Below, in pieces: positions 1 to 64,000 of a stretch of DNA of 64,000 nt. Position numbers and translations under genes: made by a program. How positions within the stretch are numbered: the stretch's first letter is position 1; every line of letters starts with the position of its first letter. The stretch is taken from the IMG/VR virus record IMGVR_UViG_3300045988_162656, one strand, 5' to 3'. The notes under the pieces are model-generated. The model was not told the DNA's origin and made no database searches. It saw only the letters and a list, made by a program, of their open reading frames with translations. This DNA is from a virus (taxonomy: Duplodnaviria > Heunggongvirae > Uroviricota > Caudoviricetes).

Positions 1-94
1 CCTGGATGTGCTCCAGCATATGGCCGAGGTGGATTGAGCCGTTAGCGTACGGCAGCGCGCACGTCACCAGAATTTTCTTCGCGACTTGGGTCAT
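1..94 (-). CDS. metG: methionyl-tRNA synthetase, N-terminal fragment (gene continues beyond window start)
   Basis: Reverse complement of 1-94 translates [31 protein letters not shown], the MetG N-terminus with HIGH-type motif; start codon at 92-94; divergent from mrp as in E. coli. Confidence 0.85.
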
Positions 95-251
95 AGTAGG
101 CATTACTTCTTTGTAGTGAAAAGGGGCTTGATAGTAACAAAATGGCCTTATGTCTGCCATGTGATAACAGCATTTCTCATAAATGATTAAATGTCGTAGC
201 TGGAGTACACTACAAGGCGACAATTGCGCAAATTAAAATAAAGGAGACGGG

Positions 252-1352
252 ATGAGCGAGTCCAAATCGCCGGATGCCCTGAGAGCAATGGTAGCCGGTA
301 CGCTGGCTAATTTTCAGCACCCAACCCTGAAACACAACCTGACTACGCTTAAAGCGTTACACCATGTTGCGTTGATGGATGACACACTGCATGTCGAACT
401 AATCATGCCTTTCGTGTGGAATAAGCCTTTTGAAGACCTGAAAGAGCAATGTAGTGGTGATCTGCTCCGTATCACTGGCGCAAAGGCTATTGACTGGAAG
501 CTGTCGTACAACATTGCCACGCTTAAGCGCGTCAAAAACCAACCAGGCATTAATGGCGTTAAGAACATTATCGCCGTCAGCTCAGGCAAGGGCGGCGTGG
601 GTAAATCCTCCACGGCGGTAAACCTGGCACTGGCGTTGGCTGCTGAAGGTGCGAAAGTTGGTATTTTGGATGCCGATATCTATGGTCCATCAATTCCAAC
701 CATGCTGGGCGCGGAAAACCAACGTCCAACCTCACCTGACGGTACTCACATGGCACCTATCATGTCTCATGGCCTGGCAACCAACTCTATTGGTTATCTG
801 GTCACCGACGACAATGCAATGGTGTGGCGTGGACCGATGGCCAGCAAGGCGCTGATGCAGATGTTGCAGGAAACTCTATGGCCTGATCTGGACTATCTCG
901 TTCTCGATATGCCGCCGGGCACTGGTGATATTCAGTTGACGCTGGCGCAGAACATTCCTGTAACTGGTGCGGTTGTGGTAACTACGCCGCAAGACATCGC
1001 GCTGATCGATGCGAAGAAAGGCATTGTGATGTTCGAAAAAGTCGAAGTGCCGGTACTGGGTATCGTCGAAAACATGAGTGTGCATATTTGCAGTAACTGC
1101 GGTCATCACGAGCCAATTTTTGGCACCGGTGGCGCACAGAAACTGGCCGAGAAATACAACACGCAGTTGTTAGGCCAAATGCCACTTCATATCTCTCTTC
1201 GTGAAGATCTGGATAACGGAACACCAACCGTTATTAGTCGTCCAGATAGCGAATTTACGGCTATTTATCGTGACCTCGCAGATCGCGTTGCTGCCCAAAT
1301 GTATTGGCAAGGTGAAGTAATACCTGGCGAAATCGCATTCCGCGCAGTGTGA
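252..1352 (+). CDS. apbC: Fe-S cluster carrier ATPase Mrp/ApbC
   Basis: 366-aa ORF with Walker A GKGGVGKSS and CxxC motif; near-identical to enterobacterial Mrp as recalled; SD aaggag upstream. Confidence 0.95.
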   Translation: MSESKSPDALRAMVAGTLANFQHPTLKHNLTTLKALHHVALMDDTLHVELIMPFVWNKPFEDLKEQCSGDLLRITGAKAIDWKLSYNIATLKRVKNQPGINGVKNIIAVSSGKGGVGKSSTAVNLALALAAEGAKVGILDADIYGPSIPTMLGAENQRPTSPDGTHMAPIMSHGLATNSIGYLVTDDNAMVWRGPMASKALMQMLQETLWPDLDYLVLDMPPGTGDIQLTLAQNIPVTGAVVVTTPQDIALIDAKKGIVMFEKVEVPVLGIVENMSVHICSNCGHHEPIFGTGGAQKLAEKYNTQLLGQMPLHISLREDLDNGTPTVISRPDSEFTAIYRDLADRVAAQMYWQGEVIPGEIAFRAV

Positions 1353-1357
1353 TAAAA

Positions 1358-1379
1358 AGGCGGTGCATTGCACCGCCTA
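1358..1379 (+). terminator. GC-rich hairpin directly after mrp stop (aggcggtgca / tgcaccgcct); no clear T-tract
   Basis: inverted repeat read directly from sequence. Confidence 0.4.
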
Positions 1380-1389
1380 ATCAGTTCTC

Positions 1390-1779
1390 CTACATCACAG
1401 GACAATCATCAAACTCGCCACTTCTTGCGTCGTTGATAATGTGAGTGATCACACCAAACACGGCATTGCTGCCCGTGCATCCATCGTCATCCTTTGGCAA
1501 TGCTTCCTTCTTACCGGTTCTTAAATCCTCCAGATGCTGACGTGGAGACTTCCGGTATCTTTTTACGCGATATTCCCCATCCAGAGCGCATACAAGCAGA
1601 GAACCATCAACCGGGGTAAGTGAGGAATCAACCACCAGCAATGCACCCTGTAATATTCCCTCACGATGATGACTATCAGCTGCTCTCATGAAGTAGGTCG
1701 CTGAAGGATGTCTAATTATCTGCTGATCAAGAGAAATACGGCTCTCAGCATAATCCGCCGCAGGAGAAGGGAAGCCCAT
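1390..1779 (-). CDS. UmuD-like S24 peptidase-domain protein (orphan, no umuC partner in window)
   Basis: 129 aa; GFPSPAADYAESRISLDQQIIRHPSATYF closely parallels UmuD; Ser and Lys of the catalytic dyad region retained (DSH ... VKRYRK). Confidence 0.6.
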   Translation of the reverse strand: MGFPSPAADYAESRISLDQQIIRHPSATYFMRAADSHHREGILQGALLVVDSSLTPVDGSLLVCALDGEYRVKRYRKSPRQHLEDLRTGKKEALPKDDDGCTGSNAVFGVITHIINDARSGEFDDCPVM

Positions 1780-1794
1780 AGCGTTTTGCCCTCA

Positions 1795-1814
1795 ATACTG
1801 TTCATTTACACAGT
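1795..1814 (-). promoter_or_regulatory. LexA (SOS) box upstream of the UmuD-like gene
   Basis: tactgttcatttacacagta fits CTGT-N8-ACAG with flanking TA; lies 16-35 nt upstream of the ORF start. Confidence 0.55.
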
Positions 1815-1951
1815 ATACATGAAAGAAGCTCACTCAGTGCAACTGATCGGTACATAGCACCAGACAAAGGAACGTTATTTTCTCGAACAAGAAAAGGTAG
1901 AAAACAAATTGTTTAAGGCCACAACTAGTGGCCTTAATGGAGAAGGGATGC

Positions 1952-2515
1952 TTATTGGCTATGGCTAAAAATCAAATGAGACACTTCATTTGGTTGTAGC
2001 TCGTCAAGATCCGGGGCCACAAAACCTTTTCCGAAAGACTTCACAAGTGATTCACCAGCCGCATCATTGTCACCTATTACGCGAAAGTCATACGGCAGCA
2101 TTGCCAGTTGACGACGTAATCCTGCTGAGAAAGTCGAACCTAACAGCGCCCACGAATTTCCGCCCGCGTTGTGCACTGCTGCACTTTTAAAAATCGACTC
2201 AGTTATCCATATCGGTCCATCTTTTAAAGGAAGATAGGTTCCCCATAGTAGCTGTCTGCCGTGCGCTCGTGTGAAATACCGGGCCATCTTCGGATTGCTA
2301 TGCTGCTTAGGAGCGCCTGGTCTGTATGTCTGATACCCGGCCAACATCCCATCAAACCTGTATAGAGGGAATGTAACAACTCCTTCGCTTTCATCGATCC
2401 ACTGTCTATATGGATGCACATCATAGCGGTAGTTACGAGTTAGCAAATGAGCTTCCAGCTTTCCAAATTTAGTCATAACTTCGCATCCCTCATAACACTT
2501 CCCATTTATCACCAT
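1952..2515 (-). CDS. hypothetical protein, possible TOPRIM-like acidic motif (VIGDNDAAGE)
   Basis: 187-aa ORF in the co-directional operon; motif call is by eye only. Confidence 0.4.
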   Translation of the reverse strand: MVINGKCYEGCEVMTKFGKLEAHLLTRNYRYDVHPYRQWIDESEGVVTFPLYRFDGMLAGYQTYRPGAPKQHSNPKMARYFTRAHGRQLLWGTYLPLKDGPIWITESIFKSAAVHNAGGNSWALLGSTFSAGLRRQLAMLPYDFRVIGDNDAAGESLVKSFGKGFVAPDLDELQPNEVSHLIFSHSQ

Positions 2516-3344
2516 ATTTCTCCATAGCTCTTAGCCAATAAACATGGCCACTAGGCATAGTGATGTGAGGCTCGCCAAACTCTTCTCCATGTACATCAAA
2601 GATGTCCCCAACAGAAAATTGGGGGATTTCTGTTCCGTTTTCACCTATATGTGTAATTCGTATACGTTTCGGTTGGGATTGTCCACCTTTGAGCGAGTTG
2701 TTCACTGCTCTGGCAATTTTCTCCCGCAATTGCTGCGTTCCGTGATACGTAACCGCAATATCCCGCAACTCATTCACTAGTTCTCGAATTTGGTGATCTT
2801 TAAGCTCATTATTTGGGTGATTGGTAACAACTCTGGTTAATTCCCCATTGTCTTTTGCTCTTACGTATGCAGCTCTTGTGCATTCGCCCCATGTATTACC
2901 GCCTACATTAACTTCGTAGATTAGGCTGGACTTATCTGTCAATTCGGAACAAATACGGGCCGTGGTCTGGCAACTAGAGCATTCGCAGTTATCGCGGAAA
3001 CCGTGGTCTACTGGCTTCGGTTTAACATCATCAACTTTTTCTACCCTATTGGAATTTAAATACTTCGAAGCCTTGCTATGCCAATCGCTGGTTTTAGGAT
3101 CTTGTCCATCCATCAAACGCCAGGCTTCAGCTATTAACTCATAACTAGTGACTGTAGCTTCCTGCGCATCACCAATAAGTCGTGTAATCTCTCTTTCAAG
3201 CCGACCGCCTAACTCCGTTTTAGTGCAATGTTCTGACCAATCGCCAGTCTCAAGAAGCGCGAGAATGCTTAAAATATCGTCCAATAGAACGGTAGTATTA
3301 TCGACTTCCTTCTGAAACTCACCGGCTACTGATTTATGCATCAT
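2490..3344 (-). CDS. hypothetical protein
   Basis: 284-aa ORF, co-directional with neighbours. Confidence 0.45.
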   Translation of the reverse strand: MMHKSVAGEFQKEVDNTTVLLDDILSILALLETGDWSEHCTKTELGGRLEREITRLIGDAQEATVTSYELIAEAWRLMDGQDPKTSDWHSKASKYLNSNRVEKVDDVKPKPVDHGFRDNCECSSCQTTARICSELTDKSSLIYEVNVGGNTWGECTRAAYVRAKDNGELTRVVTNHPNNELKDHQIRELVNELRDIAVTYHGTQQLREKIARAVNNSLKGGQSQPKRIRITHIGENGTEIPQFSVGDIFDVHGEEFGEPHITMPSGHVYWLRAMEKYGDKWEVL

Positions 3345-3568
3345 TCGTCATCCTCATCCGAGTCATCCTCATCACAGGATGAGAGTAGTGGGTTAGTCAT
3401 TCGCCCTACTTGAGTGGCGTAGCCACGCCGACAGAGATTGCGCAGCACACTGTATATTTCGAACATCTCGGTTCGTTCATCGCCAACATCAAGCTCAGAT
3501 GCTATAGCGTGGCATTCAGTCGCGAGAGCCGATATTTTCTGAAATAACTCTGCTTTATTCACTCTTCG
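3341..3568 (-). CDS. small hypothetical protein with acidic C-terminal tail (DEDDSDEDDE), probable GTG start
   Basis: ORF 3341-3622 overlaps upstream gene; in-frame GTG at 3566-3568 preceded by aggag overlaps the upstream stop. Confidence 0.3.
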   Translation of the reverse strand, partial: RRVNKAELFQKISALATECHAIASELDVGDERTEMFEIYSVLRNLCRRGYATQVGRMTNPLLSSCDEDDSDEDDE

Positions 3569-4130
3569 ACTCCTGCGGAGGTTCTGGTAGCGGCATCCAG
3601 TGAGTTGCTTGCTCAATACCATTACCCGGCTTAATCGTTACATCTCCGCGCCGAAAGGTGATTCCGGTATAGCGTGCGGAGCATATTAGCGGTTCAACCA
3701 GAGAGCTATCGAAATTCACCGAAATAAGCACGTTCTGGCCCTTTTCAGGCATTCGCTCACTACAGCTTATCCAACCATCCGGAGTTACCGGATGGGGTCC
3801 AGCGAACTCGGGAATGTCAGGACCTTTTCTGATAGCTTTAGCCAGATCCAGCGGGTCATCGTAAAGCCAGTCGCCAGTTTGTGGGTGATTTGCTTCTGCA
3901 AGCTGCGCAGCCCATTCAAGACCATCTTTTTGACCTTGGAGATAATCAAGCGGCAACTCTTCATGATTACTTGCAGGTTCTGCACTATCAGCTTCGCGCC
4001 GCTTCTGTAGCTCTGCTGCCATCGCTCTCACGACTTCAACTGGTGCCCTTGCAGCAAACTCTATGTTGGTGATCAGCTCATTAAGATATTGCTCGCCTGG
4101 ATACTGTTTCTTATCGGTTATAGTGGTCAT
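3555..4130 (-). CDS. hypothetical protein, C-terminal DUF551-like region (GWISCSERMPE...VLIS)
   Basis: ORF trimmed to internal start MTTITDKK directly after upstream stop; domain call by recollection. Confidence 0.4.
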   Translation of the reverse strand: MTTITDKKQYPGEQYLNELITNIEFAARAPVEVVRAMAAELQKRREADSAEPASNHEELPLDYLQGQKDGLEWAAQLAEANHPQTGDWLYDDPLDLAKAIRKGPDIPEFAGPHPVTPDGWISCSERMPEKGQNVLISVNFDSSLVEPLICSARYTGITFRRGDVTIKPGNGIEQATHWMPLPEPPQESKSE

Positions 4131-4131
4131 A

Positions 4132-4518
4132 TCACTCTCCTTTTCCCTGAAGCATAGCAGCGCGGCAGGCATTCCAGCCTCTCACCTCTGCAATAGCGGC
4201 AACAGCATCAACCGCGTACATGCTAAGAGGATTAGGCATTGGTTTTTCTTCCGGTACTACTGGAACGGGTGGAGCGGCGTAGACCTCAATAATTCCATTA
4301 TCAATAGGCCATTCTCCATCCTTGAGGTAGTCACTTGTGCCGTCAACTTGCTGTTCTGCAATGTGGAATGCACCTATTGGTTTTGCTTCCAGCGATGCCA
4401 GAGCAATTCGTGCCAGTTCTTCCGCTTCTTCTGCTGGCAGTACAACGTTGCTACCAGGTCCGTATGTTTCGCGCCACTGTTTGATTGTCAGTAGTCGCTC
4501 TTTGGTAATAGTGGTCAT
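4132..4518 (-). CDS. hypothetical protein
   Basis: 128 aa, begins MTTITKE, ends GKGE with stop abutting next start. Confidence 0.45.
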   Translation of the reverse strand: MTTITKERLLTIKQWRETYGPGSNVVLPAEEAEELARIALASLEAKPIGAFHIAEQQVDGTSDYLKDGEWPIDNGIIEVYAAPPVPVVPEEKPMPNPLSMYAVDAVAAIAEVRGWNACRAAMLQGKGE

Positions 4519-4528
4519 GTGTTACTCC

Positions 4529-4792
4529 TTAACCCGCAGTGCTTTCAACTGATGAGGGGAACAAAATCTTTTCATCAAACCCTGCATTCATATCATGAAC
4601 AGCAACACACCAATCCATCGACGAACGATTATCAAGAGCCTCCATGATTTCATCCATGCAGCGCAGGTCATACAGGTAAATGCTTTTATCGCCAATGGTG
4701 TAAAAACCAATTTTTTTCGGTGATGGGCAGCGATCAAGAACGTCCTGTAATTCGTTCAACCATGCCCGTTCTTTTTTTGTTAAAGTTGCCAT
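4529..4792 (-). CDS. hypothetical protein
   Basis: start MATLTKKE at 4790-4792 preceded by aaaggagag RBS. Confidence 0.45.
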   Translation of the reverse strand: MATLTKKERAWLNELQDVLDRCPSPKKIGFYTIGDKSIYLYDLRCMDEIMEALDNRSSMDWCVAVHDMNAGFDEKILFPSSVESTAG

Positions 4793-4793
4793 A

Positions 4794-5315
4794 TCACTCT
4801 CCTTTGATGCGAATGCCTGTTGCAATGCTGTTTATGATGCTGTCAGTGCATGGAGTAGAAAGCTGGGCATCTCCAGCAATTTTCATGACCTCAACATCCG
4901 CATATCGAATACCGAGGTGTATCAGACCGGCTATACCTGACTTAAGTCGAACATTTTCCATAAACAGATCTTTTTCCCGCTGTTTAGCGGCTTCCAACTC
5001 CATCGACAATTTTTCCAACTGCTCTTTATGCTTCTTGTATTCCTGATACGCGTGCCAAGACTGACCTTTGCGCACACTATCAGTGATATCAGCAACCTGC
5101 TCCGGTGTTAGCGTGGTCAGTGGCTGTGCTGGAAAAATCATCACTTTCCCGGCATCCCAATCAAAACCCGCCTGAATTGACTGAACCTCAACTGATGGTG
5201 TTGAACCGATGCGACCAGGCGAATGAACAACGATCGTTACATCCATATCGCGACGATGGCTGTGGTTGTTGGACAAAATACGATTCACCAACTCAGAAAA
5301 TTTGGAAAATTTCAT
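4794..5315 (-). CDS. hypothetical protein
   Basis: ORF trimmed to MKFSKF start overlapping upstream stop (ATGA); ends GIRIKGE. Confidence 0.45.
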
Positions 5316-5635
5316 GCTGATCCCTCTTTCTCTCCCCGGATAATTCTGTTGCACACATCCACACACTCGTCGCAGATGAAAACGGCGTCCCCAGCAATTA
5401 ACTTTTTGACGGCGTACTGGGATTTGTTGCAGAAGCTGCAACAAAGTGTTCGCCTGACTGATAAGGATGGAGCGCCAGATGTCAGCCGCTCCATATCGTT
5501 CTTGCGACGCAATATCACACGGCTGAACTCAACCAGTTTCTCCGGGGATATCTCCTCCTCCGTAGCAAGCGCCTCTAATCGTTCGAGTATGTGGAAGGCT
5601 TTTTTCTGGGTAATTGCAGAATGCGATGTGGTCAT
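5312..5635 (-). CDS. small protein with C-terminal ClpX-type C4 zinc-binding domain (no AAA+ module)
   Basis: C-terminus [40 protein letters not shown] closely parallels the ClpX N-domain ([39 protein letters not shown]); start MTTSHS coupled to upstream gene. Confidence 0.6.
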
Positions 5636-5636
5636 C

Positions 5637-6167
5637 TCACTCTCCTTTGATGCGAATGCCAGCGGCGCGGGAATCATTCCATCGCTTTACTTCTTCACGA
5701 ATTACGTCAATGCATTCTTTCGAATCCATTAGGTAATCTTCATCAAAAAGACGTTCCTGTTCGTTTTCTATCGCAACAATGATTGCTTCAACTAACTTTT
5801 GTGCCTGAGAATCACTTTCTAACTCTGCTATGCGCTTACTTCCATCCGAGATAACGCCCTCGTAATACTCACGCTGCTCGTTGAGTTTTGATTTTGCCAA
5901 CTCCAGTTGTTTTGTTAGTTCCGCAATACGGCAAACATCGTTGATACGCGTTTCCTCTAATGCGTTGATCTCATCCAGTAGTGCCAGCACGGTTTCTGGT
6001 CCGGCCAGAAATTTGAAGGCGTTGAGGGCATCAATATCAACACCGCTATCTTTAAGTTCCTGTTCACTTAACAAGTCATCATCAGCTGGCAACATTAACA
6101 GGCGTTCCATTGCTGGAATTGCACGTTCCGCCACCTCACGCAGTGCCTGGTAATTAATTTCGCTCAC
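5637..6167 (-). CDS. hypothetical coiled-coil protein
   Basis: 176 aa, ends GIRIKGE; ATGA overlap with upstream gene. Confidence 0.45.
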
Positions 6168-6706
6168 TGGTTGCCTCCTTTGCGAAGCTGGGCAGCAAAG
6201 TCAACTAACCACTCAGTCATTTCAACCTTCCCTACCAGGTCTGAACCAGGGTGCATACAGCAATCACTCTGCGCCGCTTTGAAATCCTTATACTCATATT
6301 CTTGGGCCACCAGATTTTTTGCAGCTTCTATAGCAGCATCCACCCCCTGCGCACGTACTTCAGCCAGAAAAGCATCGGTGGCTGGAGTCTCCGTTAATTC
6401 GCTAACCCAATTATCTCCGTGTTCCTCGGCACACATCGCATCGAATGCTCGCTCAGATTCTTTCAGGGCTGCATTCTCCGCCGCTAATGCGTCTCTCTGC
6501 GCCCGCAACTTCTCAATTTCGGCAGCCATGTAGTAACCAACCATAGCGAAGACGGCAAAAGAGTTGTCTGCCTCATCAGGCGACACTGAGGCCATTAGCA
6601 GACCATCGTAATAATCGTGACTCCCATTGGTGATCGCCACCGCATAGGAGTCGTGGTTCTCACGCTTGTGAATGAGAACTACGGGGTTTTCGATTTTGTT
6701 ACTCAT
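6164..6706 (-). CDS. hypothetical protein
   Basis: 180-aa ORF with the conserved aaaaacacatg initiation region. Confidence 0.45.
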   Translation of the reverse strand: MSNKIENPVVLIHKRENHDSYAVAITNGSHDYYDGLLMASVSPDEADNSFAVFAMVGYYMAAEIEKLRAQRDALAAENAALKESERAFDAMCAEEHGDNWVSELTETPATDAFLAEVRAQGVDAAIEAAKNLVAQEYEYKDFKAAQSDCCMHPGSDLVGKVEMTEWLVDFAAQLRKGGNQ

Positions 6707-6844
6707 GTGTTTTTCTCTTCTTTGCTGTTACATAAGCACTACCAAGTGCTGGTTTATTTTCACAAATAAGAAAATGTAGAAAACAATTTATTTAAGGCCA
6801 CAACTTATGGCCTTTATTTATTCATGCCGAAGGATTTGTAGCGT

Positions 6845-7225
6845 CTAATTGCCGTATAAAATGGGGTGAGGTGCTTGCCAGTAGGCTCCACCGGTCCATG
6901 TGAACCCCATGCGAATAAGAGTGTTTATTGCGGCTTTGGTAGACTCCGATTCGACACTGGCTTTACGAAACTCTTGAACCTCTTTCGCCAACCTGTATGT
7001 AATTGTGCAGGGGACGATTGCAGCCCAGCCTTTCTCATGACTGTTAATGACCATCTGGATGTGACCATCCAGAATAGGTTGATTAGACATGTTATTGAAA
7101 ATGTCTGCCTGTTTTTGAATGTGAAGAAAAAGCCTTGCCAGCTCCATTTGCTCACTACGAGACAAGGGATTATCAAGAGGGCTTTTTGCAAAAGCGGCTA
7201 TACGCTGTGCGTCAATGCCAAACAT
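6845..7225 (-). CDS. hypothetical protein
   Basis: 126-aa ORF; stop overlaps start of upstream gene region. Confidence 0.4.
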   Translation of the reverse strand: MFGIDAQRIAAFAKSPLDNPLSRSEQMELARLFLHIQKQADIFNNMSNQPILDGHIQMVINSHEKGWAAIVPCTITYRLAKEVQEFRKASVESESTKAAINTLIRMGFTWTGGAYWQAPHPILYGN

Positions 7226-7929
7226 CAGCGCACCTCACCATCTTTATGGCTGGAGTTAACTTCCGCCATTAAATGTCTGACGTAATCGACAAGAGAGCCA
7301 CCTGGTGGAATCTGGCATTCCTCAACTAACTGGAAGTAGATATCCGCAGCATTACGTGTATTGCTACCCGCGCATATTCTTTCTTCCCGAAGTGCATGAA
7401 GCTCGTTGATCAAACGGTCACACTCTCCGTTACGCTGATCCACAACAGCCTCAAGTTCTGCGACGCGTTCACCTGGCGTCTTACCTTCTTCGCGTTGGAT
7501 GGTAACGACGAAATCGCCAATTGCAGGGACGTTGTAATCCAGCTCAAGGTAGTTTTTGGCACCGCTGCGGACGAACTCACCCGCGAACATGGTGGCGAAC
7601 ATCTCAGAGGCCATTGTGCTGTTGAAAAGTGACTCCAGATCTAACGGAGTCCCGGCAGCCAGAGCCTCTTTTGCTGTATCCATTGTATCCATGAACCGAT
7701 CAAACTCATTAGCGCGCTTTTCCAGGTCTTTCCATTGCTCGCTCCAACGTTTGGCAATGAAGTCTATGAATGTTTTCGCGGATTCATCAAAATCCCCCTC
7801 AAACTTAACGATGCCTTTATCAATAATGATCTGGCCTACCGCATCCTCTGCATAACCTTTCAATGTAAACTTGAAAGGAAAATCAGAATGGCCTGTGACG
7901 TTAAAATGCTCTAACTGGAGGTTGTTCAT
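7225..7929 (-). CDS. hypothetical protein
   Basis: 234-aa ORF, first gene after a promoter-like palindrome at 7964-7984. Confidence 0.45.
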   Translation of the reverse strand: MNNLQLEHFNVTGHSDFPFKFTLKGYAEDAVGQIIIDKGIVKFEGDFDESAKTFIDFIAKRWSEQWKDLEKRANEFDRFMDTMDTAKEALAAGTPLDLESLFNSTMASEMFATMFAGEFVRSGAKNYLELDYNVPAIGDFVVTIQREEGKTPGERVAELEAVVDQRNGECDRLINELHALREERICAGSNTRNAADIYFQLVEECQIPPGGSLVDYVRHLMAEVNSSHKDGEVR

Positions 7930-7990
7930 ATGTTTTTCTCTTATCGTTTAGTTATTACATTCTTACACAAATTAAGTAAGTATTTACCTA

Positions 7991-9676
7991 TCATTTAACG
8001 CGTTTGAAAACGTATACGCTGACTGTGATCCCTGTGTCTTCAAACTCGTTGGTAAACGACTTCCCTCTGGCATAAACGTAATTATCCATCGTCATCCAGT
8101 CCAGTATTGGCGCAGTGCCCGGCAATACTGCTACAAGACGCCCGCCGACTTTCAGATGCCCCAGCGCAGCCAGCGTGTGCTCTCTATGACGACCAAGCGA
8201 GTACGGCGGGTTCATAACGATTTTGTCGAACTGATAACCTGCGTTGTCCTCAGACCACTTTATGAAGTCGCAGCAAATCGTGTTCGTATACCCTTTTCCA
8301 CGCAGGATATCAGCGAAGAGAGGTGCGATTTCTATGCAGGTAACATCTTCCAGATCGGCGTTAATATAGGCCAGAAGATCCCCACGTCCGGCTTGAGGCT
8401 CCAACAGCTTCTCACCAGGCTTCAATTCAGTGGCTCTGGCAACGTACTCAGCAATCAAGCGTGGGGTAGGGTAGAACTGGTGTGATTTTGTATCCGGTAT
8501 TAAACCGGTAGCCACAATCGTATTTAGCGTATGGCCGATCTCATACGGGAACTGCCAGTGCTTTTTCTCCTGCACGCCGCCAATGAAGCTCAGTGTGCGC
8601 TCAAGCTCTTCCACCTGCGACTTCTGGAGAGCTGAATCAGAGAAGTACCATACGCCTTTGTCTTTGCTCAATCGCCCGTCACGAAGCGCAGTGCGAACCG
8701 GCACGGAGATCGTCTTCTGGATTAACCCGAACTGCTTTGGTGCCCGTGTTTTTGGCGCAGTTCGGCATGGCGCGGGGATTGCAGCAGGCATACTGTAAGC
8801 CAGCACCTCATTCAACTTCCAGGCCACGTCAGGATGTATTTCAAAGTGAACGTTGCCGTTCTTGAACATCTTCACGCGCATCAGATTTCCATCGACGTTC
8901 ATCCAGTCACCGGTCTGGCAGTCGTTTGCCCGATACGCAGCTGATAGCACCTCAGCAGTGCGGTTGATGGTAATAAATTCTTTGTGCGCGAAGAAATGAA
9001 GCAAGACACGCAGATCGTCGATGTAGTCCTCTTTGCGATAGTTCACGCTAACGCTGTCACGCCAGAAATCAGAAATGCAGTCAGCGATTATCAGACGCTC
9101 GCTGAAACCGTTTGTCTTATTTGTCTTGTGCGCAGGACTCAGCGCCTTAAACAAGCCATACACGCGCTCAGAGAGATATTTGTGCCTGTCATTCAGCAAA
9201 TTAAGCATCGTTGGTATGACCGTTTCTGCTTTGAACTCCGGTACACCAACGAACTCTTTAACCTTCATCTGATAGCCGGTTCTGTCAGTTTTGATGACTT
9301 CCTGCTTGCCCTCGATAAATAGCTCACGCCACTCGTCGCGACGGGAAGCTGGCATGATCAGCAGAACGTTAGTCATATCCGTAACCTTCCTCCAGTACTC
9401 GGCCCAAATATTCTGTTTCACCCATTCCAGATCGACGTTATCCAGCCAGACTCGATTCAAACGTGAGCGATCTTCATCTGGTCGGTGGTTTAGTCGAAGC
9501 AGGCGATTAATCATGTTGTGGCGTTCATCGCCATAAACGAAGTCGTGTACCTGATACATGAAGGAGATCTCTTTCTCGCACTCGGCCACAATTTCGTGGA
9601 TGACGTTCATTTCCTGTCGATAGTCGATAGCAGTGTTTGAGCTGGCATCGCCCATGATGGAAAGGGCTGTATTCAT
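7991..9676 (-). CDS. DNA methyltransferase (amino-MTase, NPPY motif) with ~380-aa N-terminal domain of unknown function
   Basis: C-terminal FYPTP ... EPQAGRGDL ... NPPY motifs typical of N6-adenine/N4-cytosine MTases. Confidence 0.65.
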   Translation of the reverse strand: MNTALSIMGDASSNTAIDYRQEMNVIHEIVAECEKEISFMYQVHDFVYGDERHNMINRLLRLNHRPDEDRSRLNRVWLDNVDLEWVKQNIWAEYWRKVTDMTNVLLIMPASRRDEWRELFIEGKQEVIKTDRTGYQMKVKEFVGVPEFKAETVIPTMLNLLNDRHKYLSERVYGLFKALSPAHKTNKTNGFSERLIIADCISDFWRDSVSVNYRKEDYIDDLRVLLHFFAHKEFITINRTAEVLSAAYRANDCQTGDWMNVDGNLMRVKMFKNGNVHFEIHPDVAWKLNEVLAYSMPAAIPAPCRTAPKTRAPKQFGLIQKTISVPVRTALRDGRLSKDKGVWYFSDSALQKSQVEELERTLSFIGGVQEKKHWQFPYEIGHTLNTIVATGLIPDTKSHQFYPTPRLIAEYVARATELKPGEKLLEPQAGRGDLLAYINADLEDVTCIEIAPLFADILRGKGYTNTICCDFIKWSEDNAGYQFDKIVMNPPYSLGRHREHTLAALGHLKVGGRLVAVLPGTAPILDWMTMDNYVYARGKSFTNEFEDTGITVSVYVFKRVK

Positions 9677-9779
9677 AATTGCACCATTAAGAAATGATTT
9701 GTTTAATGATGCAATTATTTCAAAAATAAAAAGGTGCTAAATAGAAATTAACAGGCAATACTTAAAATAAAGGCATTGA

Positions 9780-10454
9780 CTAATCATACTTGGATGTATT
9801 TATAACCAGGACTTTATTTGTATATAGTTTTTTTACATTCCATGTAACATTACTTGAATACCATTCACCATTATATATTTGGTTTCCCGTTGCGCCTGTC
9901 ATTGTTACGTATACAGGTCTGTCGTAAGGTGTTCGTCTATAGTTATATACTCCAACCATTGCAGGCATTATCGCACACGGGTATCCCATATTTATGGTAA
10001 ATTGAGGATTTGTAATAGTGATAATCTCTGCATCAAGGGGCATCATCTCACCGTGATATACCATTTTACCTGCGCTATTATACATGGCAATACCATATCC
10101 TGAATGTGGTAACACCATATCAGAAAAAGCATAAACTGTTATCGTTCCGGGGTTTCCTCCAACCTGATTCAGTCTGAGAACATTATACCCATCTCTAAAT
10201 TCATGAACGAACATCATATTCGCCTTATTACTGCTTTTTATAAAGAAAAAACATGATTTGTTCGACGGTATTGAAGTCTTAAAAACAGAACCTTTAGACG
10301 TGGACATTGTCCCCCTATTAATCAAATTTTGCGGTGTAAATTCTGGACTCATCCACACATTACCATTTGACTGAGTAATTGACATCCCGAACATTATTGT
10401 TATCCCCAATATGTATATATATAAGATCCAAGTCCCTTGTATAAATTTGACCAA
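9780..10454 (-). CDS. hypothetical N/Y/T-rich protein with hydrophobic N-terminus, in an AT-rich island
   Basis: ORF in strongly AT-rich segment 9677-10700; atypical composition versus neighbours; start uncertain. Confidence 0.3.
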   Translation of the reverse strand: MVKFIQGTWILYIYILGITIMFGMSITQSNGNVWMSPEFTPQNLINRGTMSTSKGSVFKTSIPSNKSCFFFIKSSNKANMMFVHEFRDGYNVLRLNQVGGNPGTITVYAFSDMVLPHSGYGIAMYNSAGKMVYHGEMMPLDAEIITITNPQFTINMGYPCAIMPAMVGVYNYRRTPYDRPVYVTMTGATGNQIYNGEWYSSNVTWNVKKLYTNKVLVINTSKYD

Positions 10455-10735
10455 CTTACTGTATTGCCGTTAATAGTGATAGTTGGTGTAGGTATATTTA
10501 CATGGTTATCGTTATTTAAAGGCATCAATGAGCACACAGCATGTAATGATTTGCCAGGTGGTGGATTTGGGTAAGTCTTAGAGCCTGACGTGGTTGTAAA
10601 TCGATCAAGAAAAAAAATAGGAGTAAGGAAGCCGGTAACGTTAACTCCCTTATTATTGTAGATCCCTGTACCGTATGCCATTTTTCATCCTTGTTTTTAT
10701 CAACATAATATGGCCGATCATGCGGCCATATCAGA

Positions 10736-11305
10736 TCAATTAGAGCTTTGAAAGGCTTTGTGTGGCTGTGTTGCGAGGTTATGTCGATGGCTTAACTCAC
10801 GCATCATGTCTTCAAGGCGACTCTTTGTGTCGTCGAGTTGGTCAGCCATTGCTCCTAAAAGCTGACGAACTACCATCGGATCGTCGCTGTTTAGTGATGG
10901 CATTTTATAACCCGCCTGAGAAGACATCAGATTGAATGCTGACATCAACATCGTTAGAGAGGATTTAAGCCCGGCAATTTCACGATCTTTGCTGGCAATA
11001 ATCGTCTCACTTTTGTTACTGTCATGAGTTCCTTGAGTCTCGATCACCATATCCAAAGTCTCTTGCAACTTATCAGCTCTCTGTTTTTCAGCAAGATAAT
11101 GAACACCGAAATGATGTGCTAAAGCTACAACCTGAGTTGGCTCTTCAAAGGTGGACTCAAAATTAAGTGCTGTAACCACTCTCTCAAAAATGGAAACGTC
11201 TTCTATTCCTCGAAGAATGGCTAACATTTTGACAAGTTCATTAGCATCCATTTCTTCGAATAGGGCGTTTTGTTCATCAGCTATTGCTTTGCATTTCTCG
11301 CACAT
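10736..11305 (-). CDS. hypothetical protein
   Basis: 189-aa ORF with palindromic motif aaacaagttgttt 17 nt upstream. Confidence 0.4.
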   Translation of the reverse strand: MCEKCKAIADEQNALFEEMDANELVKMLAILRGIEDVSIFERVVTALNFESTFEEPTQVVALAHHFGVHYLAEKQRADKLQETLDMVIETQGTHDSNKSETIIASKDREIAGLKSSLTMLMSAFNLMSSQAGYKMPSLNSDDPMVVRQLLGAMADQLDDTKSRLEDMMRELSHRHNLATQPHKAFQSSN

Positions 11306-11602
11306 ATGTTTTCCTTAATGCTTAAACAAGTTGTTTTCTTATTGGCTTTATTGTGATGTGGCATAAAAGGGGAGCAAGCTAAACGTAAAGGTGCAAACTC
11401 TCTATTTCGGTCAACGAAACACAATGGCCATTTGACCCTTGTCATTAACACGTTGCTTTACGGACTAGCGGATAAGCGAAGTAGATCGCCAGACCAATGA
11501 GGACGCCATCAGAAATGACAGACATCATCTTTCCCGTAAAATCCACCAACACCGCCATCACCAGAAGAGCAATGACGGTCACAAGCCGGAATCTCTCAAG
11601 CA

Positions 11603-12028
11603 TTAGAGATAAACATCCAGTGACAACTGAAGCGCCTGGGCGATCTTTTTCAGCGCCTGCTCTTCTGGTTCATCAATGCCGTCTTGGTCGGCAATATCAA
11701 GGCACAGACAAAGTACATCTACTGCATCATCAGTCCCGGCCACATCCGCCAGCTCACGTAAAGCCTGGGCATTAGCACGGCGCGGTGAGGCTTCGTATTG
11801 AGCGCGGATATTGGCGCTCATCTGGGCAATCTCACCAGCAAAAGGAGAAAATGCAGGCAGAGCTGCAATTGTTTTCTCAAGAATGGAAATTTCTTTTGCA
11901 TCGCATGTACCGTTGGCATAGGAGATCATGTACCCACCCCACACGGTGGCTTCAACCGCATCACGGTTCTCCATTTTTTTGACTTCGATAACTGCTTTAC
12001 GAGTTTTCTTTTTGAAGAAACCTAACAT
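11603..12028 (-). CDS. hypothetical protein, possibly TerB-like
   Basis: 141-aa ORF; weak resemblance to TerB/DjlA-N type helical domain by eye; palindromic motif upstream. Confidence 0.3.
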   Translation of the reverse strand: MLGFFKKKTRKAVIEVKKMENRDAVEATVWGGYMISYANGTCDAKEISILEKTIAALPAFSPFAGEIAQMSANIRAQYEASPRRANAQALRELADVAGTDDAVDVLCLCLDIADQDGIDEPEEQALKKIAQALQLSLDVYL

Positions 12029-12121
12029 GTGTTTTCCTTTTGTTATTGGTCAAAACAAGTTGTTTTCTAGTTAAATAAATTGCTTACGCAAAGACGGTCA
12101 ATGCATATGCACTAACAACCG

Positions 12122-12310
12122 TCAGAAATAACCAAGTACCGAACCGACTGGAAAAATAAAAATCCCAACTACACGAGCCAAGGTCATGCCAGCCTGAAAC
12201 TGGAGATCGCCAGAGCAAACAAGTTTTATAATGTTCGATACCCAACCGGCGGCCATGAGGGCAAGAATTGCCAGCCAAATTTTTCCAAAGTGATTTGAAA
12301 ACCAGTTCAT
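12122..12310 (-). CDS. small membrane protein
   Basis: 62-aa ORF with two hydrophobic segments. Confidence 0.3.
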   Translation of the reverse strand: MNWFSNHFGKIWLAILALMAAGWVSNIIKLVCSGDLQFQAGMTLARVVGIFIFPVGSVLGYF

Positions 12311-12319
12311 ACAACCGCC

Positions 12320-12835
12320 TTAGTCACAGCATGATCCTGAGTAACTGGATGAACTTGAGGTATCGCATCCACCGTCATCCCATCCAGAGTGACAGGTCGC
12401 TCTACTGGAGTGGTGGTAATTGTCGTCGACGGAGGTGTGGTGATGGATGAATCCGGCATCAAAAGGCTCTGACCGGCTGGAACGGCTACCGTCGCCAGTG
12501 AAACTATAATGAGAACGTAGGCCATTGGTTTCAGCCTCTTTCTTTGAAAATTTTCCATTCGAACTGTCCTTGTTGTTTTTCTCCTTCACTAAAGGCCGTG
12601 CATTTTTCGCTTCGCGTGAAGAACCAGAGGCAACAATCGCCCACACGTTCGCAACAACTGACGCTTGATTATCTAAACGTTCATTCAGCAACCGAACGGT
12701 AGTCTCTAGTTCATCAAGGCGTGACATAACACGACCGCTAAATAATTCGGCCAAAATTTGACGTAAAGAACGAGGACGTTTAGTTACAGAAGTGAAATAG
12801 GTTTGACGTGCCATGTGGACTCCATCCAGTGTCAT
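12320..12835 (-). CDS. hypothetical protein with coiled-coil N-terminal region and Ser/Cys-rich C-terminus
   Basis: 171-aa ORF; overlaps alternative-frame ORF 12307-12558 encoding a hydrophobic-N-terminus Pro/Thr-rich peptide. Confidence 0.3.
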   Translation of the reverse strand: MTLDGVHMARQTYFTSVTKRPRSLRQILAELFSGRVMSRLDELETTVRLLNERLDNQASVVANVWAIVASGSSREAKNARPLVKEKNNKDSSNGKFSKKEAETNGLRSHYSFTGDGSRSSRSEPFDAGFIHHHTSVDDNYHHSSRATCHSGWDDGGCDTSSSSSYSGSCCD

Positions 12836-12959
12836 AAAGAGTTGCGGCTGGCAATCGCCAGCCGCCTTTCTCGTTCCATCCTGGAACTGTGTCTTACCGA
12901 CACATTGTCATCCTGACGCCGATAAGATACATGATTTATAATGATAGGTAAACACTTAC

Positions 12960-13553
12960 TTACTGTTTGTTATAAACAAAACCAATATCTTTCTTGTGAG
13001 GCATATCTGCTGCTGAAAAAGCTGCGATCTTCGCGAGTCGATCACATATTTCATTTTCACGATGCCCGGCGTGACCTTTAACCCACTTCCAGCGAACATT
13101 ATGTCGACTTGCGGCCTCATCCAGACGCTTCCACAGATCAACATTCTTTACCGGTTTTTTGTCAGAAGTCATCCATCCATTGCGTTTCCACCATTTCATC
13201 CACTGTGTCATGCCGTTTTTCAGATACTGGCTATCAGAGTGCAAAATAACGTTGCATGGATATTTCAAACGCTCCAGCCCGATAAGTGCCCCCATCATCT
13301 CCATGCGGTTATTGGTGGTGCTATGAAAACCATCTGAGAACTCGCGTTCCTCGCCACGATACTGGAGAACGATACCGTAACCGCCCGGGCCACCCGGATT
13401 TTTAAGGCAAGAGCCATCACTAAAGATTTTCACGGTTTTAAGCTGGGGATTGAACTCTACGACAGGCGTTGTGGGATTGGTGCGGGGAGAATTTTTGTTT
13501 TTGTCTTTTTTGCGAGTTTTTGCTTGCGGTCGGGCTGGTGTCTTCGTTGTCAT
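12960..13553 (-). CDS. rnhA: ribonuclease HI with basic N-terminal extension
   Basis: [42 protein letters not shown] motifs; start trimmed to MTTKTPARP with aggag RBS. Confidence 0.8.
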
Positions 13554-13649
13554 ATAAACTCCTGAATCAAGCGCCGCGCCGATTTTTCCTCGCGCGTGCG
13601 CACACGCGTGCGTGTTAATAATTATTAAAATAAACAAATTACTTCCCAG

Positions 13650-14030
13650 AACAGGTTTTTATAAACCTGAACTGAACGAACGAAGTGAGTGAAGTTCACC
13701 TCGAACGAAGTGAGAGGTTGTCTTTTCAGGTAATACTCTCCCAGGGAGGTGAGTATAAAATTCCTCACCAACCTGGTCGTTTCATAACCTGAAAAGCTAT
13801 GGTCTAAGTCTACTGCCAGCTTAGACTTGGGAAGTTATGGATGACAGCACCCCAGAACCGAGATCTTCCCACACTTTATGAAGGGGAGTACTGGATTCAA
13901 CCTCTCGAAACACCCCAGACTCGACAATCATAAAGTGACCCTTGTCTCCGCTCACTTTGGTTCCCCCTTCCCCGACACCTAAACGGCACCGGTTCTACGC
14001 TGGTAGTGAGCTTTTTTAAACCTGACGCCA
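13650..14030 (+). ncRNA. candidate structured non-coding RNA or cis element (orientation uncertain)
   Basis: 580 bp without ORFs >60 aa; nested inverted repeats (cttttcaggt/acctgaaaag enclosing two hairpins), direct repeat gaacgaagtgag x2, stem followed by tttttt at about 14030. Confidence 0.25.
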
Positions 14031-14134
14031 GTGACGCTTACCCCCACCCATCAGGTCGAGTCTCCAGTCTACGACTGGAAACTATCAGATCTTAGCACTT
14101 ACAATTCATCTTATGAATAGTTTGTACTTATCTA

Positions 14135-14389
14135 TCATTTCGATTGATTATTTTCTCGACCATGTAGTTGAACATTCAAGGCAAACACCTCGTTGATCAA
14201 CTCACCTAAAAGCTGTTCAACAAGTTCGCGATGCTCCCCAAGATGCAAGCACTTAATTGCCCACTCGTACAAGTTGAAAGCCTGCTCACGATCTTTCATC
14301 ATTTCACGAGCCTGGGCCAGAAAATCGCTGTCTACGAGCGCAACGACATTAGTCGGGTATGACATGTTGGTTTCCTTAAAGTGGTTCAT
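14135..14389 (-). CDS. hypothetical protein
   Basis: 84-aa ORF downstream of Dam-like gene. Confidence 0.35.
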   Translation of the reverse strand: MNHFKETNMSYPTNVVALVDSDFLAQAREMMKDREQAFNLYEWAIKCLHLGEHRELVEQLLGELINEVFALNVQLHGRENNQSK

Positions 14390-14552
14390 AAAATCGATTT
14401 TAAAGCGTCTGGGAAGGGGGTCTAGTGGATTCTGTAGTGATGTTCAGGTCTGGAGTCTCTGATACAAAACAGCCTGCTTCCGTATATTAATAATTAATAT
14501 GTAGTTATTTATATATATACAGAAGCAGGCTAATTACAGACGCCAGAACAAA

Positions 14553-15146
14553 CTAAGCAGCCTTCTTTGATGGTCTTTTTTTCCTGATCACATTCGCAGG
14601 ATCATACCCTCCCAGACTTTTCATGACGTCCAAAGGGATCTTGCTTATAGAGTGCCCAGCGTCCTGACAGAATCCTCGAAAAACAACGAGCATACTGCCA
14701 CCGGGGTTGATGTTTACTTCTACCTGACCCAAATTGACGTCAGGCTCGACAAACGCTACGCGGCCACCAGACAGAATAATCGTCTCATTCGCATACTCTG
14801 TTGCACGCTCATACCACTTTGTATCGAGGGATTGAGGAATTAGCATCACTGTAGTAACTCCGCGAGCCTGCTCACGTATAGCAGCATCAATCCAGGGGGA
14901 GATTTTGGAGTAGGGTGGATTGAGGAAGGCAATTGTACCTGGCTGTCCCCATTCAGATTTCAAAGCATCACGCTCAATGCCTATGAAATTAGGCAGCTTT
15001 GCGTTGTCCTTGTTGCAGGCAACGTCAACATCAAATGTCACTCCAAGATAACGTTGAATGGCAGAAAACAGCCAATCAGGTGTTCTCCAGAGGTCACGAA
15101 GAGAGTTGTCGCGCTTTCGCTGTTTGATTTTTTCGGCTGCAATCAT
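14553..15146 (-). CDS. phage-type Dam-like DNA N6-adenine methyltransferase
   Basis: DLWRTPDWLF and FLNPPYS motifs characteristic of small phage N6-adenine MTases. Confidence 0.75.
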   Translation of the reverse strand: MIAAEKIKQRKRDNSLRDLWRTPDWLFSAIQRYLGVTFDVDVACNKDNAKLPNFIGIERDALKSEWGQPGTIAFLNPPYSKISPWIDAAIREQARGVTTVMLIPQSLDTKWYERATEYANETIILSGGRVAFVEPDVNLGQVEVNINPGGSMLVVFRGFCQDAGHSISKIPLDVMKSLGGYDPANVIRKKRPSKKAA

Positions 15147-15328
15147 CTTCTTTCTCGATAGGTAAGCAAATACCTATTTTTGCATTTGATTTTATGTATG
15201 GCAATCAAATAAAACGCGCCAGAAATGCGAACAAGAAGCTCTCTGGCGCGTTTTTTTGGTGCTGGGTATGGGTTATCTTACCCAGCACTATAAAGCTCTC
15301 TATGGGCTTTATTTTCAGTAGGGGAACG

Positions 15329-16138
15329 TCATCCAATAGTGTACTCCGCGACAAACTTCTTAACGATCGGTGATTCTTCGTTCAATGTTAGATTTCCACC
15401 GTCTCTAACGGCAATTCCTGTAGCTGGAAATACAGCCATCATTTGCCCAGCCTGAGTTGACGCAGTGTTAAGCGGATACGGTTTTTCTGGATTGCTCATT
15501 AAAGCAATCTTAATACTATTACTTGTAGCCTTCTTTTCTGTAAGAAGGTGTCTCATGGAAATTACCGTGTAAACACTAATATCTGGACCTCCGCTAAACC
15601 AATTAAGAAGGTTTAATATCTTATCCTTCGCTTTGACAGGCGCGTTTTCGTAAGCGTCTAAGAAAATATCTTTTTCTAAGCCTGCTTTATTGAAAAACGA
15701 ATCATCTTTATCACTTAAAGTAAAACTAGGACCTCTTGCAGCACGAGTTTTTTTATTTGTATTGCTATCATTTGACTGTTGAACTTTTAATTCATCATTA
15801 ACCTCAACACAATCTTCAACCTCAATGATCCCCAACTGTTCTGGCTCATTTTCGGCAGCTTCACCACTTTCAGCGTTAATTACGTTTATAGGCTCATGCG
15901 CTAACTCCAACTCATTTAAAGCAGAGCTGAAATCACCTGCTTTTTCTTCATTGAACAGTTCTTCGGCAACATCATCAGAACTCATGGCTACGCCAGCATC
16001 GAGGCCGAGAAGCAGATCGTCAATATCATCAGTATTTTCAACCTGTGCAGCTTTTTTTACTGGTTCATCAAGTGATTGCAACATGGCTGTCAGCTCATCC
16101 AGATCATCATTTGTCATTACATTTTCAACCGAACTCAT
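15329..16138 (-). CDS. hypothetical acidic protein
   Basis: 269-aa ORF, highly acidic N-terminal half. Confidence 0.4.
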   Translation of the reverse strand: MSSVENVMTNDDLDELTAMLQSLDEPVKKAAQVENTDDIDDLLLGLDAGVAMSSDDVAEELFNEEKAGDFSSALNELELAHEPINVINAESGEAAENEPEQLGIIEVEDCVEVNDELKVQQSNDSNTNKKTRAARGPSFTLSDKDDSFFNKAGLEKDIFLDAYENAPVKAKDKILNLLNWFSGGPDISVYTVISMRHLLTEKKATSNSIKIALMSNPEKPYPLNTASTQAGQMMAVFPATGIAVRDGGNLTLNEESPIVKKFVAEYTIG

Positions 16139-16298
16139 GTAAGTCTCCTTCTGTTTAGTTGCATTTGCGTTTCGATGGCTACATTTTGACTAAACCTATC
16201 AGGCGGAAAAGTATTAAATACAGGCAGGAAATGATTGAAAGGCGACTGTTCTTTAAAAGAAAGCCTGCTTCAAACTCTCTTTAAAGCAGGCTTTTGTT

Positions 16299-16856
16299 TT
16301 ACACAGTTTCAGAGGGTAATTTAAAAAATCCGTATTTATTACGTGCCTTAAAGAAGCATTGCATCATTAAGTTTGTGTCATATAAGGCACTATGTGCTTT
16401 GGCATGATCGTATATAAAGCCAAGAGAGAAGGCCAATTCTTCAAGGCGAGGACGTTTACCGTCTTCTGTGGCCCACAATCCCGATAACATAGTATCTATA
16501 ACGGGAACGTCTGGCAGTCTTACTCCATACCCTGAAAACTCGTGTCTAATAAATGGTATATCAAACGCTTCGCCGTTATGAGCAACCCACGCACTACATG
16601 CCTCCATATAAGCGCCAATTTCGCTAGCATGATTTGACAACAAAGGTTCAGCTGCGAGCTGTTCTAATGAAATGCCATGAACGGCTTGAGCTTTCGGATC
16701 TATGTTTCTGCGAGGGTTAAAACGCATCTCCAGACTATCAATATGTCTCTGTGTCTCCAGTTCATAGCGGGTAATTGCGATTTCAATAATTTTATGACCA
16801 GCAAGGAAATCCAGTCCCGTAGACTCGATATCGATGCCTGCAACAATCGTTGTCAT
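16299..16856 (-). CDS. DnaQ-like 3'-5' exonuclease (DEDD family)
   Basis: GIDIESTG, HNGEAFDIPF, HSALYDT motifs. Confidence 0.65.
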   Translation of the reverse strand: MTTIVAGIDIESTGLDFLAGHKIIEIAITRYELETQRHIDSLEMRFNPRRNIDPKAQAVHGISLEQLAAEPLLSNHASEIGAYMEACSAWVAHNGEAFDIPFIRHEFSGYGVRLPDVPVIDTMLSGLWATEDGKRPRLEELAFSLGFIYDHAKAHSALYDTNLMMQCFFKARNKYGFFKLPSETV

Positions 16857-16865
16857 CAGAACTCC

Positions 16866-17285
16866 TTACAACTTCTTAGCGCCCTTAAGTAGTGCGCTAC
16901 GTACAAATTGAGCCGCTTTTTTCAAAGTTTCTTCACTGGTTTCACAGACAATCGGATCTTTCCACTTACCTGACGCAGTGTTGAGAATATTGATTTGGTT
17001 GCTATCCAGACAAACAGAGATATAAAGCACCGTGCCACCAGCCAGCATCAAATGCATAGGAAACAGAGGCTTTTTACTGTCCTCACTGAACTGAGACATG
17101 GCGATGTTAATGGCTTCACCTACTTGTGCGCCAACAAGCCCCTGCGCAGTTTCGAATATGGCACGAATAGCCAGACGAGCCTCTCGATCGCTCATAAGCG
17201 ACCGGGAATGTTCGTCCGCTACACGAATCAAAGCCTCTGTTGTTTTCCGATCCAGTTCATCTTCAAGCAACATTTCACTAAACAT
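16866..17285 (-). CDS. hypothetical protein
   Basis: 139-aa ORF between exonuclease and kinase. Confidence 0.4.
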   Translation of the reverse strand: MFSEMLLEDELDRKTTEALIRVADEHSRSLMSDREARLAIRAIFETAQGLVGAQVGEAINIAMSQFSEDSKKPLFPMHLMLAGGTVLYISVCLDSNQINILNTASGKWKDPIVCETSEETLKKAAQFVRSALLKGAKKL

Positions 17286-17346
17286 TTTTTATCCTTAACC
17301 CATTTTGAGAGTTTTATTGTCGCAATGTCGAAGAGGCGAACAATTT

Positions 17347-17991
17347 CTAATGAACGGTCACTCGACCACAGAACCGGTTTTCTATCTTTTCTACAGCGTT
17401 ATCTAGCATTCTCATCACTGATCTGGCTCTTGCTTCAACCGTGCGATATCGGTTGGAAACGACGAAGGTTTGCAGATCCCCCCTTTGCGGATGCAGGTGA
17501 ATTTTTGTCAGTTCCCCGCACATCAACGCATCAATACGAGCGACATACAGACGGTCTAATGATGCTCGTTGTGATCGCAAGTAATCTCGCTCTGAGAGAG
17601 CGACTCCCGGGCGTAGGCCAGCAATGGCGTTAAAGTTTGAAATAGCAGTTTTGTGGCAAAACTTTTCGATATCGAGGGCTAACTCAATACATCGATCTTC
17701 ATTGGTATGGCCGACCAAATCCAACGTGTAGGCCATAACATCAGCAGGTGTGCGATCGATAACAAAGCCTTCAACACCACGCGTAAGTAGCTCTATATGC
17801 TTTGCGATTTCCATTTGAATCTGAAGCCGCTCATATAGAGGCATAGACTCACCTACTCGAACACCGAGTCGGCTCATCAAACTTCCGACACCAGCATCCA
17901 CGTAAGGGATTCCGTAATGTTTGTCGATATATTTTGCCAGGGTTGTTTTCCCACTGCCCTGAGCACCAGTGATCCCAATCCGGTAATCCAT
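17347..17991 (-). CDS. P-loop nucleotide kinase (dNMP/deoxynucleoside kinase-like)
   Basis: Walker A GAQGSGKTT at N-terminus; position within dNTP-metabolism cluster. Confidence 0.5.
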   Translation of the reverse strand: MDYRIGITGAQGSGKTTLAKYIDKHYGIPYVDAGVGSLMSRLGVRVGESMPLYERLQIQMEIAKHIELLTRGVEGFVIDRTPADVMAYTLDLVGHTNEDRCIELALDIEKFCHKTAISNFNAIAGLRPGVALSERDYLRSQRASLDRLYVARIDALMCGELTKIHLHPQRGDLQTFVVSNRYRTVEARARSVMRMLDNAVEKIENRFCGRVTVH

Positions 17992-18467
17992 TACGACCTT
18001 CTGTATACGATCTGCGAAAAGCCAGGCTCTTCCTCGCTGGCTCGTTGGGTAAAAACTGTTTCAACAGGCACAAAGCCTAAATTACGCATCATGCTTGCCG
18101 GGAAGAATGCATCGGCGTTTGGCACATCAACGCCGATGTGGGAGAGCCAAATCTCTTCAACATGCGGCATGAATAGCGAGTAAATTTGTTCCCCGCCAAT
18201 CACCCACACAAGCTCTGGTAATCGCAACACATCATCCACACCAGCAGGGTAGAATCCATTTGGTACAAAGCCATGAGAGCGCGTCAAAACGAGGTTATGA
18301 CGCTCTGGAAGAGGGCGTTTGAGACTTTCCATCGTTTTACGCCCCATAACGACAGTGGCGTTTTTGGTGAGTCTCTTAAATAGCTTCAGATCGGTAGAAC
18401 AACGCCAGGGCAGTTCGTTCGCTATGCCGATCTCATAGTTACGGCCAACAGCAGCTATCATCTTCAT
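17991..18467 (-). CDS. folA: dihydrofolate reductase
   Basis: 158 aa; MIAAVGRNYEIG ... LPW ... VVMGRKTMESL ... VIGG pattern of DHFR. Confidence 0.8.
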   Translation of the reverse strand: MKMIAAVGRNYEIGIANELPWRCSTDLKLFKRLTKNATVVMGRKTMESLKRPLPERHNLVLTRSHGFVPNGFYPAGVDDVLRLPELVWVIGGEQIYSLFMPHVEEIWLSHIGVDVPNADAFFPASMMRNLGFVPVETVFTQRASEEEPGFSQIVYRRS

Positions 18468-18865
18468 TTGCTCACCTCATAGATGACCGGTCTATGATGA
18501 GAGTCAGCTAAAGCGGCACGGAGTCGAGGATCGTGCACCAGCGCAGCGATAAGCAGATCGCCTTTATGCTCCGCTAATGTGCGCTTAATATGCTTCTCAT
18601 AACTGGTGCCATTCGGTACGAGATGAAGCCAGTCGTAATCAACGCCAAAATCTTTCAGCCATCGTTTAGTGGGCGCTTCAAGAGTTTCAGAGCGGCTACT
18701 GATAAGCACCACTTCAGCCCCTGAGCGAGCAAAACCACGCAACATACGGCTGGTGGGGAAAATGAGTTCATCACCGGCAATGAGCTGGCCTGCATCCGTG
18801 TCAGGTACAGATTTACGATGGCTGGTATTTGCCAGCACACCTTCAATTTCGCATAAGACATACAT
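18464..18865 (-). CDS. hypothetical protein, possible HAD-like hydrolase with degenerate motif I
   Basis: ORF trimmed to internal start to avoid overlap with thyA; motif assignment weak. Confidence 0.3.
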   Translation of the reverse strand: MYVLCEIEGVLANTSHRKSVPDTDAGQLIAGDELIFPTSRMLRGFARSGAEVVLISSRSETLEAPTKRWLKDFGVDYDWLHLVPNGTSYEKHIKRTLAEHKGDLLIAALVHDPRLRAALADSHHRPVIYEVSK

Positions 18866-18878
18866 ACCTCTTGCCATA

Positions 18879-19982
18879 TCACACCGCCACTGGAACCTTG
18901 ATCCACGGTAGAGGGTCATAGCCAAGAATCAGAATATCGTCCCATTTGAAATCATCCAGCTCAGACCATTCATGAGGGAAAATAACGACCGGATCTGAAT
19001 GCTCTGGAGCCTGTCGTTTCATTAGCTCACACACACCTTCCATGTGGTTGTTGTACAAATGCACGTCAAAGCCAAAATGCACAAATGCACCGGCCATGTG
19101 ACCCGTAATCTTCGCGAGAAAATGAGTGAGAATGCCATAGCCAGCAATATTGAATGGCATACCAACAAAAGTGTCTACGCTACGCTGTACGAGGCAGGAG
19201 TTGAGGATGCGTTTGGGGATTCCAAGTTCATCCAGTTCAGTTTCAGTAACACTGCCGTCCATCTCCAGATCGTATAGCATCTTGGTGTAGATAGACTCAT
19301 AACCGAAGCGACTGTGTTGAAGACCAATGTCAGTTGCCATCGTTAAACGGGTTTCAAAATCAAGCTCACGACTCCACAAAGAGAAGACAAAGTGGCAAGG
19401 TGGCAGTTTCATATCCTCAAGCTCGCCTACGTTCCATGCGTTAAGCATGATGCGACGATCGGTAGGGTTCGTGCGCAGTGTGTCGACAATACGCTGTAGC
19501 TGATCGATTTCACGGGACAGCACTACGCGATCTTCACTGATACCCAGGTATCCCTCGACTTTGTACCCGCGTTCACGGAAAGTAGCGATCTTGCTCAGAT
19601 ATTCACTATGGCTCACGATGCGGGTATCTTCCCATCGACGCCACTGCTTACCGTAAACCGGCCCCAAATCGCCATTCTCATCGGCCCATGCATCCCAAAT
19701 CTTAACGCCGTTATCCTTAAGAAATTGGATGTTGCCCGTGCCTTTCAGATACCACTCAAGTTCGACAAGCAGTGGCTTAAGATTTACCGCCTTTCCAGAA
19801 ATAAGCGGCACAGTCCCACCAGTAAGCATGTAGTAAGAGGGAACGTAGCAGGTGCTTAAAGTACCAGTGCCTGTGCGATCATCAGTCTGCACGCCGCTTT
19901 TAAGCACCGTCTCAATAACTTTTGCATACGATGCGTTTGTTACCTGACCGTTCGTATGCTCACGATTCAAAAGGAGTGACAT
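18879..19982 (-). CDS. thyA: thymidylate synthase (with two insertions relative to E. coli ThyA)
   Basis: DRTGTGT, GPVYGKQWR, LPPCH, PFNIA, HLY motifs; 367 aa. Confidence 0.8.
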   Translation of the reverse strand: MSLLLNREHTNGQVTNASYAKVIETVLKSGVQTDDRTGTGTLSTCYVPSYYMLTGGTVPLISGKAVNLKPLLVELEWYLKGTGNIQFLKDNGVKIWDAWADENGDLGPVYGKQWRRWEDTRIVSHSEYLSKIATFRERGYKVEGYLGISEDRVVLSREIDQLQRIVDTLRTNPTDRRIMLNAWNVGELEDMKLPPCHFVFSLWSRELDFETRLTMATDIGLQHSRFGYESIYTKMLYDLEMDGSVTETELDELGIPKRILNSCLVQRSVDTFVGMPFNIAGYGILTHFLAKITGHMAGAFVHFGFDVHLYNNHMEGVCELMKRQAPEHSDPVVIFPHEWSELDDFKWDDILILGYDPLPWIKVPVAV

Positions 19983-20149
19983 AAAACCTCACGAAGATAA
20001 GTAATCAATTATTTATCACGTGAGTTTACATTCATTGATAAAACAAGACCAGATAGATAAAAAATGGTGGCCATAGGCCACCAAAAAGAATAGTCGTTCC
20101 AGAGTTTTATACGCAAATCAAATATACATTAGTAGATAATCACCTACAA

Positions 20150-21019
20150 TTATTTTTTGATCATTCCGTACATTGCTGAGGCTTTAGCTTGCTCAACAAA
20201 GGAGGATAAATCGACATCACTATAGGTTGGAGACTTCAGAATCTTTCCATCGGAAATTCGAAAACCGATCATCTTATCGGTGCCATCAGCATGGCGAAAT
20301 CCCAGGTCTGAAGAGTCGTATTTGCAGTTGGCCACAGCCTGGCGACGTTCCTCTACATCAGCAGGCCATAATTTTGTCATGTTAGACCGATGAATTTCGC
20401 CAACCAGCTCGACTACATTGATACCGAGGAAATCAGCCAGTCGATAGGTCATCATGCACGCCACATAGATTTTGTTCATGACACGGCGCAGTTCCTGAAT
20501 CAGCTCAGAATCCTTAACAGTCTTGTTCTCAAGTTTATCTGCCAGCTCTTCGAGCATACATGACGCCTCACGAGCTTCCTGAAATGGCATTGCCATATCA
20601 TCGAAAACAGTGTTACCGGGCACAAAAATTGTCTGCATAAAGCGATCAATGCTCTGTTCCTGCGTGTAATAGGTCATGCCGGTAGAAATACCACCTTTGA
20701 TGGCGACCATCGTACCAACACCAACGTATAAAAAGTCGGCCATTGCATCCAGCAGTTGCTCAATATCCCCATTCATTGCAGCTGGAATACCTTCCACTAC
20801 AGCTTCTTCATGAATCAGGCTTGCACGGAGACGAAGCAGCTCTGGTGTCGGCATAACGCGTCTCGGATGCTGGAAGAGTTCATGAAACTGATCGACCATC
20901 TTGTAAATACTTTCAGTAGCTACACCATGACCTTCATGCAACTCATATGGTTCTGGCTTAAATCCAATGAGACGATCGGTGGCAAGTTTCAGGTGGTCAG
21001 TCAGTTTGGTAAAGTTCAT
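20150..21019 (-). CDS. hypothetical protein, possibly MazG-like NTP pyrophosphohydrolase
   Basis: ORF trimmed to MNFTKL start; EE..E acidic motifs; assignment weak. Confidence 0.3.
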   Translation of the reverse strand: MNFTKLTDHLKLATDRLIGFKPEPYELHEGHGVATESIYKMVDQFHELFQHPRRVMPTPELLRLRASLIHEEAVVEGIPAAMNGDIEQLLDAMADFLYVGVGTMVAIKGGISTGMTYYTQEQSIDRFMQTIFVPGNTVFDDMAMPFQEAREASCMLEELADKLENKTVKDSELIQELRRVMNKIYVACMMTYRLADFLGINVVELVGEIHRSNMTKLWPADVEERRQAVANCKYDSSDLGFRHADGTDKMIGFRISDGKILKSPTYSDVDLSSFVEQAKASAMYGMIKK

Positions 21020-21096
21020 GCTAGTTTTGTTCCTTCTTAATTCTTGTGATCCATTGTGGCCCAGCGTTGCCAGGTCACATAATGCTTTGTATCGGT

Positions 21097-22239
21097 TCAC
21101 AGGTCTGCAAACTGGCTTAGAGAAGCCTTGTCCACGGTAGAATCGATCTGACCTACCAGATATGTGCTTTGCTCTGCCTCTTGTGGTGCAATTTGCAGTG
21201 TGTCGGTTAACAACCACTTGTTCATCCAGACCAGCGGATCGGTGGTAACCTCTGGAAATAAAGCCTTCAGGCCAAGACGATTCATAGCCAGATTGGTGCG
21301 GTATTTTACATAGGTCTTCAAAATATCCGCGTTTAAACCAATCATCGAACCGTCTTTGAAGAGATACTCGGCCCAGTTCATTTCTTGTTCGGCGACTGAT
21401 TTCATGGTGTCGTAAATGACGTTTTCTTCATCAGCAGCAATCTCTTTCCACAATAAACCTTCGCGACCGGTACGCATGAAGCGGATCATGCGTTCAGTTC
21501 CTTCGCAATGCAGAGCTTCATCACGGGCAATAAAGCGCATAATTTTGGTGTTACCCTCAAGCAACTTCCGTTCGCCAAAGGCAAACGTACATGCAAAACT
21601 TACATAGAAACGGATCGCCTCAAGCGCATTAATGGACACCAACGTGCGGAAAAGCTGACGGTGCAAAGGATATGGCTCCCAGCCATATTCATTTACGTAC
21701 AGACGCTCAAATTCCTTCTCGCCTAACGACTGGCGCTCGCAGGTCATCCCATAAAGCCTGTCATATTCAGCAGAGATACTGATCGCTCGGTTGATGATTT
21801 CTTCATCCGTAACAATACCGTCAAAAACAATGCTCGGATCGTCCACCATGCCACGAATAATGTGGGTGTAGCTGCGGCTATGGATAGTCTCAGAGAAAGA
21901 CCATGTTTCAACCCACGTTTCCAGTTCAGGAATAGAGATAAGCGGCAGCAGCGTTGCATTTGGGCTACGTCCCTGAACTGAATCGAGTAACGTTTGATAA
22001 CGGAGATTGCTCAGAAAAATGTGACGTTCGTGGTCCCGCAGCTTCGTGTTGAAGTCGATACGATCGCTCGAAATATCAACTTCTTCCGGCCGCCAGAAGA
22101 AAGACAATTGACGTTCAATCAACTTTTCAAAATCACGGTATTTTTGCTGATCGTAACGTGCCACGTTGACAGATTGTCCGAGGAACATAGGCTCTTTGGT
22201 TGCATCATTAGCACCCAAACGGAACGTTGAATATGACAT
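21097..22239 (-). CDS. nrdB: ribonucleotide reductase class Ia beta subunit
   Basis: diiron ligand pattern typical of NrdB; start trimmed to MSYSTF with conserved aaaaacacatg initiation region. Confidence 0.85.
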
Positions 22240-22344
22240 GTGTTTTTCCTTTTGCTTTTTGATGTGTTTAAACAAGTTGTTATCCTATTTGTTTAAACAA
22301 GGCTTACAAATCAAAGAGAAGGTGGGGATACACCCCACCATATG

Positions 22345-24660
22345 TCAGATTTTGCAGGCTCCGTCGCACTCATCTTCTGGCTCGACGGCTACAGCTTGCG
22401 TCAGTGGATTCTGCGGTTCGTCGTCATCACGCTTTCCTGCCCCATCTCTGGTGTTGTGGTAGTAAAGCGTTTTAACTCCCATCTTGTAGGCGAGAAGCAA
22501 ATCTGACAGTAGCGTCATCATTGGGACTTTATCGCCTTCAAAGCGAGAAGGGTCATAGTTGGTATTGGCCGAAATAGCCTGGTCAAAGAACTTCTGGATG
22601 ATCGCCACCTTTGTCAGATAGCCGCGGTTGTCCGGCATATCCCACAGGTATTCATACTGTTCCTTCAGTTTTTCAATCTCAGGCACGACCATCTTAACGA
22701 TGCCGTCCTTAGAAGATTTCACCGACACCGGTCCACGAGGCGGTTCGATGCCGTTTGTGGAATTAGTGATCTGGCTGGAAGTCTCGCATGGCATTTGTGC
22801 CGTCAGTGTGGAGTTGCGAAGACCGTATTTTGCAATACGTTCACGCAGTTCTTCCCACGGCATCTTTAACTCAAAGTTGGTTTCGCCACTTTCGTCTAAT
22901 GAAGAACGGTAATGGTCGATCGGCAACTGACCAATTGCGTACTTGGTCTGCTCAAACCAGTCACACTCACCTTTTGCTTCAGCAAGTTGGCAGCTGGCAT
23001 CAAGAAGGTAATACTGGATAGCTTCGAACGTTTCATGCACCAGTTTATTACCAGCGGTATCAGAATAACGAATGCCATTCTTTGCCAGGTAATAAGCAAA
23101 GTTGGTTACACCGATCCCCAGGCTACGACGAGCTTTGGCAGGCACTTCGGCTGCCTCCATCGGATAGTCTTGATAATCCAGTAACGAATCCAGTGCAGCA
23201 ACGGCATAGAACGCCACCTCTTTAAGAGACTCCAGTGAACGGATGGCTCCGAGGTTAAAAGCGGATAAAGTGCATAGCGCGATCTCACCGTTCGGGTCGT
23301 CGGTAAATGCCAGTGGACGGGTAGGTAGGGTGATCTCCATACACAGGTTTGACTGGCGGACAGGTGCAAGAGCAGGAATGAAAGCGCCATGCTCATTAAT
23401 ATGATCGACGTTCGCAATATAAATTCGGCCCGTGGACGCTCGTTCCTGCATCAGAGATGAGAACAGCTCAATGGCAGGTACTGACTTCTTGCGAATTGAA
23501 TCATCGGCTTCGTATTTATGGTACAGCTTTTCAAACAGCTCCTGGTCTGTGAAGAAGGCTTCGTACATATCAGGCACATCATGCGGGCTGAACAGAGTGA
23601 TGTTCTCGCTTCTGACGAGTCGACGGTACATTAGACGGTTACTCATGACGCCGTAATCAAGATGGCGAACGCGGTTTTCATCAATACCACGGTTATTTTT
23701 CACCACCAGCAGACTTTCAACTTCAAGATGCCAGATCGGGTAAAACGCTGTTGCTGCGCCACCACGAACACCACCTTGCGAACAAGATTTAACAGCCGTC
23801 TGGAAATGCTTCAGGAATGGAATAACTCCGGTATGGGTGGCTTCACCATTGCGGATCTCGCTGCCCAGCGCACGGATACGGCCAAAACCAATACCAATTC
23901 CAGCACGACGTGAAACGTAGTCGATAATTGCGGCTGAAGCTGCACTAATCCCTTTCAGACTATCGCCAGACTCAATCAGCACACAACTGGAGAACTGACG
24001 GGTTGGAGTACGGACGCCGGCCATGATTGGTGTGGGCAGAGACAGTTTGAACGTACTTGTAACGTCATAGAAACCTTTGACCATCTCCATACGTGTTTTG
24101 CCAGCGCAGTCGTCTTCCCAATTCTGGAACAGACACATGCCTACCAGCATATAGATATGTTGCGGCCCCTCATGAATCTCACCAGTAACACGGTTTTGAA
24201 CGAGGTATTTGCTTTGCAACTGCACCGTAGCTGCATAGCCAAAAAGATCGTCACGTTTCGGCTTAATGTAATTACCGAGTTCTTCGATCTCTTCAAACGA
24301 ATAATGTGTCAGCAAATCCTTGTCATAAACGCCCTTGTTAACGTTCTTGACAATGTGTTGGTAGAAGTTCGGATAGTCGTAACGACCGAAGGCATCTTTG
24401 CGGATTTTAAAAATGTTCAGGCGGGCAGCCACCTGTGAGTAATTTGGTGCTTCTGGTGAGATCAAATCAGCGGCAGATTTAACCAAAGCCTCATGCAACT
24501 GGCTGGTGGTCATCCCATCAAAAATGCTGGCCGCAGCTCCCATTGCTACAGCGGATGCGCTTACACCACGAATGCCTTCTACGCCATACATTACGACGCG
24601 GTTGTATTTTTCTTCGGATAACGGCTCTGTTTGGCCGTTACGTTTTACGATGCTTATCAT
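22345..24660 (-). CDS. nrdA: ribonucleotide reductase class Ia alpha subunit
   Basis: 771 aa, long stretches matching E. coli NrdA (FKLSLPTPIMAGVRTPTRQFSSCVLIESGDSL, C-terminal CxxC). Confidence 0.9.
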   Translation of the reverse strand: MISIVKRNGQTEPLSEEKYNRVVMYGVEGIRGVSASAVAMGAAASIFDGMTTSQLHEALVKSAADLISPEAPNYSQVAARLNIFKIRKDAFGRYDYPNFYQHIVKNVNKGVYDKDLLTHYSFEEIEELGNYIKPKRDDLFGYAATVQLQSKYLVQNRVTGEIHEGPQHIYMLVGMCLFQNWEDDCAGKTRMEMVKGFYDVTSTFKLSLPTPIMAGVRTPTRQFSSCVLIESGDSLKGISAASAAIIDYVSRRAGIGIGFGRIRALGSEIRNGEATHTGVIPFLKHFQTAVKSCSQGGVRGGAATAFYPIWHLEVESLLVVKNNRGIDENRVRHLDYGVMSNRLMYRRLVRSENITLFSPHDVPDMYEAFFTDQELFEKLYHKYEADDSIRKKSVPAIELFSSLMQERASTGRIYIANVDHINEHGAFIPALAPVRQSNLCMEITLPTRPLAFTDDPNGEIALCTLSAFNLGAIRSLESLKEVAFYAVAALDSLLDYQDYPMEAAEVPAKARRSLGIGVTNFAYYLAKNGIRYSDTAGNKLVHETFEAIQYYLLDASCQLAEAKGECDWFEQTKYAIGQLPIDHYRSSLDESGETNFELKMPWEELRERIAKYGLRNSTLTAQMPCETSSQITNSTNGIEPPRGPVSVKSSKDGIVKMVVPEIEKLKEQYEYLWDMPDNRGYLTKVAIIQKFFDQAISANTNYDPSRFEGDKVPMMTLLSDLLLAYKMGVKTLYYHNTRDGAGKRDDDEPQNPLTQAVAVEPEDECDGACKI

Positions 24661-24733
24661 GTATCACCAAATAAAGAGGGCCACTAAATATAGTGGCCCA
24701 TGTTAATAGATAAGCACTTACCTATCAATGAAA

Positions 24734-25303
24734 TCAAATGAGAGACTTAAGAACATCGCGCACCTGGCGGAACTGATCTGTTTGCATACCGGTATGGATG
24801 GCAGCCACCGCATCAGCCAAATGTTCGTTTTTGTTCACGAGAACATCCTGTCCAGATTGCTTACGACGCAGCCACGGTGCTTTAGAGTGTTTTTTCGTAG
24901 CCCACTGGATAATCTCTTCTTTCGATGTAGTAAGTTTATTGCCGACAAAATGCTTGATTTCGTTTGGAGTAACCTGGATCAATGGCTTATCCACACACGC
25001 AAGTACACCGATACAAATACCGTAAGACGTCTGCGAACGAGAGTTTTGGCTCCCAACCGGTAGCTCACAAAAAACCATATTTGCCTTATCAATGATTGGC
25101 TTCGCAACACGCCATATTTCACTGGCTCGGCGCAGATCGTCACTGTTCACACGAACGGTCTTTTTGTTACTCCCCGCTTTAGTCTCAACAAGAGTAAGGT
25201 CGTGAATCTCAAGTTCGTCCGTTTCAAGGTCTAAAGTGCCCACAGCAAGCCCAAAGTTGCTCATTGAGGGATCAACACCAACTACGCTGATTTTTTTACT
25301 CAT
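24734..25303 (-). CDS. RuvC-like Holliday junction resolvase
   Basis: N-terminal VVGVDPSMSNFGLAV typical of the RuvC/YqgF fold. Confidence 0.5.
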   Translation of the reverse strand: MSKKISVVGVDPSMSNFGLAVGTLDLETDELEIHDLTLVETKAGSNKKTVRVNSDDLRRASEIWRVAKPIIDKANMVFCELPVGSQNSRSQTSYGICIGVLACVDKPLIQVTPNEIKHFVGNKLTTSKEEIIQWATKKHSKAPWLRRKQSGQDVLVNKNEHLADAVAAIHTGMQTDQFRQVRDVLKSLI

Positions 25304-25312
25304 ATAGTCTCC

Positions 25313-26056
25313 TTACCATGTTCCCCATATAGGGTTTTCCAATAATCTCGCCTCCAACGAATTGGTTACTATTGCCGTTTGCAACGTTGGTTGGGGAGAG
25401 TTTGCAAAGTCTGAATACTCATTTTCCTGCGTGACACGTTTATCTACGGCATGTTTAACGCCACTTGCTATGAAATGACGCATGATGCCCAACAGCCTCC
25501 GACTGTCTGCACTATCGTTTGCTAAAACATGCGGGAGCTGAAGTTCGATTTCTACCATTTCTCCATACTTACCAACAAACTGTAGTTTGTCCGCACTGTA
25601 CTTTTTATCCCTCCTTTGGATAAGGAAACCAGTAAAAGCATCACCTGGCGATGCCAAACTATCCACCCGCTTATTGGCAAGTCGAATAAGGTTGGTGAAA
25701 GCCATACAGTGATGCGCACCCATTCCCCCAAAGAACCCTTCGCTATTAATGTTAAGATCTTCATTTTCATGGGATGCAATAAACCCAGGCCCGACGTTGG
25801 GAAGATATCCCCCCTCAACAAAAGGATTAATCAGGATCGGCGCAATACATCCAGGTGGTAGTGATTTCAAACTTTGCATCAATGGCGTCTCGGATATTAG
25901 ACCAAGCAACGCGGCAAATTGTACTCCGTCAATATTGTTGCTGCCCCACAGAATACGTGGAGCCGCACCATTGGAAGTATGCCCATTGATCAGTTTTATC
26001 GACTGCATCACTGCAAATACCTGCAAAAACTGCGAGCGGCTTAATTTAAACGACAT
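25313..26056 (-). CDS. hypothetical protein
   Basis: 247-aa ORF between resolvase and SbcC-like genes. Confidence 0.4.
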   Translation of the reverse strand: MSFKLSRSQFLQVFAVMQSIKLINGHTSNGAAPRILWGSNNIDGVQFAALLGLISETPLMQSLKSLPPGCIAPILINPFVEGGYLPNVGPGFIASHENEDLNINSEGFFGGMGAHHCMAFTNLIRLANKRVDSLASPGDAFTGFLIQRRDKKYSADKLQFVGKYGEMVEIELQLPHVLANDSADSRRLLGIMRHFIASGVKHAVDKRVTQENEYSDFANSPQPTLQTAIVTNSLEARLLENPIWGTW

Positions 26057-27962
26057 AGCTGCGCCCCTCTTTAACTTCCAGCGTAATAGTTTCCCGGAAC
26101 CATGACTTCATCTCTTTATGGGAGATAATCAGCACAGTACCTCGCTCGCGAGCTTTGGACTCCAGAATACCCATGAGGCGTTCAAGACCGGCTGTATCGA
26201 GTGCATCGTCAATTTCGTCGCCGATAAACAAATCGATGTTTTTACTCGCCCGGTTACTAACCAGATCCTGCAATGCCAAAGAACACGCAATGCGAACCTT
26301 CCGCTTCTCACCACCAGAGAGGGTCTGGAACGACTTACTTGAACCTTTCTTCTGCACACTAATGTTGAATTTGTCGCGATACTCACCTTTTTTGGTGACA
26401 TCCATCGTCGACCACTCAGCAGTAATATTCCCGTCAGACAACGTATTGAGATACTCGGCAGTGCGTGTATTCAGGAAAGGCGTAACAGACGTCAAAATAT
26501 GAGAACGCACCCCGGCAGGAGAGTAGACCTGACGAGCTTTTTCCAATAGCAACGTTTGTTCCTGAATAGCCTTCAACTCATCTTTTAAGGACTTGAAGGT
26601 AGACTTACTGGATACCAGGTTATCTTCGTGTCTGGCGATAAGAGCAATAAACGGATTAATCTCTTTTGATATACGATCGACCTCAGTACGAGCACGAGTC
26701 ACAAGAGACTCAATAGCAACAATCTCCTTCTCACGATGACGCAAAGATGAGAGTTGTTTCGTAAGCTCTTCAATCCGGGCAATGATAGCCGTTACATCAG
26801 GTGTCGTTTTAACAAGGGCAGACTCAATGCTTAACGCTTTCTCAAGATTCGTTTTGTGTTTAGCCATTGCCTCTGCAAGTGTCTTCGCCTGACCAATTTC
26901 CTGACGTGCTTGTTCAATGAAATTCTCCTTCACCGTTGATAGATCTTCTTCGCAGTAGGCTTTGCCACAAGTAGGGCATGGTGATCCCACTTTAGTACCA
27001 ACCTCTTCTGCTTTGGTCTTAAAATTACGCGCGCGGTTCATTGCATCAGCCTGACTATTTTCTGTAGCTTTGATGCTTGCCCGAATATCAGTTATCGCAC
27101 CACGAACTTTGAGCAACTTGGCGTCATGTTCTTCTTTTGAGGCTAACTTTTTGCGCTCACTTTCGATTGCCTTCTCGGTATCACGGATCTGTTCGGGAAG
27201 AGTGCGGATCTCAAGTTCAACTTCCGTTAACTCAACTTCGGCACTTGCCAGCCCAGCCAGGGCATCGTCATAACGTTTAGAACGCTCTTGTTCCCATGAT
27301 TCAGAGGAGGCTTTCGCGGACTCAATTTCTGACTGTGTTGCCTCAATGGTCGAGATTGTCGACTCCAATTTGGTTTTAACCACATCCATACGTGCGGCAG
27401 CTGCATTAGCTCGCTCACGAGCAATAGCGTAGGCGCGTGTCAGTCTGTCAACGCCAGCGGCTTCTTCTACGATGGTTTTGAGGTTTTTGTCGGACATTCC
27501 AGGTAAATCTGGCATAGCTTCTTGGCTCGCATAGATGGAAGCCATGAAAACCTCTTTAGATGCACCGATCAGACGCTCGACGAACTCTTGCGTCAGCGCA
27601 TCTTTGCCTTTCGTCATATCGCCGTCTTCACCACGAACGATAAGCCGATTTTTGAACTCTTTGTGTTTACGGTGACGAATGATCGCATATCTCTTGCCTT
27701 CATCCTCGATGGTTACTGCAACACGACAGTTCTTTTCATGGTCGGTAGACAACACATCGTCACCCTTCACACCATGAGCTGTTTCGCCATAAAGACACCA
27801 CATCAGGCTATTCATTAGCGTTGACTTTCCAGAGCCATTACTTGATGCGGAACTATCATCACTATTAACACCCTGAATGAGCACTAAACCACGCTGATCT
27901 AACTCGACCTCCGCGCTGGCGATAGCCATAAAATTCTCAACCTGGAGCTTTAAAAACTTCAT
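26046..27962 (-). CDS. SbcC/Rad50-like ATPase (gp46-like recombination nuclease subunit)
   Basis: Walker A GSGKST, central coiled coil with CPTC zinc hook, LSGGE signature, Walker B GDEID. Confidence 0.8.
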   Translation of the reverse strand: MKFLKLQVENFMAIASAEVELDQRGLVLIQGVNSDDSSASSNGSGKSTLMNSLMWCLYGETAHGVKGDDVLSTDHEKNCRVAVTIEDEGKRYAIIRHRKHKEFKNRLIVRGEDGDMTKGKDALTQEFVERLIGASKEVFMASIYASQEAMPDLPGMSDKNLKTIVEEAAGVDRLTRAYAIARERANAAAARMDVVKTKLESTISTIEATQSEIESAKASSESWEQERSKRYDDALAGLASAEVELTEVELEIRTLPEQIRDTEKAIESERKKLASKEEHDAKLLKVRGAITDIRASIKATENSQADAMNRARNFKTKAEEVGTKVGSPCPTCGKAYCEEDLSTVKENFIEQARQEIGQAKTLAEAMAKHKTNLEKALSIESALVKTTPDVTAIIARIEELTKQLSSLRHREKEIVAIESLVTRARTEVDRISKEINPFIALIARHEDNLVSSKSTFKSLKDELKAIQEQTLLLEKARQVYSPAGVRSHILTSVTPFLNTRTAEYLNTLSDGNITAEWSTMDVTKKGEYRDKFNISVQKKGSSKSFQTLSGGEKRKVRIACSLALQDLVSNRASKNIDLFIGDEIDDALDTAGLERLMGILESKARERGTVLIISHKEMKSWFRETITLEVKEGRSYVV

Positions 27963-28191
27963 ATAACACCTTTGATACCGTGTGTTAGCTTTTGACCTTC
28001 TTTCAATCAGAACTCCGTATGCGCCGGGAAGGATCTGCGCCTCAATACGCCTTTTCTGGTTAACCTTCCAAGATAAAACGCTACGGGATTTCCTTGTGGC
28101 GGGTAGGGCTTGTGAAACATCACCGTCTGGCCTCGTTCAAGTCTTTTCATCGTGATGGCAAAGTCTCGAAAGCTCCCATAACGACTTTGTC

Positions 28192-29277
28192 TCACACAGC
28201 CTCCGAACTCTCCGCTTCGGTGAGGATTTCCTGACACAAAATATCCAACTTGCTCAGATCAAATCCGCCGTCAGTATCGTGGACAATCTTGCAATAAGCA
28301 GATACCGACTCTCCCAGGCTATCGATTTTGCTGGTTTCAGTTGTGCTGGCTGTCCCTTCCATCATTGATGACTTACGGATGAAGTTGCACACGACACCTT
28401 TTGCGCCCATTGTTTTGAGGATGTTCTGGTACTTAATGCCTTCTTCATCGTTCTCAATTACGGCGCGGAAACGCACGTAGTTGCCGCGAATTTGGTCATC
28501 AGCAACATCATCTTCCAGGTTAATGAATTTAGGCGCACTGGTTTCGTAGTGACTGAAACTGCCGTCCGGGTTTACGATCATGTAACCAGCCAGAGATCCA
28601 ACATCTCCCCAATTTTGATGGGTCAGTGCACCGACACTGATAACTCCAGGAATGACCTCTTTGTGGTTGTGGTAATGCCCACTAAGCACGAGACGAAAGC
28701 CGATATCCTTTAACTCCTGCGCATCGATACCGACGTCAGGCATTGTTGGAATGGCTTTGTTAATGGATGTATGGATAACAACGTCATGATTATCACCTTC
28801 TACGCTCTTACGTAATGCTTTCAGATCGCTGATAAGCTCCGCATGATTGTTACGCCAGCTAATCAGGTGGACAGTCACATCACCAATTTTTATTGAGTGT
28901 GGGCGTTTGCCACATACGATTACCACGCCGATAGAACTCAGCGATGCTGCTGCGTTGGCGCTATATACTGAATCGTTGGTTTCAAGATCGTGATTACCGG
29001 CCAGCATTACTACTGTCAGATCAAGCTCGTTGATAATCCACTTGTACGTTTCAGTTACGTAATGCAAAACAGAAGGGGACACAGTTCCTCGGACGTGAAA
29101 TGTATCACCGGCAACCAACATGTACTTACAACCGGCCTTCTTCATGGCGATGGCTGCTTCTTTCGTTGCTTCCAACTGTATTTCAAGTCTGGAGTTAAGC
29201 CCCTCTGCGTTCGTCGTGGAGAACGCATCCCATTTGTGGTAGTGGCAGTCAGAAATGACGCCGTATGGCAAAGTCAT
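28192..29277 (-). CDS. SbcD/Mre11-like nuclease (gp47-like)
   Basis: calcineurin-like phosphoesterase motifs (DCHYH, GDTFH, GNHD). Confidence 0.8.
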   Translation of the reverse strand: MTLPYGVISDCHYHKWDAFSTTNAEGLNSRLEIQLEATKEAAIAMKKAGCKYMLVAGDTFHVRGTVSPSVLHYVTETYKWIINELDLTVVMLAGNHDLETNDSVYSANAAASLSSIGVVIVCGKRPHSIKIGDVTVHLISWRNNHAELISDLKALRKSVEGDNHDVVIHTSINKAIPTMPDVGIDAQELKDIGFRLVLSGHYHNHKEVIPGVISVGALTHQNWGDVGSLAGYMIVNPDGSFSHYETSAPKFINLEDDVADDQIRGNYVRFRAVIENDEEGIKYQNILKTMGAKGVVCNFIRKSSMMEGTASTTETSKIDSLGESVSAYCKIVHDTDGGFDLSKLDILCQEILTEAESSEAV

Positions 29278-29531
29278 GTGTTTTTCCTTTGTGGTTATTT
29301 TGATACAAATTTTAAGAGCAATGAGAAGGTAAACAACTATGCATAACGGTATGTTAGGAATGAAACGAGCGTCTTAATATACAAAATTTATAAGTAAGTA
29401 TATACCTATTTATTGTGGCGCAACTTTGCTTGTCTGTATGACTAAAAATAAGACAGGATCACTGTAGAACGCTATGAGAGCTATTTTGAGGAGGCGTAGA
29501 TTCTATCTACGCCAATATACGATCTGGAGGG

Positions 29532-30176
29532 TTACAGCGCGTCAGTGGGCTTTTTACGCGCTGCGTTTATGCTTATGACGCCAGCTTTTGGACGTGGGTC
29601 AACAAGGTTAAGCTCTTCTTCGCTGTGGTATTCGAGGTCGAACTCACGTTTTACATGTCTGATGTAGATTGCGGTGAGCAGGCTATCTTTGGTCAGAAAG
29701 TGTCCGTAGGATTTGCGGATCACTTCTTCTACCTTCTCGATTTTCTCACCACCCATACAGAGATGATTAAACCGGCTGTGTTTCCGCAACATTTCGTCTA
29801 CTGGGCCTGAGTAAACCTTGTCTACTTTCCCAAAACGGATGATTTTTCCTGTGTCTGCGGATACGAGGCAAATCAGCTTGTCTGGTGATAAACGATCTCG
29901 CCACGTCACACCTGAACGGAGTGTGTTGAAGTAGGGGGCATCCAATCCGATGATCGGTTTACGAAATGCGAGTAATGGAACGTACCTGATGCAACTGTTT
30001 AAATGAAAATTCACACCAGCCTTATCAAGTTTAATTCTGGTTTCGTAGATCTGGCACTTCGCCGCTATACCGCAGATGTCACAAAGCAACTTCTGCTTAT
30101 TCAGGTTGGAATTTGATTCGATAGTGTAGGAGCCGTCTTCAAGACGACGAACCCAGCGCGTGCGTTTTAGATCCAT
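29532..30176 (-). CDS. hypothetical protein
   Basis: 214-aa ORF next to the replication origin. Confidence 0.4.
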   Translation of the reverse strand: MDLKRTRWVRRLEDGSYTIESNSNLNKQKLLCDICGIAAKCQIYETRIKLDKAGVNFHLNSCIRYVPLLAFRKPIIGLDAPYFNTLRSGVTWRDRLSPDKLICLVSADTGKIIRFGKVDKVYSGPVDEMLRKHSRFNHLCMGGEKIEKVEEVIRKSYGHFLTKDSLLTAIYIRHVKREFDLEYHSEEELNLVDPRPKAGVISINAARKKPTDAL

Positions 30177-30259
30177 ATGTCATTTTTCTGTGATTGTTAG
30201 CCGAGGCAACGATAACCCACCAGGTGCGCCGAAGGTAGTAAATGCCTGTTTTAATTATT

Positions 30260-30497
30260 CACATATCCACAGGATAGATCCTAATAAAGAGATCCATAGA
30301 TAGATCCTTATATAGATCAAATAAGATCCCCGATCGCTGTAAGCCGCGCCACGACTGGTCTGAAGTCATGTTCATGTATGCTGTCAGCGGTAATTGATAG
30401 TCTGTCAGCGGTTCACCGTATGCTGCCAACTGTTTTTGGTATTCTGTCAGCGGCAAATCAAGTATGCTGTCAGCGGTTGAATGACAAAGGTGTCCAC
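30260..30497 (+). promoter_or_regulatory. plasmid-type replication origin region: DnaA-box-like atatccaca (30273-30281), six GATC sites (30287-30345), five 16-bp iterons (30376-30477)
   Basis: motifs read directly; arrangement parallels P1 oriR/incC upstream of repA. Confidence 0.65.
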
Positions 30498-31592
30498 ATG
30501 TCCACAAAAAATAAAAAAGGTAAAAATAACAAAGAAGTAGAAGATAACATCGACAACTTTGAAGAAGGTTCCCTTGAATTGTACACAGGGGAACTTGTCC
30601 CTAATAGCAACAATACAGTCCAACCAATTGCGTTGATGCGACTGGGGTTGTTCGTCCCCACGCTTAAGGGAACAAAATACAGTAAACGTAACAAGCCAAA
30701 TGAGATCGATGCTTCAAAGGAGCTTGTCCAGCTCGAAGTAGCCCGTTCTGAAGGCTATTCCGATATCAAGATAACCGGTCCTCGTCTCGACATGGATCAT
30801 GATTTCAAAACGTGGGTGGGCGTTGTGCGTTCGCTGGCAGAATACGGCGAACCTAACGGTCGTGTCGAGTTAAGCATCACGAAATTTGCTAAGTTTTGTG
30901 GCTATCCATCGTCACAGATCCGCAAAACACTCCGCGACCGGCTTACAAACAGTCTTTTGAAGATCATGCGTACAACTCTGTCTTTCCAGAGAACGTATGA
31001 AGAAAAGAACGTCGACGGCTCTAACAAGATCTCGCTTCTGATGGTGCACCTCATCAATAGCGTGGACTACAACGAGCAGAAAGATACGGTGGTGTTCTAT
31101 GCAGAACCGAAGCTGGCCGAACTATATCGCTTTGACCATAAGGTTCTTTTGCAGTTAAAGGTTATCAATAAGCTACCACGCAAAGAAACAGCACAGGCTC
31201 TGTACACCTTCATCGAAAGTCTTCCAACCAAGCCTGCGCCGGTATCGCTTGCTCGATTGCGTGCGCGACTCAATTTGAGTAGCAGGAATGTCAGCTCGCA
31301 GAATCAGACTATACGTAACGGCTTAAAAGCTCTCCAAGATTTGGGCTATCTCGAATACAGCGAGATTAAGCGTGGGCGGTCGATCTATATCCAGATTCAC
31401 AGCCGCAATCCAAAACTCAAAGTCGCACCGCCAAAACCTGAAGACATCGAACCCAAAAAACCAGATGAGAAAGCTGGGGAAATTGATGCCAAACAGAACA
31501 TTATCAACAAGATAACCGAACTTTCGCAGAATTTGACGCCTGAAAATATCAAGATGATTGAGATCCTTTCCAATAGTCTCAAACTGCTTTGA
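30498..31592 (+). CDS. repA: iteron-binding replication initiator RepA-like
   Basis: 365-aa ORF (in-frame start after iterons, RBS aaagg) flanked on both sides by iteron arrays; lone plus-strand gene. Confidence 0.7.
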   Translation: MSTKNKKGKNNKEVEDNIDNFEEGSLELYTGELVPNSNNTVQPIALMRLGLFVPTLKGTKYSKRNKPNEIDASKELVQLEVARSEGYSDIKITGPRLDMDHDFKTWVGVVRSLAEYGEPNGRVELSITKFAKFCGYPSSQIRKTLRDRLTNSLLKIMRTTLSFQRTYEEKNVDGSNKISLLMVHLINSVDYNEQKDTVVFYAEPKLAELYRFDHKVLLQLKVINKLPRKETAQALYTFIESLPTKPAPVSLARLRARLNLSSRNVSSQNQTIRNGLKALQDLGYLEYSEIKRGRSIYIQIHSRNPKLKVAPPKPEDIEPKKPDEKAGEIDAKQNIINKITELSQNLTPENIKMIEILSNSLKLL

Positions 31593-32124
31593 TATGCTGT
31601 CAGCGGTGAAATGTATGCTATCAGCGGCTATTTTTCTGAAAAGTATGCTGTGAACGGTTAAAGATATGCTACCAGCGGTATAGTGAGATGAACGTATGCT
31701 GTGAGCGGTAAATCATCTATCACCACTCAATGCTCTGTCATACCTCCCCAGTGGTTACTAACCTCGAAGAGTGCATTCCATATAGGTTTGCGCTCACTAA
31801 CATTCTATTGCTATTGCGCTGATTGCTTGTAGTGAAAGGCATTTATTGCCTGCTACTCCCTGATAGAACGTATGCTGTCAGCGGTGTTTTATTGAGGAAT
31901 TTTTGTTTGGATATGCTATCAGCGGTAATTAATGGCATATGTCAGACATTCGTATGCTGCCAGCGGTAATTTTGTTCTGGTTATACCCATACCGGTACAC
32001 ATTATTCATGCAATGTCTTAAGTATGCTGTCAGCGGTAAAAAATCGAGTAAAGTATGCTGTGAGCGGTGAGATAGACTCTCGATATGCTATCAGCGGTAG
32101 TTGATTGTGTATGCTGTCAGCGGT
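31593..32124 (+). repeat. incA-like array of 12 iterons, consensus GTATGCTGTCAGCGGT
   Basis: 12 near-identical 16-bp direct repeats with irregular spacing immediately downstream of repA. Confidence 0.8.
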
Positions 32125-32171
32125 GACGACTATGAAATATGACTGCGGAACGTGCCGCAGTCAGTTTGCAT

Positions 32172-32384
32172 TTAGTGTATTTTCTTTAACAGACCCCAAA
32201 GTGTTCCGGCTTTTGTAGTCAGTTTTCCTGTTTCTGGATCGTACATACGCCATTCACGCCGCTGGTGGACGATATACCCATCTTCACGTTCCAGACGCTC
32301 AAGAATGCCAGGCTGCTTGAAACCCTTAGCACGCCAGTAGCCGCTTGTTTTCTCGATTTCCAGACCTGCCAGTGTTAATGCCAT
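32172..32384 (-). CDS. hypothetical protein
   Basis: 70 aa; ATGA-coupled to upstream gene. Confidence 0.35.
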   Translation of the reverse strand: MALTLAGLEIEKTSGYWRAKGFKQPGILERLEREDGYIVHQRREWRMYDPETGKLTTKAGTLWGLLKKIH

Positions 32385-32719
32385 TACCCAACCTCCTTGC
32401 AGTCATCGAAAAGGTAGCTTTGCTGAGAAGCGTGAACGCCATAGAAGCCCTTGTATTTGTTGTATACGAAGTGGTCTTCTCCGACGCCGGTTAATTTGCC
32501 ATTACGATTTGTGAGATATGGGGATGACAACACTCGATCGTCACGCACAACATAGAACTGGTCGCCGCTGTCTACGACCATCGCTCCATATGGTGCTTTT
32601 ATGACGTCGGTAAGAGCGCCATTCTTAACGTCGGCTACAGACATTTCACACTGATAAACAGTGGTGTCGGCCACAACGATCGAAGAAAGAAACAACAGCG
32701 CGAATGGGATGGTCTTCAT
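32384..32719 (-). CDS. hypothetical secreted protein (signal peptide)
   Basis: N-terminus MKTIPFALLFLSSIVVA; ATGA coupling to upstream small membrane gene. Confidence 0.4.
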   Translation of the reverse strand: MKTIPFALLFLSSIVVADTTVYQCEMSVADVKNGALTDVIKAPYGAMVVDSGDQFYVVRDDRVLSSPYLTNRNGKLTGVGEDHFVYNKYKGFYGVHASQQSYLFDDCKEVG

Positions 32720-32895
32720 GCTGCCACCTCTTTGATTACATCAAATGCTGAATTAAATACGAGCACGATAGCCAAAGCGTTTATGACTACGTCGTGCACC
32801 GGGGAAAAGACTTTACGAATGACACCAGTGAAAATGCAGTCGATGACAAAAGCTATTGAAACGATGAGTAACAAGTATTCAATAAAAATCTTCAT
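32716..32895 (-). CDS. small two-TM membrane protein (58 aa; below the ORF-track size cut-off)
   Basis: translated by hand: MKIFIEYLLLIVSIAFVIDCIFTGVIRKVFSPVHDVVINALAIVLVFNSAFDVIKEVAA; stop overlaps next start. Confidence 0.35.
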   Translation of the reverse strand: MKIFIEYLLLIVSIAFVIDCIFTGVIRKVFSPVHDVVINALAIVLVFNSAFDVIKEVAA

Positions 32896-32934
32896 GATAG
32901 GTAGATACTAACTTATATAAACTTTACTGTAAAC

Positions 32935-33210
32935 TCACTCAAAAGTGCTGATGCTTAAAATACGCTCAAGATGTTCAGCATCTTCATTACTGATTTGTTG
33001 AGTCTCTTCTACGTACCAACAGTTGCCGTTATGCCAACAAACACCATCATCATCAACCATCACTGAATCAGCGTCATGACCTGTATATTCAACAAGAGTA
33101 CGCTGGATCAGCGCGTCAGTTTCTTCATCGTTAAGGCCATCGACTTTGACCATAAAAAGCGGAAACACGTCATAGACAGTGCTGGTAACGATTCGAACTA
33201 AAACTCTCAT
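32935..33210 (-). CDS. hypothetical protein
   Basis: 91-aa ORF with conserved initiation region. Confidence 0.35.
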   Translation of the reverse strand: MRVLVRIVTSTVYDVFPLFMVKVDGLNDEETDALIQRTLVEYTGHDADSVMVDDDGVCWHNGNCWYVEETQQISNEDAEHLERILSISTFE

Positions 33211-33265
33211 GTGTTTTTCCTTTTGTGGTTAGTGTTTACTTATTTTGTTAGTTATGAATAGGCGA

Positions 33266-33691
33266 TCAATCTTCTTGGTTAGGGAAAAACTGTTCAATAA
33301 CTCTGTCAACGGCTGTGTCTATATGGAGTAGATGCCACACAACCATATCTTTGCTTCCCATGCCTTGTGTGAATATCACGTCATACTTACGCCATGCGCA
33401 GTGGAACCAATATGCTGAGTCATCAATTGGTAAATCCTCTCCCGCCTCTTTGAAGTATTTCAGCAGCATTGCCTGCTCTGCCGTTGGCGTTGGACCTATT
33501 TCCTGAGCGTACATACGGATGAATCGCTGCCAGTCTGTCTCGTCGGGGGTTGGATCTGGTGGGGTCATTTCTGCGATAGCGTTTCGTAGCTGATGCGCCC
33601 AATCAGGTTCAGGAAAGCCTTTTGCTACTTCATCATCAATAACATCCAGAGCCACGTTTGCGGCATCGTAGAGTTTCTTAATTGCTGCCAT
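33266..33691 (-). CDS. hypothetical protein
   Basis: 141-aa ORF. Confidence 0.4.
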   Translation of the reverse strand: MAAIKKLYDAANVALDVIDDEVAKGFPEPDWAHQLRNAIAEMTPPDPTPDETDWQRFIRMYAQEIGPTPTAEQAMLLKYFKEAGEDLPIDDSAYWFHCAWRKYDVIFTQGMGSKDMVVWHLLHIDTAVDRVIEQFFPNQED

Positions 33692-33752
33692 GTTTACTTC
33701 TCCTTATAAATAGGAAAATAATCACCTTTGAAAAAATAAAGCAAAGATATAT

Positions 33753-34142
33753 TCACTCCGATACAAGACGTTTATATGCTTCGATGTCTCGACGTGCTTC
33801 ACCGAGTTTTCTTCTTAGGTCCATATTTTCTGATTCAAGTTTTTCAATGTTTTTTTGGTATCGGCCACGATGTTCTTCCCAGGCATCCTGATATGCCTTC
33901 ATATATGTCGTATTAGCCTTTCTTTTTGCCTGACGAACCGCGTGGTGATTTTCTACAAACCAGTCAGGGTCGTTAAATGCTGCTCTTGCGCATTTATACC
34001 AATAATCGGTTGACTCTCTGTTTAACCAATGAATGGTGATAAATGGTAATCGAATAGACAGAATTTTTCGTTTGGAATCTCGCTCACCAAACATATGCCC
34101 TTTTTTTATCTTTAAACCGAACCCAGGTTGAATTAAAAGCAT
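33753..34142 (-). CDS. hypothetical protein
   Basis: 129-aa ORF, C-terminal coiled coil. Confidence 0.35.
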   Translation of the reverse strand: MLLIQPGFGLKIKKGHMFGERDSKRKILSIRLPFITIHWLNRESTDYWYKCARAAFNDPDWFVENHHAVRQAKRKANTTYMKAYQDAWEEHRGRYQKNIEKLESENMDLRRKLGEARRDIEAYKRLVSE

Positions 34143-34162
34143 TGTCAGTACCTCAGATGCAT

Positions 34163-34903
34163 TTATGGCAGTAATTCTTTACCGCTTTCCATTTTGGTGA
34201 TAGAGACAGTAGGATCATCGTTAATGCATGATTCTGTGCCTAATGCTGCTAACCCTTTACGCATAACCGTGCCCGCAACATACGCCTCAATCTCCGCCTT
34301 TCCAGATGAGACAATTTCATCCATTTGTTCCTGCATTAATTCGGTAGCAAAGCACAGATTTTCAGGAAGGTTAGCTACAGCAGATGCTAGTTTTCTATAT
34401 AGTTCTTCAAGGTCACGTTTTCCAGCTCTTCCTTTTTTCACAAGTTCACCTAGCTCTGAAACTTGCTGATTAAGTCGATCAATCTCACTATTCGTAGCGG
34501 CCTTTATTTGATCGTTGAATTTTTGCCGAATACTTTTTTGCTCGGCAATATCATGAACTCTAATTGAGTCTCCAATGGTTTTATATGAAATAGTGCATGG
34601 CACACCTTCGCCCACTCCAAAACTGCTAACCATAGCAGCCCATTGTGCCTGGCTAAGTCTAATTTCAACTAAAGGCCGTCTATTGCAACTTCTTTGTGGG
34701 CGGGTTCGTTCATTGTCTAAGGACAGTTCCGCCTCGTAAACGCCTATTTCAATATAGTCTCTATGTTCCAGTTCTGAATCAAATAGGCGAATGCCAGTTG
34801 TGCTAACACGGCTTGTTTTCACAAGACCGAACGCTGGATGTGTTTGAATTTTTTCCCCATGTTTATTAAGGGTCGTTTTTGGTTCTTCAATTTTTCTTTT
34901 CAT
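34163..34903 (-). CDS. hypothetical protein
   Basis: 246-aa ORF. Confidence 0.4.
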   Translation of the reverse strand: MKRKIEEPKTTLNKHGEKIQTHPAFGLVKTSRVSTTGIRLFDSELEHRDYIEIGVYEAELSLDNERTRPQRSCNRRPLVEIRLSQAQWAAMVSSFGVGEGVPCTISYKTIGDSIRVHDIAEQKSIRQKFNDQIKAATNSEIDRLNQQVSELGELVKKGRAGKRDLEELYRKLASAVANLPENLCFATELMQEQMDEIVSSGKAEIEAYVAGTVMRKGLAALGTESCINDDPTVSITKMESGKELLP

Positions 34904-34950
34904 CTTATTAACCTCTATGCTTCATGCGTAAAGCTAAATGACAATTTTTT

Positions 34951-35775
34951 TTAATATCCGGCGTATTCGTATTCTTCATTTAGACCGTATTCTTGTGGAG
35001 TGATACCAGGACAACATAACTCAAAGGCGAACTTGCGCCATTTGATTTTTTCTTCTGACGATTGTTTGTTATTCGCCGGTGCAATGTAGTCATATTCCCA
35101 TTTGCCGTTGCGAAGTAAAATGAATCCGCAGTTATTGCCGAAGTCTTCGTCTGCATAACGTATTACAAACTCAAGGTGCGGGAACTTTCTAGCCATCGCT
35201 TGATAAATTGGTTTTGGCATAGACCAGGCTGTTTCAAAGCGAATCACCAACTCACCACCAGTTGCGGCATGTCTTGCAAGACGTTTTTTATAGATTCGTT
35301 TTGCATATGCTCGAACGTGTGTATGGCGGAAATTATGGCCGTACTTAATACGTGTAGGGATACGTTTTACGGGCATTTCGATGTTGTAGGCATTCCATTT
35401 TGTTCCCCAATTAGCTCGCGACCAGTCAAACCATGAGTAATAGCCATAGCGACGATAATTCTCAAGCCGCATAAGAGCCTGCTCTTTGATTTTGCGAATT
35501 TCCTTGCGTGTCATTCCTGATTCACGCATAGCTAATTCGACCTGTTCTGGAGTCTTTAATTCACCGAACATGTGGTCGTAAACTGTTTCGCCCGCCATTG
35601 CAGAGGCCATGCGCCTGATATGATTGTTTTCTTCCATTTCTATACTTTTCGGACGTCTGCAAATGGTATTAAAGTCAATTAGACCTTTTTTGTTAGTTAT
35701 GGCACGTATGAAATCTAAGCGTTGTTTATTTGTACCACCTATGACTCGGATTTCGTTTGTAATGTGGTTGGGCAT
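34951..35775 (-). CDS. hypothetical protein
   Basis: 274-aa ORF; palindromic motif 16 nt upstream. Confidence 0.4.
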   Translation of the reverse strand: MPNHITNEIRVIGGTNKQRLDFIRAITNKKGLIDFNTICRRPKSIEMEENNHIRRMASAMAGETVYDHMFGELKTPEQVELAMRESGMTRKEIRKIKEQALMRLENYRRYGYYSWFDWSRANWGTKWNAYNIEMPVKRIPTRIKYGHNFRHTHVRAYAKRIYKKRLARHAATGGELVIRFETAWSMPKPIYQAMARKFPHLEFVIRYADEDFGNNCGFILLRNGKWEYDYIAPANNKQSSEEKIKWRKFAFELCCPGITPQEYGLNEEYEYAGY

Positions 35776-35870
35776 AATTAACTTAACCTTTTAACAAATT
35801 GTTTTCTTGTGTGTGATAATAACGAGAATAAAACGGCGTCCAACTGGACGCCTGATCTTCTTAATGAGAG

Positions 35871-36701
35871 TTATTTCACTGTAATGAAAGGAGTGTTAGC
35901 CCCTTGAGTCATGTACTGCGGTAACTGGCCATTCCATTTATTGATGGCTTCCAGTTCCATAACGTTCGGGTTTTGACGCAGAGCTTCACCGCGCAGACGA
36001 ATGGCGTCTGCTTCTGCTTGCGCACGAGCACGGATAGCATCAGCTTCACCATTAGCCTGTTCACGTAGCATATTCGCCTCAGCTTTACGTTGTTCAACTT
36101 CCTGCTGACGTTGCAGAGTACGCTGGTTAGCCGTTACTTTGGCGTTGATAGATTCAATGACGGTTTTTGGGTAATCAGGCTTTCCAACCCATGACAGGCT
36201 CAGTACCTCAATACCAACCGGAGACATCTCTTTCTGAATATCTTTCAGTGCGTTGTCCAGCAATTGCGCCTTACCACCGTCGATAAATGAGTCAGTGGTC
36301 ATACGGCTGGCCAAACGGTTTAGAGAGTCGGCAATTTTCTGACGCAGATCTGATTCGGTGATATCGTCTACGCCTTTGCGATAGGTCTGGAACACCGTCG
36401 TTACCTTGTCACGATTAACCAGATACGCAACGCCAATTTTGTGACCAATAGCAGTACCGTCACTCATCTGGAATGTGAACGGTTCGTCGTAGGTCTTCAT
36501 TTGTTTGAAGGTCGGGAATACGTAAAGTTCGGTGTTAAGACCTGTCCATTGGCGACCAACGCCAACCACTTCACCGATCCCTTTGTCTTCACCTAATTTG
36601 TTTACTTTGATGCCAACGTATCCAGGCTCCACGCGATCACAGCCAGTAAGACCCATTGTGCAAATAGCCGCCAGAGCAACTGCAAGTAAACCTTTCTTCA
36701 T
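35871..36701 (-). CDS. SPFH/band-7 domain lipoprotein
   Basis: lipobox LTGC after signal peptide; prohibitin-like core followed by Ala/Glu-rich coiled coil. Confidence 0.65.
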   Translation of the reverse strand: MKKGLLAVALAAICTMGLTGCDRVEPGYVGIKVNKLGEDKGIGEVVGVGRQWTGLNTELYVFPTFKQMKTYDEPFTFQMSDGTAIGHKIGVAYLVNRDKVTTVFQTYRKGVDDITESDLRQKIADSLNRLASRMTTDSFIDGGKAQLLDNALKDIQKEMSPVGIEVLSLSWVGKPDYPKTVIESINAKVTANQRTLQRQQEVEQRKAEANMLREQANGEADAIRARAQAEADAIRLRGEALRQNPNVMELEAINKWNGQLPQYMTQGANTPFITVK

Positions 36702-36704
36702 TAC

Positions 36705-36905
36705 TTATTTCCCCTTTGCTTTGATTAATGAGTTGATAAACTTACGACCAGCAATAAGACCGATTACAGGAGCACCAAAACCAACGATAACTCCAAACAT
36801 GACGGCTAAATCACTCTTGGTAGAAATCAGCGACGGAACCAGTAAACTGTAGATGAGAGCCACTGAAACGCCTGTGGCTACTGCCAATAGATAGATTTTG
36901 ATCAT
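36705..36905 (-). CDS. small membrane protein upstream of and coupled to the SPFH gene (NfeD-like partner candidate)
   Basis: 66 aa, two hydrophobic helices; 3-nt gap to SPFH gene. Confidence 0.4.
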   Translation of the reverse strand: MIKIYLLAVATGVSVALIYSLLVPSLISTKSDLAVMFGVIVGFGAPVIGLIAGRKFINSLIKAKGK

Positions 36906-36967
36906 GTGTTTTCCTATGTGGTTGTTATGCGAAAATAATAAGTAAGTACTTATATATTTTCAAGAGA

Positions 36968-36995
36968 TAAAAAAGGCGTCCTGTGGACGCCTTGT
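36968..36995 (-). terminator. rho-independent terminator after the RecA-like gene
   Basis: minus-strand hairpin aaggcgtcc-aca-ggacgcctt followed by tttttt. Confidence 0.7.
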
Positions 36996-36997
36996 GT

Positions 36998-38071
36998 TTA
37001 CTCTTCTACTGACTCGGTGGGGTTGTCTTTTGCTCTTCGGTCGTCGATTGCCTGCAAAGCCGCAATGATTTCAGCCAGTGGCTTCTCCCGATACATCTCG
37101 ACGATCTGCGATTTGGTGTATTTCTTGTCACCAATTTCAACTCGCCCGCTGGCGTTCTTTGGCAGGTATCCTTCTTCCAGCATGTACTCGACGAGCGATT
37201 CGATAACGTCGAGGCCACGAGTAGGATCGAAGTAGAATTTCCAGGTGCATTTGCCATACGGTGGTGCAACTTTGTTTTTGATGCATTCTGCGCCTACGTC
37301 CTGGCCGATCTTCTCTTTACCATCCTTCATCACCGATGCACCAAGACGGATACGTACAGAAGCGTAGAACTTCGGTGAATCTCCACCTGGAGACGTAGTA
37401 GGGTCGCCAAACATTACACCGATTTTTGTGCGAACCTGATTCAAGAAGATGATGCAGGCGTTGTATTTGCGTGCCCACAAAGCCAGAGTAGGGAAGTTCG
37501 CACTTGTCGCACGAGCCAGTGCCGTATTGTCGTTCATGTTTAGCTGATCTTTGTCTTTGGCAGTGCCTTCAGCCATCTTTTCGAACTTCTCGGCTTTGGA
37601 GTTCGGAACCATAGACGCAAGTGAGTCAGCCACGATACAGATAGGTGCTGATTCAGGAATAAGCTCTTCATCACGTACCAATTTAAGAATTGTGCCGATC
37701 AACTCTACAGAGTCTTCGAAGGTATCAGGCTGCTTGTATACCCACTGACCGTCATCCTCATCTGCATTCAAACCATTGGCTACAGCCAGGCCAACGTCAA
37801 AACTGTTCTCATGATCGAGGAATACCGCCAGACCATCTTGTTTCTGTGCGGAGATCATTGCTGCCGTTGCCAAAAAGGTTTTCCCCGCGCTTGGTGGCCC
37901 GAATACTTCTACGATACGACCACATGGGAAACCGCCATCGTAACGACCGGAAATCGCTTTGTTTAACGGAGGAAAGCCTGTGTCAATCCAATGAGTTACT
38001 TTCTGAATTTCGTCGTTGCTACCGATTTTCTTTTTCAGAGCAAGTGCCAGTGCGGATTTTCCTTTTGCCAT
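36998..38071 (-). CDS. RecA/UvsX-like recombinase
   Basis: Walker A GPPSAGKT and RecA-fold core; 357 aa. Confidence 0.8.
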   Translation of the reverse strand: MAKGKSALALALKKKIGSNDEIQKVTHWIDTGFPPLNKAISGRYDGGFPCGRIVEVFGPPSAGKTFLATAAMISAQKQDGLAVFLDHENSFDVGLAVANGLNADEDDGQWVYKQPDTFEDSVELIGTILKLVRDEELIPESAPICIVADSLASMVPNSKAEKFEKMAEGTAKDKDQLNMNDNTALARATSANFPTLALWARKYNACIIFLNQVRTKIGVMFGDPTTSPGGDSPKFYASVRIRLGASVMKDGKEKIGQDVGAECIKNKVAPPYGKCTWKFYFDPTRGLDVIESLVEYMLEEGYLPKNASGRVEIGDKKYTKSQIVEMYREKPLAEIIAALQAIDDRRAKDNPTESVEE

Positions 38072-38073
38072 GA

Positions 38074-38346
38074 TCAGGCTCCTTTTGTTTCGTTGATTCG
38101 TTTTAAAGCGGCGGATTCGTCGAATACAATCGCATCGTGGTTAAGGAGTCTGGATACACGAGCGAGGATTTTTACGACCTGCTCGCTGACTAATCCAAAC
38201 TCGCGATCTGTCGCTTTCATTCCGGCAGCGCCTAGAATTGACGGCAGTGCGATGACAGCGTACTCACCGTGATAAAAGACAATCTCTTTTGCCAGTTGGG
38301 TAGGGGTGGTTGTAGCGCCATTAATAATCGATTTAAGCATTAGCAA
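38074..38346 (-). CDS. hypothetical protein
   Basis: 90-aa ORF between FEN and recombinase. Confidence 0.35.
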   Translation of the reverse strand: MLMLKSIINGATTTPTQLAKEIVFYHGEYAVIALPSILGAAGMKATDREFGLVSEQVVKILARVSRLLNHDAIVFDESAALKRINETKGA

Positions 38347-39335
38347 TACCTTTCGAATGGAAGAACAAACACTTCAAGGTCTTCAAGGAACGAACGGAAA
38401 TTCAGCTCGTAGCACAGTTGCTCGAATGCTTTCACGTCACGATTGCCTTTGATTGTTTCGATTTCGGTAGGCGGAAACTTCGTCTCAATCAGGTTCATTA
38501 GCGTGATGTTTCTCTTGAACGCTTCGAGCATTCGACAGCCTGTTTTCTCGTTGAAGGCATTCTTCGCTAGTTTGTTGAAGGCGGTCTTATGGCGTCCTTT
38601 GTCAACCACGATTGAGCCGTCGTTGATGCCGCGTACCATCGTTGCGACACTTCCCCATTCATGCAGCAGCTCTTTCGCACCGCCAGCACCAATGCCACCA
38701 ACACCGCTAATGTTGTCCGATTTATCGCCTTGTAATGCTTTTGCTTCCAAAAATGCGCGAGGAGTAGCGAATCCTGTCAGCTCCGCAAATTGCTCAAAAT
38801 TAACCTGCTTGTTTTTGGCGTCTTCGCGCAGGCTTACCCAGCTTACGTTTTCGCGAACTAACTGAAGCCAGTCGCTATCGCCTGTTAACAGATAGATGTG
38901 TTCAACAATTGGCTGCGGTGCAATGCTGGCTACCAGCAGCCCGGCCAGATCATCCGCTTCTGCATCTTTTGCAATGAGTTGGGTAACTCCAAGCGCGGTC
39001 ATCATTTTGAGGATGTATGGCTTCTGGATAGCAAAGCCTTCCTTCATCTTTTTCATATCAGGATCGTCGTCGCGATTTGCTTTGTAGTCCGGGTAAAAGT
39101 CGCGACGCTTGTCACTAAATCCATCCCAAAGAATCATAGGTCGGGCATGGAGGATGGAGGCATAACGACGGACGTTCTTAACAAAGCCGAAAGCAGCCTG
39201 TACTTCCATTTCGCCGTTGTGCAATTTGTCAGATTGTTGGTGGTAATAACCCAGGCTATTGCCATCTACGAAGAGATAATTCACCGGTACATTCCTTCCA
39301 AAAAGTAAGGCGTCCGTAGACGCCTTACTGGTCAC
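38340..39335 (-). CDS. 5'-3' exonuclease / flap endonuclease (T4 RNase H / T5 D15-like)
   Basis: N-terminal acidic clusters and helix-hairpin-helix region typical of FEN family. Confidence 0.7.
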   Translation of the reverse strand: MTSKASTDALLFGRNVPVNYLFVDGNSLGYYHQQSDKLHNGEMEVQAAFGFVKNVRRYASILHARPMILWDGFSDKRRDFYPDYKANRDDDPDMKKMKEGFAIQKPYILKMMTALGVTQLIAKDAEADDLAGLLVASIAPQPIVEHIYLLTGDSDWLQLVRENVSWVSLREDAKNKQVNFEQFAELTGFATPRAFLEAKALQGDKSDNISGVGGIGAGGAKELLHEWGSVATMVRGINDGSIVVDKGRHKTAFNKLAKNAFNEKTGCRMLEAFKRNITLMNLIETKFPPTEIETIKGNRDVKAFEQLCYELNFRSFLEDLEVFVLPFERYC

Positions 39336-39344
39336 GTAATGGGA

Positions 39345-40373
39345 TTACAGAGAGTCCAGCTCTCTCAGTAGGTCATCCAGACCTTCATCTTCCGTCGCAG
39401 ATGCGGCTGCTACAGATGTCGCTGCGACTGCTTCAGACTCTTTGACTGATACTGCAACGGCAGCGGAACTTGCTTCTGGTTTAAATTCAGTTTCAACGGC
39501 ACGGAGGATTTCTTCATCAACCAGACTGGTTGGTTCAGAAGCTGGGGTGTGAGCGGTAGCTACAGCAGTCGCACCCTCCGTATGACCAGTGACAGAGCCA
39601 AATCCAGGCAGTGCCGCGGCCGATGTTTTCGCGGTAGAGGAAATTGCTGGTGCCGATGCAGAGGCAGTTGGTGCTGCGATGCCAATCAGACGACCCATAG
39701 TGCGAACTGTCGAGAGAAGACGAGTTTCATCAGCCTGATTTGCGTATGCGATCAGATCATGCTGGGTATTCCAGAATTTATCTTCGATATCGCCTTTGTA
39801 GACTTTACGCTTAGGCGAGACGTCATATTTGGTATCGCGACCAGAGCCAGTACGTTTAATCAGGAATGCGTAGCCTTCCTCTTTGCTCAGTGGATTGCCG
39901 ATATCATCAGCGATGTCTTCGGTGATTGCTTTGCAGATATCATCGAATACAGTAGACGGCAGCTCGATTAACTGGCATTTCTCAGCATCTGCGAAATCCT
40001 CACGAGCAGAAAGAATGCCGTTGACCAGATAGCGAGGAGTGGCACGCATTTGACCGATGCGTTCTTCCATTGCTTTGTTACCCTTGTGACGAGCGCGACC
40101 TTCCATCACCATTTCGCATAGCTGACAAGCGCGACCGTGAGTATGTTGCTCACAAATATAAGCGTTGGTTGCTTCTTTACCTTCCTCGTTCTGATACTTA
40201 ACGTAGTGCATACCGAAAGTCTGGAAGAACTTACCGTTTGGGTCGTCTTTATTCGGGAAGATGCGGATATAGTTGACGCCGTCTTTTAAGCGAGTCAGAT
40301 CAACGTTGTTACCACGTTTGGCGGCAATGTCTTCACGAGTTTTGTTAAGCAAATCAAGTAATGTCTTAGACAT
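39345..40373 (-). CDS. gp32-like single-stranded DNA-binding protein
   Basis: Cys/His cluster CEQHTHGRACQLC, Ala/Ser-rich linker and acidic C-terminal tail. Confidence 0.5.
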   Translation of the reverse strand: MSKTLLDLLNKTREDIAAKRGNNVDLTRLKDGVNYIRIFPNKDDPNGKFFQTFGMHYVKYQNEEGKEATNAYICEQHTHGRACQLCEMVMEGRARHKGNKAMEERIGQMRATPRYLVNGILSAREDFADAEKCQLIELPSTVFDDICKAITEDIADDIGNPLSKEEGYAFLIKRTGSGRDTKYDVSPKRKVYKGDIEDKFWNTQHDLIAYANQADETRLLSTVRTMGRLIGIAAPTASASAPAISSTAKTSAAALPGFGSVTGHTEGATAVATAHTPASEPTSLVDEEILRAVETEFKPEASSAAVAVSVKESEAVAATSVAAASATEDEGLDDLLRELDSL

Positions 40374-40490
40374 GTGTTTCTCCTTGTTGTGATTTGGCCG
40401 ATGGCGCTATGCGCGTTGGGCTTTCGTTCATTCGTGGCTCTTTCGAGCTGTTAAATGATAGATCAGTACTTACTTATTATCTATCAAAAA

Positions 40491-40922
40491 TCAACGGGGA
40501 GTAATAAAGCGTTCAGAGCCTAATCGCTCTAATTCAACGATGGCCATCTTTGACGCCTGAACGATCATGTCTCGGCGATGCGAAAAGGCGGCGACAGCAT
40601 GTTTGTATATGTCTGCGATGTGCCGTGCTTCATCCAACTTCTGCCGTTTAGACAGATACTGTGGGTTTGTTTTAACCTTAGCGTCCAGTACAGACTCGTT
40701 GAACTTAATGCCGTTCATACTCAAGTTCTTACGCTCTGTGTCGTATAGCTTTGCTTCAACAGCTTCAAGGTTAAGTTTTGCCTCTGCGACACTTCTTTCT
40801 GCATGAGCGAGTTTTGAGCCATACTCCATTAAAAGGCGGGGTTGTCTACGCCAGACTTCCTCCAGATTGTCTCGGTCAAACTCGAGATCAGACATTATTT
40901 TCTCGTAAATATCGGTGATCAT
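40491..40922 (-). CDS. hypothetical protein, possibly UvsY-like recombination mediator
   Basis: 143 aa, pattern resemblance to T4 UvsY; sits between SSB and polymerase. Confidence 0.35.
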   Translation of the reverse strand: MITDIYEKIMSDLEFDRDNLEEVWRRQPRLLMEYGSKLAHAERSVAEAKLNLEAVEAKLYDTERKNLSMNGIKFNESVLDAKVKTNPQYLSKRQKLDEARHIADIYKHAVAAFSHRRDMIVQASKMAIVELERLGSERFITPR

Positions 40923-41047
40923 GTGCTTTCCTTTTTACTTATCATTTTATATTGATTATATCATTGTGATGATAAGGCAAGGAGTTCGAGGATAGGGGAT
41001 ATGAGGGGATAAGGGAAAACATGGCCATAGAGGCCATGTTTATGGGA

Positions 41048-44000
41048 TCACGTCTTAATGGTTTCTGCTACGTCGGCTAATATCGCTTCTAGTCGTTCTC
41101 CCTCTTCAGGTCTGAAGTAAAGAATGTTGGGGTTAAACCCGTAAAAGACAGTAACGTCAAGGTCTGGAAGGTACTCCTTCCTGCCGACCAAATCGGATGG
41201 CTTGTTTTTGTTGTTAAACAATGCCGTTGCCCGGCTGCCACACGTCAGCACATAGGTCGGACGCACCAGATTGATCTCTTCACGTATAAAGTCGGTGAAC
41301 TGGCCGATCTCGTCTTTGGTGTAGTCTTTTTCTTTGTCTTTAACCTTCTTGCAAACGCCTGTGACATAGAGATCGCCCATGCGTAAATCTCCAGCCGTCA
41401 ATAGCTTGGCCTTAAAGTCGTCGTATCCGTTCTCCATAAAGTAACCGGTTCGAGCATCATTGCCGTTCGCATTGTCCAGAATGATCATGATTTTCGGCTT
41501 AATGCCAATGCTAGGGCGGATTAGTTCATCACCTAATCCCATTTCAGCCGCCATCCGTGTCATGAGCACGTTAATCTCAGCCGAACGTTTGGGGTTCATC
41601 TCAAACGGACGTGAGGCTTTAACTGCGTCTATGACAAGGTTTCCCATCAATTCAGCCTGGTCGCGGAGACGCTCTGGATCAGTTGCTGGCAGACTACCTG
41701 GCTCGATGGATGCAAACGCACCTACTTTTTGCAGTGATTCGCGCACTCGACTATTACAGGCACGTTTCTCGACAGCTTCTTCGAATTGCGCCAGTGACTC
41801 GAATTTGCCGCCAACTTTTTCTCGCGCTCTCATGATGGCTTGGCAGCCATTCTCAGAACACCCTTTCACAGCAGAGAAGGGCGCATACAGCACCTGGCTG
41901 CCATCTTCAAGCGTGCGGATCTCGATTCGGTTAGATGACACGTTAACGTCTGGTGGCAATACGCGAATACCATAGGTCAGCGCATCTTTAACCAGCCCCT
42001 GGTGTTTATCTTCGCCAAGAATAGTGAGAGCAGCAGCGAAGAACTCCGCGGGATAATGAGTTTTCAACCACATAGATTGATAACTGATTAAGGAGTAAGC
42101 AACAGAGTGTGATTTGTTGAACTGGTAGGCACCATTCTTTTCGAATGCGGTCCAGATCTCCTTCGCTTTCATCTCTGATAGCCCTGGATGTGACGCTGTA
42201 ACGCGTACTGCGTTTATAGGTAGTTTTGCGCCGTACTCAAGTGCCTCTTCGACAGTTTTCAGAGTTCCGTCTTCGCATTTAAAATGTTCCGCACGGTGAA
42301 TGCGCTGTGTAGTGCCATCTTCCAGCTCAACGTCTATCCAGCCAGCTTGAGCCTGAACGATGAACTTCTCGCCCATGCTCTTCATTTTTTCCATGTCTTT
42401 TTTGCCGATCGCTTTACGAACGCCGTCAGCTTCAGCCATTGTGAAGCCAGCAAGCAATCGAGTCGCGTTCATCGTCTGTTCCTGATAGAGAATCACGCCA
42501 TTTGTTTCTGCGGTAAGTTCATCAAGAACGGGGTGTAATGATTCCGGCGTCATAAAGCCTTTGGCTACAGAAACATAGTCATCCAACATGCCTGACTGAA
42601 TTGGCCCCGGCCGGAAGAGCGCAGTCGTAGCAACAACCGTTTTAAAGCTCATTGGCTCAATTCCACCACCTAAATCTTTAAGCAGCTTGCGCATTGGGCC
42701 TGATTCAAGCTGGAAAACACCTTGAGTGTACCCAGCAGCAAAACCATCCAGCACCTTGCGATCTTCAAGAGAAATGGCATCAAGATTGATATCTTCACCT
42801 GTGTTCTCTTTTATGTAGCGTTTTGCACTATCGAGCAAATCGAGAGTTGCCAGACCAAGTACGTCCAGCTTAATTAGGCCCATAGCCTCGCAGTAACGCT
42901 TGTCAAATGCGATACAACGCGCGTCACCACGGCGTTCAACCGGTGTACGTTCTGTCAGAGGAACACCTGCTACGATCATCCCTGCCGCATGTCTACCAAA
43001 GCCACGCATAAGACTTTGTAACTTGCAGGCAGCATTGAATGCATCAGGGTATTTTGTCGCGTATTTGTCGAGACTTGCCAGTTGTTCGCGCAGCTCCTCC
43101 AATGGAAGGCTATCATCCTCGACGTTCTTCAGCTCTTTTGATACCGCCATATCTGCGGACTCCACACCATAAATACGAGCGGTATCACGTAGTGCTGAGG
43201 CTGCGCCCAGGTAGGTGAAGTTCGGAATGCCTGCAACGTAATCTTCGCCGTAGCGTTCATTCAGATACTCGATCACCTCATGGCGACGTGCCTGGCTGAA
43301 GTCCAAGTCCGCATCCGGCAAGTCGAGACGCTCAGGGTTGATGAAACGCTCAAACAGAAGACCGTGACGGATTGGGTCGACGTTGGTTATGCCTATGCAC
43401 CACGCCACCAGAGAACCGGCAGAGGAACCACGACCAGGCCCGACAGGAATGCCAGTTTCACGGCTGTGATTCATCAGATCGCGTACCATCAGGAAGTAAC
43501 CACAAAATCCCAGGCGAGTCAGCGTGTCCATTTCGTACTTTAGCCGCTCAACATAAACCCTGTTCTCAGAAGCAGGTGGTGTGTAGCCAAACTCTTTTGT
43601 GGTAAGACGTTTACGCAGCCCTGCAACAGCCAGTTTCATAAGCGTTGCAGGCTCGTCGTCTGCCATCTTTGGCAGTGCTGGTGGCAATTCATGCCAGCGC
43701 CATGTGCAGGCATCGATAATGGTATCCTGCGTTGTTGAGGCCATTGCAGCTGTTACCGGCACATCCATGCGAACGGAGAAGGTTTTCAGCGCCTCAAGGA
43801 GATGGCGGCGACCATTGACGGCGTTATCTCGCTGGTGGGGGATACGCAGACGATGCGGCTGGTCGATTTTGATGTTGTTCGTAACCATGTGCGCAATGTC
43901 TTTAATGTCTGCATCGTCGATCGATTCGTAATAAGCGGGATAGAACGCCACTGGCTCTATTTTCAATGCGCTGGCGACTTTCATCGCCCGGACGTTAATC

Positions 44001-44566
44001 TGGTCGTAGAATGGGGTAGGGTGCGGATAAACCACACTATAGAAGTTGTCTTTTCCACCCGCTGTAATCAGTGTGCTTATGATTTTTGCAAAATCGTTGC
44101 GTTGGAACACGCTACCGATGTCGGAAGTGAGCAGGATGATGTTGCCTTTGGCATATGTAGAAACCAACTGTTCGAGCGAGAGACGCGGTACAAAGTAGAA
44201 CTGTTCTCGTGTGTTGGCCACCGTCATTAGTTCGCAGATGTCGCGATATCCTTGCTCATTTTTAATTAGAGCGGTAAACGAGTAGTTACGTCCTCGCTCT
44301 AATGATTCCATACATCCCTTAGACTCTTTAGCAATTTTAGCCCGGTACTCGTATGTGGGATCATCAACAATGTTTAGTTTCACACCACAAATAACCGCCA
44401 TGTCGTCACCAGCGGCACGTTGTAGTGGAATAACACTCGCAATATTCATGCTATCTGCCGAAATTACAGCGGTGTAGCCAGCTTCTCTGGCAATCTTCAC
44501 CGCGTTTTCTGCTTTTAGAGCCGACTCCCCAAGAGAGAAGTCAGTTCGAACCATCAGAGCCTTCAT
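41048..44566 (-). CDS. dnaE: DNA polymerase III alpha-type (DnaE-like, PHP domain) replicative polymerase
   Basis: 1172 aa; N-terminal PHP domain, polymerase core motifs, length typical of DnaE. Confidence 0.8.
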   Translation of the reverse strand: MKALMVRTDFSLGESALKAENAVKIAREAGYTAVISADSMNIASVIPLQRAAGDDMAVICGVKLNIVDDPTYEYRAKIAKESKGCMESLERGRNYSFTALIKNEQGYRDICELMTVANTREQFYFVPRLSLEQLVSTYAKGNIILLTSDIGSVFQRNDFAKIISTLITAGGKDNFYSVVYPHPTPFYDQINVRAMKVASALKIEPVAFYPAYYESIDDADIKDIAHMVTNNIKIDQPHRLRIPHQRDNAVNGRRHLLEALKTFSVRMDVPVTAAMASTTQDTIIDACTWRWHELPPALPKMADDEPATLMKLAVAGLRKRLTTKEFGYTPPASENRVYVERLKYEMDTLTRLGFCGYFLMVRDLMNHSRETGIPVGPGRGSSAGSLVAWCIGITNVDPIRHGLLFERFINPERLDLPDADLDFSQARRHEVIEYLNERYGEDYVAGIPNFTYLGAASALRDTARIYGVESADMAVSKELKNVEDDSLPLEELREQLASLDKYATKYPDAFNAACKLQSLMRGFGRHAAGMIVAGVPLTERTPVERRGDARCIAFDKRYCEAMGLIKLDVLGLATLDLLDSAKRYIKENTGEDINLDAISLEDRKVLDGFAAGYTQGVFQLESGPMRKLLKDLGGGIEPMSFKTVVATTALFRPGPIQSGMLDDYVSVAKGFMTPESLHPVLDELTAETNGVILYQEQTMNATRLLAGFTMAEADGVRKAIGKKDMEKMKSMGEKFIVQAQAGWIDVELEDGTTQRIHRAEHFKCEDGTLKTVEEALEYGAKLPINAVRVTASHPGLSEMKAKEIWTAFEKNGAYQFNKSHSVAYSLISYQSMWLKTHYPAEFFAAALTILGEDKHQGLVKDALTYGIRVLPPDVNVSSNRIEIRTLEDGSQVLYAPFSAVKGCSENGCQAIMRAREKVGGKFESLAQFEEAVEKRACNSRVRESLQKVGAFASIEPGSLPATDPERLRDQAELMGNLVIDAVKASRPFEMNPKRSAEINVLMTRMAAEMGLGDELIRPSIGIKPKIMIILDNANGNDARTGYFMENGYDDFKAKLLTAGDLRMGDLYVTGVCKKVKDKEKDYTKDEIGQFTDFIREEINLVRPTYVLTCGSRATALFNNKNKPSDLVGRKEYLPDLDVTVFYGFNPNILYFRPEEGERLEAILADVAETIKT

Positions 44567-44744
44567 GTGTTTTTACCTTTCTGGTTTTTTTGATTTTGTC
44601 ATTGGGGAAGCCTACGAACTTCCCATACATCGAAATCGCAACTTCTTTTGCTGATTGGTGACAATCGGGCTTGTCTGGACACACCAGGCAAGCCTTGCCA
44701 GTTTCAGAAGCAGCGATAAGAGAGCCGAAACATCCTTTACGCAC
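44541..44744 (-). CDS. small Cys-rich protein (possible zinc ribbon)
   Basis: 67 aa with CxxC ... C ... C spacing; between AAA+ gene and dnaE. Confidence 0.3.
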   Translation of the reverse strand: MRKGCFGSLIAASETGKACLVCPDKPDCHQSAKEVAISMYGKFVGFPNDKIKKTRKVKTHEGSDGSN

Positions 44745-44746
44745 GA

Positions 44747-45982
44747 TTAACCAAATATTTTTTGAACAACTTCACGTGCCGCTTGCGCAGAAGCTGAAGG
44801 GAGTTTGTTAATGAAAGAACGCTCAATACCTGTCACAAAGTCGCCTCGCATCATTCCAATCTTGGCCGACAACAAAAGTTCACGAGGGCCAATCGGCTGA
44901 CTGATCAGGTGTTCTTCGTATCCATCGCGAACGATACCGGCAAACTTAACCATCTTTTCAGCGTATTCATCCACGATGCCAGCATTTATCAACATGCTGA
45001 TCTCTGCCTCTTTGCTCATGTATTTCACATTCGAAACGATGCCAAAACGCGAAAAGTTAGCGGCGTTCTGGATGTTTGTACCCTGGTACAAGCCGGTTTC
45101 ATCACCAGATCCGTTCGTGTTGCCAGTGCCAATGAAAGCAAACCGTTCATGCGGAGTAATGCGACGCCATTCTGGAGTCGCCTCTTTGATGACCAACGCT
45201 TCACCTTCCAGCACTGGCTGATACACGCCAAGAATCTGTGGAAACGCAAAGTCGTATTCATCCGCGAGGTAAACCCAGCCATGCTTCATTGCGAGCGCAA
45301 GCAAGCCAGGCTCGAAATACGTAGAGCCATCACGCGCCAGAATTTGTCCCGTAACATGAGCCTCTTCCATTGATGCTGTATGTTGGGCACGGATTAACGG
45401 ACGATTGAGCAAAGCACATAGTTGTGTAGGCAATGAAGATTTGCCTGTTCCTGCATGACCCCACAAATAGCCTGGTATGCCAAGTTCAAGCATCATGAAA
45501 ATGTCTTTGATCAGTTCGAAGTCGCCATATACGTATCCCTTCTTCACTTCTGGAACGAACTCTGGAAACGGCGTATTGACGTTGACGCTAACCATGAGCG
45601 GCGTCCCACGTTTTGTTCCGAGTTCTTCCACCGTTACGTTTAGCAGTTCGTGAGCTGCGACCAGATCTGTCTTGTACTCAACTGTGCCTGTGTAGCCAGG
45701 GCTACTGGTCAAGCCAGAAGATTTGGCCATTTCGCTTTTTTGCTCGGCACGTTTAGCTTGAATTGCATCAAGTGCCTTTTTCGATAGCGTTGGTTCATCT
45801 GGAAACTGCGTTGTGTACATTTTCAGTACGGTGTCAGGATCGGCATCTTTTACTGACTCAGGAATGCCCTCGCAATTACCATTGGCTACATGGGACTTAA
45901 AATAGTGAAATGATTTGCCGCACCACTTGCAAACAAGGTAATCAGAAGGATTTTTTTCATTTTGCAGTGCAGTAGTCGTCAT
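44747..45982 (-). CDS. MoxR/CobS-like AAA+ ATPase
   Basis: Walker A GHAGTGKSS, Walker B VYLADEYDFA; N-terminal Cys cluster. Confidence 0.7.
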   Translation of the reverse strand: MTTTALQNEKNPSDYLVCKWCGKSFHYFKSHVANGNCEGIPESVKDADPDTVLKMYTTQFPDEPTLSKKALDAIQAKRAEQKSEMAKSSGLTSSPGYTGTVEYKTDLVAAHELLNVTVEELGTKRGTPLMVSVNVNTPFPEFVPEVKKGYVYGDFELIKDIFMMLELGIPGYLWGHAGTGKSSLPTQLCALLNRPLIRAQHTASMEEAHVTGQILARDGSTYFEPGLLALAMKHGWVYLADEYDFAFPQILGVYQPVLEGEALVIKEATPEWRRITPHERFAFIGTGNTNGSGDETGLYQGTNIQNAANFSRFGIVSNVKYMSKEAEISMLINAGIVDEYAEKMVKFAGIVRDGYEEHLISQPIGPRELLLSAKIGMMRGDFVTGIERSFINKLPSASAQAAREVVQKIFG

Positions 45983-46077
45983 GCGTTTTTCCTTTGTTCT
46001 CTAATGAGCGTTCAACTTCTTATATAAATATACCATTAACTATCGTAAGTGGTTACTTATCATTAAGGCTGTTTTAT

Positions 46078-48186
46078 TCACTTCAAAATGATACGAGATA
46101 GTTCAGTAACTACAGATGAACCAAGACTATCAACGCTCGTTACCAGGGCATGATTTGAGTAAAATCTCTCCGGTGCGTCAGTCATGATGCCAATTGCCAT
46201 CAAATCAATGTCAGTCTGCGTTTCAATTTGCTTCGCAACCGAACGCAAATGAGCGTCAAAATCTCTCCCAACAGCCCACGGCGCGCCATCGCTCAGAACA
46301 AGCATGATCTTCCTGTCCTCCAAGCGACCGGAAAATAACGATGCAAGGCTGGCTATGCTTTCACCATCCACGTTATTAAGAAGTGGGAATGTGTAGCCTA
46401 CGCACCCCATACGTGAGCGAACTTCGCGAGAATTTACCTTTTCATTCCAATTTTTGATGATAGGTAGCATTAAAGATTCAAAGCGAGAGAACTCATACTT
46501 GACAGCCTTAAGTTCTCCTGCCGCCATATGACTACCAAATGTAGTGAAGCCGGTGATAATGTTGGGAACATTTATTCGATCAAGAGCATCGGCGATGGTA
46601 TATGCACTTGCAAGAGCCAATTGTATCGTTATACCACTCATTGAACCTGATAAATCAATAACTTGTTGAACACAGGCGTTAACGGCTTTAGATTCTTCTT
46701 TTTTACGAAACACGCGATCATCATTCATTGCTAATCTGTAGATACTAGAACCATGAATGCGCCCCCGACGCTGGCCCGGTATAAACTGAACTCTGTTTCT
46801 GCTTGCTATTGCTCGCTCCAGGTCTTTTGCCAGCGTCGACGAAACACCTGACGAAAGATGCTTTTCAATATATTTGTCGAAGAGCTGGTTGCCTTCAGGA
46901 ACGATGCGATAGCGGCTGATTGGATATCCTCCTAAATCAATATCGGAGAATGTTTTAATAAGCCGTTTGATATGGGCTTCTGCCTGATCAATCGAGCCGA
47001 TGAAGTCGTATGAGCGATTGTATGGCCTGTATTCGCTTTTCGAGCTTTCTGTTAACTCGCTTTTAATCGTTTCGGATAGAGCATCTTCTGTCATGCCTCC
47101 GACTTCATCTTCTATGCTATCCAGCTCCTCTAAAGCCTCTTCCAGACTTATTTTTGACGGAGTTGGAATATCTGAAGAGCCGTCTTCTGTCGTTTTTCTT
47201 TTTTCGTGGTCAGCGGTTAATGATTCTGACGCCGCGTTATCAGAAGCATCAGAATCTGATACCTCTTTATCATTTTCTGTATCATCGAATATTGTTTCTG
47301 ATGATTCAGAATTATCTGAATCATCACTGTCGTTAATATCATGTTTGTGCTTACTGTGTGATTCAGATTTGATAGATTTGTGGCTATCTAACGCTTCGGG
47401 TGTCTCATGATCTCCGTTGTCTTCATTGTTTTCTCCAGAGGCATCCGTCTGGTCAGCGTCTGAAGGATCGGGTGTTTTTCCCGGAGCTGACTCCTTACCT
47501 TTGCTTTCACTTTCAGTGTCTTTGAGGATCTTAGCTATGGTCGCAGCCACCTTTACACAATCCTCGGTGCAGGACATGTTACGCACGGCCACATCGATAC
47601 CATGTTCTTTTAATAATGAAATTGGTTTCTCAATGACAGGCCAGTATTCATCCATGAAATCTACGAACGGTGCTTGGCCATCCCAGGCTCTTACAACCGG
47701 ACAGAGAAAGAAGTTTAGAAAAAGCGCGCGCTGATCTTTGCCACAATAAGCAATAGCCTCTGAAGCCTTTGGTTTAAAGACTTTTTCGATTATAAGGCGC
47801 TGAGTTGCCATCAGATTACGTCTCGTTCCGTTAAAGACCTGCCCCATTTTTCGCTCGATGAACACGTCTTCTAATGCATTCCATAGTGACCGGGAAGGAA
47901 CGCGTCCTTTTTCTCTCATTTTGTTGGACACACGAATATCGGTAAACAAAATGTGAGCAACCTCATGATCGAGAAATCCGCGCACAGCATTCATCAATGC
48001 CGGTGTTGCGTTATCCGGAATTGATGGGATGTTTACGAGAATTGGCTCTCCATCATCGTTATAGCGTACATAAGCGTCGTCTCCTCGTTCTGCAACAGGG
48101 ATGTTTTTACCTGAAAGGAGAGCGACTACTCGTTTTACACTGTCACGGAAGTCCTGAACCTCTTTGATGGAACGTTTTTTAGACAT
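46078..48186 (-). CDS. CobT-like protein with C-terminal von Willebrand A domain and acidic Ser/Asp-rich repeat linker
   Basis: MIDAS motif DLSGSMSG; central low-complexity acidic region. Confidence 0.7.
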   Translation of the reverse strand: MSKKRSIKEVQDFRDSVKRVVALLSGKNIPVAERGDDAYVRYNDDGEPILVNIPSIPDNATPALMNAVRGFLDHEVAHILFTDIRVSNKMREKGRVPSRSLWNALEDVFIERKMGQVFNGTRRNLMATQRLIIEKVFKPKASEAIAYCGKDQRALFLNFFLCPVVRAWDGQAPFVDFMDEYWPVIEKPISLLKEHGIDVAVRNMSCTEDCVKVAATIAKILKDTESESKGKESAPGKTPDPSDADQTDASGENNEDNGDHETPEALDSHKSIKSESHSKHKHDINDSDDSDNSESSETIFDDTENDKEVSDSDASDNAASESLTADHEKRKTTEDGSSDIPTPSKISLEEALEELDSIEDEVGGMTEDALSETIKSELTESSKSEYRPYNRSYDFIGSIDQAEAHIKRLIKTFSDIDLGGYPISRYRIVPEGNQLFDKYIEKHLSSGVSSTLAKDLERAIASRNRVQFIPGQRRGRIHGSSIYRLAMNDDRVFRKKEESKAVNACVQQVIDLSGSMSGITIQLALASAYTIADALDRINVPNIITGFTTFGSHMAAGELKAVKYEFSRFESLMLPIIKNWNEKVNSREVRSRMGCVGYTFPLLNNVDGESIASLASLFSGRLEDRKIMLVLSDGAPWAVGRDFDAHLRSVAKQIETQTDIDLMAIGIMTDAPERFYSNHALVTSVDSLGSSVVTELSRIILK

Positions 48187-48286
48187 GGCTAATCCTTTGT
48201 TATGAAAACAAATTATTTACTAGTGTGTTTAATGTAGCACTGCGCGAACAGGGAACTAAGCCATTCGCGCAGGTAGCAGAGAGGGG

Positions 48287-48499
48287 TTAACAGGTTCTGA
48301 CGGCTAAAGAGCCAGAGCCGGTATTGATAAGCGTGAAGCGTTTGTTATTAAGTAGGAATATAAAGGCTGTTGCGTCATGCATACCAACCTGAATCTGCTC
48401 ATTTGGTAATTCGGTGAGAATGTCAGCTACACATTCATCAGCTAATTTTTCAACGTGTCCGATCTCAAGAGTGATTAGGCTGGAAATAGTTGTTTTCAT
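48287..48499 (-). CDS. hypothetical protein
   Basis: 70-aa ORF. Confidence 0.3.
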   Translation of the reverse strand: MKTTISSLITLEIGHVEKLADECVADILTELPNEQIQVGMHDATAFIFLLNNKRFTLINTGSGSLAVRTC

Positions 48500-48746
48500 T
48501 CAATCAATCCATTCTAACTTAAAGTATGGTAGGGAGTACTATTAAATCTTATATCATAATTGAACTTATCTATATCATATCTGAGTTAGTTTTGTTACAT
48601 GTTATTAGTCGTTTTTCTCCATTAATGAATGCTGATTGGTTAATATTTGTGCCTGTAGAAAAAATGATTATATCTTTACAACCCTAACCTTTGATGTAAT
48701 ATCGGTAAGCACTTACCAGAGAGTTTAACGCGCAAAGGTCGCAATA

Positions 48747-49133
48747 ATGTCTGACAAAAACATTGAATTTATAGAAAGTCGCTATGCTGCTTTTATCGCA
48801 GGGCTGATTGAATCCTCACCTATGAGTCAGGCCCAAATAGCCAGACTTATTGGTTATAAAAATGCCAACAACCTTTCTTTAATTAAAAGTGGTAAAATTC
48901 CTTTGCCTATCGATAAGGTTCGTCCGCTGGCGTTGGCGCTGGGTATTGAGCCAAGTCGTCTTATGATGATGGTGCTGGAAGAACGCCAACCTGAACTCGC
49001 AGCATTTTTATACAAAGAAGGCACCGCTCCTCTTAACGAGGACGAAAAACAGGTTCTTGCTGCATATAACGAGCGATTCGGTAAAGAGAAAGGCGCATCA
49101 CAAAAGGTTGTTGAGGCCATAAAGTCTCTATGA
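48747..49133 (+). CDS. XRE-family helix-turn-helix transcriptional regulator
   Basis: HTH segment SQAQIARLIGYKNANNLSLIKSG; convergent with integrase; AT-rich promoter region upstream. Confidence 0.55.
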   Translation: MSDKNIEFIESRYAAFIAGLIESSPMSQAQIARLIGYKNANNLSLIKSGKIPLPIDKVRPLALALGIEPSRLMMMVLEERQPELAAFLYKEGTAPLNEDEKQVLAAYNERFGKEKGASQKVVEAIKSL

Positions 49134-50231
49134 AAAATTTAGACGAATAAGCTCTGTTGATAGACGATCTCCCTTGAATTTGTGGTCAATTTCGTCTAAA
49201 TCCGGTTGCTCTACGATTGATGCGATGTACGTTGAGAAACTTTCTAAGGCGTCTCGCATCTCGTCCATATAATCGTGCCGGTCGTAGACCCGATCTATCC
49301 CCTCAAGACTGTGGTTCATTATTTTGCGTGATACCTCCTGGCTTATACCTAATGCTGGGAAGTAACTACGCGCAGTACGACGCAAATCTCGAGGTGTAAA
49401 TGGCGCAAGCTCCATCAGTTCTGGTCGTTCCAGAATACGACGTAATGCCTGGGCTATTGCCACTTTAGACATAGGAAGGTCTTTCCCGATTTTTTTATTC
49501 GAAGGCACGAGCCACTGGCTGTCTTTACCGTATTCGAACAACTCTTCAATGCATGTGCGCATTAATGTGCTTAAAGGCAGCGAATGCTCACGTGCTGACT
49601 TGTTTCTCTTGCCTTGATTCCAAACTCCACGCTTAAGATTGAACTCACTTTTTTTAGCCCTCAGTACTTCGTCAGGTCGTCTTGCTGATACAAGACACAG
49701 CCTGGCCGCCCATTTTGTACCAGCGCACACATTGAAGTAGTCCCATATATTCCAGAACACCCATACCTCTGCGTCGGTCAGCTTCCGCTCGCGAGGTGTG
49801 GGCTTTGCGCCACCGGCAACTTTGTTTAGTGACATATCGTTTAACGGTGACACGTCTATCATCCCCTGGAAGGCGCACCAGCTAAGGAACTGCTTCATCA
49901 GAGAGAAAACGCGGCGGCCCATAACAATTTTGCCATCCAATATTAGAGGGTTGACCAGTTGGTTAACCATGAACCTATTAATGTCACTTACTTTTACATC
50001 AGCAATGTGCGGCAAAACATGTATCAAAATACAATGAACAGCGATCTCTGGCCGACGTCTGGTTATCAGCAGAGATAAGCGAGTGAATAACATGAATGCG
50101 TCCGAGAATATCATGTTATTGTTGATCTGTGAGATCATAATGGCCTGCATTTGAGATGCTCTTTCGAGATACTCAATTGCCTCTTTTGAGGTGTTTTCTG
50201 CTGCGCGTGCTCTGTCAAAGCTATTTTTCAT
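49128..50231 (-). CDS. tyrosine site-specific recombinase / integrase
   Basis: C-terminal catalytic region with TPRDLRRT and HSLEGIDRVYDRHDY motifs. Confidence 0.8.
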   Translation of the reverse strand: MKNSFDRARAAENTSKEAIEYLERASQMQAIMISQINNNMIFSDAFMLFTRLSLLITRRRPEIAVHCILIHVLPHIADVKVSDINRFMVNQLVNPLILDGKIVMGRRVFSLMKQFLSWCAFQGMIDVSPLNDMSLNKVAGGAKPTPRERKLTDAEVWVFWNIWDYFNVCAGTKWAARLCLVSARRPDEVLRAKKSEFNLKRGVWNQGKRNKSAREHSLPLSTLMRTCIEELFEYGKDSQWLVPSNKKIGKDLPMSKVAIAQALRRILERPELMELAPFTPRDLRRTARSYFPALGISQEVSRKIMNHSLEGIDRVYDRHDYMDEMRDALESFSTYIASIVEQPDLDEIDHKFKGDRLSTELIRLNFS

Positions 50232-50438
50232 TTATTGGCATTCACCTAGTTACGCTGATCACCTGTATAAGTAACCAGTATATTAGGCATTGATTCTTTT
50301 GGAATCAAGCTAAAATCTTTCATGCGGAAAATGATTCCATACCTAAAGAGTATGGAATCATTTTTTTCTGTAGAGCTAGTTTTAAATATTTGATTCGATA
50401 TGAAGCCAGGCAATTTCATGCCTGGCTGTTACTTTGTG

Positions 50439-52352
50439 TTAGGTTGGGTTGTTGATGCTAATGGTAAGTGTTTCGATAGCAAGATCATGAGTTTGGTTGT
50501 TTGTTATATCTGTTAAAACAAAAGCCTCATCACCAAGAGCAATATTGTCTTTAACCAGCTTGAATTTACTCCCCGCCTTGCCATCGAGAACGGGAATTAC
50601 AGTTCCTGTGCCTTTCTCATATTGCAACTCAAGAGTGTGCCAATTGTTGTCGTAGTCACCATATGAGTCTATCTGAACATTTCGATTATTGCCTGTCCTG
50701 TGCATCATAATGTTCAACTTGCCTCCAATTGTTTGAAGGAAGAAGTTAGCCAGAAACAGGCTCCCAGTACCGTCGAATGATATATCGTCAGCAACAGGTT
50801 TACTGGTTTTGTAATATATACCAAAGCCAAACTTAGCTTTTTTTGGATCAGGGTTTCCAGATAATTTAAACTTACAAAGTAATTTACCTCCATTCTCAAG
50901 AAGAGTCTGTGCTATGTCAGTAGCTTTACTGATCGTCCAAGTTTCGTTGGAAACCGCTTTAGTTAAAGCAATTGCTTTTCCGTTTTCAACTGACTGAATA
51001 TTTGCACCAGTTACAGTCCATCCTTGTTCAGTAGCGACATCACCACCAGCTCCAGTTAAGGAAATAACCGTTCGCGGGGTTGGAGTTGTGACAATGTTGT
51101 CATTTTTAGGTTGAGTAGGTTGTTCTTGTTTAATAATCTCACCTGTAACGCCATTCACAAAAGCAGATGATTTCGCTGAATGTGCAAGCAGCGCAGTTGC
51201 GAGACGATCAGATATTATTCCGCGTCGCTGCCATGAACCAAAATGACTCTCTCTACTCTCGGAAGTCCATGTTTTATTATCCTTGCGATGACCGGAACCA
51301 TAATAGCCAATAGATGTGATGTCTGGATCATCTGTAGGGCTATTGGTTAATACGTTATTATCATTCTCATCTTTCATGAATGGAACGAAATAAATTGCTT
51401 GTGAGGTTTTTCCCTTATAACCACCATAAACAATTTCGTACTGTTTTGGATATTTGTTTTTCCACCAGTGGGTCGTATCGCCACAAATCCAGGGTACATT
51501 TGCAGCACTTCCGAAAACACATTGTGCGTCGTATTGAGATAGCTCTTTTCTGAAACCTTCGACCATCTTGAGGAACAGTTCGTTATGCTGCGAGTACTTG
51601 CCAGTTGCCAAATCAGCTTCGCCTTGCATCCAGACAACACCAAGAAATACATTCTTTTTGTTTTTACTTAAGGCCGCTTTTGTTCTGGCTACAATATCCT
51701 TATACAAAGGAGTATTTAATCCCCATTTTAAAGATGATTCGATTGCACCTGACTCTTCATAATATTGGCCTTCAGAGCCTGTAACAGTGAAACCAGAACC
51801 ACCTCTTCCGCAAGGAACGAGCAAAATACCTGCGTTTGCTGGAATGAATGGTAATAGTTTTTTGCCAATGTGTAGTCCCTGACCAACACATCCATATTCA
51901 GAGTCGTTTGCTTTTGGATGCTTGAATTTAGTCATGTCTTGTACATCATGAAGACAGTGATCAGCGGGAATTATTTCATTGTACTTACAGGCAAAACCAC
52001 CAGGTTTAATATTGCTGCGTCGAGCTAACTGTTTTACGCGAGGATGTGGCCGATCAAAAGTTTTTGGCATAGGCAGTCCTTCGCCGTATGACATTGAGTT
52101 GGATTGACCTGCGATAGTAACTACATAATAATAGTCAGGCTCTTCATCTTCATTTGATACCGGTGTGGGCAATTGTGATAAATCACCAGATCGCACAATT
52201 GCTTGATTGTACGCATTTGGTCCGCCCTTACTTGGTTCAACAATGTTTGGTGACTCGAAAGGTTGCCAACCCTCTGCGATTTTCTTCGCAAGTTTTTCTC
52301 TAAGCTCTTTGCTTGATGATGCTGACAAAATATCATAGTCAATGAATGACAT
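50439..52352 (-). CDS. SGNH/SASA-family (sialate O-acetylesterase-like) esterase domain protein with C-terminal beta-rich domain
   Basis: GQSN motif (IAGQSNSMSYG) near N-terminus; 637 aa. Confidence 0.55.
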   Translation of the reverse strand: MSFIDYDILSASSSKELREKLAKKIAEGWQPFESPNIVEPSKGGPNAYNQAIVRSGDLSQLPTPVSNEDEEPDYYYVVTIAGQSNSMSYGEGLPMPKTFDRPHPRVKQLARRSNIKPGGFACKYNEIIPADHCLHDVQDMTKFKHPKANDSEYGCVGQGLHIGKKLLPFIPANAGILLVPCGRGGSGFTVTGSEGQYYEESGAIESSLKWGLNTPLYKDIVARTKAALSKNKKNVFLGVVWMQGEADLATGKYSQHNELFLKMVEGFRKELSQYDAQCVFGSAANVPWICGDTTHWWKNKYPKQYEIVYGGYKGKTSQAIYFVPFMKDENDNNVLTNSPTDDPDITSIGYYGSGHRKDNKTWTSESRESHFGSWQRRGIISDRLATALLAHSAKSSAFVNGVTGEIIKQEQPTQPKNDNIVTTPTPRTVISLTGAGGDVATEQGWTVTGANIQSVENGKAIALTKAVSNETWTISKATDIAQTLLENGGKLLCKFKLSGNPDPKKAKFGFGIYYKTSKPVADDISFDGTGSLFLANFFLQTIGGKLNIMMHRTGNNRNVQIDSYGDYDNNWHTLELQYEKGTGTVIPVLDGKAGSKFKLVKDNIALGDEAFVLTDITNNQTHDLAIETLTISINNPT

Positions 52353-52577
52353 AATCGTTACTCCTTTAACGATAAACTTTAGCTAAAATCGATACGATTT
52401 TAGCAGTTAAAAAACGACAATAAAATATAAGAGTAATGTATGAAAGAACAATAAAAATTGCGTAAATGGATATGTGTAAAATATGTGGAATTTCACACAC
52501 AGCGTTGAGCGGTCTGGTTTATGTTAGCGGAGTCTTAATCGAGTTGATTAAAAGGCCAAACCGCTCAACGCTGTGTC

Positions 52578-52664
52578 TGGCGGAGAGTAATGGAATCGAA
52601 CCATCATCGCTTGCGCAATGGGACGGTTTTCAAGACCGCTTGAGCACCATGCTCCCTACTCTCC
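52578..52664 (-). tRNA. tRNA-Ser (anticodon TGA), type II with long variable arm
   Basis: hand-folded: acceptor GGAGAGT/ACTCTCC, anticodon loop CTTGAAA, T-loop TTCGATT, 3' CCA encoded. Confidence 0.8.
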
Positions 52665-52888
52665 GGCCGTTGTGGTGGCCGGTACTGAATCTCCGGCATA
52701 CGGTGCAGCCAATTAGGACTACGGACGATCACCGCTCGCGAAAGGGAAGATTTGCGGCCGCATTTCCCTAACATCCAAGAAAGCTATCGCATTAGTCTGC
52801 GAATCCACCACAACGGTAAGATCACTACCTTTCGACCAGTCATTGTGCACATGAACGACGATTAACCGTAATGATCTTATCGTTGTAT

Positions 52889-52964
52889 TGGTGCCGGTTA
52901 GCGGACTCGAACCGCTGACATCCTGCTTACAAGGCAGGCGCTCTACCAACTGAGCTAAACCGGC
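52889..52964 (-). tRNA. tRNA-Thr (anticodon TGT)
   Basis: acceptor GCCGGTT/AACCGGC, D-arm AGCTCAGTTGGTAGAGC, anticodon loop CTTGTAA, T-loop TTCGAGT, CCA encoded. Confidence 0.85.
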
Positions 52965-52968
52965 AATT

Positions 52969-53055
52969 TGGTGGGGAGTGATGGAGTCGAACCACCCGAG
53001 TTGCAATGACAGTAGATTTACAGTCTACCCAGCTGCCCCTACGGACTAACTCCCC
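52969..53055 (-). tRNA. tRNA-Tyr (anticodon GTA), type II
   Basis: acceptor GGGGAGT/ACTCCCC, anticodon loop ACTGTAAATCT, long variable arm, CCA encoded. Confidence 0.8.
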
Positions 53056-53060
53056 TAAAT

Positions 53061-53135
53061 TGGCGATGGTGGGTGGATTCGAACCACCGACCAGTTGGTT
53101 AACAGCCAACTGCTCTACCGCTGAGCTACACCATC
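53061..53135 (-). tRNA. tRNA-Asn (anticodon GTT)
   Basis: acceptor GATGGTG/CACCATC, anticodon loop CTGTTAA, T-loop TTCGAAT, CCA encoded. Confidence 0.85.
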
Positions 53136-53895
53136 AATTCAGCACTGCCAGTATTTATTACTCAACAGTGCCAATCGCGGCGGTGTTAGTTTCTGCCAGG
53201 AAACGCACCGCTACTTGCACTTTTTCGTTAGTGTCAGACGCTTTCGACTTCTCTCAATAGAAGGCAAAATCTTTAAGTAGATGATGTTTCTGAGGACAGC
53301 ACCTACTTTGTAATTTATACAATGTGATGTATGGAATCATTTGTTGTGGAAAAGTGGTTAAACCTACACAACAATCCTGTCTTCACAACGTTGAGGCCAC
53401 TACTCCGATTGAATGTTTGCCCAACATGTTACATATCAACGCTCGCCGGTATCTCTGTGAATAGAACCTTAGAATTGATAAAAATGTAATGGCCTCAACG
53501 TTGTGTGCTGGCTAACCATACCAGCCGGGCTACGTCGCCGCTTTTTAACCCAGTATAAACGACATAATTGAACAAAATGACGTAACAGAATGGGCGGTCA
53601 GTGGCTAAGAATCCGGGAGTCATATGGAGTTGAAAATATACCGACCGCCCATTCTGTTACTTCATCGGAGGGAACATGAGTGTTCCCTCCTGCGTTCTGC
53701 AATCACACTCGCTCAGTGTGTCCCATTTCGGTAACGAGGCTGGAAACTGACCTCGCTGGTGTTTGGCTTATTAGGCTACTGCCAGATAGACTTCTTCGTT
53801 TGCACTTGTATTTAAGTTCAAACAGTCGCATCTCAACGAAAACAAAGTCATCTTATACACAAAGGATAAGTAAGTAAATACTTATCGATATGTTT

Positions 53896-54186
53896 TTATT
53901 CGGTTGTGACTTTTTTGATCAAGGCCACTCTACGACTAGGTGTTCTTGTGATGGTGGCAGTGAATCGTTTCGCTTGGATAGTAATGGTTTCGTTCTCCTT
54001 AAGTTGCCCGTAGCGAGTTTCCACCAGGGTGCCAAGACGCCACAGACCATCATCGATACGTTTATGACTAGCAAATTTAATCAGCAACAGTTTTACGACT
54101 AACTGACCTACGTAAAAGGCGAATGCGACTCCGACCGCTAAGAAATAGGTGGCCAACCACCAGTCCCAAGAAGTTAAATTGCTCAT
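53896..54186 (-). CDS. small membrane protein
   Basis: 96 aa, one N-terminal TM helix; ATGA-coupled. Confidence 0.35.
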   Translation of the reverse strand: MSNLTSWDWWLATYFLAVGVAFAFYVGQLVVKLLLIKFASHKRIDDGLWRLGTLVETRYGQLKENETITIQAKRFTATITRTPSRRVALIKKVTTE

Positions 54187-54335
54187 TTTCTAACCTTTGT
54201 TTCATGAACTACCCGATACACACGCTTTCCGATGCACAGTGTTTTGGTTTTAAGTTCCTGCTTAATTAAATCACGACAGATGCCGAAGCCGATAAGGAAG
54301 CCACCAATAAAAGCTAATGAGATGTATGGAATCAT
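54183..54335 (-). CDS. small membrane protein (50 aa; below ORF-track cut-off)
   Basis: hand translation MIPYISLAFIGGFLIGFGICRDLIKQELKTKTLCIGKRVYRVVHETKVRK; stop/start overlaps on both sides. Confidence 0.3.
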   Translation of the reverse strand: MIPYISLAFIGGFLIGFGICRDLIKQELKTKTLCIGKRVYRVVHETKVRK

Positions 54336-54547
54336 TTTAACACTCCTGATTCTACTAATTGCTGTAGCAATACTTTCCCTTTATCAGTTAACTGGTAGTT
54401 GGCTGAGCACCACGTTTCCGAAATGTTTGCAACCAACCCTAAACGCTCTAAATTAGCTCGCGTTTTAGGCTTCCAGTACTGAGGGAACTCCGGCCACTTA
54501 CTTATTTCATGAAGCGTTTCTTTCTCCCGTTTACTTAATACGATCAT
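54332..54547 (-). CDS. hypothetical protein
   Basis: 71 aa, coupled downstream of ligase gene. Confidence 0.35.
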   Translation of the reverse strand: MIVLSKREKETLHEISKWPEFPQYWKPKTRANLERLGLVANISETWCSANYQLTDKGKVLLQQLVESGVLK

Positions 54548-55866
54548 TCTTTATCTCCGATTCGATCTTCGGTATCGCGTAAGCAACGCGGCCATTTCAG
54601 TCGTGGGTGGCGTAAGCTGCCATCAGGTGTTTTCTCGTGACAATGAACCTCGACAATACGACCACGGTACTTCTCTTTGTTGTTCCAGATCTCGTCCAGA
54701 TATTTATGCTTAATGCCGCTCGCACGAACGATGACGCCGTTTTCAAGACGAATAACTATTTTTCCAAGCGTGTTGGCAAAACCAGAGTCCGGGTCGCCCG
54801 GCTCAAAATCGATAATTTCACCATCTTCTGAATCTTCGTCTTTTAACTTCCACCAGCTGCGGGTACGTTTAAACTCGTAAACAGAGTTCGGATCTTTGCC
54901 CATCTCCCCTTCTTCGTTATCGTCCAGGCGTTTCATGAAGCGTTCGATGAAGTCTTCGTGGCTATGGATGATATAGAACGGATGCAGGTGAATGTCTTGT
55001 GTGTAGCCTTCACTGCGATCGTTTTTAAACAACGCCACCAGCATAGCCAGGCGCTCTTTCAGCTTCATACCTGTCTTTGCATACTCTTTGGATTTAGCCT
55101 GTGCTCGCCATTCCGGTAGGAAGAAGTCGAAAACATGATAAATAGCGCCAATTGCCTGCACGTTCTTTTTGCGCAATGCAGATACGGACTGGTTAAATGA
55201 ACCGGCAGTTCCTTCACCATCGAAGAAGATGTGTTTGTGGCCTGAAAGTTTGCCTAATTCTAGCATTGCTGGCTTTAGGTGATCGAGAGACGTGATTGGA
55301 TTACCAGTACGAGAAAGGAAGTTAACCTCTTCCTCGTCAACAATAACCTCGCAAATTACTCGCAAACCATCGAGCTTAAGACTGCCAATCATCGGCCATT
55401 TTGCTTTAGGATTTGGCTTGAAGGGGTATTTGTCGCCTTTTTCTTTATACGGTGACGCCAGCTGCACCTCGAATTTCGGAATGGGATTTTCAAAAACCTT
55501 GTTGCATAGGCTAATCCCAACACCTGCTTTCGGGTCTTTTAAGAGGAAACGACGGAACACGTCCTGCCCATCGGCGCACATTGACGCCACGATAGACTCA
55601 ACAGCTGCTATTGCTGCGTTCCCCGTTAGCTCGCGAGAGGCCAGCTTATTCAGTACATCAATGGCTTTTTCGTCACTTGGGATGGACTCACTAAGCGGCT
55701 CTGCCACTTTGTATTTCTTTACCCCAAAACGGATGAAAGGGTTGAGCATCAATGAAACCATGCTTTGCTCGAAGTCATCCATGTTGGCCAATGCCTCTTT
55801 TTTTGCATTGGTTCCCATAGCTTTCATTTCGTCCAGCTTATGCTTAAGTGCGATCAACTTTTTCAT
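54544..55866 (-). CDS. ATP-dependent DNA ligase
   Basis: adenylation motif KLDGLR and OB-fold region; 440 aa. Confidence 0.8.
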   Translation of the reverse strand: MKKLIALKHKLDEMKAMGTNAKKEALANMDDFEQSMVSLMLNPFIRFGVKKYKVAEPLSESIPSDEKAIDVLNKLASRELTGNAAIAAVESIVASMCADGQDVFRRFLLKDPKAGVGISLCNKVFENPIPKFEVQLASPYKEKGDKYPFKPNPKAKWPMIGSLKLDGLRVICEVIVDEEEVNFLSRTGNPITSLDHLKPAMLELGKLSGHKHIFFDGEGTAGSFNQSVSALRKKNVQAIGAIYHVFDFFLPEWRAQAKSKEYAKTGMKLKERLAMLVALFKNDRSEGYTQDIHLHPFYIIHSHEDFIERFMKRLDDNEEGEMGKDPNSVYEFKRTRSWWKLKDEDSEDGEIIDFEPGDPDSGFANTLGKIVIRLENGVIVRASGIKHKYLDEIWNNKEKYRGRIVEVHCHEKTPDGSLRHPRLKWPRCLRDTEDRIGDKE

Positions 55867-56345
55867 TGTTGTTTTACCTCCATATGTTGATCGATTTGCT
55901 CATGTGTTTCTTTTGTTGTTTCTTCAAGCAACGCCGCATACACGTCAGTGATCGCTGTTTGTGATGTGGTGCTCTTCTTAACCATGCTATTAATCGTTAC
56001 ACTGTCACGTTTTCGTTTTAAAGTTCTGGCTTGTTTATTCCGTTCTTCAACCTCCTTAATGAGCGCGGTCATATCTTCGAAATACAGAGATTCTCCTTTA
56101 CGAATCTCTTCAACCATCATTTTTAACGCCTTGCATTTGCCTGCTTTGATAGCGGTTGCGCACGACTGGAATGAAGTTCGAGGAAGACGGTTTTCTTTGA
56201 AGGCAAGAATGGTGTGCTGGCAAACGGAGTAGCTGCAATATGCCGACTCACCGTTTATCTTTACTTCCTCACAACGAAGTGAATAACCATTATTTCCTGA
56301 AATAGAGGGGATTTTTGACAAATCAGCTTTCACAACTACCGCCAT
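55863..56345 (-). CDS. hypothetical protein
   Basis: 160-aa ORF overlapping ligase start by 4 nt. Confidence 0.4.
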   Translation of the reverse strand: MAVVVKADLSKIPSISGNNGYSLRCEEVKINGESAYCSYSVCQHTILAFKENRLPRTSFQSCATAIKAGKCKALKMMVEEIRKGESLYFEDMTALIKEVEERNKQARTLKRKRDSVTINSMVKKSTTSQTAITDVYAALLEETTKETHEQIDQHMEVKQQ

Positions 56346-56400
56346 AAATAATCTTGTACTTACCTATCGTTATTTGCGTAAAAAACGACGCGCGGAGAGA

Positions 56401-57177
56401 TTACCAACTTCCCCAGCTAATCATCTTGCGCTGATTGCTTTCTAAGCGATAGGGGGCAAGAAGCTCTGTGACATGATTGGTGGCGTATGATTTAGCCTCT
56501 TGCTCTATCATCGGTAATTCGTTAGCAATCCTGACCACCTTCCAAGCAAATTCCGCCATTACGCCATCACATGCCTTCCCAGCATCAATAACGATATGCA
56601 CCAGATCCAACTGGCTTTTGCACATGTCGCAAAGAGACGCATACTCACTCTCTCTGATTACATTTACGGCATCATTAGCCCCTTTATTAAGCAAGACTTC
56701 CAACAGATTTTTCGGGGTAACGAAATCTGCTTTCAGAGATAATGTCTTTTCACCACTTATCGAACGCAAGTACTCTTCGTAGTTATTCTTCATCAAACCG
56801 CTGCTGCGCATTGCTAGAACTGCTTCTTGAATGGCCGCTTCAATAGTTTCGTCGTTTGAAAGACAAAAAACGGTATTTGTGTAGATCACTCTGCCATCAA
56901 GCCATGCTCCAACCTGCACTTTAAGACTGAGCGGGTTTTCTTTGCTAATAAAAACAACTAATGCAGAACGTCGTGCACAAGAAGGTTCACCCCATACGTG
57001 TAACTTAACCTTCAGATAAGGTAGCCCCGGTAGCGGGATCTCGACCAAACGAGTGGCGATATGATCCATTGCTGTTTTTACCGCTTTTTCAATGATGTCT
57101 AGTCGATTGCTCTCGCTGATTTCTAAACCAGTTTTATCAATGATGTCGCAGGCTAATTTCTGAATTTCGTCTTTCAT
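56401..57177 (-). CDS. hypothetical protein
   Basis: 258-aa ORF with promoter-like palindrome upstream (57218-57238). Confidence 0.4.
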   Translation of the reverse strand: MKDEIQKLACDIIDKTGLEISESNRLDIIEKAVKTAMDHIATRLVEIPLPGLPYLKVKLHVWGEPSCARRSALVVFISKENPLSLKVQVGAWLDGRVIYTNTVFCLSNDETIEAAIQEAVLAMRSSGLMKNNYEEYLRSISGEKTLSLKADFVTPKNLLEVLLNKGANDAVNVIRESEYASLCDMCKSQLDLVHIVIDAGKACDGVMAEFAWKVVRIANELPMIEQEAKSYATNHVTELLAPYRLESNQRKMISWGSW

Positions 57178-57252
57178 ACCAACTCCTAGCTAACAGATGA
57201 AAGTATTCTCACAGAAAGATAAGTAATCATCTACTTATTTTAAAGGTGATTG

Positions 57253-58506
57253 TTATGATAGAGCCTTAATGCCCAAAACCTTGCTTTGCAACTCCAACTG
57301 TTTGGTATACGGTTTTGCCCGATAATAGGCTTTGATAATTTGTTCTGGCGTTGCACCGCCCGGGTCGAGTCCTTCCTCACCCAAACACGCAACTTTGACA
57401 TTAAGACCGATACTGGTCAGTCGCCTGGCTGCGGCCATCGTGTTGCGTATAGCTTGCTTTTCACTATCCCACATCATGATCACATTACGTAATCCACGCG
57501 CCTTGAGCGTCAGGAACGCGCCCAACTGATCTTCTGCATCCTGAGTGGTGTTGCCAGATAGATGCATCCCGAACGTTCCTATTGGCTCCACGTAATCACG
57601 TAATGTTTCTTCGTCGAAAATAGCTCGTTTGACCCCCATAACATCGAACGCACCCTCACAGACAACTACAGTCTGTTTGCCGACTGCATTATGGCCGTTG
57701 TAGAGAAATTTACCTGAAGCTGGAAGCTGCATAGGAAAGAGGTAGCGGCGTTCTGCTGTACCGGTAATGTCTCGTCCCTGAAATGTCTTCATTACCCCAT
57801 CCAGATCGTAAACCGGTATCAGTATTCGCATATCGAATATCTGCCCTTTTACCTGATCTGTATACGGATCTACATAAGCGTGCTTGCCTTCGACGCAGTA
57901 TCGTAGGTCAAAATACTTTGCCATTTCAGGTGATATGTTTCGTTCAACCAGATAATCTGGAAGACGGCCATCTATAGGAAGCTCGTAATGACGAGGGAGT
58001 GCAACTGGCCCCTCTAACTCGACTGTGCTTGCAAGCACTAGCTCTTCTTTCTTTGGTGCCCACCCCTGGGAAAGAAGAGCGTTCTGCACATATTCCTCGA
58101 ACTGTCGTCGTGATTTACCGCTGTAGTGCTTGAGGAAGACCAGCTTATTGAACTGAATCTCTTCGGGATGATCACCAGCGAAGCATTTGCCGACGCCACT
58201 GGTCAGATTGAAATATACCTTCCAGTTGGAGCTGCCGCATACCGGACACTCCTTGATATTCACTTCACGACCGCGAGTACTCACGCCTCCACGTCGATAA
58301 ACGATACCTTCAGTATCCAACCATTGTTCAAAATCTAATTCGGCAATTAGCTCTTTCAGCTCGCTCACGATAATTCCACTTTTAACAGGCAATATTGTGA
58401 CCAATCTAAATGTTGATATAACATAAAGGCTCATGTGTTTTTCTTTTGTGGTTTGGCAAAAGAAAAGTTGTTTCACCAATGAATCAAGCGTGGAGGTGTT
58501 CTCCAC
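57253..58506 (-). CDS. DNA primase (zinc-ribbon + TOPRIM)
   Basis: CPVCGSSNW...CFAGDHP zinc-binding region and VVVCEGAFDVMG TOPRIM motif. Confidence 0.7.
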   Translation of the reverse strand: MENTSTLDSLVKQLFFCQTTKEKHMSLYVISTFRLVTILPVKSGIIVSELKELIAELDFEQWLDTEGIVYRRGGVSTRGREVNIKECPVCGSSNWKVYFNLTSGVGKCFAGDHPEEIQFNKLVFLKHYSGKSRRQFEEYVQNALLSQGWAPKKEELVLASTVELEGPVALPRHYELPIDGRLPDYLVERNISPEMAKYFDLRYCVEGKHAYVDPYTDQVKGQIFDMRILIPVYDLDGVMKTFQGRDITGTAERRYLFPMQLPASGKFLYNGHNAVGKQTVVVCEGAFDVMGVKRAIFDEETLRDYVEPIGTFGMHLSGNTTQDAEDQLGAFLTLKARGLRNVIMMWDSEKQAIRNTMAAARRLTSIGLNVKVACLGEEGLDPGGATPEQIIKAYYRAKPYTKQLELQSKVLGIKALS

Positions 58507-58515
58507 GCTTATTTT

Positions 58516-59856
58516 TTAGGTAACGTCTAAGATTCGCTCAATGAAGCGCATTTGTTCGAGGTTTTGTTTAACGCGAATGCTGATCCCTCCCTGCTGGTTA
58601 CGTGAACCAGCAAAGTAGAGACGAGCCTCTCCTTTCGCTTCTTCTTCTTCGGTTTTGTTGATCGTTATTACCAGGTCAGCAATACGTACTTTTTCGATGT
58701 TGTCGGCAGCGTGCATCATTGTGGCAACTTCTGACGCGCCACCTTCACGGTTTGTCTGCGATGCCGTGATCCCAGCAACGTTATGCTTGTCATAAAGAGC
58801 ACGTAAATCGGTGTAGATACTACGAATGTTGGCGCGATCATCACGAAGGTCATAACTGGCACGCATCAAATCTGCGTAGTCGACAACAACCATGTCAGGC
58901 ACCATGCCGTTGGCTTTCATGCTGTTAAGCATACGGTCCAGATCTGCCGGTGACATACTTCCTGACGGACGCTCAACCACCCACAAACTACCAATCCCCT
59001 TCGTGGCTCCCAACTCTGCCAACTTACGATGAACCTCATCGCGCCGTTCCACCAGCTTGGACATTTCTGTCTCCGACAATCTTGCATCAAAACGGTCGGA
59101 TAAAATGGTGGTGTGAACCTCCAGCGAGAGATACAGAACATTGTAGCCAGCAAGCGTTGCGTTTATGGAAAACTCACCCATTGCGGTCGATTTACCGGAT
59201 TTAGCGAACCCCATGAAGAGCACCATTTCACGCTTCGCCCAGCCTTTTTGGTACAGCAACCTATCGAGCAGAGGGAGTCCAGTTGTAATGCTGTTTGGCA
59301 CATACTCCTCTGAAGCCTCATATTCACGCGCTTTCAATCGCTCACTTGCGGAGGTGTAGTAGTCATAGATTCCGGTCGCTTCGTTCGATCCAATCTGCTG
59401 AACCTTAGCCATGATTGCCATCGCTCCCTGAAAGTCGCCTTTCTCTTTCAGTTCAGCAGCCTTAATCAGAGCATCATCAAACGCTACACTTTTTGCGAAG
59501 GTTGATACCTGGTCAACCATGTACGAGGTATCGGACAATTTTTCTGCAAGAATGCGCTTAAACGCAGCAACAACATCGGCGAATAGTTCCTCACGGATAG
59601 TCTTATCGCGTTTCGCACGCTTAAGCATATCCAGAATTGCAGATGAAGAGGGCGCGCTCTTGTACATACGGTAATAGCCCGAAACCATATTAACCAATAT
59701 GGCATTGGCCGCATTGGCAAATTGGCTAGGCACAACCAGATCTCCCGCACGAGTAAGAAACTCGTGATCACGACAAAAATATGCCGTCAGTCTGTTCTGG
59801 AAATCTTCATCAAACTCTTCGGACAGCCCGCGTCCTGTATGGCAAAGTTCTGTCAT
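58516..59856 (-). CDS. DnaB-like replicative DNA helicase
   Basis: Walker A GFAKSGKST, Walker B VVVDYADL, RecA-like C-terminal domain. Confidence 0.8.
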   Translation of the reverse strand: MTELCHTGRGLSEEFDEDFQNRLTAYFCRDHEFLTRAGDLVVPSQFANAANAILVNMVSGYYRMYKSAPSSSAILDMLKRAKRDKTIREELFADVVAAFKRILAEKLSDTSYMVDQVSTFAKSVAFDDALIKAAELKEKGDFQGAMAIMAKVQQIGSNEATGIYDYYTSASERLKAREYEASEEYVPNSITTGLPLLDRLLYQKGWAKREMVLFMGFAKSGKSTAMGEFSINATLAGYNVLYLSLEVHTTILSDRFDARLSETEMSKLVERRDEVHRKLAELGATKGIGSLWVVERPSGSMSPADLDRMLNSMKANGMVPDMVVVDYADLMRASYDLRDDRANIRSIYTDLRALYDKHNVAGITASQTNREGGASEVATMMHAADNIEKVRIADLVITINKTEEEEAKGEARLYFAGSRNQQGGISIRVKQNLEQMRFIERILDVT

Positions 59857-59899
59857 GTGCTTTCCTTTGTTTTTTAAACAAATTGTTTTCTAGTATTAG

Positions 59900-60649
59900 T
59901 TAATTAGATAGGGGATCAATAAACCGCCGTGCTTCTTCCAGTTCTTCTGGAAAGTGGGCGGAAATAAGGCGCTCTGGAACGATTTCCATTAGCCAGATAG
60001 CGGAGAAAATTGCGCGTATGCGCTTGCTGCGAGGGATGGTGCGCAAACACTCCAGAATCCACTCAAAATAGCTTTCCTGAATCGGGTTGAACTGCATGTC
60101 TCCCATATGCTTAAAGCTAACAAGAGAGTCATCCAGACGGGTTGTTGCGCGTCTGGCTAATTTCTCTTCGAATATCTCAACCAGCTCTGGCTGCCACAAA
60201 TGCTGTGGGCGCGGCAGCTTGTCCCACAGCCGTCGTGCAGCTGCGGAAAGAACGGTGGAGATAAAGTAGTCGTATGAGCAGCAATAGCGGTCAGCAAACT
60301 GGCGTGCTTTCCATAGAGACGTTTTATTGGCAGTCGACAACTCCTGATAAGGCAGGCGTTTTAACCCGGTGGTGAACGGAGCTGTTTCAAAGTGTTCGCG
60401 ACCGTGCGTCAGCATGATATTTGAGTACTGACGTTTGTATGCCTCCGTAAACAGACAGGTGGCCATAAGAGGATGCATGTCTCGGTAATCAAACCACTTC
60501 GTCTCGAAGAGTTCAGCCTCGTCTTTACAGCGCGACAAACCAATGTTTTCAGCGACCCACTTGTCCATAACAGCGGTATTCCACTCTGTCATGAAGTCGT
60601 ACTGGTCGTTGTCGATGGTATCGAAAAAGATTTGGCTCATGTGGCTCAC
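59900..60649 (-). CDS. hypothetical protein
   Basis: 249-aa ORF. Confidence 0.4.
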   Translation of the reverse strand: MSHMSQIFFDTIDNDQYDFMTEWNTAVMDKWVAENIGLSRCKDEAELFETKWFDYRDMHPLMATCLFTEAYKRQYSNIMLTHGREHFETAPFTTGLKRLPYQELSTANKTSLWKARQFADRYCCSYDYFISTVLSAAARRLWDKLPRPQHLWQPELVEIFEEKLARRATTRLDDSLVSFKHMGDMQFNPIQESYFEWILECLRTIPRSKRIRAIFSAIWLMEIVPERLISAHFPEELEEARRFIDPLSN

Positions 60650-60914
60650 CTGGTAGGTAGTTACTTACTTATCACAATGGACGGATGATAGCGACTGGTG
60701 TCAGTTTTTGGAAGTGAAAACGGAAGGGAGTTGTTCTGGTGGTGTCTTTTAAAAGACCTGCTTCCGTATATATTTAATAAGTTACTTATTATTTATATAC
60801 AGAAACAGGCTCCTAATGGATACCAAGAACAACATAATTTGACTCCAACTCCAGATGCTATGTCATTGACAGATTTATCAAGGGAGATCATGTTAGAATT
60901 AGTGTTTTAGCCTC

Positions 60915-61988
60915 GTGGATATTGTCACCATGCGCATGAATAGACTTCCAGGATATGGCCTTCCCGAACTGGCTTTTTGGCCTCAGCCTAAATATGAACG
61001 GAATAAATGGTCGATGTTCTGTCTGAAACTCCGTAATGATGGAACCCTTGCTTGGTATCGGCGATATGTTGATCGTGGTATGCCAAACCACGCTGTTGAT
61101 GACGACTACGATAACTATCCTGAAGCAAGAAAAGCGGCATTAGAGCTGAATAAAAACGTGAGCTTTGACATTGAAAAACTTCCTCTATCTATGTTTCAAA
61201 AGAAGTCATTGCGTTTGAAAGTTGACAAAGCACTCAAAGCCAAATCACGTCTCATGGATGAAGAGTATATAATGCTCAACGAAGCAATTAAGGCACACGC
61301 CAACGATCCGCGAGTGACATTAAATGAGTTAATAATTAACCCAGATTACGAAACTTTGCGTCAACCCCTTTTTGACGTGCTAAGCGAGATGCCTTACTTA
61401 CATTTTGTTTTTCTTCCCAAATTCCAAGTTTCACTTCAACTCGTTGCTCCTAACACTTGGGAATGTTCATATAACAACAAAGCTAAGACAGCGAAGATCT
61501 GCTACCAAGAACGCATAGCCAGAGGTTTTGGTTTATCAGGTGCTGCACATTGGGGAAAAACAAAAGCGACTATTCGCTCAATGCTTCTGCCGCGTGCTAA
61601 CCGGTTACTGCAACTCGCCAGCGTAAAAAGAATGCTGGATGAAGCTCTCAGGAATGGGCAAAAGGTACTGGTTGTTGGCAACTTTGTTTTCTGGTTTGAG
61701 GACAAAAATCAGGTAGGTTGGAGTGTTAAAGTTGCTAGCGAAAGCGAAACCACCTCAAGAGGCAATACGCTCTGGAAAGAAGGAACTATCATTTCAAAAA
61801 ATCACGGTCGAATTGTCGTGCTGCCGTATACAAAAGAAAACGGTAAACATGTAAAAGGTTATACCAAGAATGCCCCTAACGACGGCAATGCAATTCCGAG
61901 ACATAAGGATGAGTATGTTGAGTTGCCCTTTGAAATTTTGGATGGTGACTTGATGTTCAGTCTGTTCGGTGAGCTTAACTACGAATAG
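60915..61988 (+). CDS. hypothetical protein (isolated plus-strand gene)
   Basis: 357-aa ORF on the opposite strand from neighbours, downstream of inverted-repeat element at 60755-60812. Confidence 0.4.
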   Translation: MDIVTMRMNRLPGYGLPELAFWPQPKYERNKWSMFCLKLRNDGTLAWYRRYVDRGMPNHAVDDDYDNYPEARKAALELNKNVSFDIEKLPLSMFQKKSLRLKVDKALKAKSRLMDEEYIMLNEAIKAHANDPRVTLNELIINPDYETLRQPLFDVLSEMPYLHFVFLPKFQVSLQLVAPNTWECSYNNKAKTAKICYQERIARGFGLSGAAHWGKTKATIRSMLLPRANRLLQLASVKRMLDEALRNGQKVLVVGNFVFWFEDKNQVGWSVKVASESETTSRGNTLWKEGTIISKNHGRIVVLPYTKENGKHVKGYTKNAPNDGNAIPRHKDEYVELPFEILDGDLMFSLFGELNYE

Positions 61989-62048
61989 CTTTCATAGAAC
62001 GAAATATTTCTAAGGCTGTCCAATGCAGACCAGCCTTAGAGATTTATA

Positions 62049-62408
62049 TCAACCTTTCTTCATTAACTCGCGTTTAATTTCATCGGTACGCATCGTGACA
62101 TCGGCAGCAGTGATCGCCTCGTTAAGCTTCACGATGTCCTCGATTTCCTGCGGTGACTTCTCTGCCAGATGGAAAATAGCAGCACGAATCACATCAGAGC
62201 GGGTGAATTTCTCGAAGCGAGGGATGAACTTCATCATCTCCAGCAGTTCGAAGTATTCGTCCTCCAGTGACATTGTGCGGCTTTTAATTTTCTCTTTGCC
62301 ACGAGTCGGGCGTCCCTGTGGTCTGACTGGTTGGCGCAAAGGAGTTGTGTTCTTAGCCGGTGCATCAGACTCTTTGCGCTTTGCTAGGTCACCCATTTTC
62401 ATGGACAT
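62049..62408 (-). CDS. small basic DNA-binding partition protein candidate (ParG/ParB-like)
   Basis: 119 aa, basic N-terminus; stop overlaps nothing, start abuts parA stop; classic parA-small-gene operon layout. Confidence 0.4.
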   Translation of the reverse strand: MSMKMGDLAKRKESDAPAKNTTPLRQPVRPQGRPTRGKEKIKSRTMSLEDEYFELLEMMKFIPRFEKFTRSDVIRAAIFHLAEKSPQEIEDIVKLNEAITAADVTMRTDEIKRELMKKG

Positions 62409-63076
62409 TATTCTTCTTCCTCCAGACTCAACAGATAATCTACAAATTCTTCAAACTCGGCTTCCGCCTTTTTGTCGCGCTCGCTACCGGTCATTTCAAA
62501 GATAGAACGACCAGACTCTTCCGCATCATCATAGACGTTGCGGTTATATAGATTGACTGGCGCAGACTCGATGCCAAACGTCTCAACAATCTCTTTAGCC
62601 GCCAGAATGCGAGACACTTGTGATGGCAAAGCCGGGCACTGGTTCATGACCGCGCGGACCTTCACTTTATCGTTTACATTGCGAACATTGTCGATAATAG
62701 GATCGATGTCACGTAAAGATTTCAAATCACGACGCTTAGGACGCAGCGGGATAATGATAACGTCAGCCATCAGCATCGCTTGTCGCTGAATTTCGGAGTC
62801 GAAGCCACCAGCATCTACCACTACAAACTCAGCTCTACCCTGAAGCGATTTTAGGTGCTTAATGATGTCATCCTGAACGTATGCAAAAGGAATCAGCTCA
62901 AGGTCTTCGTTCTGTCGACGGTCTTCACACCAGCTCGTTGTCGTGCGCTGAATATCTATATCGGTAATATAAACCTTCTTCTTCTTTTTGACTTTCAGGC
63001 AAACGGCAATTTGCTGGGCAACGGTGGATTTGCCAGGCCCGCCCTTTGTGCCGCCAACCACAAAGATCTTGGTCAT
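62408..63076 (-). CDS. parA: ParA-family partition ATPase
   Basis: deviant Walker A GGTKGGPGKST; 222 aa. Confidence 0.8.
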   Translation of the reverse strand: MTKIFVVGGTKGGPGKSTVAQQIAVCLKVKKKKKVYITDIDIQRTTTSWCEDRRQNEDLELIPFAYVQDDIIKHLKSLQGRAEFVVVDAGGFDSEIQRQAMLMADVIIIPLRPKRRDLKSLRDIDPIIDNVRNVNDKVKVRAVMNQCPALPSQVSRILAAKEIVETFGIESAPVNLYNRNVYDDAEESGRSIFEMTGSERDKKAEAEFEEFVDYLLSLEEEE

Positions 63077-63238
63077 TGGAGAGTTTCCTTTGCGTCTATT
63101 ATTATTGTCTGAAACAACTTGTTTTCTTATATGTGATATAGCCTAAATGCCTACGGCTGCTGTGTAAAGGTTTAATGATAGGTACATAGATTTGGTAAGG
63201 ACTTAATAACAAAAAACCCGCCGTAGCGGGTTTAGGAA

Positions 63239-63928
63239 TTAGTGGTTGGTAGACCTGGCATCAAATGTTGTAACGCCCACTTCAATGTGGCGGTCTTCTT
63301 TGGAGATGATGGTGAGAATCTGACTAGATGGGTCTATGCTGACAGCCATAGGGTTCCAGTGACGTAACTGAGCCTCGCTGTTCAATAGCAGCGCATCCCA
63401 CGGTTTGACGCCATTCTGCCCAATACCACCTTCAACAAGGACATCTATAAATTCTTTATTTAAATTGTCATAGATTTGGACACGACCGACCAAAAGCATA
63501 CCTACAGCCCAAATTCTGGCACCGTAAACCGTCTGATGGTCATCACATACTACATGGTCATGCCAATTGAGAAGAAAATTGTAAACTCTTCTAGCAAGTC
63601 CCTTTTGTTCCTTTGAAGGGGTTACAAATGCCCCTTTAATCTGGACCCCAAGGTGAGAGCCTTTTTGTGAGCGAAACTGGAATCGTTTGTAGACGAACCT
63701 GGCGATCTGAATGCCGTCATCATCTTCTTGCTCATCACCAACTAATTCACGAACACTATGAACTATCTCTTCTTCTGAATGCCCCTGCTCGTCAAGATCC
63801 ATTGCATGTTCTTGAAGCCAATCTGCATCAGGGTCGCCTACAAATGACACTGTCAAACAGTAATCATAATTAGACCCGATCAAGGACCACTCTGTGAGCC
63901 GTAAAACAGAAAAATCAGAGTTAACCAT
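63239..63928 (-). CDS. hypothetical protein
   Basis: 229-aa ORF after a GC-rich terminator-like hairpin at 63213-63232. Confidence 0.4.
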   Translation of the reverse strand: MVNSDFSVLRLTEWSLIGSNYDYCLTVSFVGDPDADWLQEHAMDLDEQGHSEEEIVHSVRELVGDEQEDDDGIQIARFVYKRFQFRSQKGSHLGVQIKGAFVTPSKEQKGLARRVYNFLLNWHDHVVCDDHQTVYGARIWAVGMLLVGRVQIYDNLNKEFIDVLVEGGIGQNGVKPWDALLLNSEAQLRHWNPMAVSIDPSSQILTIISKEDRHIEVGVTTFDARSTNH

Positions 63929-64000
63929 GTAGCCAACTCTGATTTTCTCTCTTGCTTCACATTCAGGGAAATCAGACAGTACTTTTGAATACTCTGCTAT

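Follow-up and report, generated by a model that had tools for sequence, protein, structure and literature searches.

A probable P1-like plasmid-prophage replicon in the genome of an SSU5-supergroup phage-plasmid

We conclude with high confidence that positions 30255-32124 of the 64-kb stretch of viral DNA analyzed here (64,000 nucleotides; the window) are the plasmid-prophage replicon of an SSU5-supergroup phage-plasmid, and a close homologue of P1 oriR/incC-repA-incA and of RepFIB. We infer the replicon function from homology and distribution: the region has the anatomy laid out in Table 1, both its protein and its origin are homologous to those of P1, its iterons match its RepA by lineage, and it is found exclusively outside the chromosome.

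Table 1. Features of the replicon and of the distant partition genes (positions in the window).
Feature	Positions	Strand	Basis or remark
Two tandem DnaA boxes, TTATTCACA and ATATCCACA	30255..30271	+	Outer end of origin
Six GATC (Dam) sites in AT-rich rAGATCC-type repeats	30277..30335		GATC positions, P1 alignment
G+C-rich spacer GCCGCGCCACGACTGG	30343..30358	+	Between GATC region and iterons
Five direct 16-bp iterons, incC-like	30376..30478	+	Spacing 21, 21, 21, 23 bp
Two weaker DnaA-box-like 9-mers, GTGTCCACA and ATGTCCACA	30490..30506	+	7/9 each; straddle the repA ATG
repA, predicted iteron-binding replication initiator, 364 aa	30498..31592	+	Homology to P1 RepA
Downstream iteron cluster 1, five direct, incA-like	31592..31709	+	Spacing 21, 30, 21, 30
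161-bp spacer between downstream clusters	31710..31870		Contains the ~60-bp conserved element
Downstream iteron cluster 2, seven direct, incA-like	31870..32124	+	Spacing 41, 41, 70, 31, 30, 26
9-bp G+C-rich hairpin	32140..32163		Terminator-like on both strands (consensus scan only)
Partner gene, 119 aa, presumed centromere-binding protein	62049..62408	-	Position only
parA, small Walker-type partition ATPase, 222 aa, ParF-like (type Ib)	62408..63076	-	Family and structure matches

The gene that a sequence-only reading had called repA does encode an initiator homologue. BLASTP aligned its product with P1 RepA at 46% identity (129/278 aa, E 3e-86) over residues 20-284 of the 286 in the P1 protein, and because of this homology we regard the identity of RepA as settled. 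The protein also matches the Pfam family PF01051 Rep3_N (37.5 bits against a cut-off of 22.4) and PHROG 775 (E 5e-133), while an NCBIfam search with it returned no family. WH1 is the sole wing of the WH1-WH2 fold that Pfam detected in RepA, and a PDB search, run both with RepA alone and with a seven-sequence family profile, detected no initiator structure, so it is the Pfam WH1 match that suggests a two-winged-helix fold. At 364 aa versus 286 aa, RepA is longer than its P1 counterpart, which lacks the 31-aa N-terminal and 55-aa C-terminal tails found here. The start of repA is most likely the ATG at 30498 rather than a codon inside the iterons; this ATG is conserved, and it is annotated as the start in the PhiR41_1, Klebsiella, and E. 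albertii records. The alternative RefSeq start at 30378 reads through the iterons and is probably over-long. A sigma-70 consensus scan of the + strand in and near the upstream iterons (30376-30497) gave no promoter match, and the repA promoter candidates picked manually were too weak to assert; the P1 repA promoter (TTGCTA / TAGGAT) is itself weak by consensus. Autorepression by RepA is therefore argued by analogy.

Upstream of repA, the parts of an origin follow one another in the order known from P1, whose features we read from its annotated GenBank record. The core aligns with P1 oriR at ~79% DNA identity (91/115 ungapped columns), with the DnaA boxes, the GATC heptamers, and the GCCGCGCCACGnCTGG spacer matched base for base, and blastn also found the core, at 82-83% identity, in 90-100-kb Escherichia plasmids. 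At its outer end lie TTATTCACA (30255-30263) and ATATCCACA (30263-30271), each agreeing with the DnaA consensus TTATCCACA at 8/9 positions; the upstream DnaA-box-like 9-mer noted earlier is thus present, but as two tandem boxes and not one. They line up with the tandem DnaA site annotated in P1 oriR and are kept in the Klebsiella relatives and in pCFSAN004176P_01. Together with the weaker pair at 30490-30506, they place DnaA boxes on both flanks of the origin iterons. In P1, too, DnaA boxes lie between incC and repA, and the Klebsiella relatives carry 9-mers at the same repA-proximal place that score 8/9 and 7/9.

Six GATC sites within 60 bp had been claimed, and six are found (30277, 30291, 30303, 30315, 30325, and 30332), spanning 59 bp in a cluster that is unique within the window, where the second-densest 60-bp stretch contains three. 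A Poisson estimate puts the chance expectation of stretches this rich in GATC at ~0.02. The A+T content of positions 30255-30336 is 66% versus 54% window-wide. Its counterpart in the P1 oriR alignment is the set of five annotated Dam sites, P1 having five GATC heptamer repeats versus six here, and the Klebsiella relatives have six sites with identical spacing. We presume that this stretch is the region of unwinding and of SeqA/methylation control. In the pairwise alignment, the adjoining G+C-rich spacer shares 15 of its 16 bases with P1 oriR. A consensus scan of the replicon for IHF found no site, and the cumulative GC skew showed no switch at the origin, a result that is uninformative here because the skew tracks gene orientation in this DNA.

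The iteron is a 16-bp unit, rTATGCTGTCAGCGGT, as supported by the information profile. When the window was searched with TATGCTGTCAGCGGT at up to 3 mismatches, 21 matches were obtained against 1.47 expected in shuffles, and 0 of 100 shuffles attained this number. All 17 matches that fall within 30377-32124 are on the + strand. As previously counted, five of them precede repA (starts at 30377, 30398, 30419, 30440, and 30463; the third is degenerate, with 3 mismatches), and exactly twelve follow it (31593-32124), all direct and grouped 5 + 7. The five-iteron upstream layout is also present in the Klebsiella relatives, in which the downstream iterons are likewise all on the + strand. Cluster 1 begins at the repA stop codon, and every relative that we examined has a downstream array starting there. 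These repeats are conserved to the same degree as the origin iterons, and their number varies: four other records, 96.8-98.5% identical, have 12 copies like this DNA, the Klebsiella relatives have 9, phage PhiR41_1, which is without the last three copies of cluster 2, also has 9, and pCFSAN004176P_01 has ~4, while in NZ_CP062914.1 an IS91 is inserted behind the first downstream cluster. A comparison of Klebsiella, pCFSAN004176P_01, SSU5, pMT1, and P1 revealed that the iteron sequence tracks the RepA lineage. The RepAs of Klebsiella (85% identity) and pCFSAN004176P_01 (87%) use the identical iteron, while those of SSU5 and pMT1 (48%) use TATCCACTGTAG-type repeats and P1 uses ATGTGTGCTGGAGGG.

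The parallel with P1 oriR/incC-repA-incA drawn in the sequence-only reading holds for the protein, the core, the iteron spacing, and the array at the repA stop. P1 (and P7) share with this DNA the succession of DnaA boxes, GATC repeats, GC spacer, five iterons, repA, and an array at the stop; the incC spacing is 21, 21, 21, 22 versus 21, 21, 21, 23 here, close to two helical turns in both, the first incA iteron likewise starts at the repA end, and P1 is likewise a temperate phage kept as a plasmid. The two systems differ in the iteron itself, which is GATGTGTGCTGGAGGGAAA (19 bp) in P1 and shares with the 16-bp unit only TrTGCTG. They differ also in the downstream array, since P1 incA has nine iterons, three direct and six inverted, while the twelve here are all direct and lie in two clusters separated by 161 bp. 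Mixed orientation of the incA iterons is a detail of P1, not a feature that defines the family; with all twelve repeats direct, the geometry of looping and handcuffing may differ from that in P1. A further difference concerns partition. P1 has a type Ia parABS beside its array, while 3' of the array here there are convergent small genes without assigned function and no large ParA bearing an N-terminal DNA-binding domain, no ParB, and no parS; the ParF-like partition genes are ~30 kb away, and their ParA, the only one, has 222 aa versus ~398 aa (from a 1,197-bp CDS) in P1. Finally, P1 is a P1-type myovirus, while the phage here is an SSU5-type siphovirus.

The 161-bp spacer contains a non-iteron element of ~60 bp (31745-31805) with GTGGTyACTAAC repeats, which the replicons of SSU5, pMT1, and Klebsiella have conserved. 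Support for an RNA gene within this spacer is lacking, as an Rfam search of 30000-32400 returned no family and RNA folding of both spacer strands gave z-scores of only about -2.2. Nor is there support for the ~60-bp element as the centromere, as the window shows no enrichment of the GTGGTTACTAAC motif outside the spacer, the vicinity of parAB included. Beyond cluster 2, the hairpin listed in Table 1 sits between the iteron array and a convergent 70-aa gene.

A parA gene with a small partner had been pointed out at 62049-63076, and both genes are there; the pair is ParF-like, not P1-type, and it does not adjoin the replicon. The ParA protein has the deviant-Walker-A motif KGGPGKST, matches NCBIfam ParA_partition over its full length (E 1.9e-33, with a score of 115.7 that is below the curated cut-off of 180), the Pfam families MipZ, AAA_31, and CbiA, and PHROG 164, labelled ParA-like, and has TP228 ParF (4dzz) and ParA (5u1g) as its closest solved relatives (both E 1.2e-10). 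The start of the 119-aa partner gene overlaps the parA stop, and from this gene position we presume that the partner is the centromere-binding protein. Searches with the partner returned no Pfam family and no relative in the PDB; its sole family match is a weak one to the ribbon-helix-helix aCcr1 (E 2e-4, below cut-off), and it matches PHROG 5111, to which no function is assigned. The pair resembles TP228 ParF/ParG in combining a small ATPase with a small partner gene through overlapping stop and start. It differs in that the similarity is low (E 1e-10) and in that the partner does not reach the threshold for membership of ParG or ribbon-helix-helix families. A centromere repeat search around parAB (61950-63260) yielded only short, two-copy, chance-like matches.

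The proposal that the phage can be maintained as a low-copy plasmid prophage fits the distribution of this DNA. The 2-kb replicon region is 100% identical to that of p09EL50 (from E. coli O104:H4) and of several other plasmids, 99.2% identical to that of phage PhiR41_1, and covered over at least 80% of its length by 121 plasmid records. Among 5,426 complete E. coli genomes, 120 contain the replicon, at 185 places, all on plasmids and none on a chromosome. The matching records are circular plasmids of ~100-120 kb that carry genes for capsid, portal, terminase, and tail, and the replicon is retained in shortened derivatives of 62-76 kb. From ~22.5 kb to at least 50 kb the window is base-for-base identical to p09EL50, and over its right third Shigella sonnei plasmids match at 99.1% versus 98.9% for p09EL50. 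The same four kinds of phage gene are present on p09EL50, and its RepB-family gene is the sole plasmid-type initiator annotated on it. The RepA of pECOH89, which was physically isolated as plasmid DNA, is reported to be identical to that of p09EL50 (PMC3999498), and membership of the SSU5 supergroup has been described (PMC3999498, PMC7969092). SSU5-like elements are recognized phage-plasmids, and their rep gene is typed IncFIB in plasmid-typing databases. For Cyrano, a related element of the SSU5 type, 5.5 copies per cell have been measured, and it makes virions (PMC9928086).

Comparison with these relatives shows which parts are shared. The elements p09EL50, pECOH89, and PhiR41_1 have essentially the same replicon, apart from the shorter downstream array of PhiR41_1. 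In SSU5, Yersinia pestis pMT1, and E. coli Cyrano (pLF82), the replicon occupies the same genomic slot, with a 214-aa gene upstream and a 70-aa and a 111-aa gene downstream. Their RepA proteins are homologous (48%), of similar length, and end in a C-terminal tail with the motif L-[TS]-x-E-x-[IL]-x-x-[IL]-E-x-L that is also found in RepA here; their repA, like the one here, is flanked by iteron arrays, while the iteron specificity differs. The ~60-bp element is also common to them but in the opposite orientation, and in SSU5 the downstream repeats run in both orientations, with an apparent duplication of the origin core upstream. The element is thus conserved across lineages with swapped iteron specificity, and the tail motif is common to both iteron lineages. 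With RepFIB of F-like plasmids, the replicon appears to have in common the RepA family and iterons on both sides, and some public annotations name these proteins RepFIB replication protein A. An 81%-identical version of it, with the same iteron, lies in a 34.7-kb plasmid beside an IncFII replicon, a sopAB-like pair, and ccdAB. Unlike F-like plasmids, the DNA around the replicon here is a phage genome. We considered pCFSAN004176P_01 as a natural single-replicon test and rejected it, because its co-resident IncFII replicon makes it uninformative on autonomy.

By homology with P1, from which we draw each biochemical step, we propose the following mechanism. RepA monomers would bind the five phased iterons at 30376-30478, and host DnaA would bind the tandem boxes at 30255-30271 and possibly also those at 30490-30506. 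RepA and DnaA together would open the adjacent AT-rich GATC-repeat region, where the host helicase and replisome would be loaded for theta replication. Through the six GATC sites, initiation would depend on Dam methylation, and an origin that has just been replicated and is still hemimethylated could be sequestered by SeqA. By binding the origin iterons, RepA would repress its own promoter, and the twelve downstream iterons (31592-32124) would lower the copy number by titrating RepA and by RepA-mediated handcuffing with the origin iterons, both in cis and between sister plasmids. Segregation would be handled separately by the ParF-like ATPase and its small partner protein (62049-63076).

A variant of this scheme keeps the origin and repA as proposed and makes the downstream array a RepA sink only, or a set of partly dispensable, recently expanded repeats. 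We think this unlikely. The direct orientation of all 12 repeats, unlike P1 incA, the irregular spacing of cluster 2, and the change in repeat number between near-identical elements (12, 9, ~4, or IS91-interrupted) speak for it, but a dispensable array would sit uneasily with its position at the stop codon in every relative examined and with repeats conserved as well as the origin iterons. Nor does a sink exclude handcuffing: in P1, titration and handcuffing both depend on the same repeats and are not mutually exclusive.

The genes neighboring the replicon, which encode an exonuclease, Pol III alpha, a DnaB-like helicase, a toprim protein, and a ligase, could instead suggest that the RepA-iteron unit drives lytic (vegetative) phage replication and not prophage maintenance. 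This is very improbable, as an iteron origin with a second, negative array is a hallmark of stringent low-copy control, and the closest characterized homologue, P1 oriR, is a prophage origin (described in GenBank as the origin of plasmid replication). P1 uses a separate origin for its lytic replication. Moreover, the 34.7-kb plasmid with IncFII, ccdAB, and the sopAB-like pair is a non-phage plasmid with the same replicon type, and the shortened 62-76-kb derivatives have retained it. We found nothing in favor of the replicon being an inactive relic, with the element maintained by another mechanism, and we find this scarcely credible, as repA is intact, with 85-87% protein identity in Klebsiella and other relatives that keep the same iterons unchanged, no other plasmid-type initiator is annotated on p09EL50, and the DNA is extrachromosomal in all 120 genomes. 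The plasmid-prophage replicon accordingly remains our preferred reading.

Beyond it, we entertain a speculation that will quite probably prove wrong, namely that SSU5-supergroup replicons carry a control layer absent from P1, in which a phage or host factor would dock at the 31745-31805 element and interact with the RepA C-terminal tail motif, linking copy control to lysis-lysogeny, and in which iteron number would tune copy number. If this is true, the variation in iteron number (12, 9, ~4, and IS-interrupted) might set the copy number and, through it, gene dosage for cargo such as blaCTX-M-15.

The replicon belongs to the known p09EL50/pECOH89 family, for which a P1-like build is already known, so that what is given here is a correct reading of a described replicon and not a discovery, and the understanding of how such replicons work is unchanged. 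The practical value lies in annotation. Public records of the p09EL50/PhiR41_1 type mark only the rep gene ('RepB family'), with no origin, iterons, DnaA sites, or GATC sites, while homology with P1 now fixes the base-level positions of the origin, the two iteron arrays, and the DnaA and Dam sites. The element occurs in ~2% of complete E. coli genomes and on a plasmid of an O104:H4 strain, and some of its relatives carry blaCTX-M-15. The base-level map provides a framework for incompatibility, curing, and copy-number work on SSU5-type phage-plasmids.

The sequence-only reading of this DNA had placed a complete P1-style replicon at 30260-32124, with five iterons before repA and twelve after it (31593-32124), and both arrays were borne out when 29900-32500 was read directly and repeat and pattern searches were run. 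With up to 3 mismatches allowed, TATGCTGTCAGCGGT has 21 matches in the 64-kb window, compared with 1.47 expected from dinucleotide-preserving shuffles (0 of 100 reached 21), and 17 of the 21 fall within 30377-32124, every one on the plus strand. When the 17 copies are profiled position by position, the information content is limited to a 16-bp unit, rTATGCTGTCAGCGGT. The downstream copies form two clusters separated by a 161-bp spacer. Before the iterons, the DnaA-box-like 9-mer noted earlier is present but not single, as two boxes abut there and a weaker pair lies at the start of repA. The six GATC sites reported within 60 bp were all recovered. This cluster is unique in the window, where any other 60-bp stretch has at most three sites (about 0.02 such windows would be expected by chance from a Poisson estimate), and it is 66% A+T compared with 54% overall. 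The element also has a DNA adenine methyltransferase of its own, of the phage type (Pfam PF05869 Dam, E 5e-38), encoded at 14553-15146 on the minus strand. This enzyme could bear on the GATC-rich origin; phage P1 likewise encodes a methylase.

Features of the replicon and of the partition genes, in window coordinates
Feature	Number	Position	Strand	Spacing (bp)	Remarks
Outer DnaA boxes, abutting	2	TTATTCACA 30255-30263; ATATCCACA 30263-30271			left of upstream iterons; each 8/9 to consensus
GATC sites	6	30277-30335			between outer DnaA boxes and upstream iterons
Upstream iterons	5	starts 30377, 30398, 30419, 30440, 30463	+	21, 21, 21, 23	
Inner DnaA boxes, weaker	2	30490-30506			straddle ATG 30498; 7/9
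repA		30498-31592	+		364 aa
Downstream iterons, cluster 1	5	31593-31709	+	21, 30, 21, 30	
Non-iteron spacer element		31745-31805			about 60 bp
Downstream iterons, cluster 2	7	31871-32124	+	41, 41, 70, 31, 30, 26	
Partner gene		62049-62408	-		119 aa
parA		62408-63076	-		222 aa

In the ORF table the repA frame runs from 30378 to 31592 (404 aa), and the same start is used by RefSeq/PGAP for p09EL50, a plasmid of E. coli O104:H4 str. 2009EL-2050, and in many other records. The ATG at 30498 is the more plausible start, because the longer reading passes through four origin iterons, whereas the ATG at 30498 is the annotated start in phage PhiR41_1, Klebsiella, and E. albertii records, is preceded by AAAGG, is kept inside the motif CCACATGTCCACA in relatives with differing upstream sequence, and is the first base of many rotated assemblies. 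Pfam Rep3_N recognizes the protein at 37.5 bits, above its cut-off of 22.4, as does PHROG 775 at E 5e-133. The BLASTP search proposed as a check found initiator homology, with 46% identity to P1 RepA (129/278, E 3e-86) spanning residues 20 to 284 of 286 in the P1 protein. Among phage records, tblastn found relatives in P1, P7, SSU5, Cyrano, and a set of Klebsiella phage-plasmids. The "replication helicase" label given to P1-type RepA in PHROG 775 and in the RefSeq phage records NC_005856, NC_018843, and NC_050152 was rejected as wrong, these proteins being iteron-binding initiators.

The mirroring of P1 oriR/incC-repA-incA holds in the order of parts through the second array, and both RepA and the origin core are homologous. 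The P1 record lists a tandem DnaA site, five Dam sites, five incC iterons, repA, nine incA iterons, and a type Ia parA-parB-parS, with the repA promoter within the incC iterons and the first incA iteron beginning on the final base of repA. The window follows this order up to the second array. The likeness is more than architectural: when 30255-30376 was aligned globally with the core of the P1 origin, 91 of 115 ungapped columns were identical, among them the DnaA boxes, the rAGATCC repeats, and a GCCGCGCCACGnCTGG spacer. By blastn, the origin core was also found in 90-100-kb Escherichia plasmids at 82-83% identity. The differences from P1 lie in the iteron, the downstream array, the ends of RepA, and the partition locus. 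The P1 iteron is GATGTGTGCTGGAGGGAAA, and only TrTGCTG is common to the two. Downstream, P1 has three direct and six inverted iterons, while the twelve of the window are split by the spacer and all direct, and this orientation leaves room for a pairing geometry unlike that of P1. P1 RepA lacks the tails of the window protein, namely 31 N-terminal residues rich in lysine and asparagine and 55 C-terminal residues (310-364; window 31425-31589) in which a proline- and acid-rich linker is followed by a short motif at the end. Finally, the type Ia parABS of P1 abuts incA, but no par operon adjoins the window replicon.

The parA gene and small partner gene claimed at 62049-63076 both exist. They lie 30 kb away from the replicon and appear to form a partition system resembling type Ib, not the type Ia parABS of P1. 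Among proteins of solved structure, the ATPase comes closest to the plasmid TP228 proteins ParF and ParA (E 1.2e-10), and its full-length match to NCBIfam ParA_partition (E 1.9e-33) scores below the curated cut-off. The partner matched no family above threshold and only weakly a ribbon-helix-helix family, and a search of 61950-63260, which takes in the pair and its flanks, turned up no centromere-like repeat array.

Klebsiella phage-plasmids whose RepA is 85% identical have the same iteron and layout: five upstream iterons spaced 21, 21, 21, and 23 bp and flanked by DnaA boxes, six GATC sites spaced as in the window with one further site nearer repA, and nine direct downstream iterons starting at the stop codon. 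SSU5 and pMT1 have, in the same genomic slot, a RepA of 48% identity and different repeats. Binding site and protein thus change together, as expected of an initiator and its iterons. In SSU5 (L006) the repeats downstream lie in both orientations, and upstream of repA there are apparently two tandem origin cores about 375 bp apart (1780-2000 and 2155-2400), each with a DnaA-box-like sequence, GATC repeats, and an iteron set. Despite this divergence the RepA tail motif L-[TS]-x-E-x-[IL]-x-x-[IL]-E-x-L (LTPENIKMIEIL in the window, LSKEELAILEEL in SSU5 and pMT1) is common to these proteins and spans both iteron-specificity lineages. Likewise, the spacer element, in which two GTGGTyACTAAC repeats stand about 40 bp apart alongside a ACTAACCT/AGGTTwGT inverted repeat, is kept in SSU5 and pMT1, in opposite orientation, despite their different iteron. 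Copies lie at 3639-3700 in SSU5, 3426-3484 in comparison sequence L009, and about 3205-3265 in L007; in a Klebsiella relative the element is placed after the array. It has no Rfam match, no strong RNA fold, and no further copies in the window.

E. coli copies of the region keep the 5+12 arrangement down to 96.8% identity, with exceptions. PhiR41_1 has nine downstream iterons rather than twelve, the last three having been lost by an 87-bp deletion between two identical iterons (L002 4061-4151 aligned with window 32023-32124), and this natural variant could serve in tests of copy control. In the plasmid NZ_CP062914.1 (L014 1212-2712), an IS91-family transposase gene (1504-2712) directly follows the first downstream cluster, interrupting the array at about window 31829, with no further iterons within the 2.8-kb stretch examined. 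An 81%-identical replicon with fewer repeats occurs in pCFSAN004176P_01 (L012/L015), a 34.7-kb non-phage F-type plasmid; it shares the window iteron, its tandem DnaA boxes are perfect, and it has five GATC sites and four iterons detected both before and after repA. Its neighbors are an IncFII repA, ccdAB, a site-specific integrase, and a sopAB-like pair. Because that plasmid also has the IncFII replicon, it was ruled out as evidence of autonomous replication.

The 2-kb region is 100% identical to p09EL50 and several other plasmids of about 110 kb and 99.2% identical to Escherichia phage PhiR41_1, and matches spanning at least 80% of it occur in 121 plasmid records. It was present in 120 of 5,426 complete E. 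coli genomes, at 185 places on plasmids and none on the chromosome. Between about 22.5 kb and at least 50 kb, the window shows no base difference from p09EL50, whose record has genes for the major capsid protein, portal, terminase, and tail and no second plasmid-type initiator. The window is nonetheless mosaic relative to p09EL50: left of about 22.5 kb indels shift the coordinates, and the right part (50000-64000) matches Shigella sonnei plasmids at 99.1% and p09EL50 at 98.9%. According to its genome announcement, pECOH89 encodes the same RepA as p09EL50, was isolated as plasmid DNA, and comes from a family of phage-like plasmids related to SSU5 and pHCM2 (PMC3999498). Pfeifer et al. assigned such elements to the SSU5 supercommunity of phage-plasmids (PMC7969092). 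For related SSU5-type elements virion production has been shown (PMC9928086; PMC9600943), and one of them, Cyrano, had a measured copy number of 5.5 per cell (PMC9928086).

Taken together, the anatomy, the P1 homology, the relatives, and the plasmid-only distribution confirm what the sequence-only reading observed and support its interpretation as a P1-style replicon; by its sequence it belongs to the P1/RepFIB kind. Control through oriR, incC, and incA is established from work on P1 and summarized in the annotated P1 record. By homology, we propose that RepA monomers would occupy the five origin iterons and DnaA its boxes, upon which the AT-rich GATC region would open and the host replisome be loaded. 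Initiation would need Dam methylation, with hemimethylated sites sequestered afterwards. RepA at the origin would repress repA (a consensus scan gave no repA promoter), and the downstream array, through titration and through pairing with the origin iterons, would reduce copy number.

An identical replicon has been sequenced many times; it is recognized as the module for replication in an established family of phage-plasmids and serves as a typing marker. A 2025 preprint points out that SSU5 (IncFIB) replication genes are already in plasmid-typing databases, and IncFIB(H89-PhagePlasmid) is a routine type name in surveillance papers. The least ordinary remainders are the conserved spacer element and the conserved C-terminal motif of RepA. 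The base-level origin map and the differences from P1 are a useful annotation rather than a new kind of system.

Follow-up and report, generated by a model that had tools for sequence, protein, structure and literature searches.

A conserved three-gene operon of SSU5-like phage-plasmids with a putative role at the cell envelope

Three small overlapping genes, encoding a membrane peptide, a secreted protein and a basic cytoplasmic protein, may constitute a regulated, self-contained accessory operon which acts on the envelope and stands outside both the replicon and the lysis cassette. We regard this reading as evenly balanced. The genes lie in a DNA stretch of 64,000 nucleotides (hereafter the window), which is assigned by its sequence to the SSU5-like phage-plasmids and matches plasmid p09EL50 of E. 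coli O104:H4 at 100% identity over the 1.8-kb stretch compared. Phage-plasmids of the SSU5 type are widespread among Enterobacterales; Y. pestis pMT1, S. Typhi pHCM2 and outbreak E. coli O104:H4 are among the carriers. The trio is part of their conserved backbone, yet it is annotated as hypothetical only and its first gene is often uncalled. An apparently regulated transcription unit encoding a membrane/periplasm pair offers a defined target instead of an anonymous cluster of ORFs.

Gene layout and junctions

The trio occupies exactly positions 32172-32895, with all genes on the minus strand. The features are as follows.

32716..32895, minus strand: g59, two-helix membrane peptide of 59 aa (ORF and hydropathy)
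32384..32719, minus strand: g111, signal-peptide protein of 111 aa (ORF and hydropathy)
32172..32384, minus strand: g70, basic cytoplasmic protein of 70 aa, P1 Cra family member (phrog_804, tblastn and alignment)

The first-pass annotation had described a three-gene, translationally coupled unit, and the overlapping junctions on a common strand bear this out. It had placed ATGA overlaps throughout, which is correct for the g59/g111 junction (4-nt overlap) but not for the g111/g70 junction, where the genes meet in TAATG with an overlap of 1 nt. Strong Shine-Dalgarno sequences accompany g111 and g70 (AAAGAGGTGG, AAGGAGGT), while none is found upstream of the g59 start. The first peptide had been rightly recognised as a two-helix membrane protein, although its length is 59 aa and not the 58 given. 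As had been pointed out, it is absent from the ORF track; it is also missing in the RefSeq annotation of the E. coli lineage, and the annotations of Cyrano, SSU5, pMT1 and Enterobacter plasmids include it. The description of a secreted protein with two cysteines fits g111, which has a signal peptide and carries Cys24 and Cys107, and that of a small cytoplasmic protein of 70 aa fits g70, which is hydrophilic and has no hydrophobic segment. Hydropathy and signal-peptide features thus agree with the membrane, secreted and cytoplasmic locations originally proposed.

Conservation and selection

Conservation in relatives had been named as one check on these ORFs, and the trio is indeed conserved in PLSDB, in IMG/VR and by dN/dS. 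It is present in 787 PLSDB plasmids from at least eight genera, with carriers in Escherichia, Klebsiella and Enterobacter as well as Y. pestis pMT1 and S. Typhi pHCM2. The operon occurs in 210 of 5,426 complete E. coli genomes (~4%) and is plasmid-borne every time. In all of the 80 IMG/VR loci retrieved, g59 and g70 accompany g111. In the search for distant homologues, a profile of remote barrel relatives proved too divergent to scan the locus with, and P0092 gave no match in IMG/VR.

When the trio is compared with six divergent relatives, synonymous positions approach saturation (pS 0.52-0.88) whereas pN is 0.03-0.37. Where dS could be estimated, dN/dS is 0.15-0.27 (g59), 0.07-0.15 (g111) and 0.02-0.12 (g70), g70 being the best conserved gene of the trio. 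The g59 frame spans exactly 59 codons in every compared lineage. At the sequence level, the three genes thus bear the mark of purifying selection, and the saturated pS with low pN, together with the fixed length of g59, argues that the ORFs are more than chance.

The pCP102 lineage, in which the barrel is ~33% identical, keeps the gene order, the upstream motif, the two-helix peptide, the ATGA coupling, the barrel and Cra; its counterpart of g59 is an ATGA-coupled two-helix peptide of 49 aa. S. Typhi pHCM2 carries an in-frame deletion which fuses g59 to g111, and the module is therefore dispensable for the maintenance of that plasmid.

Predicted promoter, operator-like motif and terminator

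Three sequence features delimit the putative transcription unit.

32905..32933, minus strand: sigma70-like promoter TTTACA-17 nt-TAGTAT, 9-of-12 consensus match (consensus scan)
32896..32916, minus strand: operator-like quasi-palindromic motif ATAAGTTAGTATCTACCTATC, overlapping the -10 element and abutting the g59 ATG
32140..32163, no strand assigned: hairpin with a perfect 9-bp stem and a 6-nt loop (terminator scan, both strands)

Since the -10 element ends 9 nt before the g59 ATG, the leader should be very short or absent; the exact transcript start site is placed here by inference. The 40-nt spacer before g59 is nearly invariant in the SSU5, pMT1, Cronobacter and Klebsiella lineages despite the saturation of flanking synonymous sites. 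The core of the motif, AAGTWAGTAnnTACCTA, has nine sites in the window (at most two mismatches) against 0.09 expected. In the first 100 kb of Cyrano it occurs at 14 loci, 13 of which are intergenic and lie just upstream of a gene, and it is retained in the pCP102 lineage. It may act as an operator. Boxes for CpxR, PhoP and EvgA were also considered in the promoter and set aside, the partial resemblances being limited to this lineage or built from wrongly arranged half-sites.

The hairpin starts 8 nt past the g70 stop codon (fold -15.9 kcal/mol, z -2.9) and may separate the operon from the iteron array in the manner of a terminator. By eye, a different inverted repeat stands at this position in SSU5, pMT1 and Cronobacter, which have a different replicon, and none is evident in Klebsiella and pCP102.

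The neighbouring replicon

The iteron RTATGCTRYCAGCGGT is present in 17 copies against 0.17 expected, five at the repA start and twelve downstream, the last of which ends at 32124. The iterons reported beside the trio are therefore real. In Cyrano and SSU5 another replicon (repA of 1056-1065 bp) adjoins the same trio, and nucleotide homology with Cyrano stops exactly at the g70 stop codon, position 32172 of the window. The replicon beside the trio has been exchanged, and the breakpoint falls at the cra stop codon. Because the trio adjoins two unrelated replicon types and homology ends at this codon, its adjacency to copy control looks incidental.

The membrane peptide and the secreted barrel

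The g59 product is a predicted inner-membrane peptide (GRAVY +1.56). Its hydrophobic segments cover approximately residues 3-26 and 33-55 and are joined by the linker IRKVFSPVHD. The first helix holds a conserved D19-C20 pair, the motif [RK]K-x-[FL]-x-P lies in the loop, and the polar residues within the helices are D19, C20, N39 and S49. The C-terminus, DVIKEVAA (GVIKGVAA in SSU5), is short and has no charged tail. The single methionine is at the start, and there is no dual-start motif. The peptide matches phrog_2535 (E 3.7e-31), a PHROG without assigned function; all three proteins match only PHROGs of this kind.

The N-terminus of g111 consists of K2 and a hydrophobic core followed by the cleavage-type site VVA|D, with no lipobox. 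The mature protein is modelled as a periplasmic 8-stranded β-barrel in which Cys24 and Cys107 pair and are probably disulfide-bonded. The family is tiny, and no Pfam match is found even at E<=1, MliC included. Sequence-profile searches of the PDB returned weak β-propeller and ribosomal-protein noise and no lysozyme inhibitor. Among the fold matches, lysozyme inhibitors rank below unrelated barrels (Cap15, designed barrels and outer-membrane proteins), which is why we consider the barrel fold generic.

A Foldseek search of viral structures retrieved similar barrels (TM 0.6-0.74, E 1e-6 to 1e-4) from Pectobacterium phage Possum, Erwinia phages Kwan and Huxley, Enterobacteria phage SEGD1 and Xanthomonas phage DIBBI. 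These are secreted proteins or lipoproteins, several of them the latter, whereas g111 lacks a lipobox. A true sequence relative is gp49 of Pantoea phage PdC23 (phrog_2077, E 2.3e-13). In this unrelated phage, the barrel gene also overlaps the gene of a hydrophobic peptide (46 aa), but there the peptide gene follows the barrel gene whereas g59 precedes g111. PdC23 has no detectable Cra homologue. Its gp50 was tried as one, as AKLLKKVH resembles GLLKKIH by eye, and was rejected (hhalign probability 1.2%, no phrog_804 match).

The Cra family protein

The third protein, g70, matches phrog_804 (E 6.5e-34) and is 43.5% identical to P1/P7 Cra (P1_gp002) over 62 residues by tblastn. It contains the motifs GYWRAKGF and, further on, LLKKI; GYWRAKGF and a C-terminal LLKxI are common to g70 and P1 Cra. 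An alignment of SSU5-like, pCP102 and P1 members has 20 invariant columns, including GYWR-KGF and LLK-I. Homologues in Cyrano and SSU5 are labelled 'P1 Cra protein' or 'putative Cre-associated protein'. On these sequence grounds we assign g70 to the P1 Cra family.

The protein is hydrophilic and basic, with 13 K+R against 9 D+E. Its model (pLDDT 67) is rich in β-strand, has a helix at the C-terminus and retrieved no informative fold. Pfam, fold and PDB profile searches of g70 found no DNA-binding domain or fold, and Cra profiles run against the PDB gave only weak β-propeller/ribosomal-protein noise.

Expression in Cyrano

Expression was taken from S1 Table of PMC9928086, given as log2(FPKM+5) with two values per condition. 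These data are bulk RNA-seq of unconfirmed strandedness and come from Cyrano, a 98-99% identical relative carried by AIEC LF82, not from the element in the window. The values for the three genes are as follows (PMC9928086).

CYRAN_60: LB 2.32/2.32; medium at 6 h 3.41/3.26; THP1 macrophages at 6 h 8.77/8.44
CYRAN_61: LB 2.77/2.32; medium at 6 h 2.81/3.31; THP1 macrophages at 6 h 8.28/8.60
CYRAN_62 (cra): LB 3.76/3.72; medium at 6 h 6.09/6.42; THP1 macrophages at 6 h 8.83/9.02

CYRAN_60 and CYRAN_61 scarcely leave the detection floor in LB-grown carriers, and cra lies slightly above it. From medium to macrophages, no Cyrano gene rises more than the first two (~5.3 log2 units), and back-calculation from ~8.6 puts CYRAN_60 at several hundred FPKM in macrophages. 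The upstream genes CYRAN_58 and CYRAN_59 remain at 3.9-5.1, and the polymerase, helicase, primase and terminase genes are flat (PMC9928086). In Cyrano, transcription of the trio is condition-specific and independent of the upstream genes, and these RNA-seq data require a transcript start between CYRAN_59 and CYRAN_60. The trio is the most macrophage-responsive unit of one SSU5-like element in existing data.

This response can be read in more than one way. Cyrano virions in macrophages are not above background and the lytic cycle seems repressed (PMC9928086). At 6 h, 46 of the 122 pLF82 genes rise. Several more Cyrano genes just downstream of the motif also rise in macrophages. The rise could be partial derepression of the prophage and not a host-directed response, and the signal could come from a dying subpopulation. 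The silence in LB argues against a classical exclusion function which protects the lysogen.

Proposed role and alternative readings

The scheme that we favour runs as follows. The operon would be transcribed from the sigma70-type promoter, which is overlapped by the operator-like motif used before many genes of the element, and the transcript would end at the hairpin just before the iterons. Through the ATGA coupling, g59 and g111 would be made in fixed proportion, and they most likely cooperate at the periplasmic face of the inner membrane, where we infer a physical complex of the two. In ordinary growth of the carrier the operon would be off; it would be strongly on under host stress or loosened control of the element, as inside macrophages. 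The most likely role would be a non-lethal envelope function, either exclusion of superinfecting phages or envelope protection. The analysis of the trio does not reveal a new mechanism.

The arrangement had initially been likened to a holin-like or a toxin/immunity system, and neither comparison is supported: a lysis cassette lies elsewhere in relatives, no family matches and expression is silent in LB. In a lysis-control reading, g59 would resemble a class II holin or pinholin, with g111 and g70 as antiholins in the manner of T4 RI and RIII acting on holin T. The layout, a two-helix membrane protein with small periplasmic and cytoplasmic partners, is of the expected kind. However, Cyrano has an annotated holin-endolysin-Rz-Rz1 cassette by the tail-fibre gene, ~32 kb from the trio, and in p09EL50 genes of matching sizes (324/693/252 bp) occupy the corresponding position, which the window does not cover. 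No member of the trio matches a holin in PHROGs or Pfam, and g59 has neither a charged C-terminal tail nor a dual start. It is followed by genes for a secreted barrel and Cra and by none for a muralytic enzyme. Furthermore, in macrophages, where the lytic cycle seems repressed (PMC9928086), the operon stands ~5-fold above the holin gene (8.6 versus 6.1), and this reading is the least probable of those considered. An addiction or abortive-infection module next to the replicon, built from a toxin and its immunity protein or antitoxin, is very unlikely. The peptide is small and very hydrophobic with polar residues in its helices, it lacks a ribosome-binding site as do some tightly controlled toxins, and the trio adjoins a replicon; yet that replicon was exchanged while the trio stayed. 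No toxin, antitoxin or defence family is matched beyond noise in Pfam, NCBIfam and PADLOC, a PADLOC Cas5 match (E 0.0087, over a hydrophobic stretch) being such noise. Conserved ATGA coupling with a gene for a secreted protein sets the trio apart from known membrane-toxin systems. Rfam searches of 31400-33400 at E<=1 found no known antisense RNA family and one chance miRNA match. An addiction module needs continuous expression, whereas the g59 and g111 homologues are near the floor in LB; by comparison, KacT, RelE and HicAB of Cyrano are 9- to 60-fold above background. Silence in LB and expression in macrophages without virions are not what an addiction toxin/antitoxin or a lysis trigger would be expected to show.

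Two further readings start from host benefit and from regulation. As a stress-induced moron, the operon would supply g111, held at the membrane by g59, to protect the envelope in phagocytes; g111 might act there as a lysozyme inhibitor or bind an antimicrobial ligand, as MliC/PliC-type barrels do. The leading rise of the operon's first two genes among Cyrano genes in macrophages, with no virions detected (PMC9928086), speaks for such a benefit, as do hosts which include intracellular pathogens (those of Y. pestis pMT1 and S. Typhi pHCM2, and AIEC LF82). Still, hosts without an intracellular lifestyle and environmental isolates carry the operon no less often, S. Typhi pHCM2 has a disrupted module, and other motif-downstream genes rise as well, which fits a general partial derepression; with no Pfam match to MliC and inhibitor folds ranking below unrelated barrels, we consider the moron unlikely. 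Somewhat less likely again is that the peptide-barrel pair is a new phage-plasmid envelope-protection device switched on in the phagosome. If true, it would help carriers such as AIEC LF82, Y. pestis pMT1, Salmonella and Klebsiella to withstand lysozyme or envelope attack, and prophage control would be coupled to host stress through the dispersed palindromic motif. Alternatively, g70 might bind DNA at or near the iterons, its P1 counterpart being placed near lox/cre, while g59 and g111 relay an envelope signal to it. This would suit a basic protein which is the most conserved of the trio, whose gene has some basal expression while the first two are off, and whose homologues stand beside plasmid-maintenance sites in P1 and here. 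Against it, searches detected no DNA-binding domain or fold in g70, the trio adjoins two unrelated replicon types, Cra exists in P1 and a Pantoea contig with no copy of the other two, and P1 cra is nonessential with no assigned role; such a regulatory device is very improbable, slightly more so than the addiction module.

Comparison with known systems

The favoured envelope function has its closest architectural likeness in Imm and Sp of phage T4, which pair a small multi-helix inner-membrane protein with a signal-peptide periplasmic protein of ~100 aa. Both serve superinfection exclusion: Imm is a small inner-membrane protein, and Sp is a small periplasmic protein which blocks the tail lysozyme. 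Synthesis of both takes place outside the late lysis programme, and their action on the envelope leaves the cell alive. The T4 genes are neither adjacent nor coupled whereas those of the trio are coupled, and Sp is helical while g111 is modelled as a barrel. Searches of Pfam, PHROGs, NCBIfam, PADLOC and PDB profiles gave no sequence match of the trio to a superinfection-exclusion or lysozyme-inhibitor family. The periplasmic lysozyme inhibitors of the MliC/PliC/ACP type are secreted 8-stranded β-barrels like the g111 model, but g111 lacks an MliC/PliC profile match (Pfam at E<=1 and PDB profile search).

For g70 the comparison is with P1 itself. P1 forms plaques without Cra ('cre-associated function'), to which no role has been assigned. 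The two proteins are of similar size (73 aa in P1, 70 aa for g70), and both are encoded on a phage-plasmid beside a plasmid-maintenance site. The order is lox-cra-cre in P1 and cra-terminator-iterons here. Neither a recombinase gene such as cre nor a lox site lies beside g70, and the sole annotated integrase of Cyrano is ~17 kb away; the link with cre does not characterise the Cra family as such. Cra is also encoded with no counterpart of g59 or g111 in P1 and, beside umuDC-like genes, in a Pantoea contig; it is an independent small protein which also stands alone in P1-like elements. While P1 cra stands alone, g70 closes an operon that also encodes two predicted envelope proteins, which gives the long-unexplained P1 Cra family its first operon context.

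The operon and its surroundings

The three genes at 32172-32895 are best read as an autonomous, regulated accessory operon. All lie on the minus strand and encode a 59-aa membrane peptide (g59), a 111-aa signal-peptide protein (g111) and a 70-aa Cra homologue (g70). The first-pass annotation placed these reading frames exactly and described them correctly, except that it gave the peptide 58 residues and both junctions as ATGA; the g59/g111 junction is ATGA and the g111/g70 junction TAATG. Ribosome-binding sites are strong for g111 and g70, and g59 lacks one.

Features of the locus (coordinates, strand where assigned, description)
30378-31592: repA ORF, 404 aa, annotated in full by RefSeq
32384..32172 (-): g70, hydrophilic and basic
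32719..32384 (-): g111, typical signal peptide (K2, hydrophobic core, VVA/D); two Cys residues (24 and 107)
32895..32716 (-): g59, two hydrophobic segments with a short basic loop between them
32935-33210 (-): 91-aa very acidic protein (19 D+E, CWHNGNC motif; phrog_2209)
33753-35775 (-): variable accessory slot flanked by the DUF7238 and SPFH genes; three genes, of 129, 246 and 274 aa
35871-36993: second small membrane module, ~66-aa membrane protein and SPFH/stomatin protein, homologues of CYRAN_56/57

The 1.8 kb around the trio is 100% identical to the E. coli O104:H4 plasmid p09EL50 and to 'Escherichia phage CMS-2020a'. From the operon outward, this stretch is 98-99% identical to the phage-plasmid Cyrano (pLF82), and it is 76% identical to Salmonella phage SSU5. 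By these identities, the element is an SSU5-like phage-plasmid. In the annotated relatives, transcription runs through co-directional replication and recombination genes, a small membrane protein and an SPFH/stomatin protein, 1-3 hypothetical genes, the 91-aa acidic protein and the trio, which is followed by a convergent repA with iterons.

A link between the trio and the neighbouring copy-control locus is not supported. The same trio adjoins two types of replicon, RepB-family here and IncFIB-type RepA in Cyrano, SSU5 and Y. pestis pMT1. Homology to Cyrano ends precisely at the g70 stop codon: from 32172 onwards identity is 98.6%, and on the other side Cyrano has another repA with another iteron region. 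As judged from this alignment, position 32172 is a replicon-swap breakpoint whose recombination junction matches the end of the cra-like gene. Within the replicon, five iterons (21-bp spacing, 30376-30477) cover the first ~34 codons of the repA frame. The start of the annotated peptide, MLSAV, is translated iteron; translation probably begins in fact at an internal Met, that of MSTKNKK.

The acidic gene, found in 70 of the 80 IMG/VR loci with g111, is missing from the Klebsiella lineage; elsewhere it always lies directly upstream of the trio. It is under purifying selection, and its Cyrano counterpart is not co-induced with the trio. The accessory slot lies just upstream of the conserved trio; its three genes are missing at that position in Cyrano and SSU5, and SSU5 and pMT1 have a DUF2591/NinX-like gene there instead. 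A promoter-like site of its own (36963..36935), a copy of the motif AAGTWAGTAnnTACCTA and a bidirectional hairpin (36973-36993) belong to the second membrane module, a few kb upstream of the trio. In macrophages its Cyrano homologues rise by ~4.4 (CYRAN_56) and ~2.5 (CYRAN_57) log2 units.

Selection and conservation

The window was compared with SSU5, an Enterobacter plasmid, pMT1, Cronobacter, Klebsiella and divergent E. coli plasmids. Across these relatives synonymous sites are near saturation (pS 0.52-0.88) and non-synonymous differences are few (pN 0.03-0.37). Where dS is estimable, dN/dS is 0.15-0.27 for g59, 0.07-0.15 for g111 and 0.02-0.12 for g70, and the g59 frame has 59 codons in every lineage. 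The cassette occurs in 787 PLSDB plasmids (Klebsiella, Escherichia, Enterobacter, Yersinia, Salmonella, Citrobacter, Cronobacter, Shigella) and in 210 of 5,426 complete E. coli genomes, in none of them on the chromosome. Conservation in relatives, a check suggested at first pass, is borne out: g59 and g70 accompany g111 at 80 of 80 IMG/VR loci. In the deeply divergent Enterobacter pCP102-type lineage, a 49-aa two-helix peptide, an ATGA overlap, a barrel ~33% identical to g111, a further overlap and Cra follow in the same order. This retained order marks the trio, on comparative grounds, as an old, conserved module.

The module has decayed in S. Typhi. In pHCM2 (locus L008, NZ_CP029857.1, 2702-3007), an in-frame deletion joins g59 residues 1-36 to g111 from residue ~46 at a shared GAMV microhomology (PVNGAMV / YGAMVV), giving a 101-aa fusion product, and the cra homologue has lost 3 residues.

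Protein identities

Each protein matches one PHROG of unknown function (phrog_2535, phrog_2077 and phrog_804); searches of all three against Pfam, NCBIfam and PADLOC gave no match. Helix 1 of g59 has a conserved acidic-Cys pair and helix 2 conserved polar residues; the loop between them carries a conserved basic motif, [RK]K-x-[FL]-x-P. The AlphaFold2 model of g111 is confident (pLDDT 85.8) and we read it as an 8-stranded β-barrel. Its matches in the viral structure library are uncharacterised barrels from other phages, either secreted proteins or lipoproteins, and the family is tiny (25 cluster representatives among 1.84 billion). Besides the signal peptide, distant members retain both Cys residues, one Phe residue and an S-P pair, a pattern that fits a disulfide-bonded periplasmic protein. 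The unrelated Pantoea phage PdC23 encodes one such relative, gp49; its gene again overlaps that of a small hydrophobic peptide, there downstream of the barrel. In PdC23 (locus L092, 4717-5443), the genes for gp50, gp49 and gp48 overlap in that order and are the first on the strand that diverges from the gp51 regulator and replication genes. The hydrophobic peptide is gp48 (46 aa); gp50 is a soluble protein of 76 aa in which no similarity to Cra was detectable.

The third protein, g70, is 43.5% identical to Cra of phages P1/P7, with GYWRAKGF and LLKxI motifs common to both. P1 Cra is nonessential and described merely as a 'putative cre associated function'. Homologues without g59/g111 partners occur in P1 and on a Pantoea contig beside umuDC-like genes, so Cra is a separable component. 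The g70 model (β-rich, C-terminal helix) is of modest confidence and had no informative structural neighbours.

Control region and expression

The 39-nt spacer before g59 is almost invariant across lineages whose coding sequences fall to 47-68% protein identity, including Klebsiella despite the different upstream gene there. It holds a σ70-like promoter, TTTACA-17-TAGTAT, with 9 nt between the end of the -10 and the g59 ATG. A hairpin begins 8 nt 3′ of the g70 stop (perfect 9-bp stem, -15.9 kcal/mol, z -2.9); in SSU5, pMT1 and Cronobacter, which carry a different replicon, the corresponding position after cra is, by eye, taken by another inverted repeat. The promoter is overlapped by the motif AAGTWAGTAnnTACCTA, which has nine sites in the window against 0.09 expected.

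Motif sites in the window (strand)
7974-7990 (+)
12945-12961 (-)
15160-15176 (+)
29392-29408 (+)
32898-32914 (-)
36940-36956 (+)
40459-40475 (-)
53868-53884 (+)
60654-60670 (-)

Cyrano serves as a proxy for expression, its operon DNA being 98.6% identical to the window and its promoter spacer differing at one base. Misson et al. 2023 (S1 Table, PMC9928086) give log2(FPKM+5) for every Cyrano gene in LB overnight, in medium at 1 h and 6 h and in THP1 macrophages 1 h and 6 h post infection; sample names were confirmed in PMC8149705.

Expression of the Cyrano trio, log2(FPKM+5) (PMC9928086)
CYRAN_60 (g59): LB 2.32/2.32 (floor); medium 6 h 3.41/3.26; macrophage 6 h 8.77/8.44
CYRAN_61 (g111): LB 2.77/2.32; medium 6 h 2.81/3.31; macrophage 6 h 8.28/8.60
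CYRAN_62 (cra): LB 3.76/3.72; medium 6 h 6.09/6.42; macrophage 6 h 8.83/9.02

At 6 h, no other Cyrano gene among the 123 rows rises as much from medium to macrophages as CYRAN_61 and CYRAN_60 (~5.3 log2 units); HicB comes next (~5.0), and replication, packaging and most structural genes are flat (PMC9928086). The directly upstream genes are low in macrophages (CYRAN_59 4.84/5.07, CYRAN_58 4.20/3.94; PMC9928086) while the trio is high; hence the operon has its own transcription start, the exact position of which is predicted. Cyrano virions were not detected in macrophages, and the trio is absent from the moron list of that study, which was built from LB only (PMC9928086).

Possible functions

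The first-pass annotation had suggested a holin-like or toxin/immunity arrangement. Neither suits the evidence. The annotated holin-endolysin-Rz-Rz1 cassette of Cyrano adjoins the tail-fibre gene, away from the trio, and p09EL50 has genes of the same sizes in the same place, just past the window end; g59 itself has no charged tail, dual start or lytic neighbour. For toxin/immunity, the database searches yielded no family and no known antisense RNA was found at the locus. In growing Cyrano carriers the first two genes are essentially unexpressed and cra is weakly expressed; the genuine toxin-antitoxin pairs of Cyrano are, by contrast, strongly expressed.

Under the operon reading, g59 and g111 would be produced in fixed ratio and probably act jointly at the inner membrane and periplasm, with g70 as a third, cytoplasmic product of the Cra family. 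From architecture and expression, the most likely role would be a non-lethal envelope function, either exclusion of incoming phages or envelope protection at the onset of derepression. The most interesting alternative, a less likely one, would be a benefit to the host inside phagocytes, the barrel binding lysozyme or another ligand. The SOS response is known for LF82 inside macrophages. Several other rising genes, CYRAN_12/13 and CYRAN_56/57 among them, also sit just downstream of motif copies. That the regulon of the element is partly derepressed, through SOS for instance, is no less likely than a dedicated host signal.

The reading frames are already in databases, as is the Cra homology, recorded by the annotators of SSU5 and Cyrano. 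This analysis adds the barrel model, a definition of the operon together with its control region and conservation, and the link to existing expression data: a solid lead, if not a surprising one. We found no description of the motif in the literature searched. Cyrano has 14 loci with the motif in its first 100 kb; 13 are intergenic and precede a gene by 3-131 nt, and the genes concerned are early, structural and lysis genes alike. The motif is quasi-palindromic, approximates the inverted repeat TAAGTA-nn-TACTTA, is often followed by TCAT, and thus resembles an operator for a regulator that the element itself would encode. The dispersed copies look like a candidate genome-wide operator set, comparable to the C1 operators of P1 or the stoperators of mycobacteriophages.

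Follow-up and report, generated by a model that had tools for sequence, protein, structure and literature searches.

The SPFH (Band 7) lipoprotein of an SSU5-like phage-plasmid, which is provisionally placed close to the prohibitins, and a 66-residue membrane hairpin encoded directly upstream of it form what sequence comparisons support as a genuine functional pair. This pair is a very widespread module of bacteriophages and of some bacteria. Newly established here are the link between the two protein families concerned (phrog_200 and phrog_1130), their natural fusions and their cellular orthologues. The anatomy of the cassette is well supported, whereas its physiological role is a best guess. 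We put at about one in two the probability that the two proteins make up a two-component scaffold or cage of the inner membrane, which conditions the host membrane during lytic growth.

The window, that is the whole stretch of 64,000 nucleotides that was analysed, represents an SSU5-like phage-plasmid of E. coli. The features of the cassette and its surroundings are listed in the table. Both proteins are clear members of catalogued phage families, phrog_200 ('lipoprotein') and phrog_1130 ('membrane protein'), which have already been annotated in SSU5, Cyrano, P88 and PVP-SE1. The PHROG catalogue gives no function for the two families and leaves them unlinked.

Table. Features of the SPFH-hairpin cassette and its neighbourhood (window coordinates)
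Feature	Position	Strand	Basis or remark
SPFH/Band-7 (prohibitin-like, provisional) lipoprotein gene, 276 aa	35871..36701	(-)	ORF; PF01145; phrog_200 E=3e-108; AF2; Foldseek
Signal peptide and lipobox (residues 1-21, MKKGLLAVALAAICTMGLTGC)	36639..36701	(-)	sequence; predicted acylation at Cys21, Asp22 = +2
Hairpin membrane-protein gene, 66 aa	36705..36905	(-)	ORF; phrog_1130 E=1.1e-24; family alignment
Candidate sigma-70-type promoter, TTGAAA-17 nt-TATTAT	36935..36963	(-)	10/12 consensus positions; consensus match only
Intrinsic-terminator-like hairpin, AAGGCGTCC-ACA-GGACGCCTT + TTTTAT	36973..36993	(-)	pattern scan; kept in Cyrano, SSU5
Intrinsic-terminator-like hairpin, GGCGTCC-AGTT-GGACGCC + GTTTTATT	35835..35852	(-)	pattern scan; 19 nt past SPFH stop
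RecA-like recombinase	36998..38071		upstream of cassette
5'-3' exonuclease	38340..39335		upstream of cassette
gp32-like SSB	39345..40373		upstream of cassette

The two genes are in the same frame and separated by 3 nt, the GTA between the TAA stop codon of the hairpin gene and the ATG with which the SPFH gene begins. AAGGGGA, the Shine-Dalgarno sequence of the latter, is located within the final codons of the hairpin gene, and from this layout translation of the SPFH gene is predicted to be coupled to that of the upstream gene. The dN/dS ratio is 0.03 for the SPFH gene and 0.13-0.24 for the hairpin gene, and the pair is kept in SSU5, Cyrano, P88, phiP27 and hundreds of other elements. Neither reading frame is therefore a chance ORF. 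The first-pass annotation had described a lipobox-bearing SPFH protein preceded by a two-helix membrane protein of 66 residues, both lying between a recombinase and genes of unassigned function. This description has stood up in each of its parts, namely the Pfam match and the LTGC lipobox of the larger protein, the two hydrophobic segments of the smaller one, the RecA-like gene upstream and, downstream, genes to which no function has been assigned.

The larger protein matches the Pfam family PF01145 (Band_7/SPFH) over residues 23-209 with an E-value of 2.6e-30 and a score of 106.2 bits, the curated cut-off being 23.6 bits. The AF2 model of the monomer has a pLDDT of 84 and consists of strands (residues 20-95), helices (97-159), a further strand (164-176) and a helix (179-243). 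The α/β core of the SPFH domain thus spans approximately residues 20-176 and is followed by a 65-residue coiled-coil helix (179-243) and by a short helix (245-255). A conserved KWNGxLP...PF motif, the cap motif, is found at the C-terminus. When the model was compared with the Protein Data Bank using Foldseek, 64 matches were obtained at E≤0.001. The best 50 of these 64 are all SPFH proteins, with HflC, PHB2, PHB1/2, erlin1/2 and HflK leading at E-values of about 1e-13 and HflC (7vhq_G, 8e-14) at the top. In the Foldseek alignments the identity to PHB proteins is about 15-18%. A profile built from 14 phage homologues, when run against PDB sequences, found the prohibitin 9urz_B first (1.5e-7) and PHB2 second (3.9e-7), followed by QmcA and HflK; HflK was the sole match of the single sequence. 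Some homologues carry the database name 'prohibitin family protein'. Among SPFH proteins, those closest to the phage protein thus appear to be the prohibitins and HflK/C. The assignment to the prohibitin-like subfamily (SPFH4) is provisional because its margins over QmcA and HflK are small.

Orthology with HflK or HflC was considered and rejected, as the scores against the NCBIfam equivalog models lie far under their cut-offs (30.2 bits versus 134.4 for TIGR01932, hflC; 18.7 bits versus 159.4 for TIGR01933, hflK). With a similarity this weak, the link of HflK/C to FtsH is not transferable by orthology. Furthermore, the cassette does not have two SPFH paralogues of the HflK/C type. It contains one SPFH gene, with a cleavable lipoprotein signal, and the product of the second gene is the hairpin, which lacks an SPFH domain.

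The N-terminus of the SPFH protein, MKKGLLAVALAAICTMGLTGC-D, is composed of a basic n-region, a hydrophobic core and the lipobox L-T-G-C, which ends at Cys21. The pattern tested was [LVI][ASTVI][GAS]C plus Asp at +2, and the arrangement MKK-h-region-LTGC-D conforms to it. All 14 of the diverse phage homologues compared have Cys21, and in a set of 111 sequences its conservation is 90% or more. The residue at +2 is Asp in 98 of the 103 lipobox-bearing enterobacterial homologues. In Enterobacterales, Asp at +2 is a signal for retention in the inner membrane, by which a lipoprotein avoids the Lol pathway. The SPFH lipoprotein is thus probably kept in the inner membrane by Asp22. Homologues from outside this order mostly have Ser at +2, so retention is not demonstrable from sequence for the family as a whole. 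A periplasmic orientation is predicted for the SPFH domain; both the invariant lipobox Cys and the architecture of the natural fusions, which is consistent with export, agree with it.

The 66-residue protein has two hydrophobic segments (approximately residues 4-23 and 34-53) and a basic tail, GRKFINSLIKAKGK. In its predicted layout the N-terminus is inside, TM1 leads into a periplasmic loop that includes P24-S-L-I-S28-T-K-S-D, TM2 contains G38, and the basic tail is cytoplasmic. The loop has 10 residues and carries the signature P-x-L-I-S-A-x-S/D, and the signature of the whole partner family reads G-x3-P-x-L-I-S-A-x-S-T ... G. Over 142 unique members of the family, P24 is conserved at 99%, S28 at 97% and G38 at 98%; the best conserved part of the hairpin is the periplasmic loop and not the helices. 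Topology prediction, which had been proposed as a check, was carried out on the same 142 sequences. The mean number of Lys and Arg residues is 1.7 at the N-terminus, 0.4 in the loop and 3.5 at the C-terminus, and this distribution points to a hairpin with both ends inside. The order of elements in the natural fusions is hairpin, signal-anchor helix, Cys, SPFH domain, which puts the SPFH domain outside only if the C-terminus of the hairpin is inside.

Compared with the SPFH protein, the hairpin diverges much more rapidly, and its recombination history is a separate one. The hairpin has no match in Pfam (E≤0.01), NCBIfam or PADLOC. A tblastn search with the 66-residue sequence found only six SSU5-like phages, and a word-indexed protein search returned only close relatives. 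The family was made visible only through synteny and a hidden Markov model (HMM) built from the ORFs upstream of SPFH genes. This HMM gave 221 matches in 11,339 frames, 207 of them immediately upstream of an SPFH gene; the other 14 are within about 1.2 kb of one, or fused to it. Expressed per locus, a hairpin gene immediately precedes the SPFH gene in 207 of the 255 loci examined, whose phage and bacterial carriers are very diverse. The partner was found at 67 of 80 diverse IMG/VR loci and in 51 of 79 GTDB species, and in-frame hairpin-SPFH fusions occur in 17 of 150 representatives of clusters formed at 50% identity. About 13% of the loci have no recognisable hairpin, as in TL, phiEa104 and phiCbK, where other small ORFs are found upstream. 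The partner is thus not absolutely required.

The pair was counted in 413 phage records, in 634 plasmids and in 14% of complete E. coli genomes. Its carriers include N4-like, rV5-like, T7-like, lambdoid/Stx, P2-like and P1-like phages, virulent and temperate alike, as well as Y. pestis plasmids of 98-101 kb (the size of pMT1). Early or DNA-metabolism genes are its usual setting. In many unrelated lytic phages it adjoins a DNA polymerase, exonuclease or dUTPase gene, and in P88 it lies inside the P2-like early operon. No endolysin or spanin gene was seen beside the pair in any inspected locus. The suggestion of the first-pass annotation that the pair is an unusual cargo for a replication module has therefore to be abandoned. 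As far as the window itself is concerned, the result is deflationary: the cassette is common, has already been annotated and is not special to this replication module.

A syntenic pair with housekeeping flanks is present on the chromosomes of about 25 Dyella/Rhodanobacteraceae species and 7 Leptospira species. These loci rule out a phage-only gene and suggest a generic membrane function rather than a trick peculiar to phages. The pair is not a core gene set of the SSU5 group either, as most Klebsiella members lack it: 56 of the Klebsiella SSU5-like plasmids carry the pair, compared to 347 that carry the SSB gene. From this distribution the pair is judged to be dispensable for the group. The first-pass annotation had named, as grounds for giving up its functional proposal, homologues that are universal core genes of the phage family and have no phenotype on exclusion or plasmid stability. 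These grounds apply by half at most, as the Klebsiella counts demonstrate that the pair is not a universal core gene set. In some P1-like elements the pair is positioned upstream of the DnaB-like helicase gene ban, in the place of tciABC. That classical P1 carries the pair as plp/upl was considered and rejected because the inspected P1 record has tciABC in that slot.

The pair appears to be expressed from a promoter of its own. The terminator-like hairpin upstream of it putatively ends the recA-like unit and insulates the cassette, and the candidate promoter that follows is conserved in Cyrano and SSU5 despite diverged flanks. The spacer and the -10 region of this promoter are covered by an 18-nt motif, TAAGTACTTACTTATTAT (also written TAAGTRYTTACYTATCAT), which occurs 15 times in the window against 0.31 occurrences expected: at the cassette promoter, at the SSB promoter and at 13 other sites. 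At the other end, homology to Cyrano, SSU5 and a second CMS-2020a record begins at query positions 283-293 (approximately 35782-35792 of the window), and the downstream hairpin probably marks the boundary between the cassette and a region not shared with Cyrano and SSU5. An own promoter and flanking terminators, as expected of a moron, are thus present as consensus matches that are conserved in Cyrano and SSU5.

The other mark of a moron, transcription in the lysogen well above the prophage background, is not seen in published RNA-seq data for the Cyrano orthologues, CYRAN_56 and CYRAN_57, which stand here for the element in the window. In the LF82 lysogen grown in LB they are at about 0 and 3-15 fpkm (PMC9928086 S1 Table), or 2.32/2.32 and 4.3/3.02 as log2(fpkm+5), and they are not among the 13 Cyrano morons, being less than 5-fold over background in LB (PMC9928086). 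For Cyrano, therefore, the cassette is not a constitutive lysogen gene. The two genes are nevertheless transcribed independently of their neighbours. After 6 h inside macrophages they rise from about 0-15 to about 150-200 fpkm, at least approximately 10-fold, whereas the flanking recA and CYRAN_58 stay at background; the major capsid protein and tail genes of Cyrano are also up at this time (PMC9928086). The increase may hence reflect partial derepression. A rise of the pair without a rise of recA fits stress- or host-responsive expression as well as it fits early-lytic control.

The following mechanism would accommodate these data. Acylation at Cys21, together with Asp at +2, would hold the lipoprotein in the outer leaflet of the inner membrane. 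By analogy with HflK/C, prohibitin, erlin and QmcA, about two dozen subunits would join through the coiled coil to build a ring or cage, doming over a patch of the inner membrane on its periplasmic side. The hairpin would be the integral-membrane subunit of the cage, contributing transmembrane helices to an SPFH protein that has a lipid anchor in their stead, and might either anchor and nucleate the cage or sit inside it. In phages, the pair would act as an early-lytic accessory that is co-expressed with DNA-metabolism genes. In the present element it would be driven by its own promoter, which would belong to the common promoter/operator class of the phage-plasmid. The likely job of such a cage would be to fence off inner membrane and thereby to alter membrane-protein quality control, for instance FtsH-type access, as HflK/C and prohibitin do, and/or to keep the membrane intact while the phage loads its own proteins into it. 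The proposal that the pair organises the membrane for replication is unlikely, since the SPFH domain is predicted to lie outside the cytoplasm, where it would have no direct action on DNA replication. In the literature searched, including the themes of exclusion, anti-phage functions, early genes and SSU5, there was no mechanistic study of phage SPFH function, and the papers on phiCbK and on N4 lysis held nothing relevant to the pair.

A more far-reaching version of the cage proposal is that the pair is an ancient and hitherto overlooked two-component cage system, a lipid-anchored bacterial prohibitin with a minimal transmembrane subunit, which has been captured by hundreds of unrelated phages and is deployed early to take over the membrane proteostasis of the host. 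FtsH or new phage membrane proteins might, for instance, be trapped or shielded by it. We consider this version unlikely as it stands; if true, it would amount to a general host-takeover mechanism and not a niche accessory.

Several other functions have to be weighed against an inner-membrane scaffold. The T4 Imm and Sp proteins, Sim of P1 and gp15 of HK97 serve as models for superinfection exclusion, in which the cage and hairpin, made soon after infection or under some conditions in the lysogen, would stop other phages from passing their DNA into the cell or from completing a step in the periplasm. Both products are predicted to be placed where incoming DNA has to pass the inner membrane, on its periplasmic side, and the pair is found among the early genes of virulent and temperate phages. 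It also behaves as an interchangeable accessory cassette, swapping with tciABC in P1-like elements and missing from most Klebsiella SSU5-like plasmids; the rapid divergence and separate recombination history of the hairpin are as expected in an arms race, and the PHROG category of phrog_1130 is 'moron, auxiliary metabolic gene and host takeover'. However, the vertically inherited locus on the Dyella and Leptospira chromosomes argues for a cell-autonomous role in the membrane, and the near silence of the Cyrano orthologues in the LB-grown lysogen speaks against constitutive protection. No such phenotype is reported in the literature searched. Neither protein matches any PADLOC-DB defence model (E≤0.1), and a known defence system was rejected on this ground. 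On balance exclusion is improbable. The resemblance to SPFH-NfeD operons, pointed out in the first-pass annotation, holds for the presence of a conserved coupled partner, which the 207 loci and the fusions confirm, but not for the identity of that partner. A minimal NfeD as regulator or processing factor of the SPFH protein, in a microdomain serving replication or partition of the phage-plasmid, would suit the gene order (a small gene upstream, co-transcribed with the SPFH gene), which recalls operons of the yqiJ-yqiK type, the conserved partnership, the location within a replication/recombination cluster and the appearance of QmcA, of the QmcA-YbbJ complex, among the structure and sequence matches. 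Yet among 11 diverse partners there was no match to PF01957 (NfeD), nor a convincing one to any other Pfam family, even at E≤10, and a protein of 66 residues with about 40 in membrane helices has no room for an OB-fold. The small protein was for both reasons rejected as an NfeD. Export behind the lipobox, if as predicted, would preclude contact with cytoplasmic replication or partition proteins, and strictly lytic phages carry the pair too, as do chromosomes without plasmid replication genes. Furthermore, a published survey found NfeD partners for SPFH1, 2 and 5 only (PMC2636767). Such a role is very improbable.

The own promoter and the terminator on each side could also belong to a lysogenic-conversion gene, a moron whose triacylated lipoprotein, instead of serving lytic growth, aids the host in animals by increasing tolerance to envelope stress or as a TLR2 agonist released in vesicles. 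The macrophage transcription of the Cyrano orthologues, with neighbours at background, would be in keeping with this, as would the carriage of the pair by Y. pestis plasmids and Stx phages. PM0222 of a Pasteurella multocida prophage, an HflK/C-like SPFH protein that may belong to the same subfamily, is reported to be a vesicle-borne virulence factor that activates TLR1/2 (PMC9872710). However, strictly virulent phages of environmental bacteria carry the pair just as commonly, as do the free-living Dyella and Leptospira; the LF82 study did not class it as a moron, and other lytic genes of Cyrano rise in macrophages as well. A virulence function is thus distinctly unlikely. The remaining candidate is lysis timing, with the hairpin acting in the manner of a class-II holin or pinholin that is restrained or timed by the SPFH cage. 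In size, in topology and in its charged C-terminus the hairpin resembles a generic holin, and elsewhere membrane proteins are sequestered by SPFH cages (PMC12624060). Against this, the neighbours of the pair are early and DNA-metabolism genes and never endolysin or spanin genes in the inspected loci, its PHROG category is not lysis, the loop rather than the helices is best conserved, and the chromosomal orthologues are found in housekeeping settings. We regard a part in lysis as highly unlikely, and a cage that conditions the inner membrane as the preferred reading.

SPFH cages, such as those of HflK/C, prohibitin, erlin, stomatin and flotillin, are under intense structural study, and to our knowledge the bacterial prohibitin-like group has no characterised member. 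The phage gene is almost always accompanied by a specific 66-residue partner, sometimes fused to it, and free-living bacteria keep the pair stably on their chromosomes. The pair is also present in medically relevant elements: SSU5-, P1- and Stx-type phages, pMT1-size plasmids of Y. pestis and 14% of complete E. coli genomes. It thus offers a compact and tractable two-protein system in E. coli for asking what a periplasm-facing SPFH cage does and what a phage gains from it. According to a paper of 2026, the reason for the presence of SPFH proteins in phages is still unclear (PMC13239085).

With the SPFH-NfeD systems (QmcA-YbbJ, YqiK-YqiJ and FloT-NfeD2) the cassette shares an SPFH protein and a conserved, co-transcribed small membrane partner, and QmcA (8z5g) is a significant match to the SPFH lipoprotein in both sequence and structure. 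However, the partner is a protein of 66 residues without an NfeD domain or OB-fold and has its own signature, P-x-L-I-S-A-x-S/D, then G. Moreover, the SPFH domain of QmcA, YqiK and flotillin is cytoplasmic, which is the opposite of the periplasmic orientation predicted here. HflK and HflC resemble the phage protein in having SPFH domains on the periplasmic side (a prediction in the present case) and a cage-forming coiled coil. They are, however, type-II membrane proteins and two paralogues, whereas the cassette encodes a lipoprotein, from its single SPFH gene, and a hairpin. HflK/C cages hold the periplasmic domains of FtsH and are a plausible analogue for a control over which membrane proteins reach a protease; a link to the quality control of membrane proteins is also described for prohibitins and erlins (PMC12624060). 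The prohibitins (SPFH4 of Hinderhofer et al. 2009, PHB1/PHB2) have a transmembrane-helix anchor and form a PHB1/PHB2 pair, whereas the phage protein has a lipid anchor at the lipobox Cys and is the product of a single SPFH gene. A survey of prokaryotic SPFH operons found NfeD partners only for SPFH1, 2 and 5 and not for the prohibitin-like SPFH4, for which it describes no two-TM hairpin partner such as the one found here (PMC2636767). Nevertheless, the prohibitins are the best match of the sequence profile. They share with the phage protein a length of about 270-300 residues and the succession of membrane anchor, SPFH domain, long coiled coil and C-terminal cap motif, as well as, according to the predicted topology, an orientation away from the cytoplasm or matrix.

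Both genes of the cassette are present as the first-pass annotation described them: an SPFH lipoprotein gene preceded by a gene for a 66-residue two-helix membrane protein (the hairpin protein). This anatomy is supported by the data. The 276-residue SPFH protein matches Pfam Band_7/SPFH over residues 23-209 (E=2.6e-30), and its N-terminus, MKKGLLAVALAAICTMGLTGC followed by Asp, is a lipoprotein signal peptide with the lipobox LTGC and Asp at position +2. The hairpin protein, with its two hydrophobic segments and basic tail, had no match in Pfam, NCBIfam or PADLOC. The gene junction reads ...AAA GGG AAA TAA GTA ATG AAG..., and therefore the two ORFs are spaced by 3 nt and share a frame; the GGGGA Shine-Dalgarno of the SPFH gene sits within the hairpin gene. 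Neighboring genes in the window encode a RecA-like recombinase, a 5'-3' exonuclease and a gp32-like SSB. 'Escherichia phage CMS-2020a' matches the region with 99.9% identity, and PhiR41_1, Cyrano (pLF82) and Salmonella phage SSU5 are related phage-plasmids. In the relatives, RepA lies within a few kb of the pair. The genes are common and already annotated, the hairpin gene as 'membrane protein' and the SPFH gene as 'lipoprotein / stomatin-like / SPFH', and phrog_200 and phrog_1130 cover both proteins.

Coordinates of the cassette, its flanking signals and the compared P1-like slot (window positions unless a locus is named)
Feature	Position	Strand	Basis
66-aa hairpin protein gene	36705..36905	minus	ORF
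276-aa SPFH protein gene	35871..36701	minus	ORF + Pfam Band_7/SPFH
Terminator-like hairpin, 5' of pair	36973-36993	minus	pattern scan; conserved in Cyrano + SSU5
Promoter TTGAAA-17-TATTAT, 5' of pair	36935-36963	minus	pattern scan; conserved in Cyrano + SSU5
Second terminator-like hairpin, 19 nt 3' of pair	35835-35852	minus	pattern scan
Copies of TAAGTRYTTACYTATCAT	7977, 12941, 14121, 19994, 24703/24711, 32894, 33229, 36935, 40455/40463, 46046, 48698, 53863, 60658		
Pair in tci slot, Ro157c2YLVW	L258 3176-4220		slot comparison
tciA-tciB-tciC, phage P1	L257 3181-3886		slot comparison

The terminator-like hairpins that bracket the pair have an identical stem, GGCGTCC/GGACGCC, and homology to Cyrano and SSU5 ends just past the downstream one, at ~35782-35792. 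These hairpins may be module boundaries exploited in recombination. Directly 3' of the cassette (34951-35775, minus strand) is a gene for a 274-residue protein (phrog_12644) with a DUF1281_C/Api92-like ferredoxin-like domain (E=1.1e-15). Cyrano and SSU5 lack this stretch, so the gene belongs to a variable region. Between the pair of the window and that of Cyrano (L001 6087-7121), the SPFH protein shows 100% identity (dS 0.03), whereas identity drops to 72% (dS 0.64) for the hairpin gene, which begins the pair and ends 3 nt before the SPFH gene. This places a recombination breakpoint (a mosaic junction) close to, or at, the border of the two genes. In general, the hairpin diverges much faster than the SPFH protein. 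The RecA-like gene of Cyrano (CYRAN_55, L001 7215-9554) is 2,340 nt long, compared to 1,074 nt in the window (36998-38071) and 1,077 nt in SSU5, which suggests a large insertion, perhaps an intein or a homing element. A 9.7-kb Logan contig encodes a 303-residue chimera (P0018) in which SPFH residues 1 to ~227 (100% identical) are joined to a C-terminal portion of the DUF7238 protein, whose gene in the window is at 33266..33691. Some relative has therefore suffered a ~2.4-kb deletion with loss of three intervening genes.

An 18-nt element, TAAGTRYTTACYTATCAT, forms part of the cassette promoter; the window has 15 copies of it at <=3 mismatches, compared to 0.31 expected. The copies are mostly intergenic and upstream of ORFs, with two divergent pairs. 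The element contains a -10-like TATCAT and is often preceded by GTAAG; its position relative to the -10 hexamer is the same in the promoter of the gp32-like SSB as in that of the cassette. The shared element wires the cassette into a promoter or operator class of the phage-plasmid itself; the copies look like either a class of promoters proper to the phage-plasmid or operators for a repressor, scattered like the P1 C1 sites.

In RNA-seq of the LF82 lysogen (log2(fpkm+5); PMC9928086, S1 Table) the Cyrano orthologs of the pair, CYRAN_56/57, have values of 2.32, 2.32 / 4.30, 3.02 in LB and 7.61, 7.70 / 7.25, 7.42 after six hours inside macrophages. The corresponding values are 3.56, 3.12 and 4.06, 4.05 for the flanking recA, and 2.69, 2.32 and 4.20, 3.94 for CYRAN_58. 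The pair is therefore transcribed independently, as a unit of its own, and these published data (PMC9928086) show it silent in the LB-grown lysogen and inducible. It was not scored as a moron in the LF82 study (PMC9928086). Because some Cyrano capsid and tail genes also rise in macrophages (PMC9928086), the rise of the pair may be partial derepression.

The AF2 model of the SPFH protein, calculated from a 111-sequence alignment (pLDDT 84, pTM 0.64), has an SPFH α/β core, then a helix of 65 residues (179-243), a second, short one (245-255) and a tail modeled with low confidence. The best 50 of its 64 Foldseek matches in the PDB are all cage-forming SPFH proteins, led by HflC, PHB2, PHB1/2, erlin1/2 and HflK (E ~1e-13) and followed by stomatin, flotillin, vault and QmcA. 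When a profile of 14 phage homologs was compared with PDB sequences, prohibitin chains came first (1.5e-7, 3.9e-7), then QmcA, HflK and HflC; the sole match of the single sequence was HflK (0.007). The protein was rejected as an HflK/C ortholog, its scores being 30 and 19 bits (HflC, HflK) against cut-offs of 134 and 159. It is best filed, provisionally, in the prohibitin-like bacterial group SPFH4, described as uncharacterized, as probably facing the periplasm and as lacking an NfeD partner in its operons (PMC2636767).

Asp occupies position +2 in 98 of the 103 enterobacterial homologs with a lipobox, and Ser dominates outside them. Lipoprotein sorting rules vary between taxa. By the established +2 rule, Asp predicts retention of the lipoprotein in the inner membrane, and an integral-membrane partner would likewise require the SPFH protein to be there.

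Searches with the 66-residue sequence itself found close relatives only. Nevertheless, the ORFs immediately upstream of the SPFH genes of P88, phiP27, KpCHEMY26, CKB-S1, Pae_U2, ProddE, a Burkholderia phage and Paxi align without internal gaps, with Pro24 invariant and Ser28 and Gly38 nearly so. The phiP27 member, a 62-residue ORF (NC_003356; L004:2316-2504) missed by the RefSeq record, shares an ATGA with the beginning of L05, the annotated lipoprotein gene. An HMM built from this alignment was run on all stop-to-stop frames of the SPFH strand at 255 loci and matched 221 of 11,339 frames at E<1e-3; 207 matches lie directly 5' of the SPFH gene and the other 14 within ~1.2 kb of it or fused to it. 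The partner is directly adjacent in 80/80 close IMG/VR loci, in 67/80 diverse ones (SPFH only ~46-54% identical to the reference) and in 51/79 GTDB species genomes. The 142 unique sequences (median length 66 residues) share the signature G-x3-P(99%)-x-L(83%)-I(73%)-S(97%)-A-x-S/D-T/D-x-A-V(75%)-x-x-G(98%), percentages that are partly circular because the HMM selected the sequences, whereas the positional linkage is free of that circularity. Lys and Arg residues average 1.7 in the N-terminal part, 0.4 in the loop and 3.5 in the C-terminal part, data that support a predicted N-in/C-in hairpin with the conserved motif in a short periplasmic loop. In PVP-SE1 (gp115-gp116, L006 2142-2493) a 54-residue soluble ORF, gp116, separates the hairpin and SPFH genes. 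In TL, phiEa104 and phiCbK (L007, L008, L009) the hairpin is replaced by unrelated small upstream ORFs, encoding a 1-TM 72-residue, a soluble 73-residue and a 3-TM 116-residue protein, respectively.

Among the best 150 cluster representatives, 17 are fusions of 320-390 residues with the hairpin at the N-terminus (HMM E 2e-13 to 7e-4); a short linker leads to a helix resembling a signal peptide, after which come the lipobox Cys and the SPFH domain. P0021, an enterobacterial protein with 77% identity to the SPFH protein of the window, and P0188 are two further fusions. Such natural fusions are Rosetta-stone evidence that both products work together, and the data thus support a partnership. Furthermore, with this order an exported SPFH domain requires the hairpin's C-terminus to lie in the cytoplasm. 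The hairpin family as defined here appears to be new, as do its near-obligate linkage to, and its fusion with, an SPFH clade of prohibitin-like lipoproteins. In one protein, P0278 (344 residues), the usual order is reversed, the hairpin match (residues 288-333) following the SPFH domain.

The pair is a mobile and very widespread module. In tblastn searches the SPFH protein was found in 413 phage records, from temperate phages (phiP27, Stx2a phages, P88, SSU5-like, Pseudomonas and Burkholderia phages) as well as strictly virulent ones (N4-like Schitoviridae, rV5-like PVP-SE1, FelixO1-like phiEa104, LUZ24-like TL, T7-like ProddE, phiCbK, jumbo and Lak phages). Among 5,426 complete E. coli genomes, 760 have the gene, at 418 sites on chromosomes and 437 on plasmids, and 634 PLSDB plasmids carry it. 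A search of 1.84 billion representatives of 50%-identity clusters gave 902 protein matches at E<=1e-10 and 195 at E<=1e-30. The pair adjoins DNA polymerase in CKB-S1, ProddE and phiEa104 and dUTPase in KpCHEMY26, and lies near an exonuclease in PVP-SE1 and near int/xis in phiP27. In the early operon of P2-like phage P88, the SPFH gene is 76-77% identical and follows a gene for a 67-residue membrane protein. At the inspected loci the pair thus sits amid early or DNA-metabolism genes as a rule, and the first-pass view of it as an unusual cargo for a replication module was wrong, although the finding itself was real. In the P1-like phage-plasmids RCS47, 813R1, Ro157c2YLVW and 'Punavirus P1' MH422554, the pair fills the exact slot of tciA-tciB-tciC of classical P1, which is upstream of ban and flanked by tRNA-Thr and tRNA-Met; the two cassettes are alternatives at this one site.

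The pair is not a universal core component of the SSU5 group. The gp32-like SSB occurs in 826 PLSDB plasmids compared to 634 with the SPFH gene, and in 347 Klebsiella plasmids compared to only 56. The SSU5-like Klebsiella pneumoniae plasmid NZ_CP073786.1 lacks the pair (L255 9282-11167); its recombinase gene is followed, on the other strand, by an unrelated gene for a 258-residue hypothetical protein. The SPFH gene (protein 93.8% identical) is present in 63 Yersinia plasmid records (PLSDB matches H86 and H87; Y. pestis, 98-101 kb, the size of pMT1), the same number as the SSB, which makes the cassette a component of that plague-plasmid backbone.

Cellular orthologs of the pair also exist, which appears to be new. 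In Dyella jiangningensis the genes around the pair (L200 3779-4813) are those of a BlaR1-type M56 peptidase, hemerythrins and ribonucleotide reductase, as in ~25 Dyella/Rhodanobacteraceae species. A Leptospira sp. pair (L224 3778-4825) adjoins the succinate dehydrogenase genes (sdhCAB), and its upstream flank is conserved in seven species. The pair is therefore also a vertically inherited cellular locus and not phage-specific, which favors a generic membrane function over a phage-specific device; superinfection exclusion is an unlikely physiological role. That the product is a host-benefit or virulence lipoprotein is more doubtful still, the lead being the Pasteurella prophage protein PM0222 (PMC9872710), a candidate subfamily member only. 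The hairpin is not NfeD: 11 diverse members had no convincing match to PF01957 or any other Pfam family even at E<=10, and 66 residues are too few for the NfeD OB-fold. The likeness to SPFH-NfeD operons proposed initially is thus limited to an SPFH protein with a conserved small membrane partner, and a true NfeD-type or replication-organizing role is highly improbable, as is restraint of a holin. A search of the literature for the function of phage SPFH genes found no functional study, and a 2026 paper still calls the reason for their presence unclear (PMC13239085).

The best-supported reading, drawn by analogy, is that the SPFH protein forms a ring or cage of the prohibitin/HflKC type, lipid-anchored at the periplasmic face of the inner membrane, of which the hairpin would be the transmembrane subunit. 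We infer this oligomerization and inner-membrane retention, and likewise the physiological role: phages would deploy the pair early in lytic growth to partition the inner membrane, and this partitioning might modify membrane-protein quality control or membrane integrity, as suggested by HflK/C-FtsH and by prohibitin/erlin assemblies (PMC12624060).
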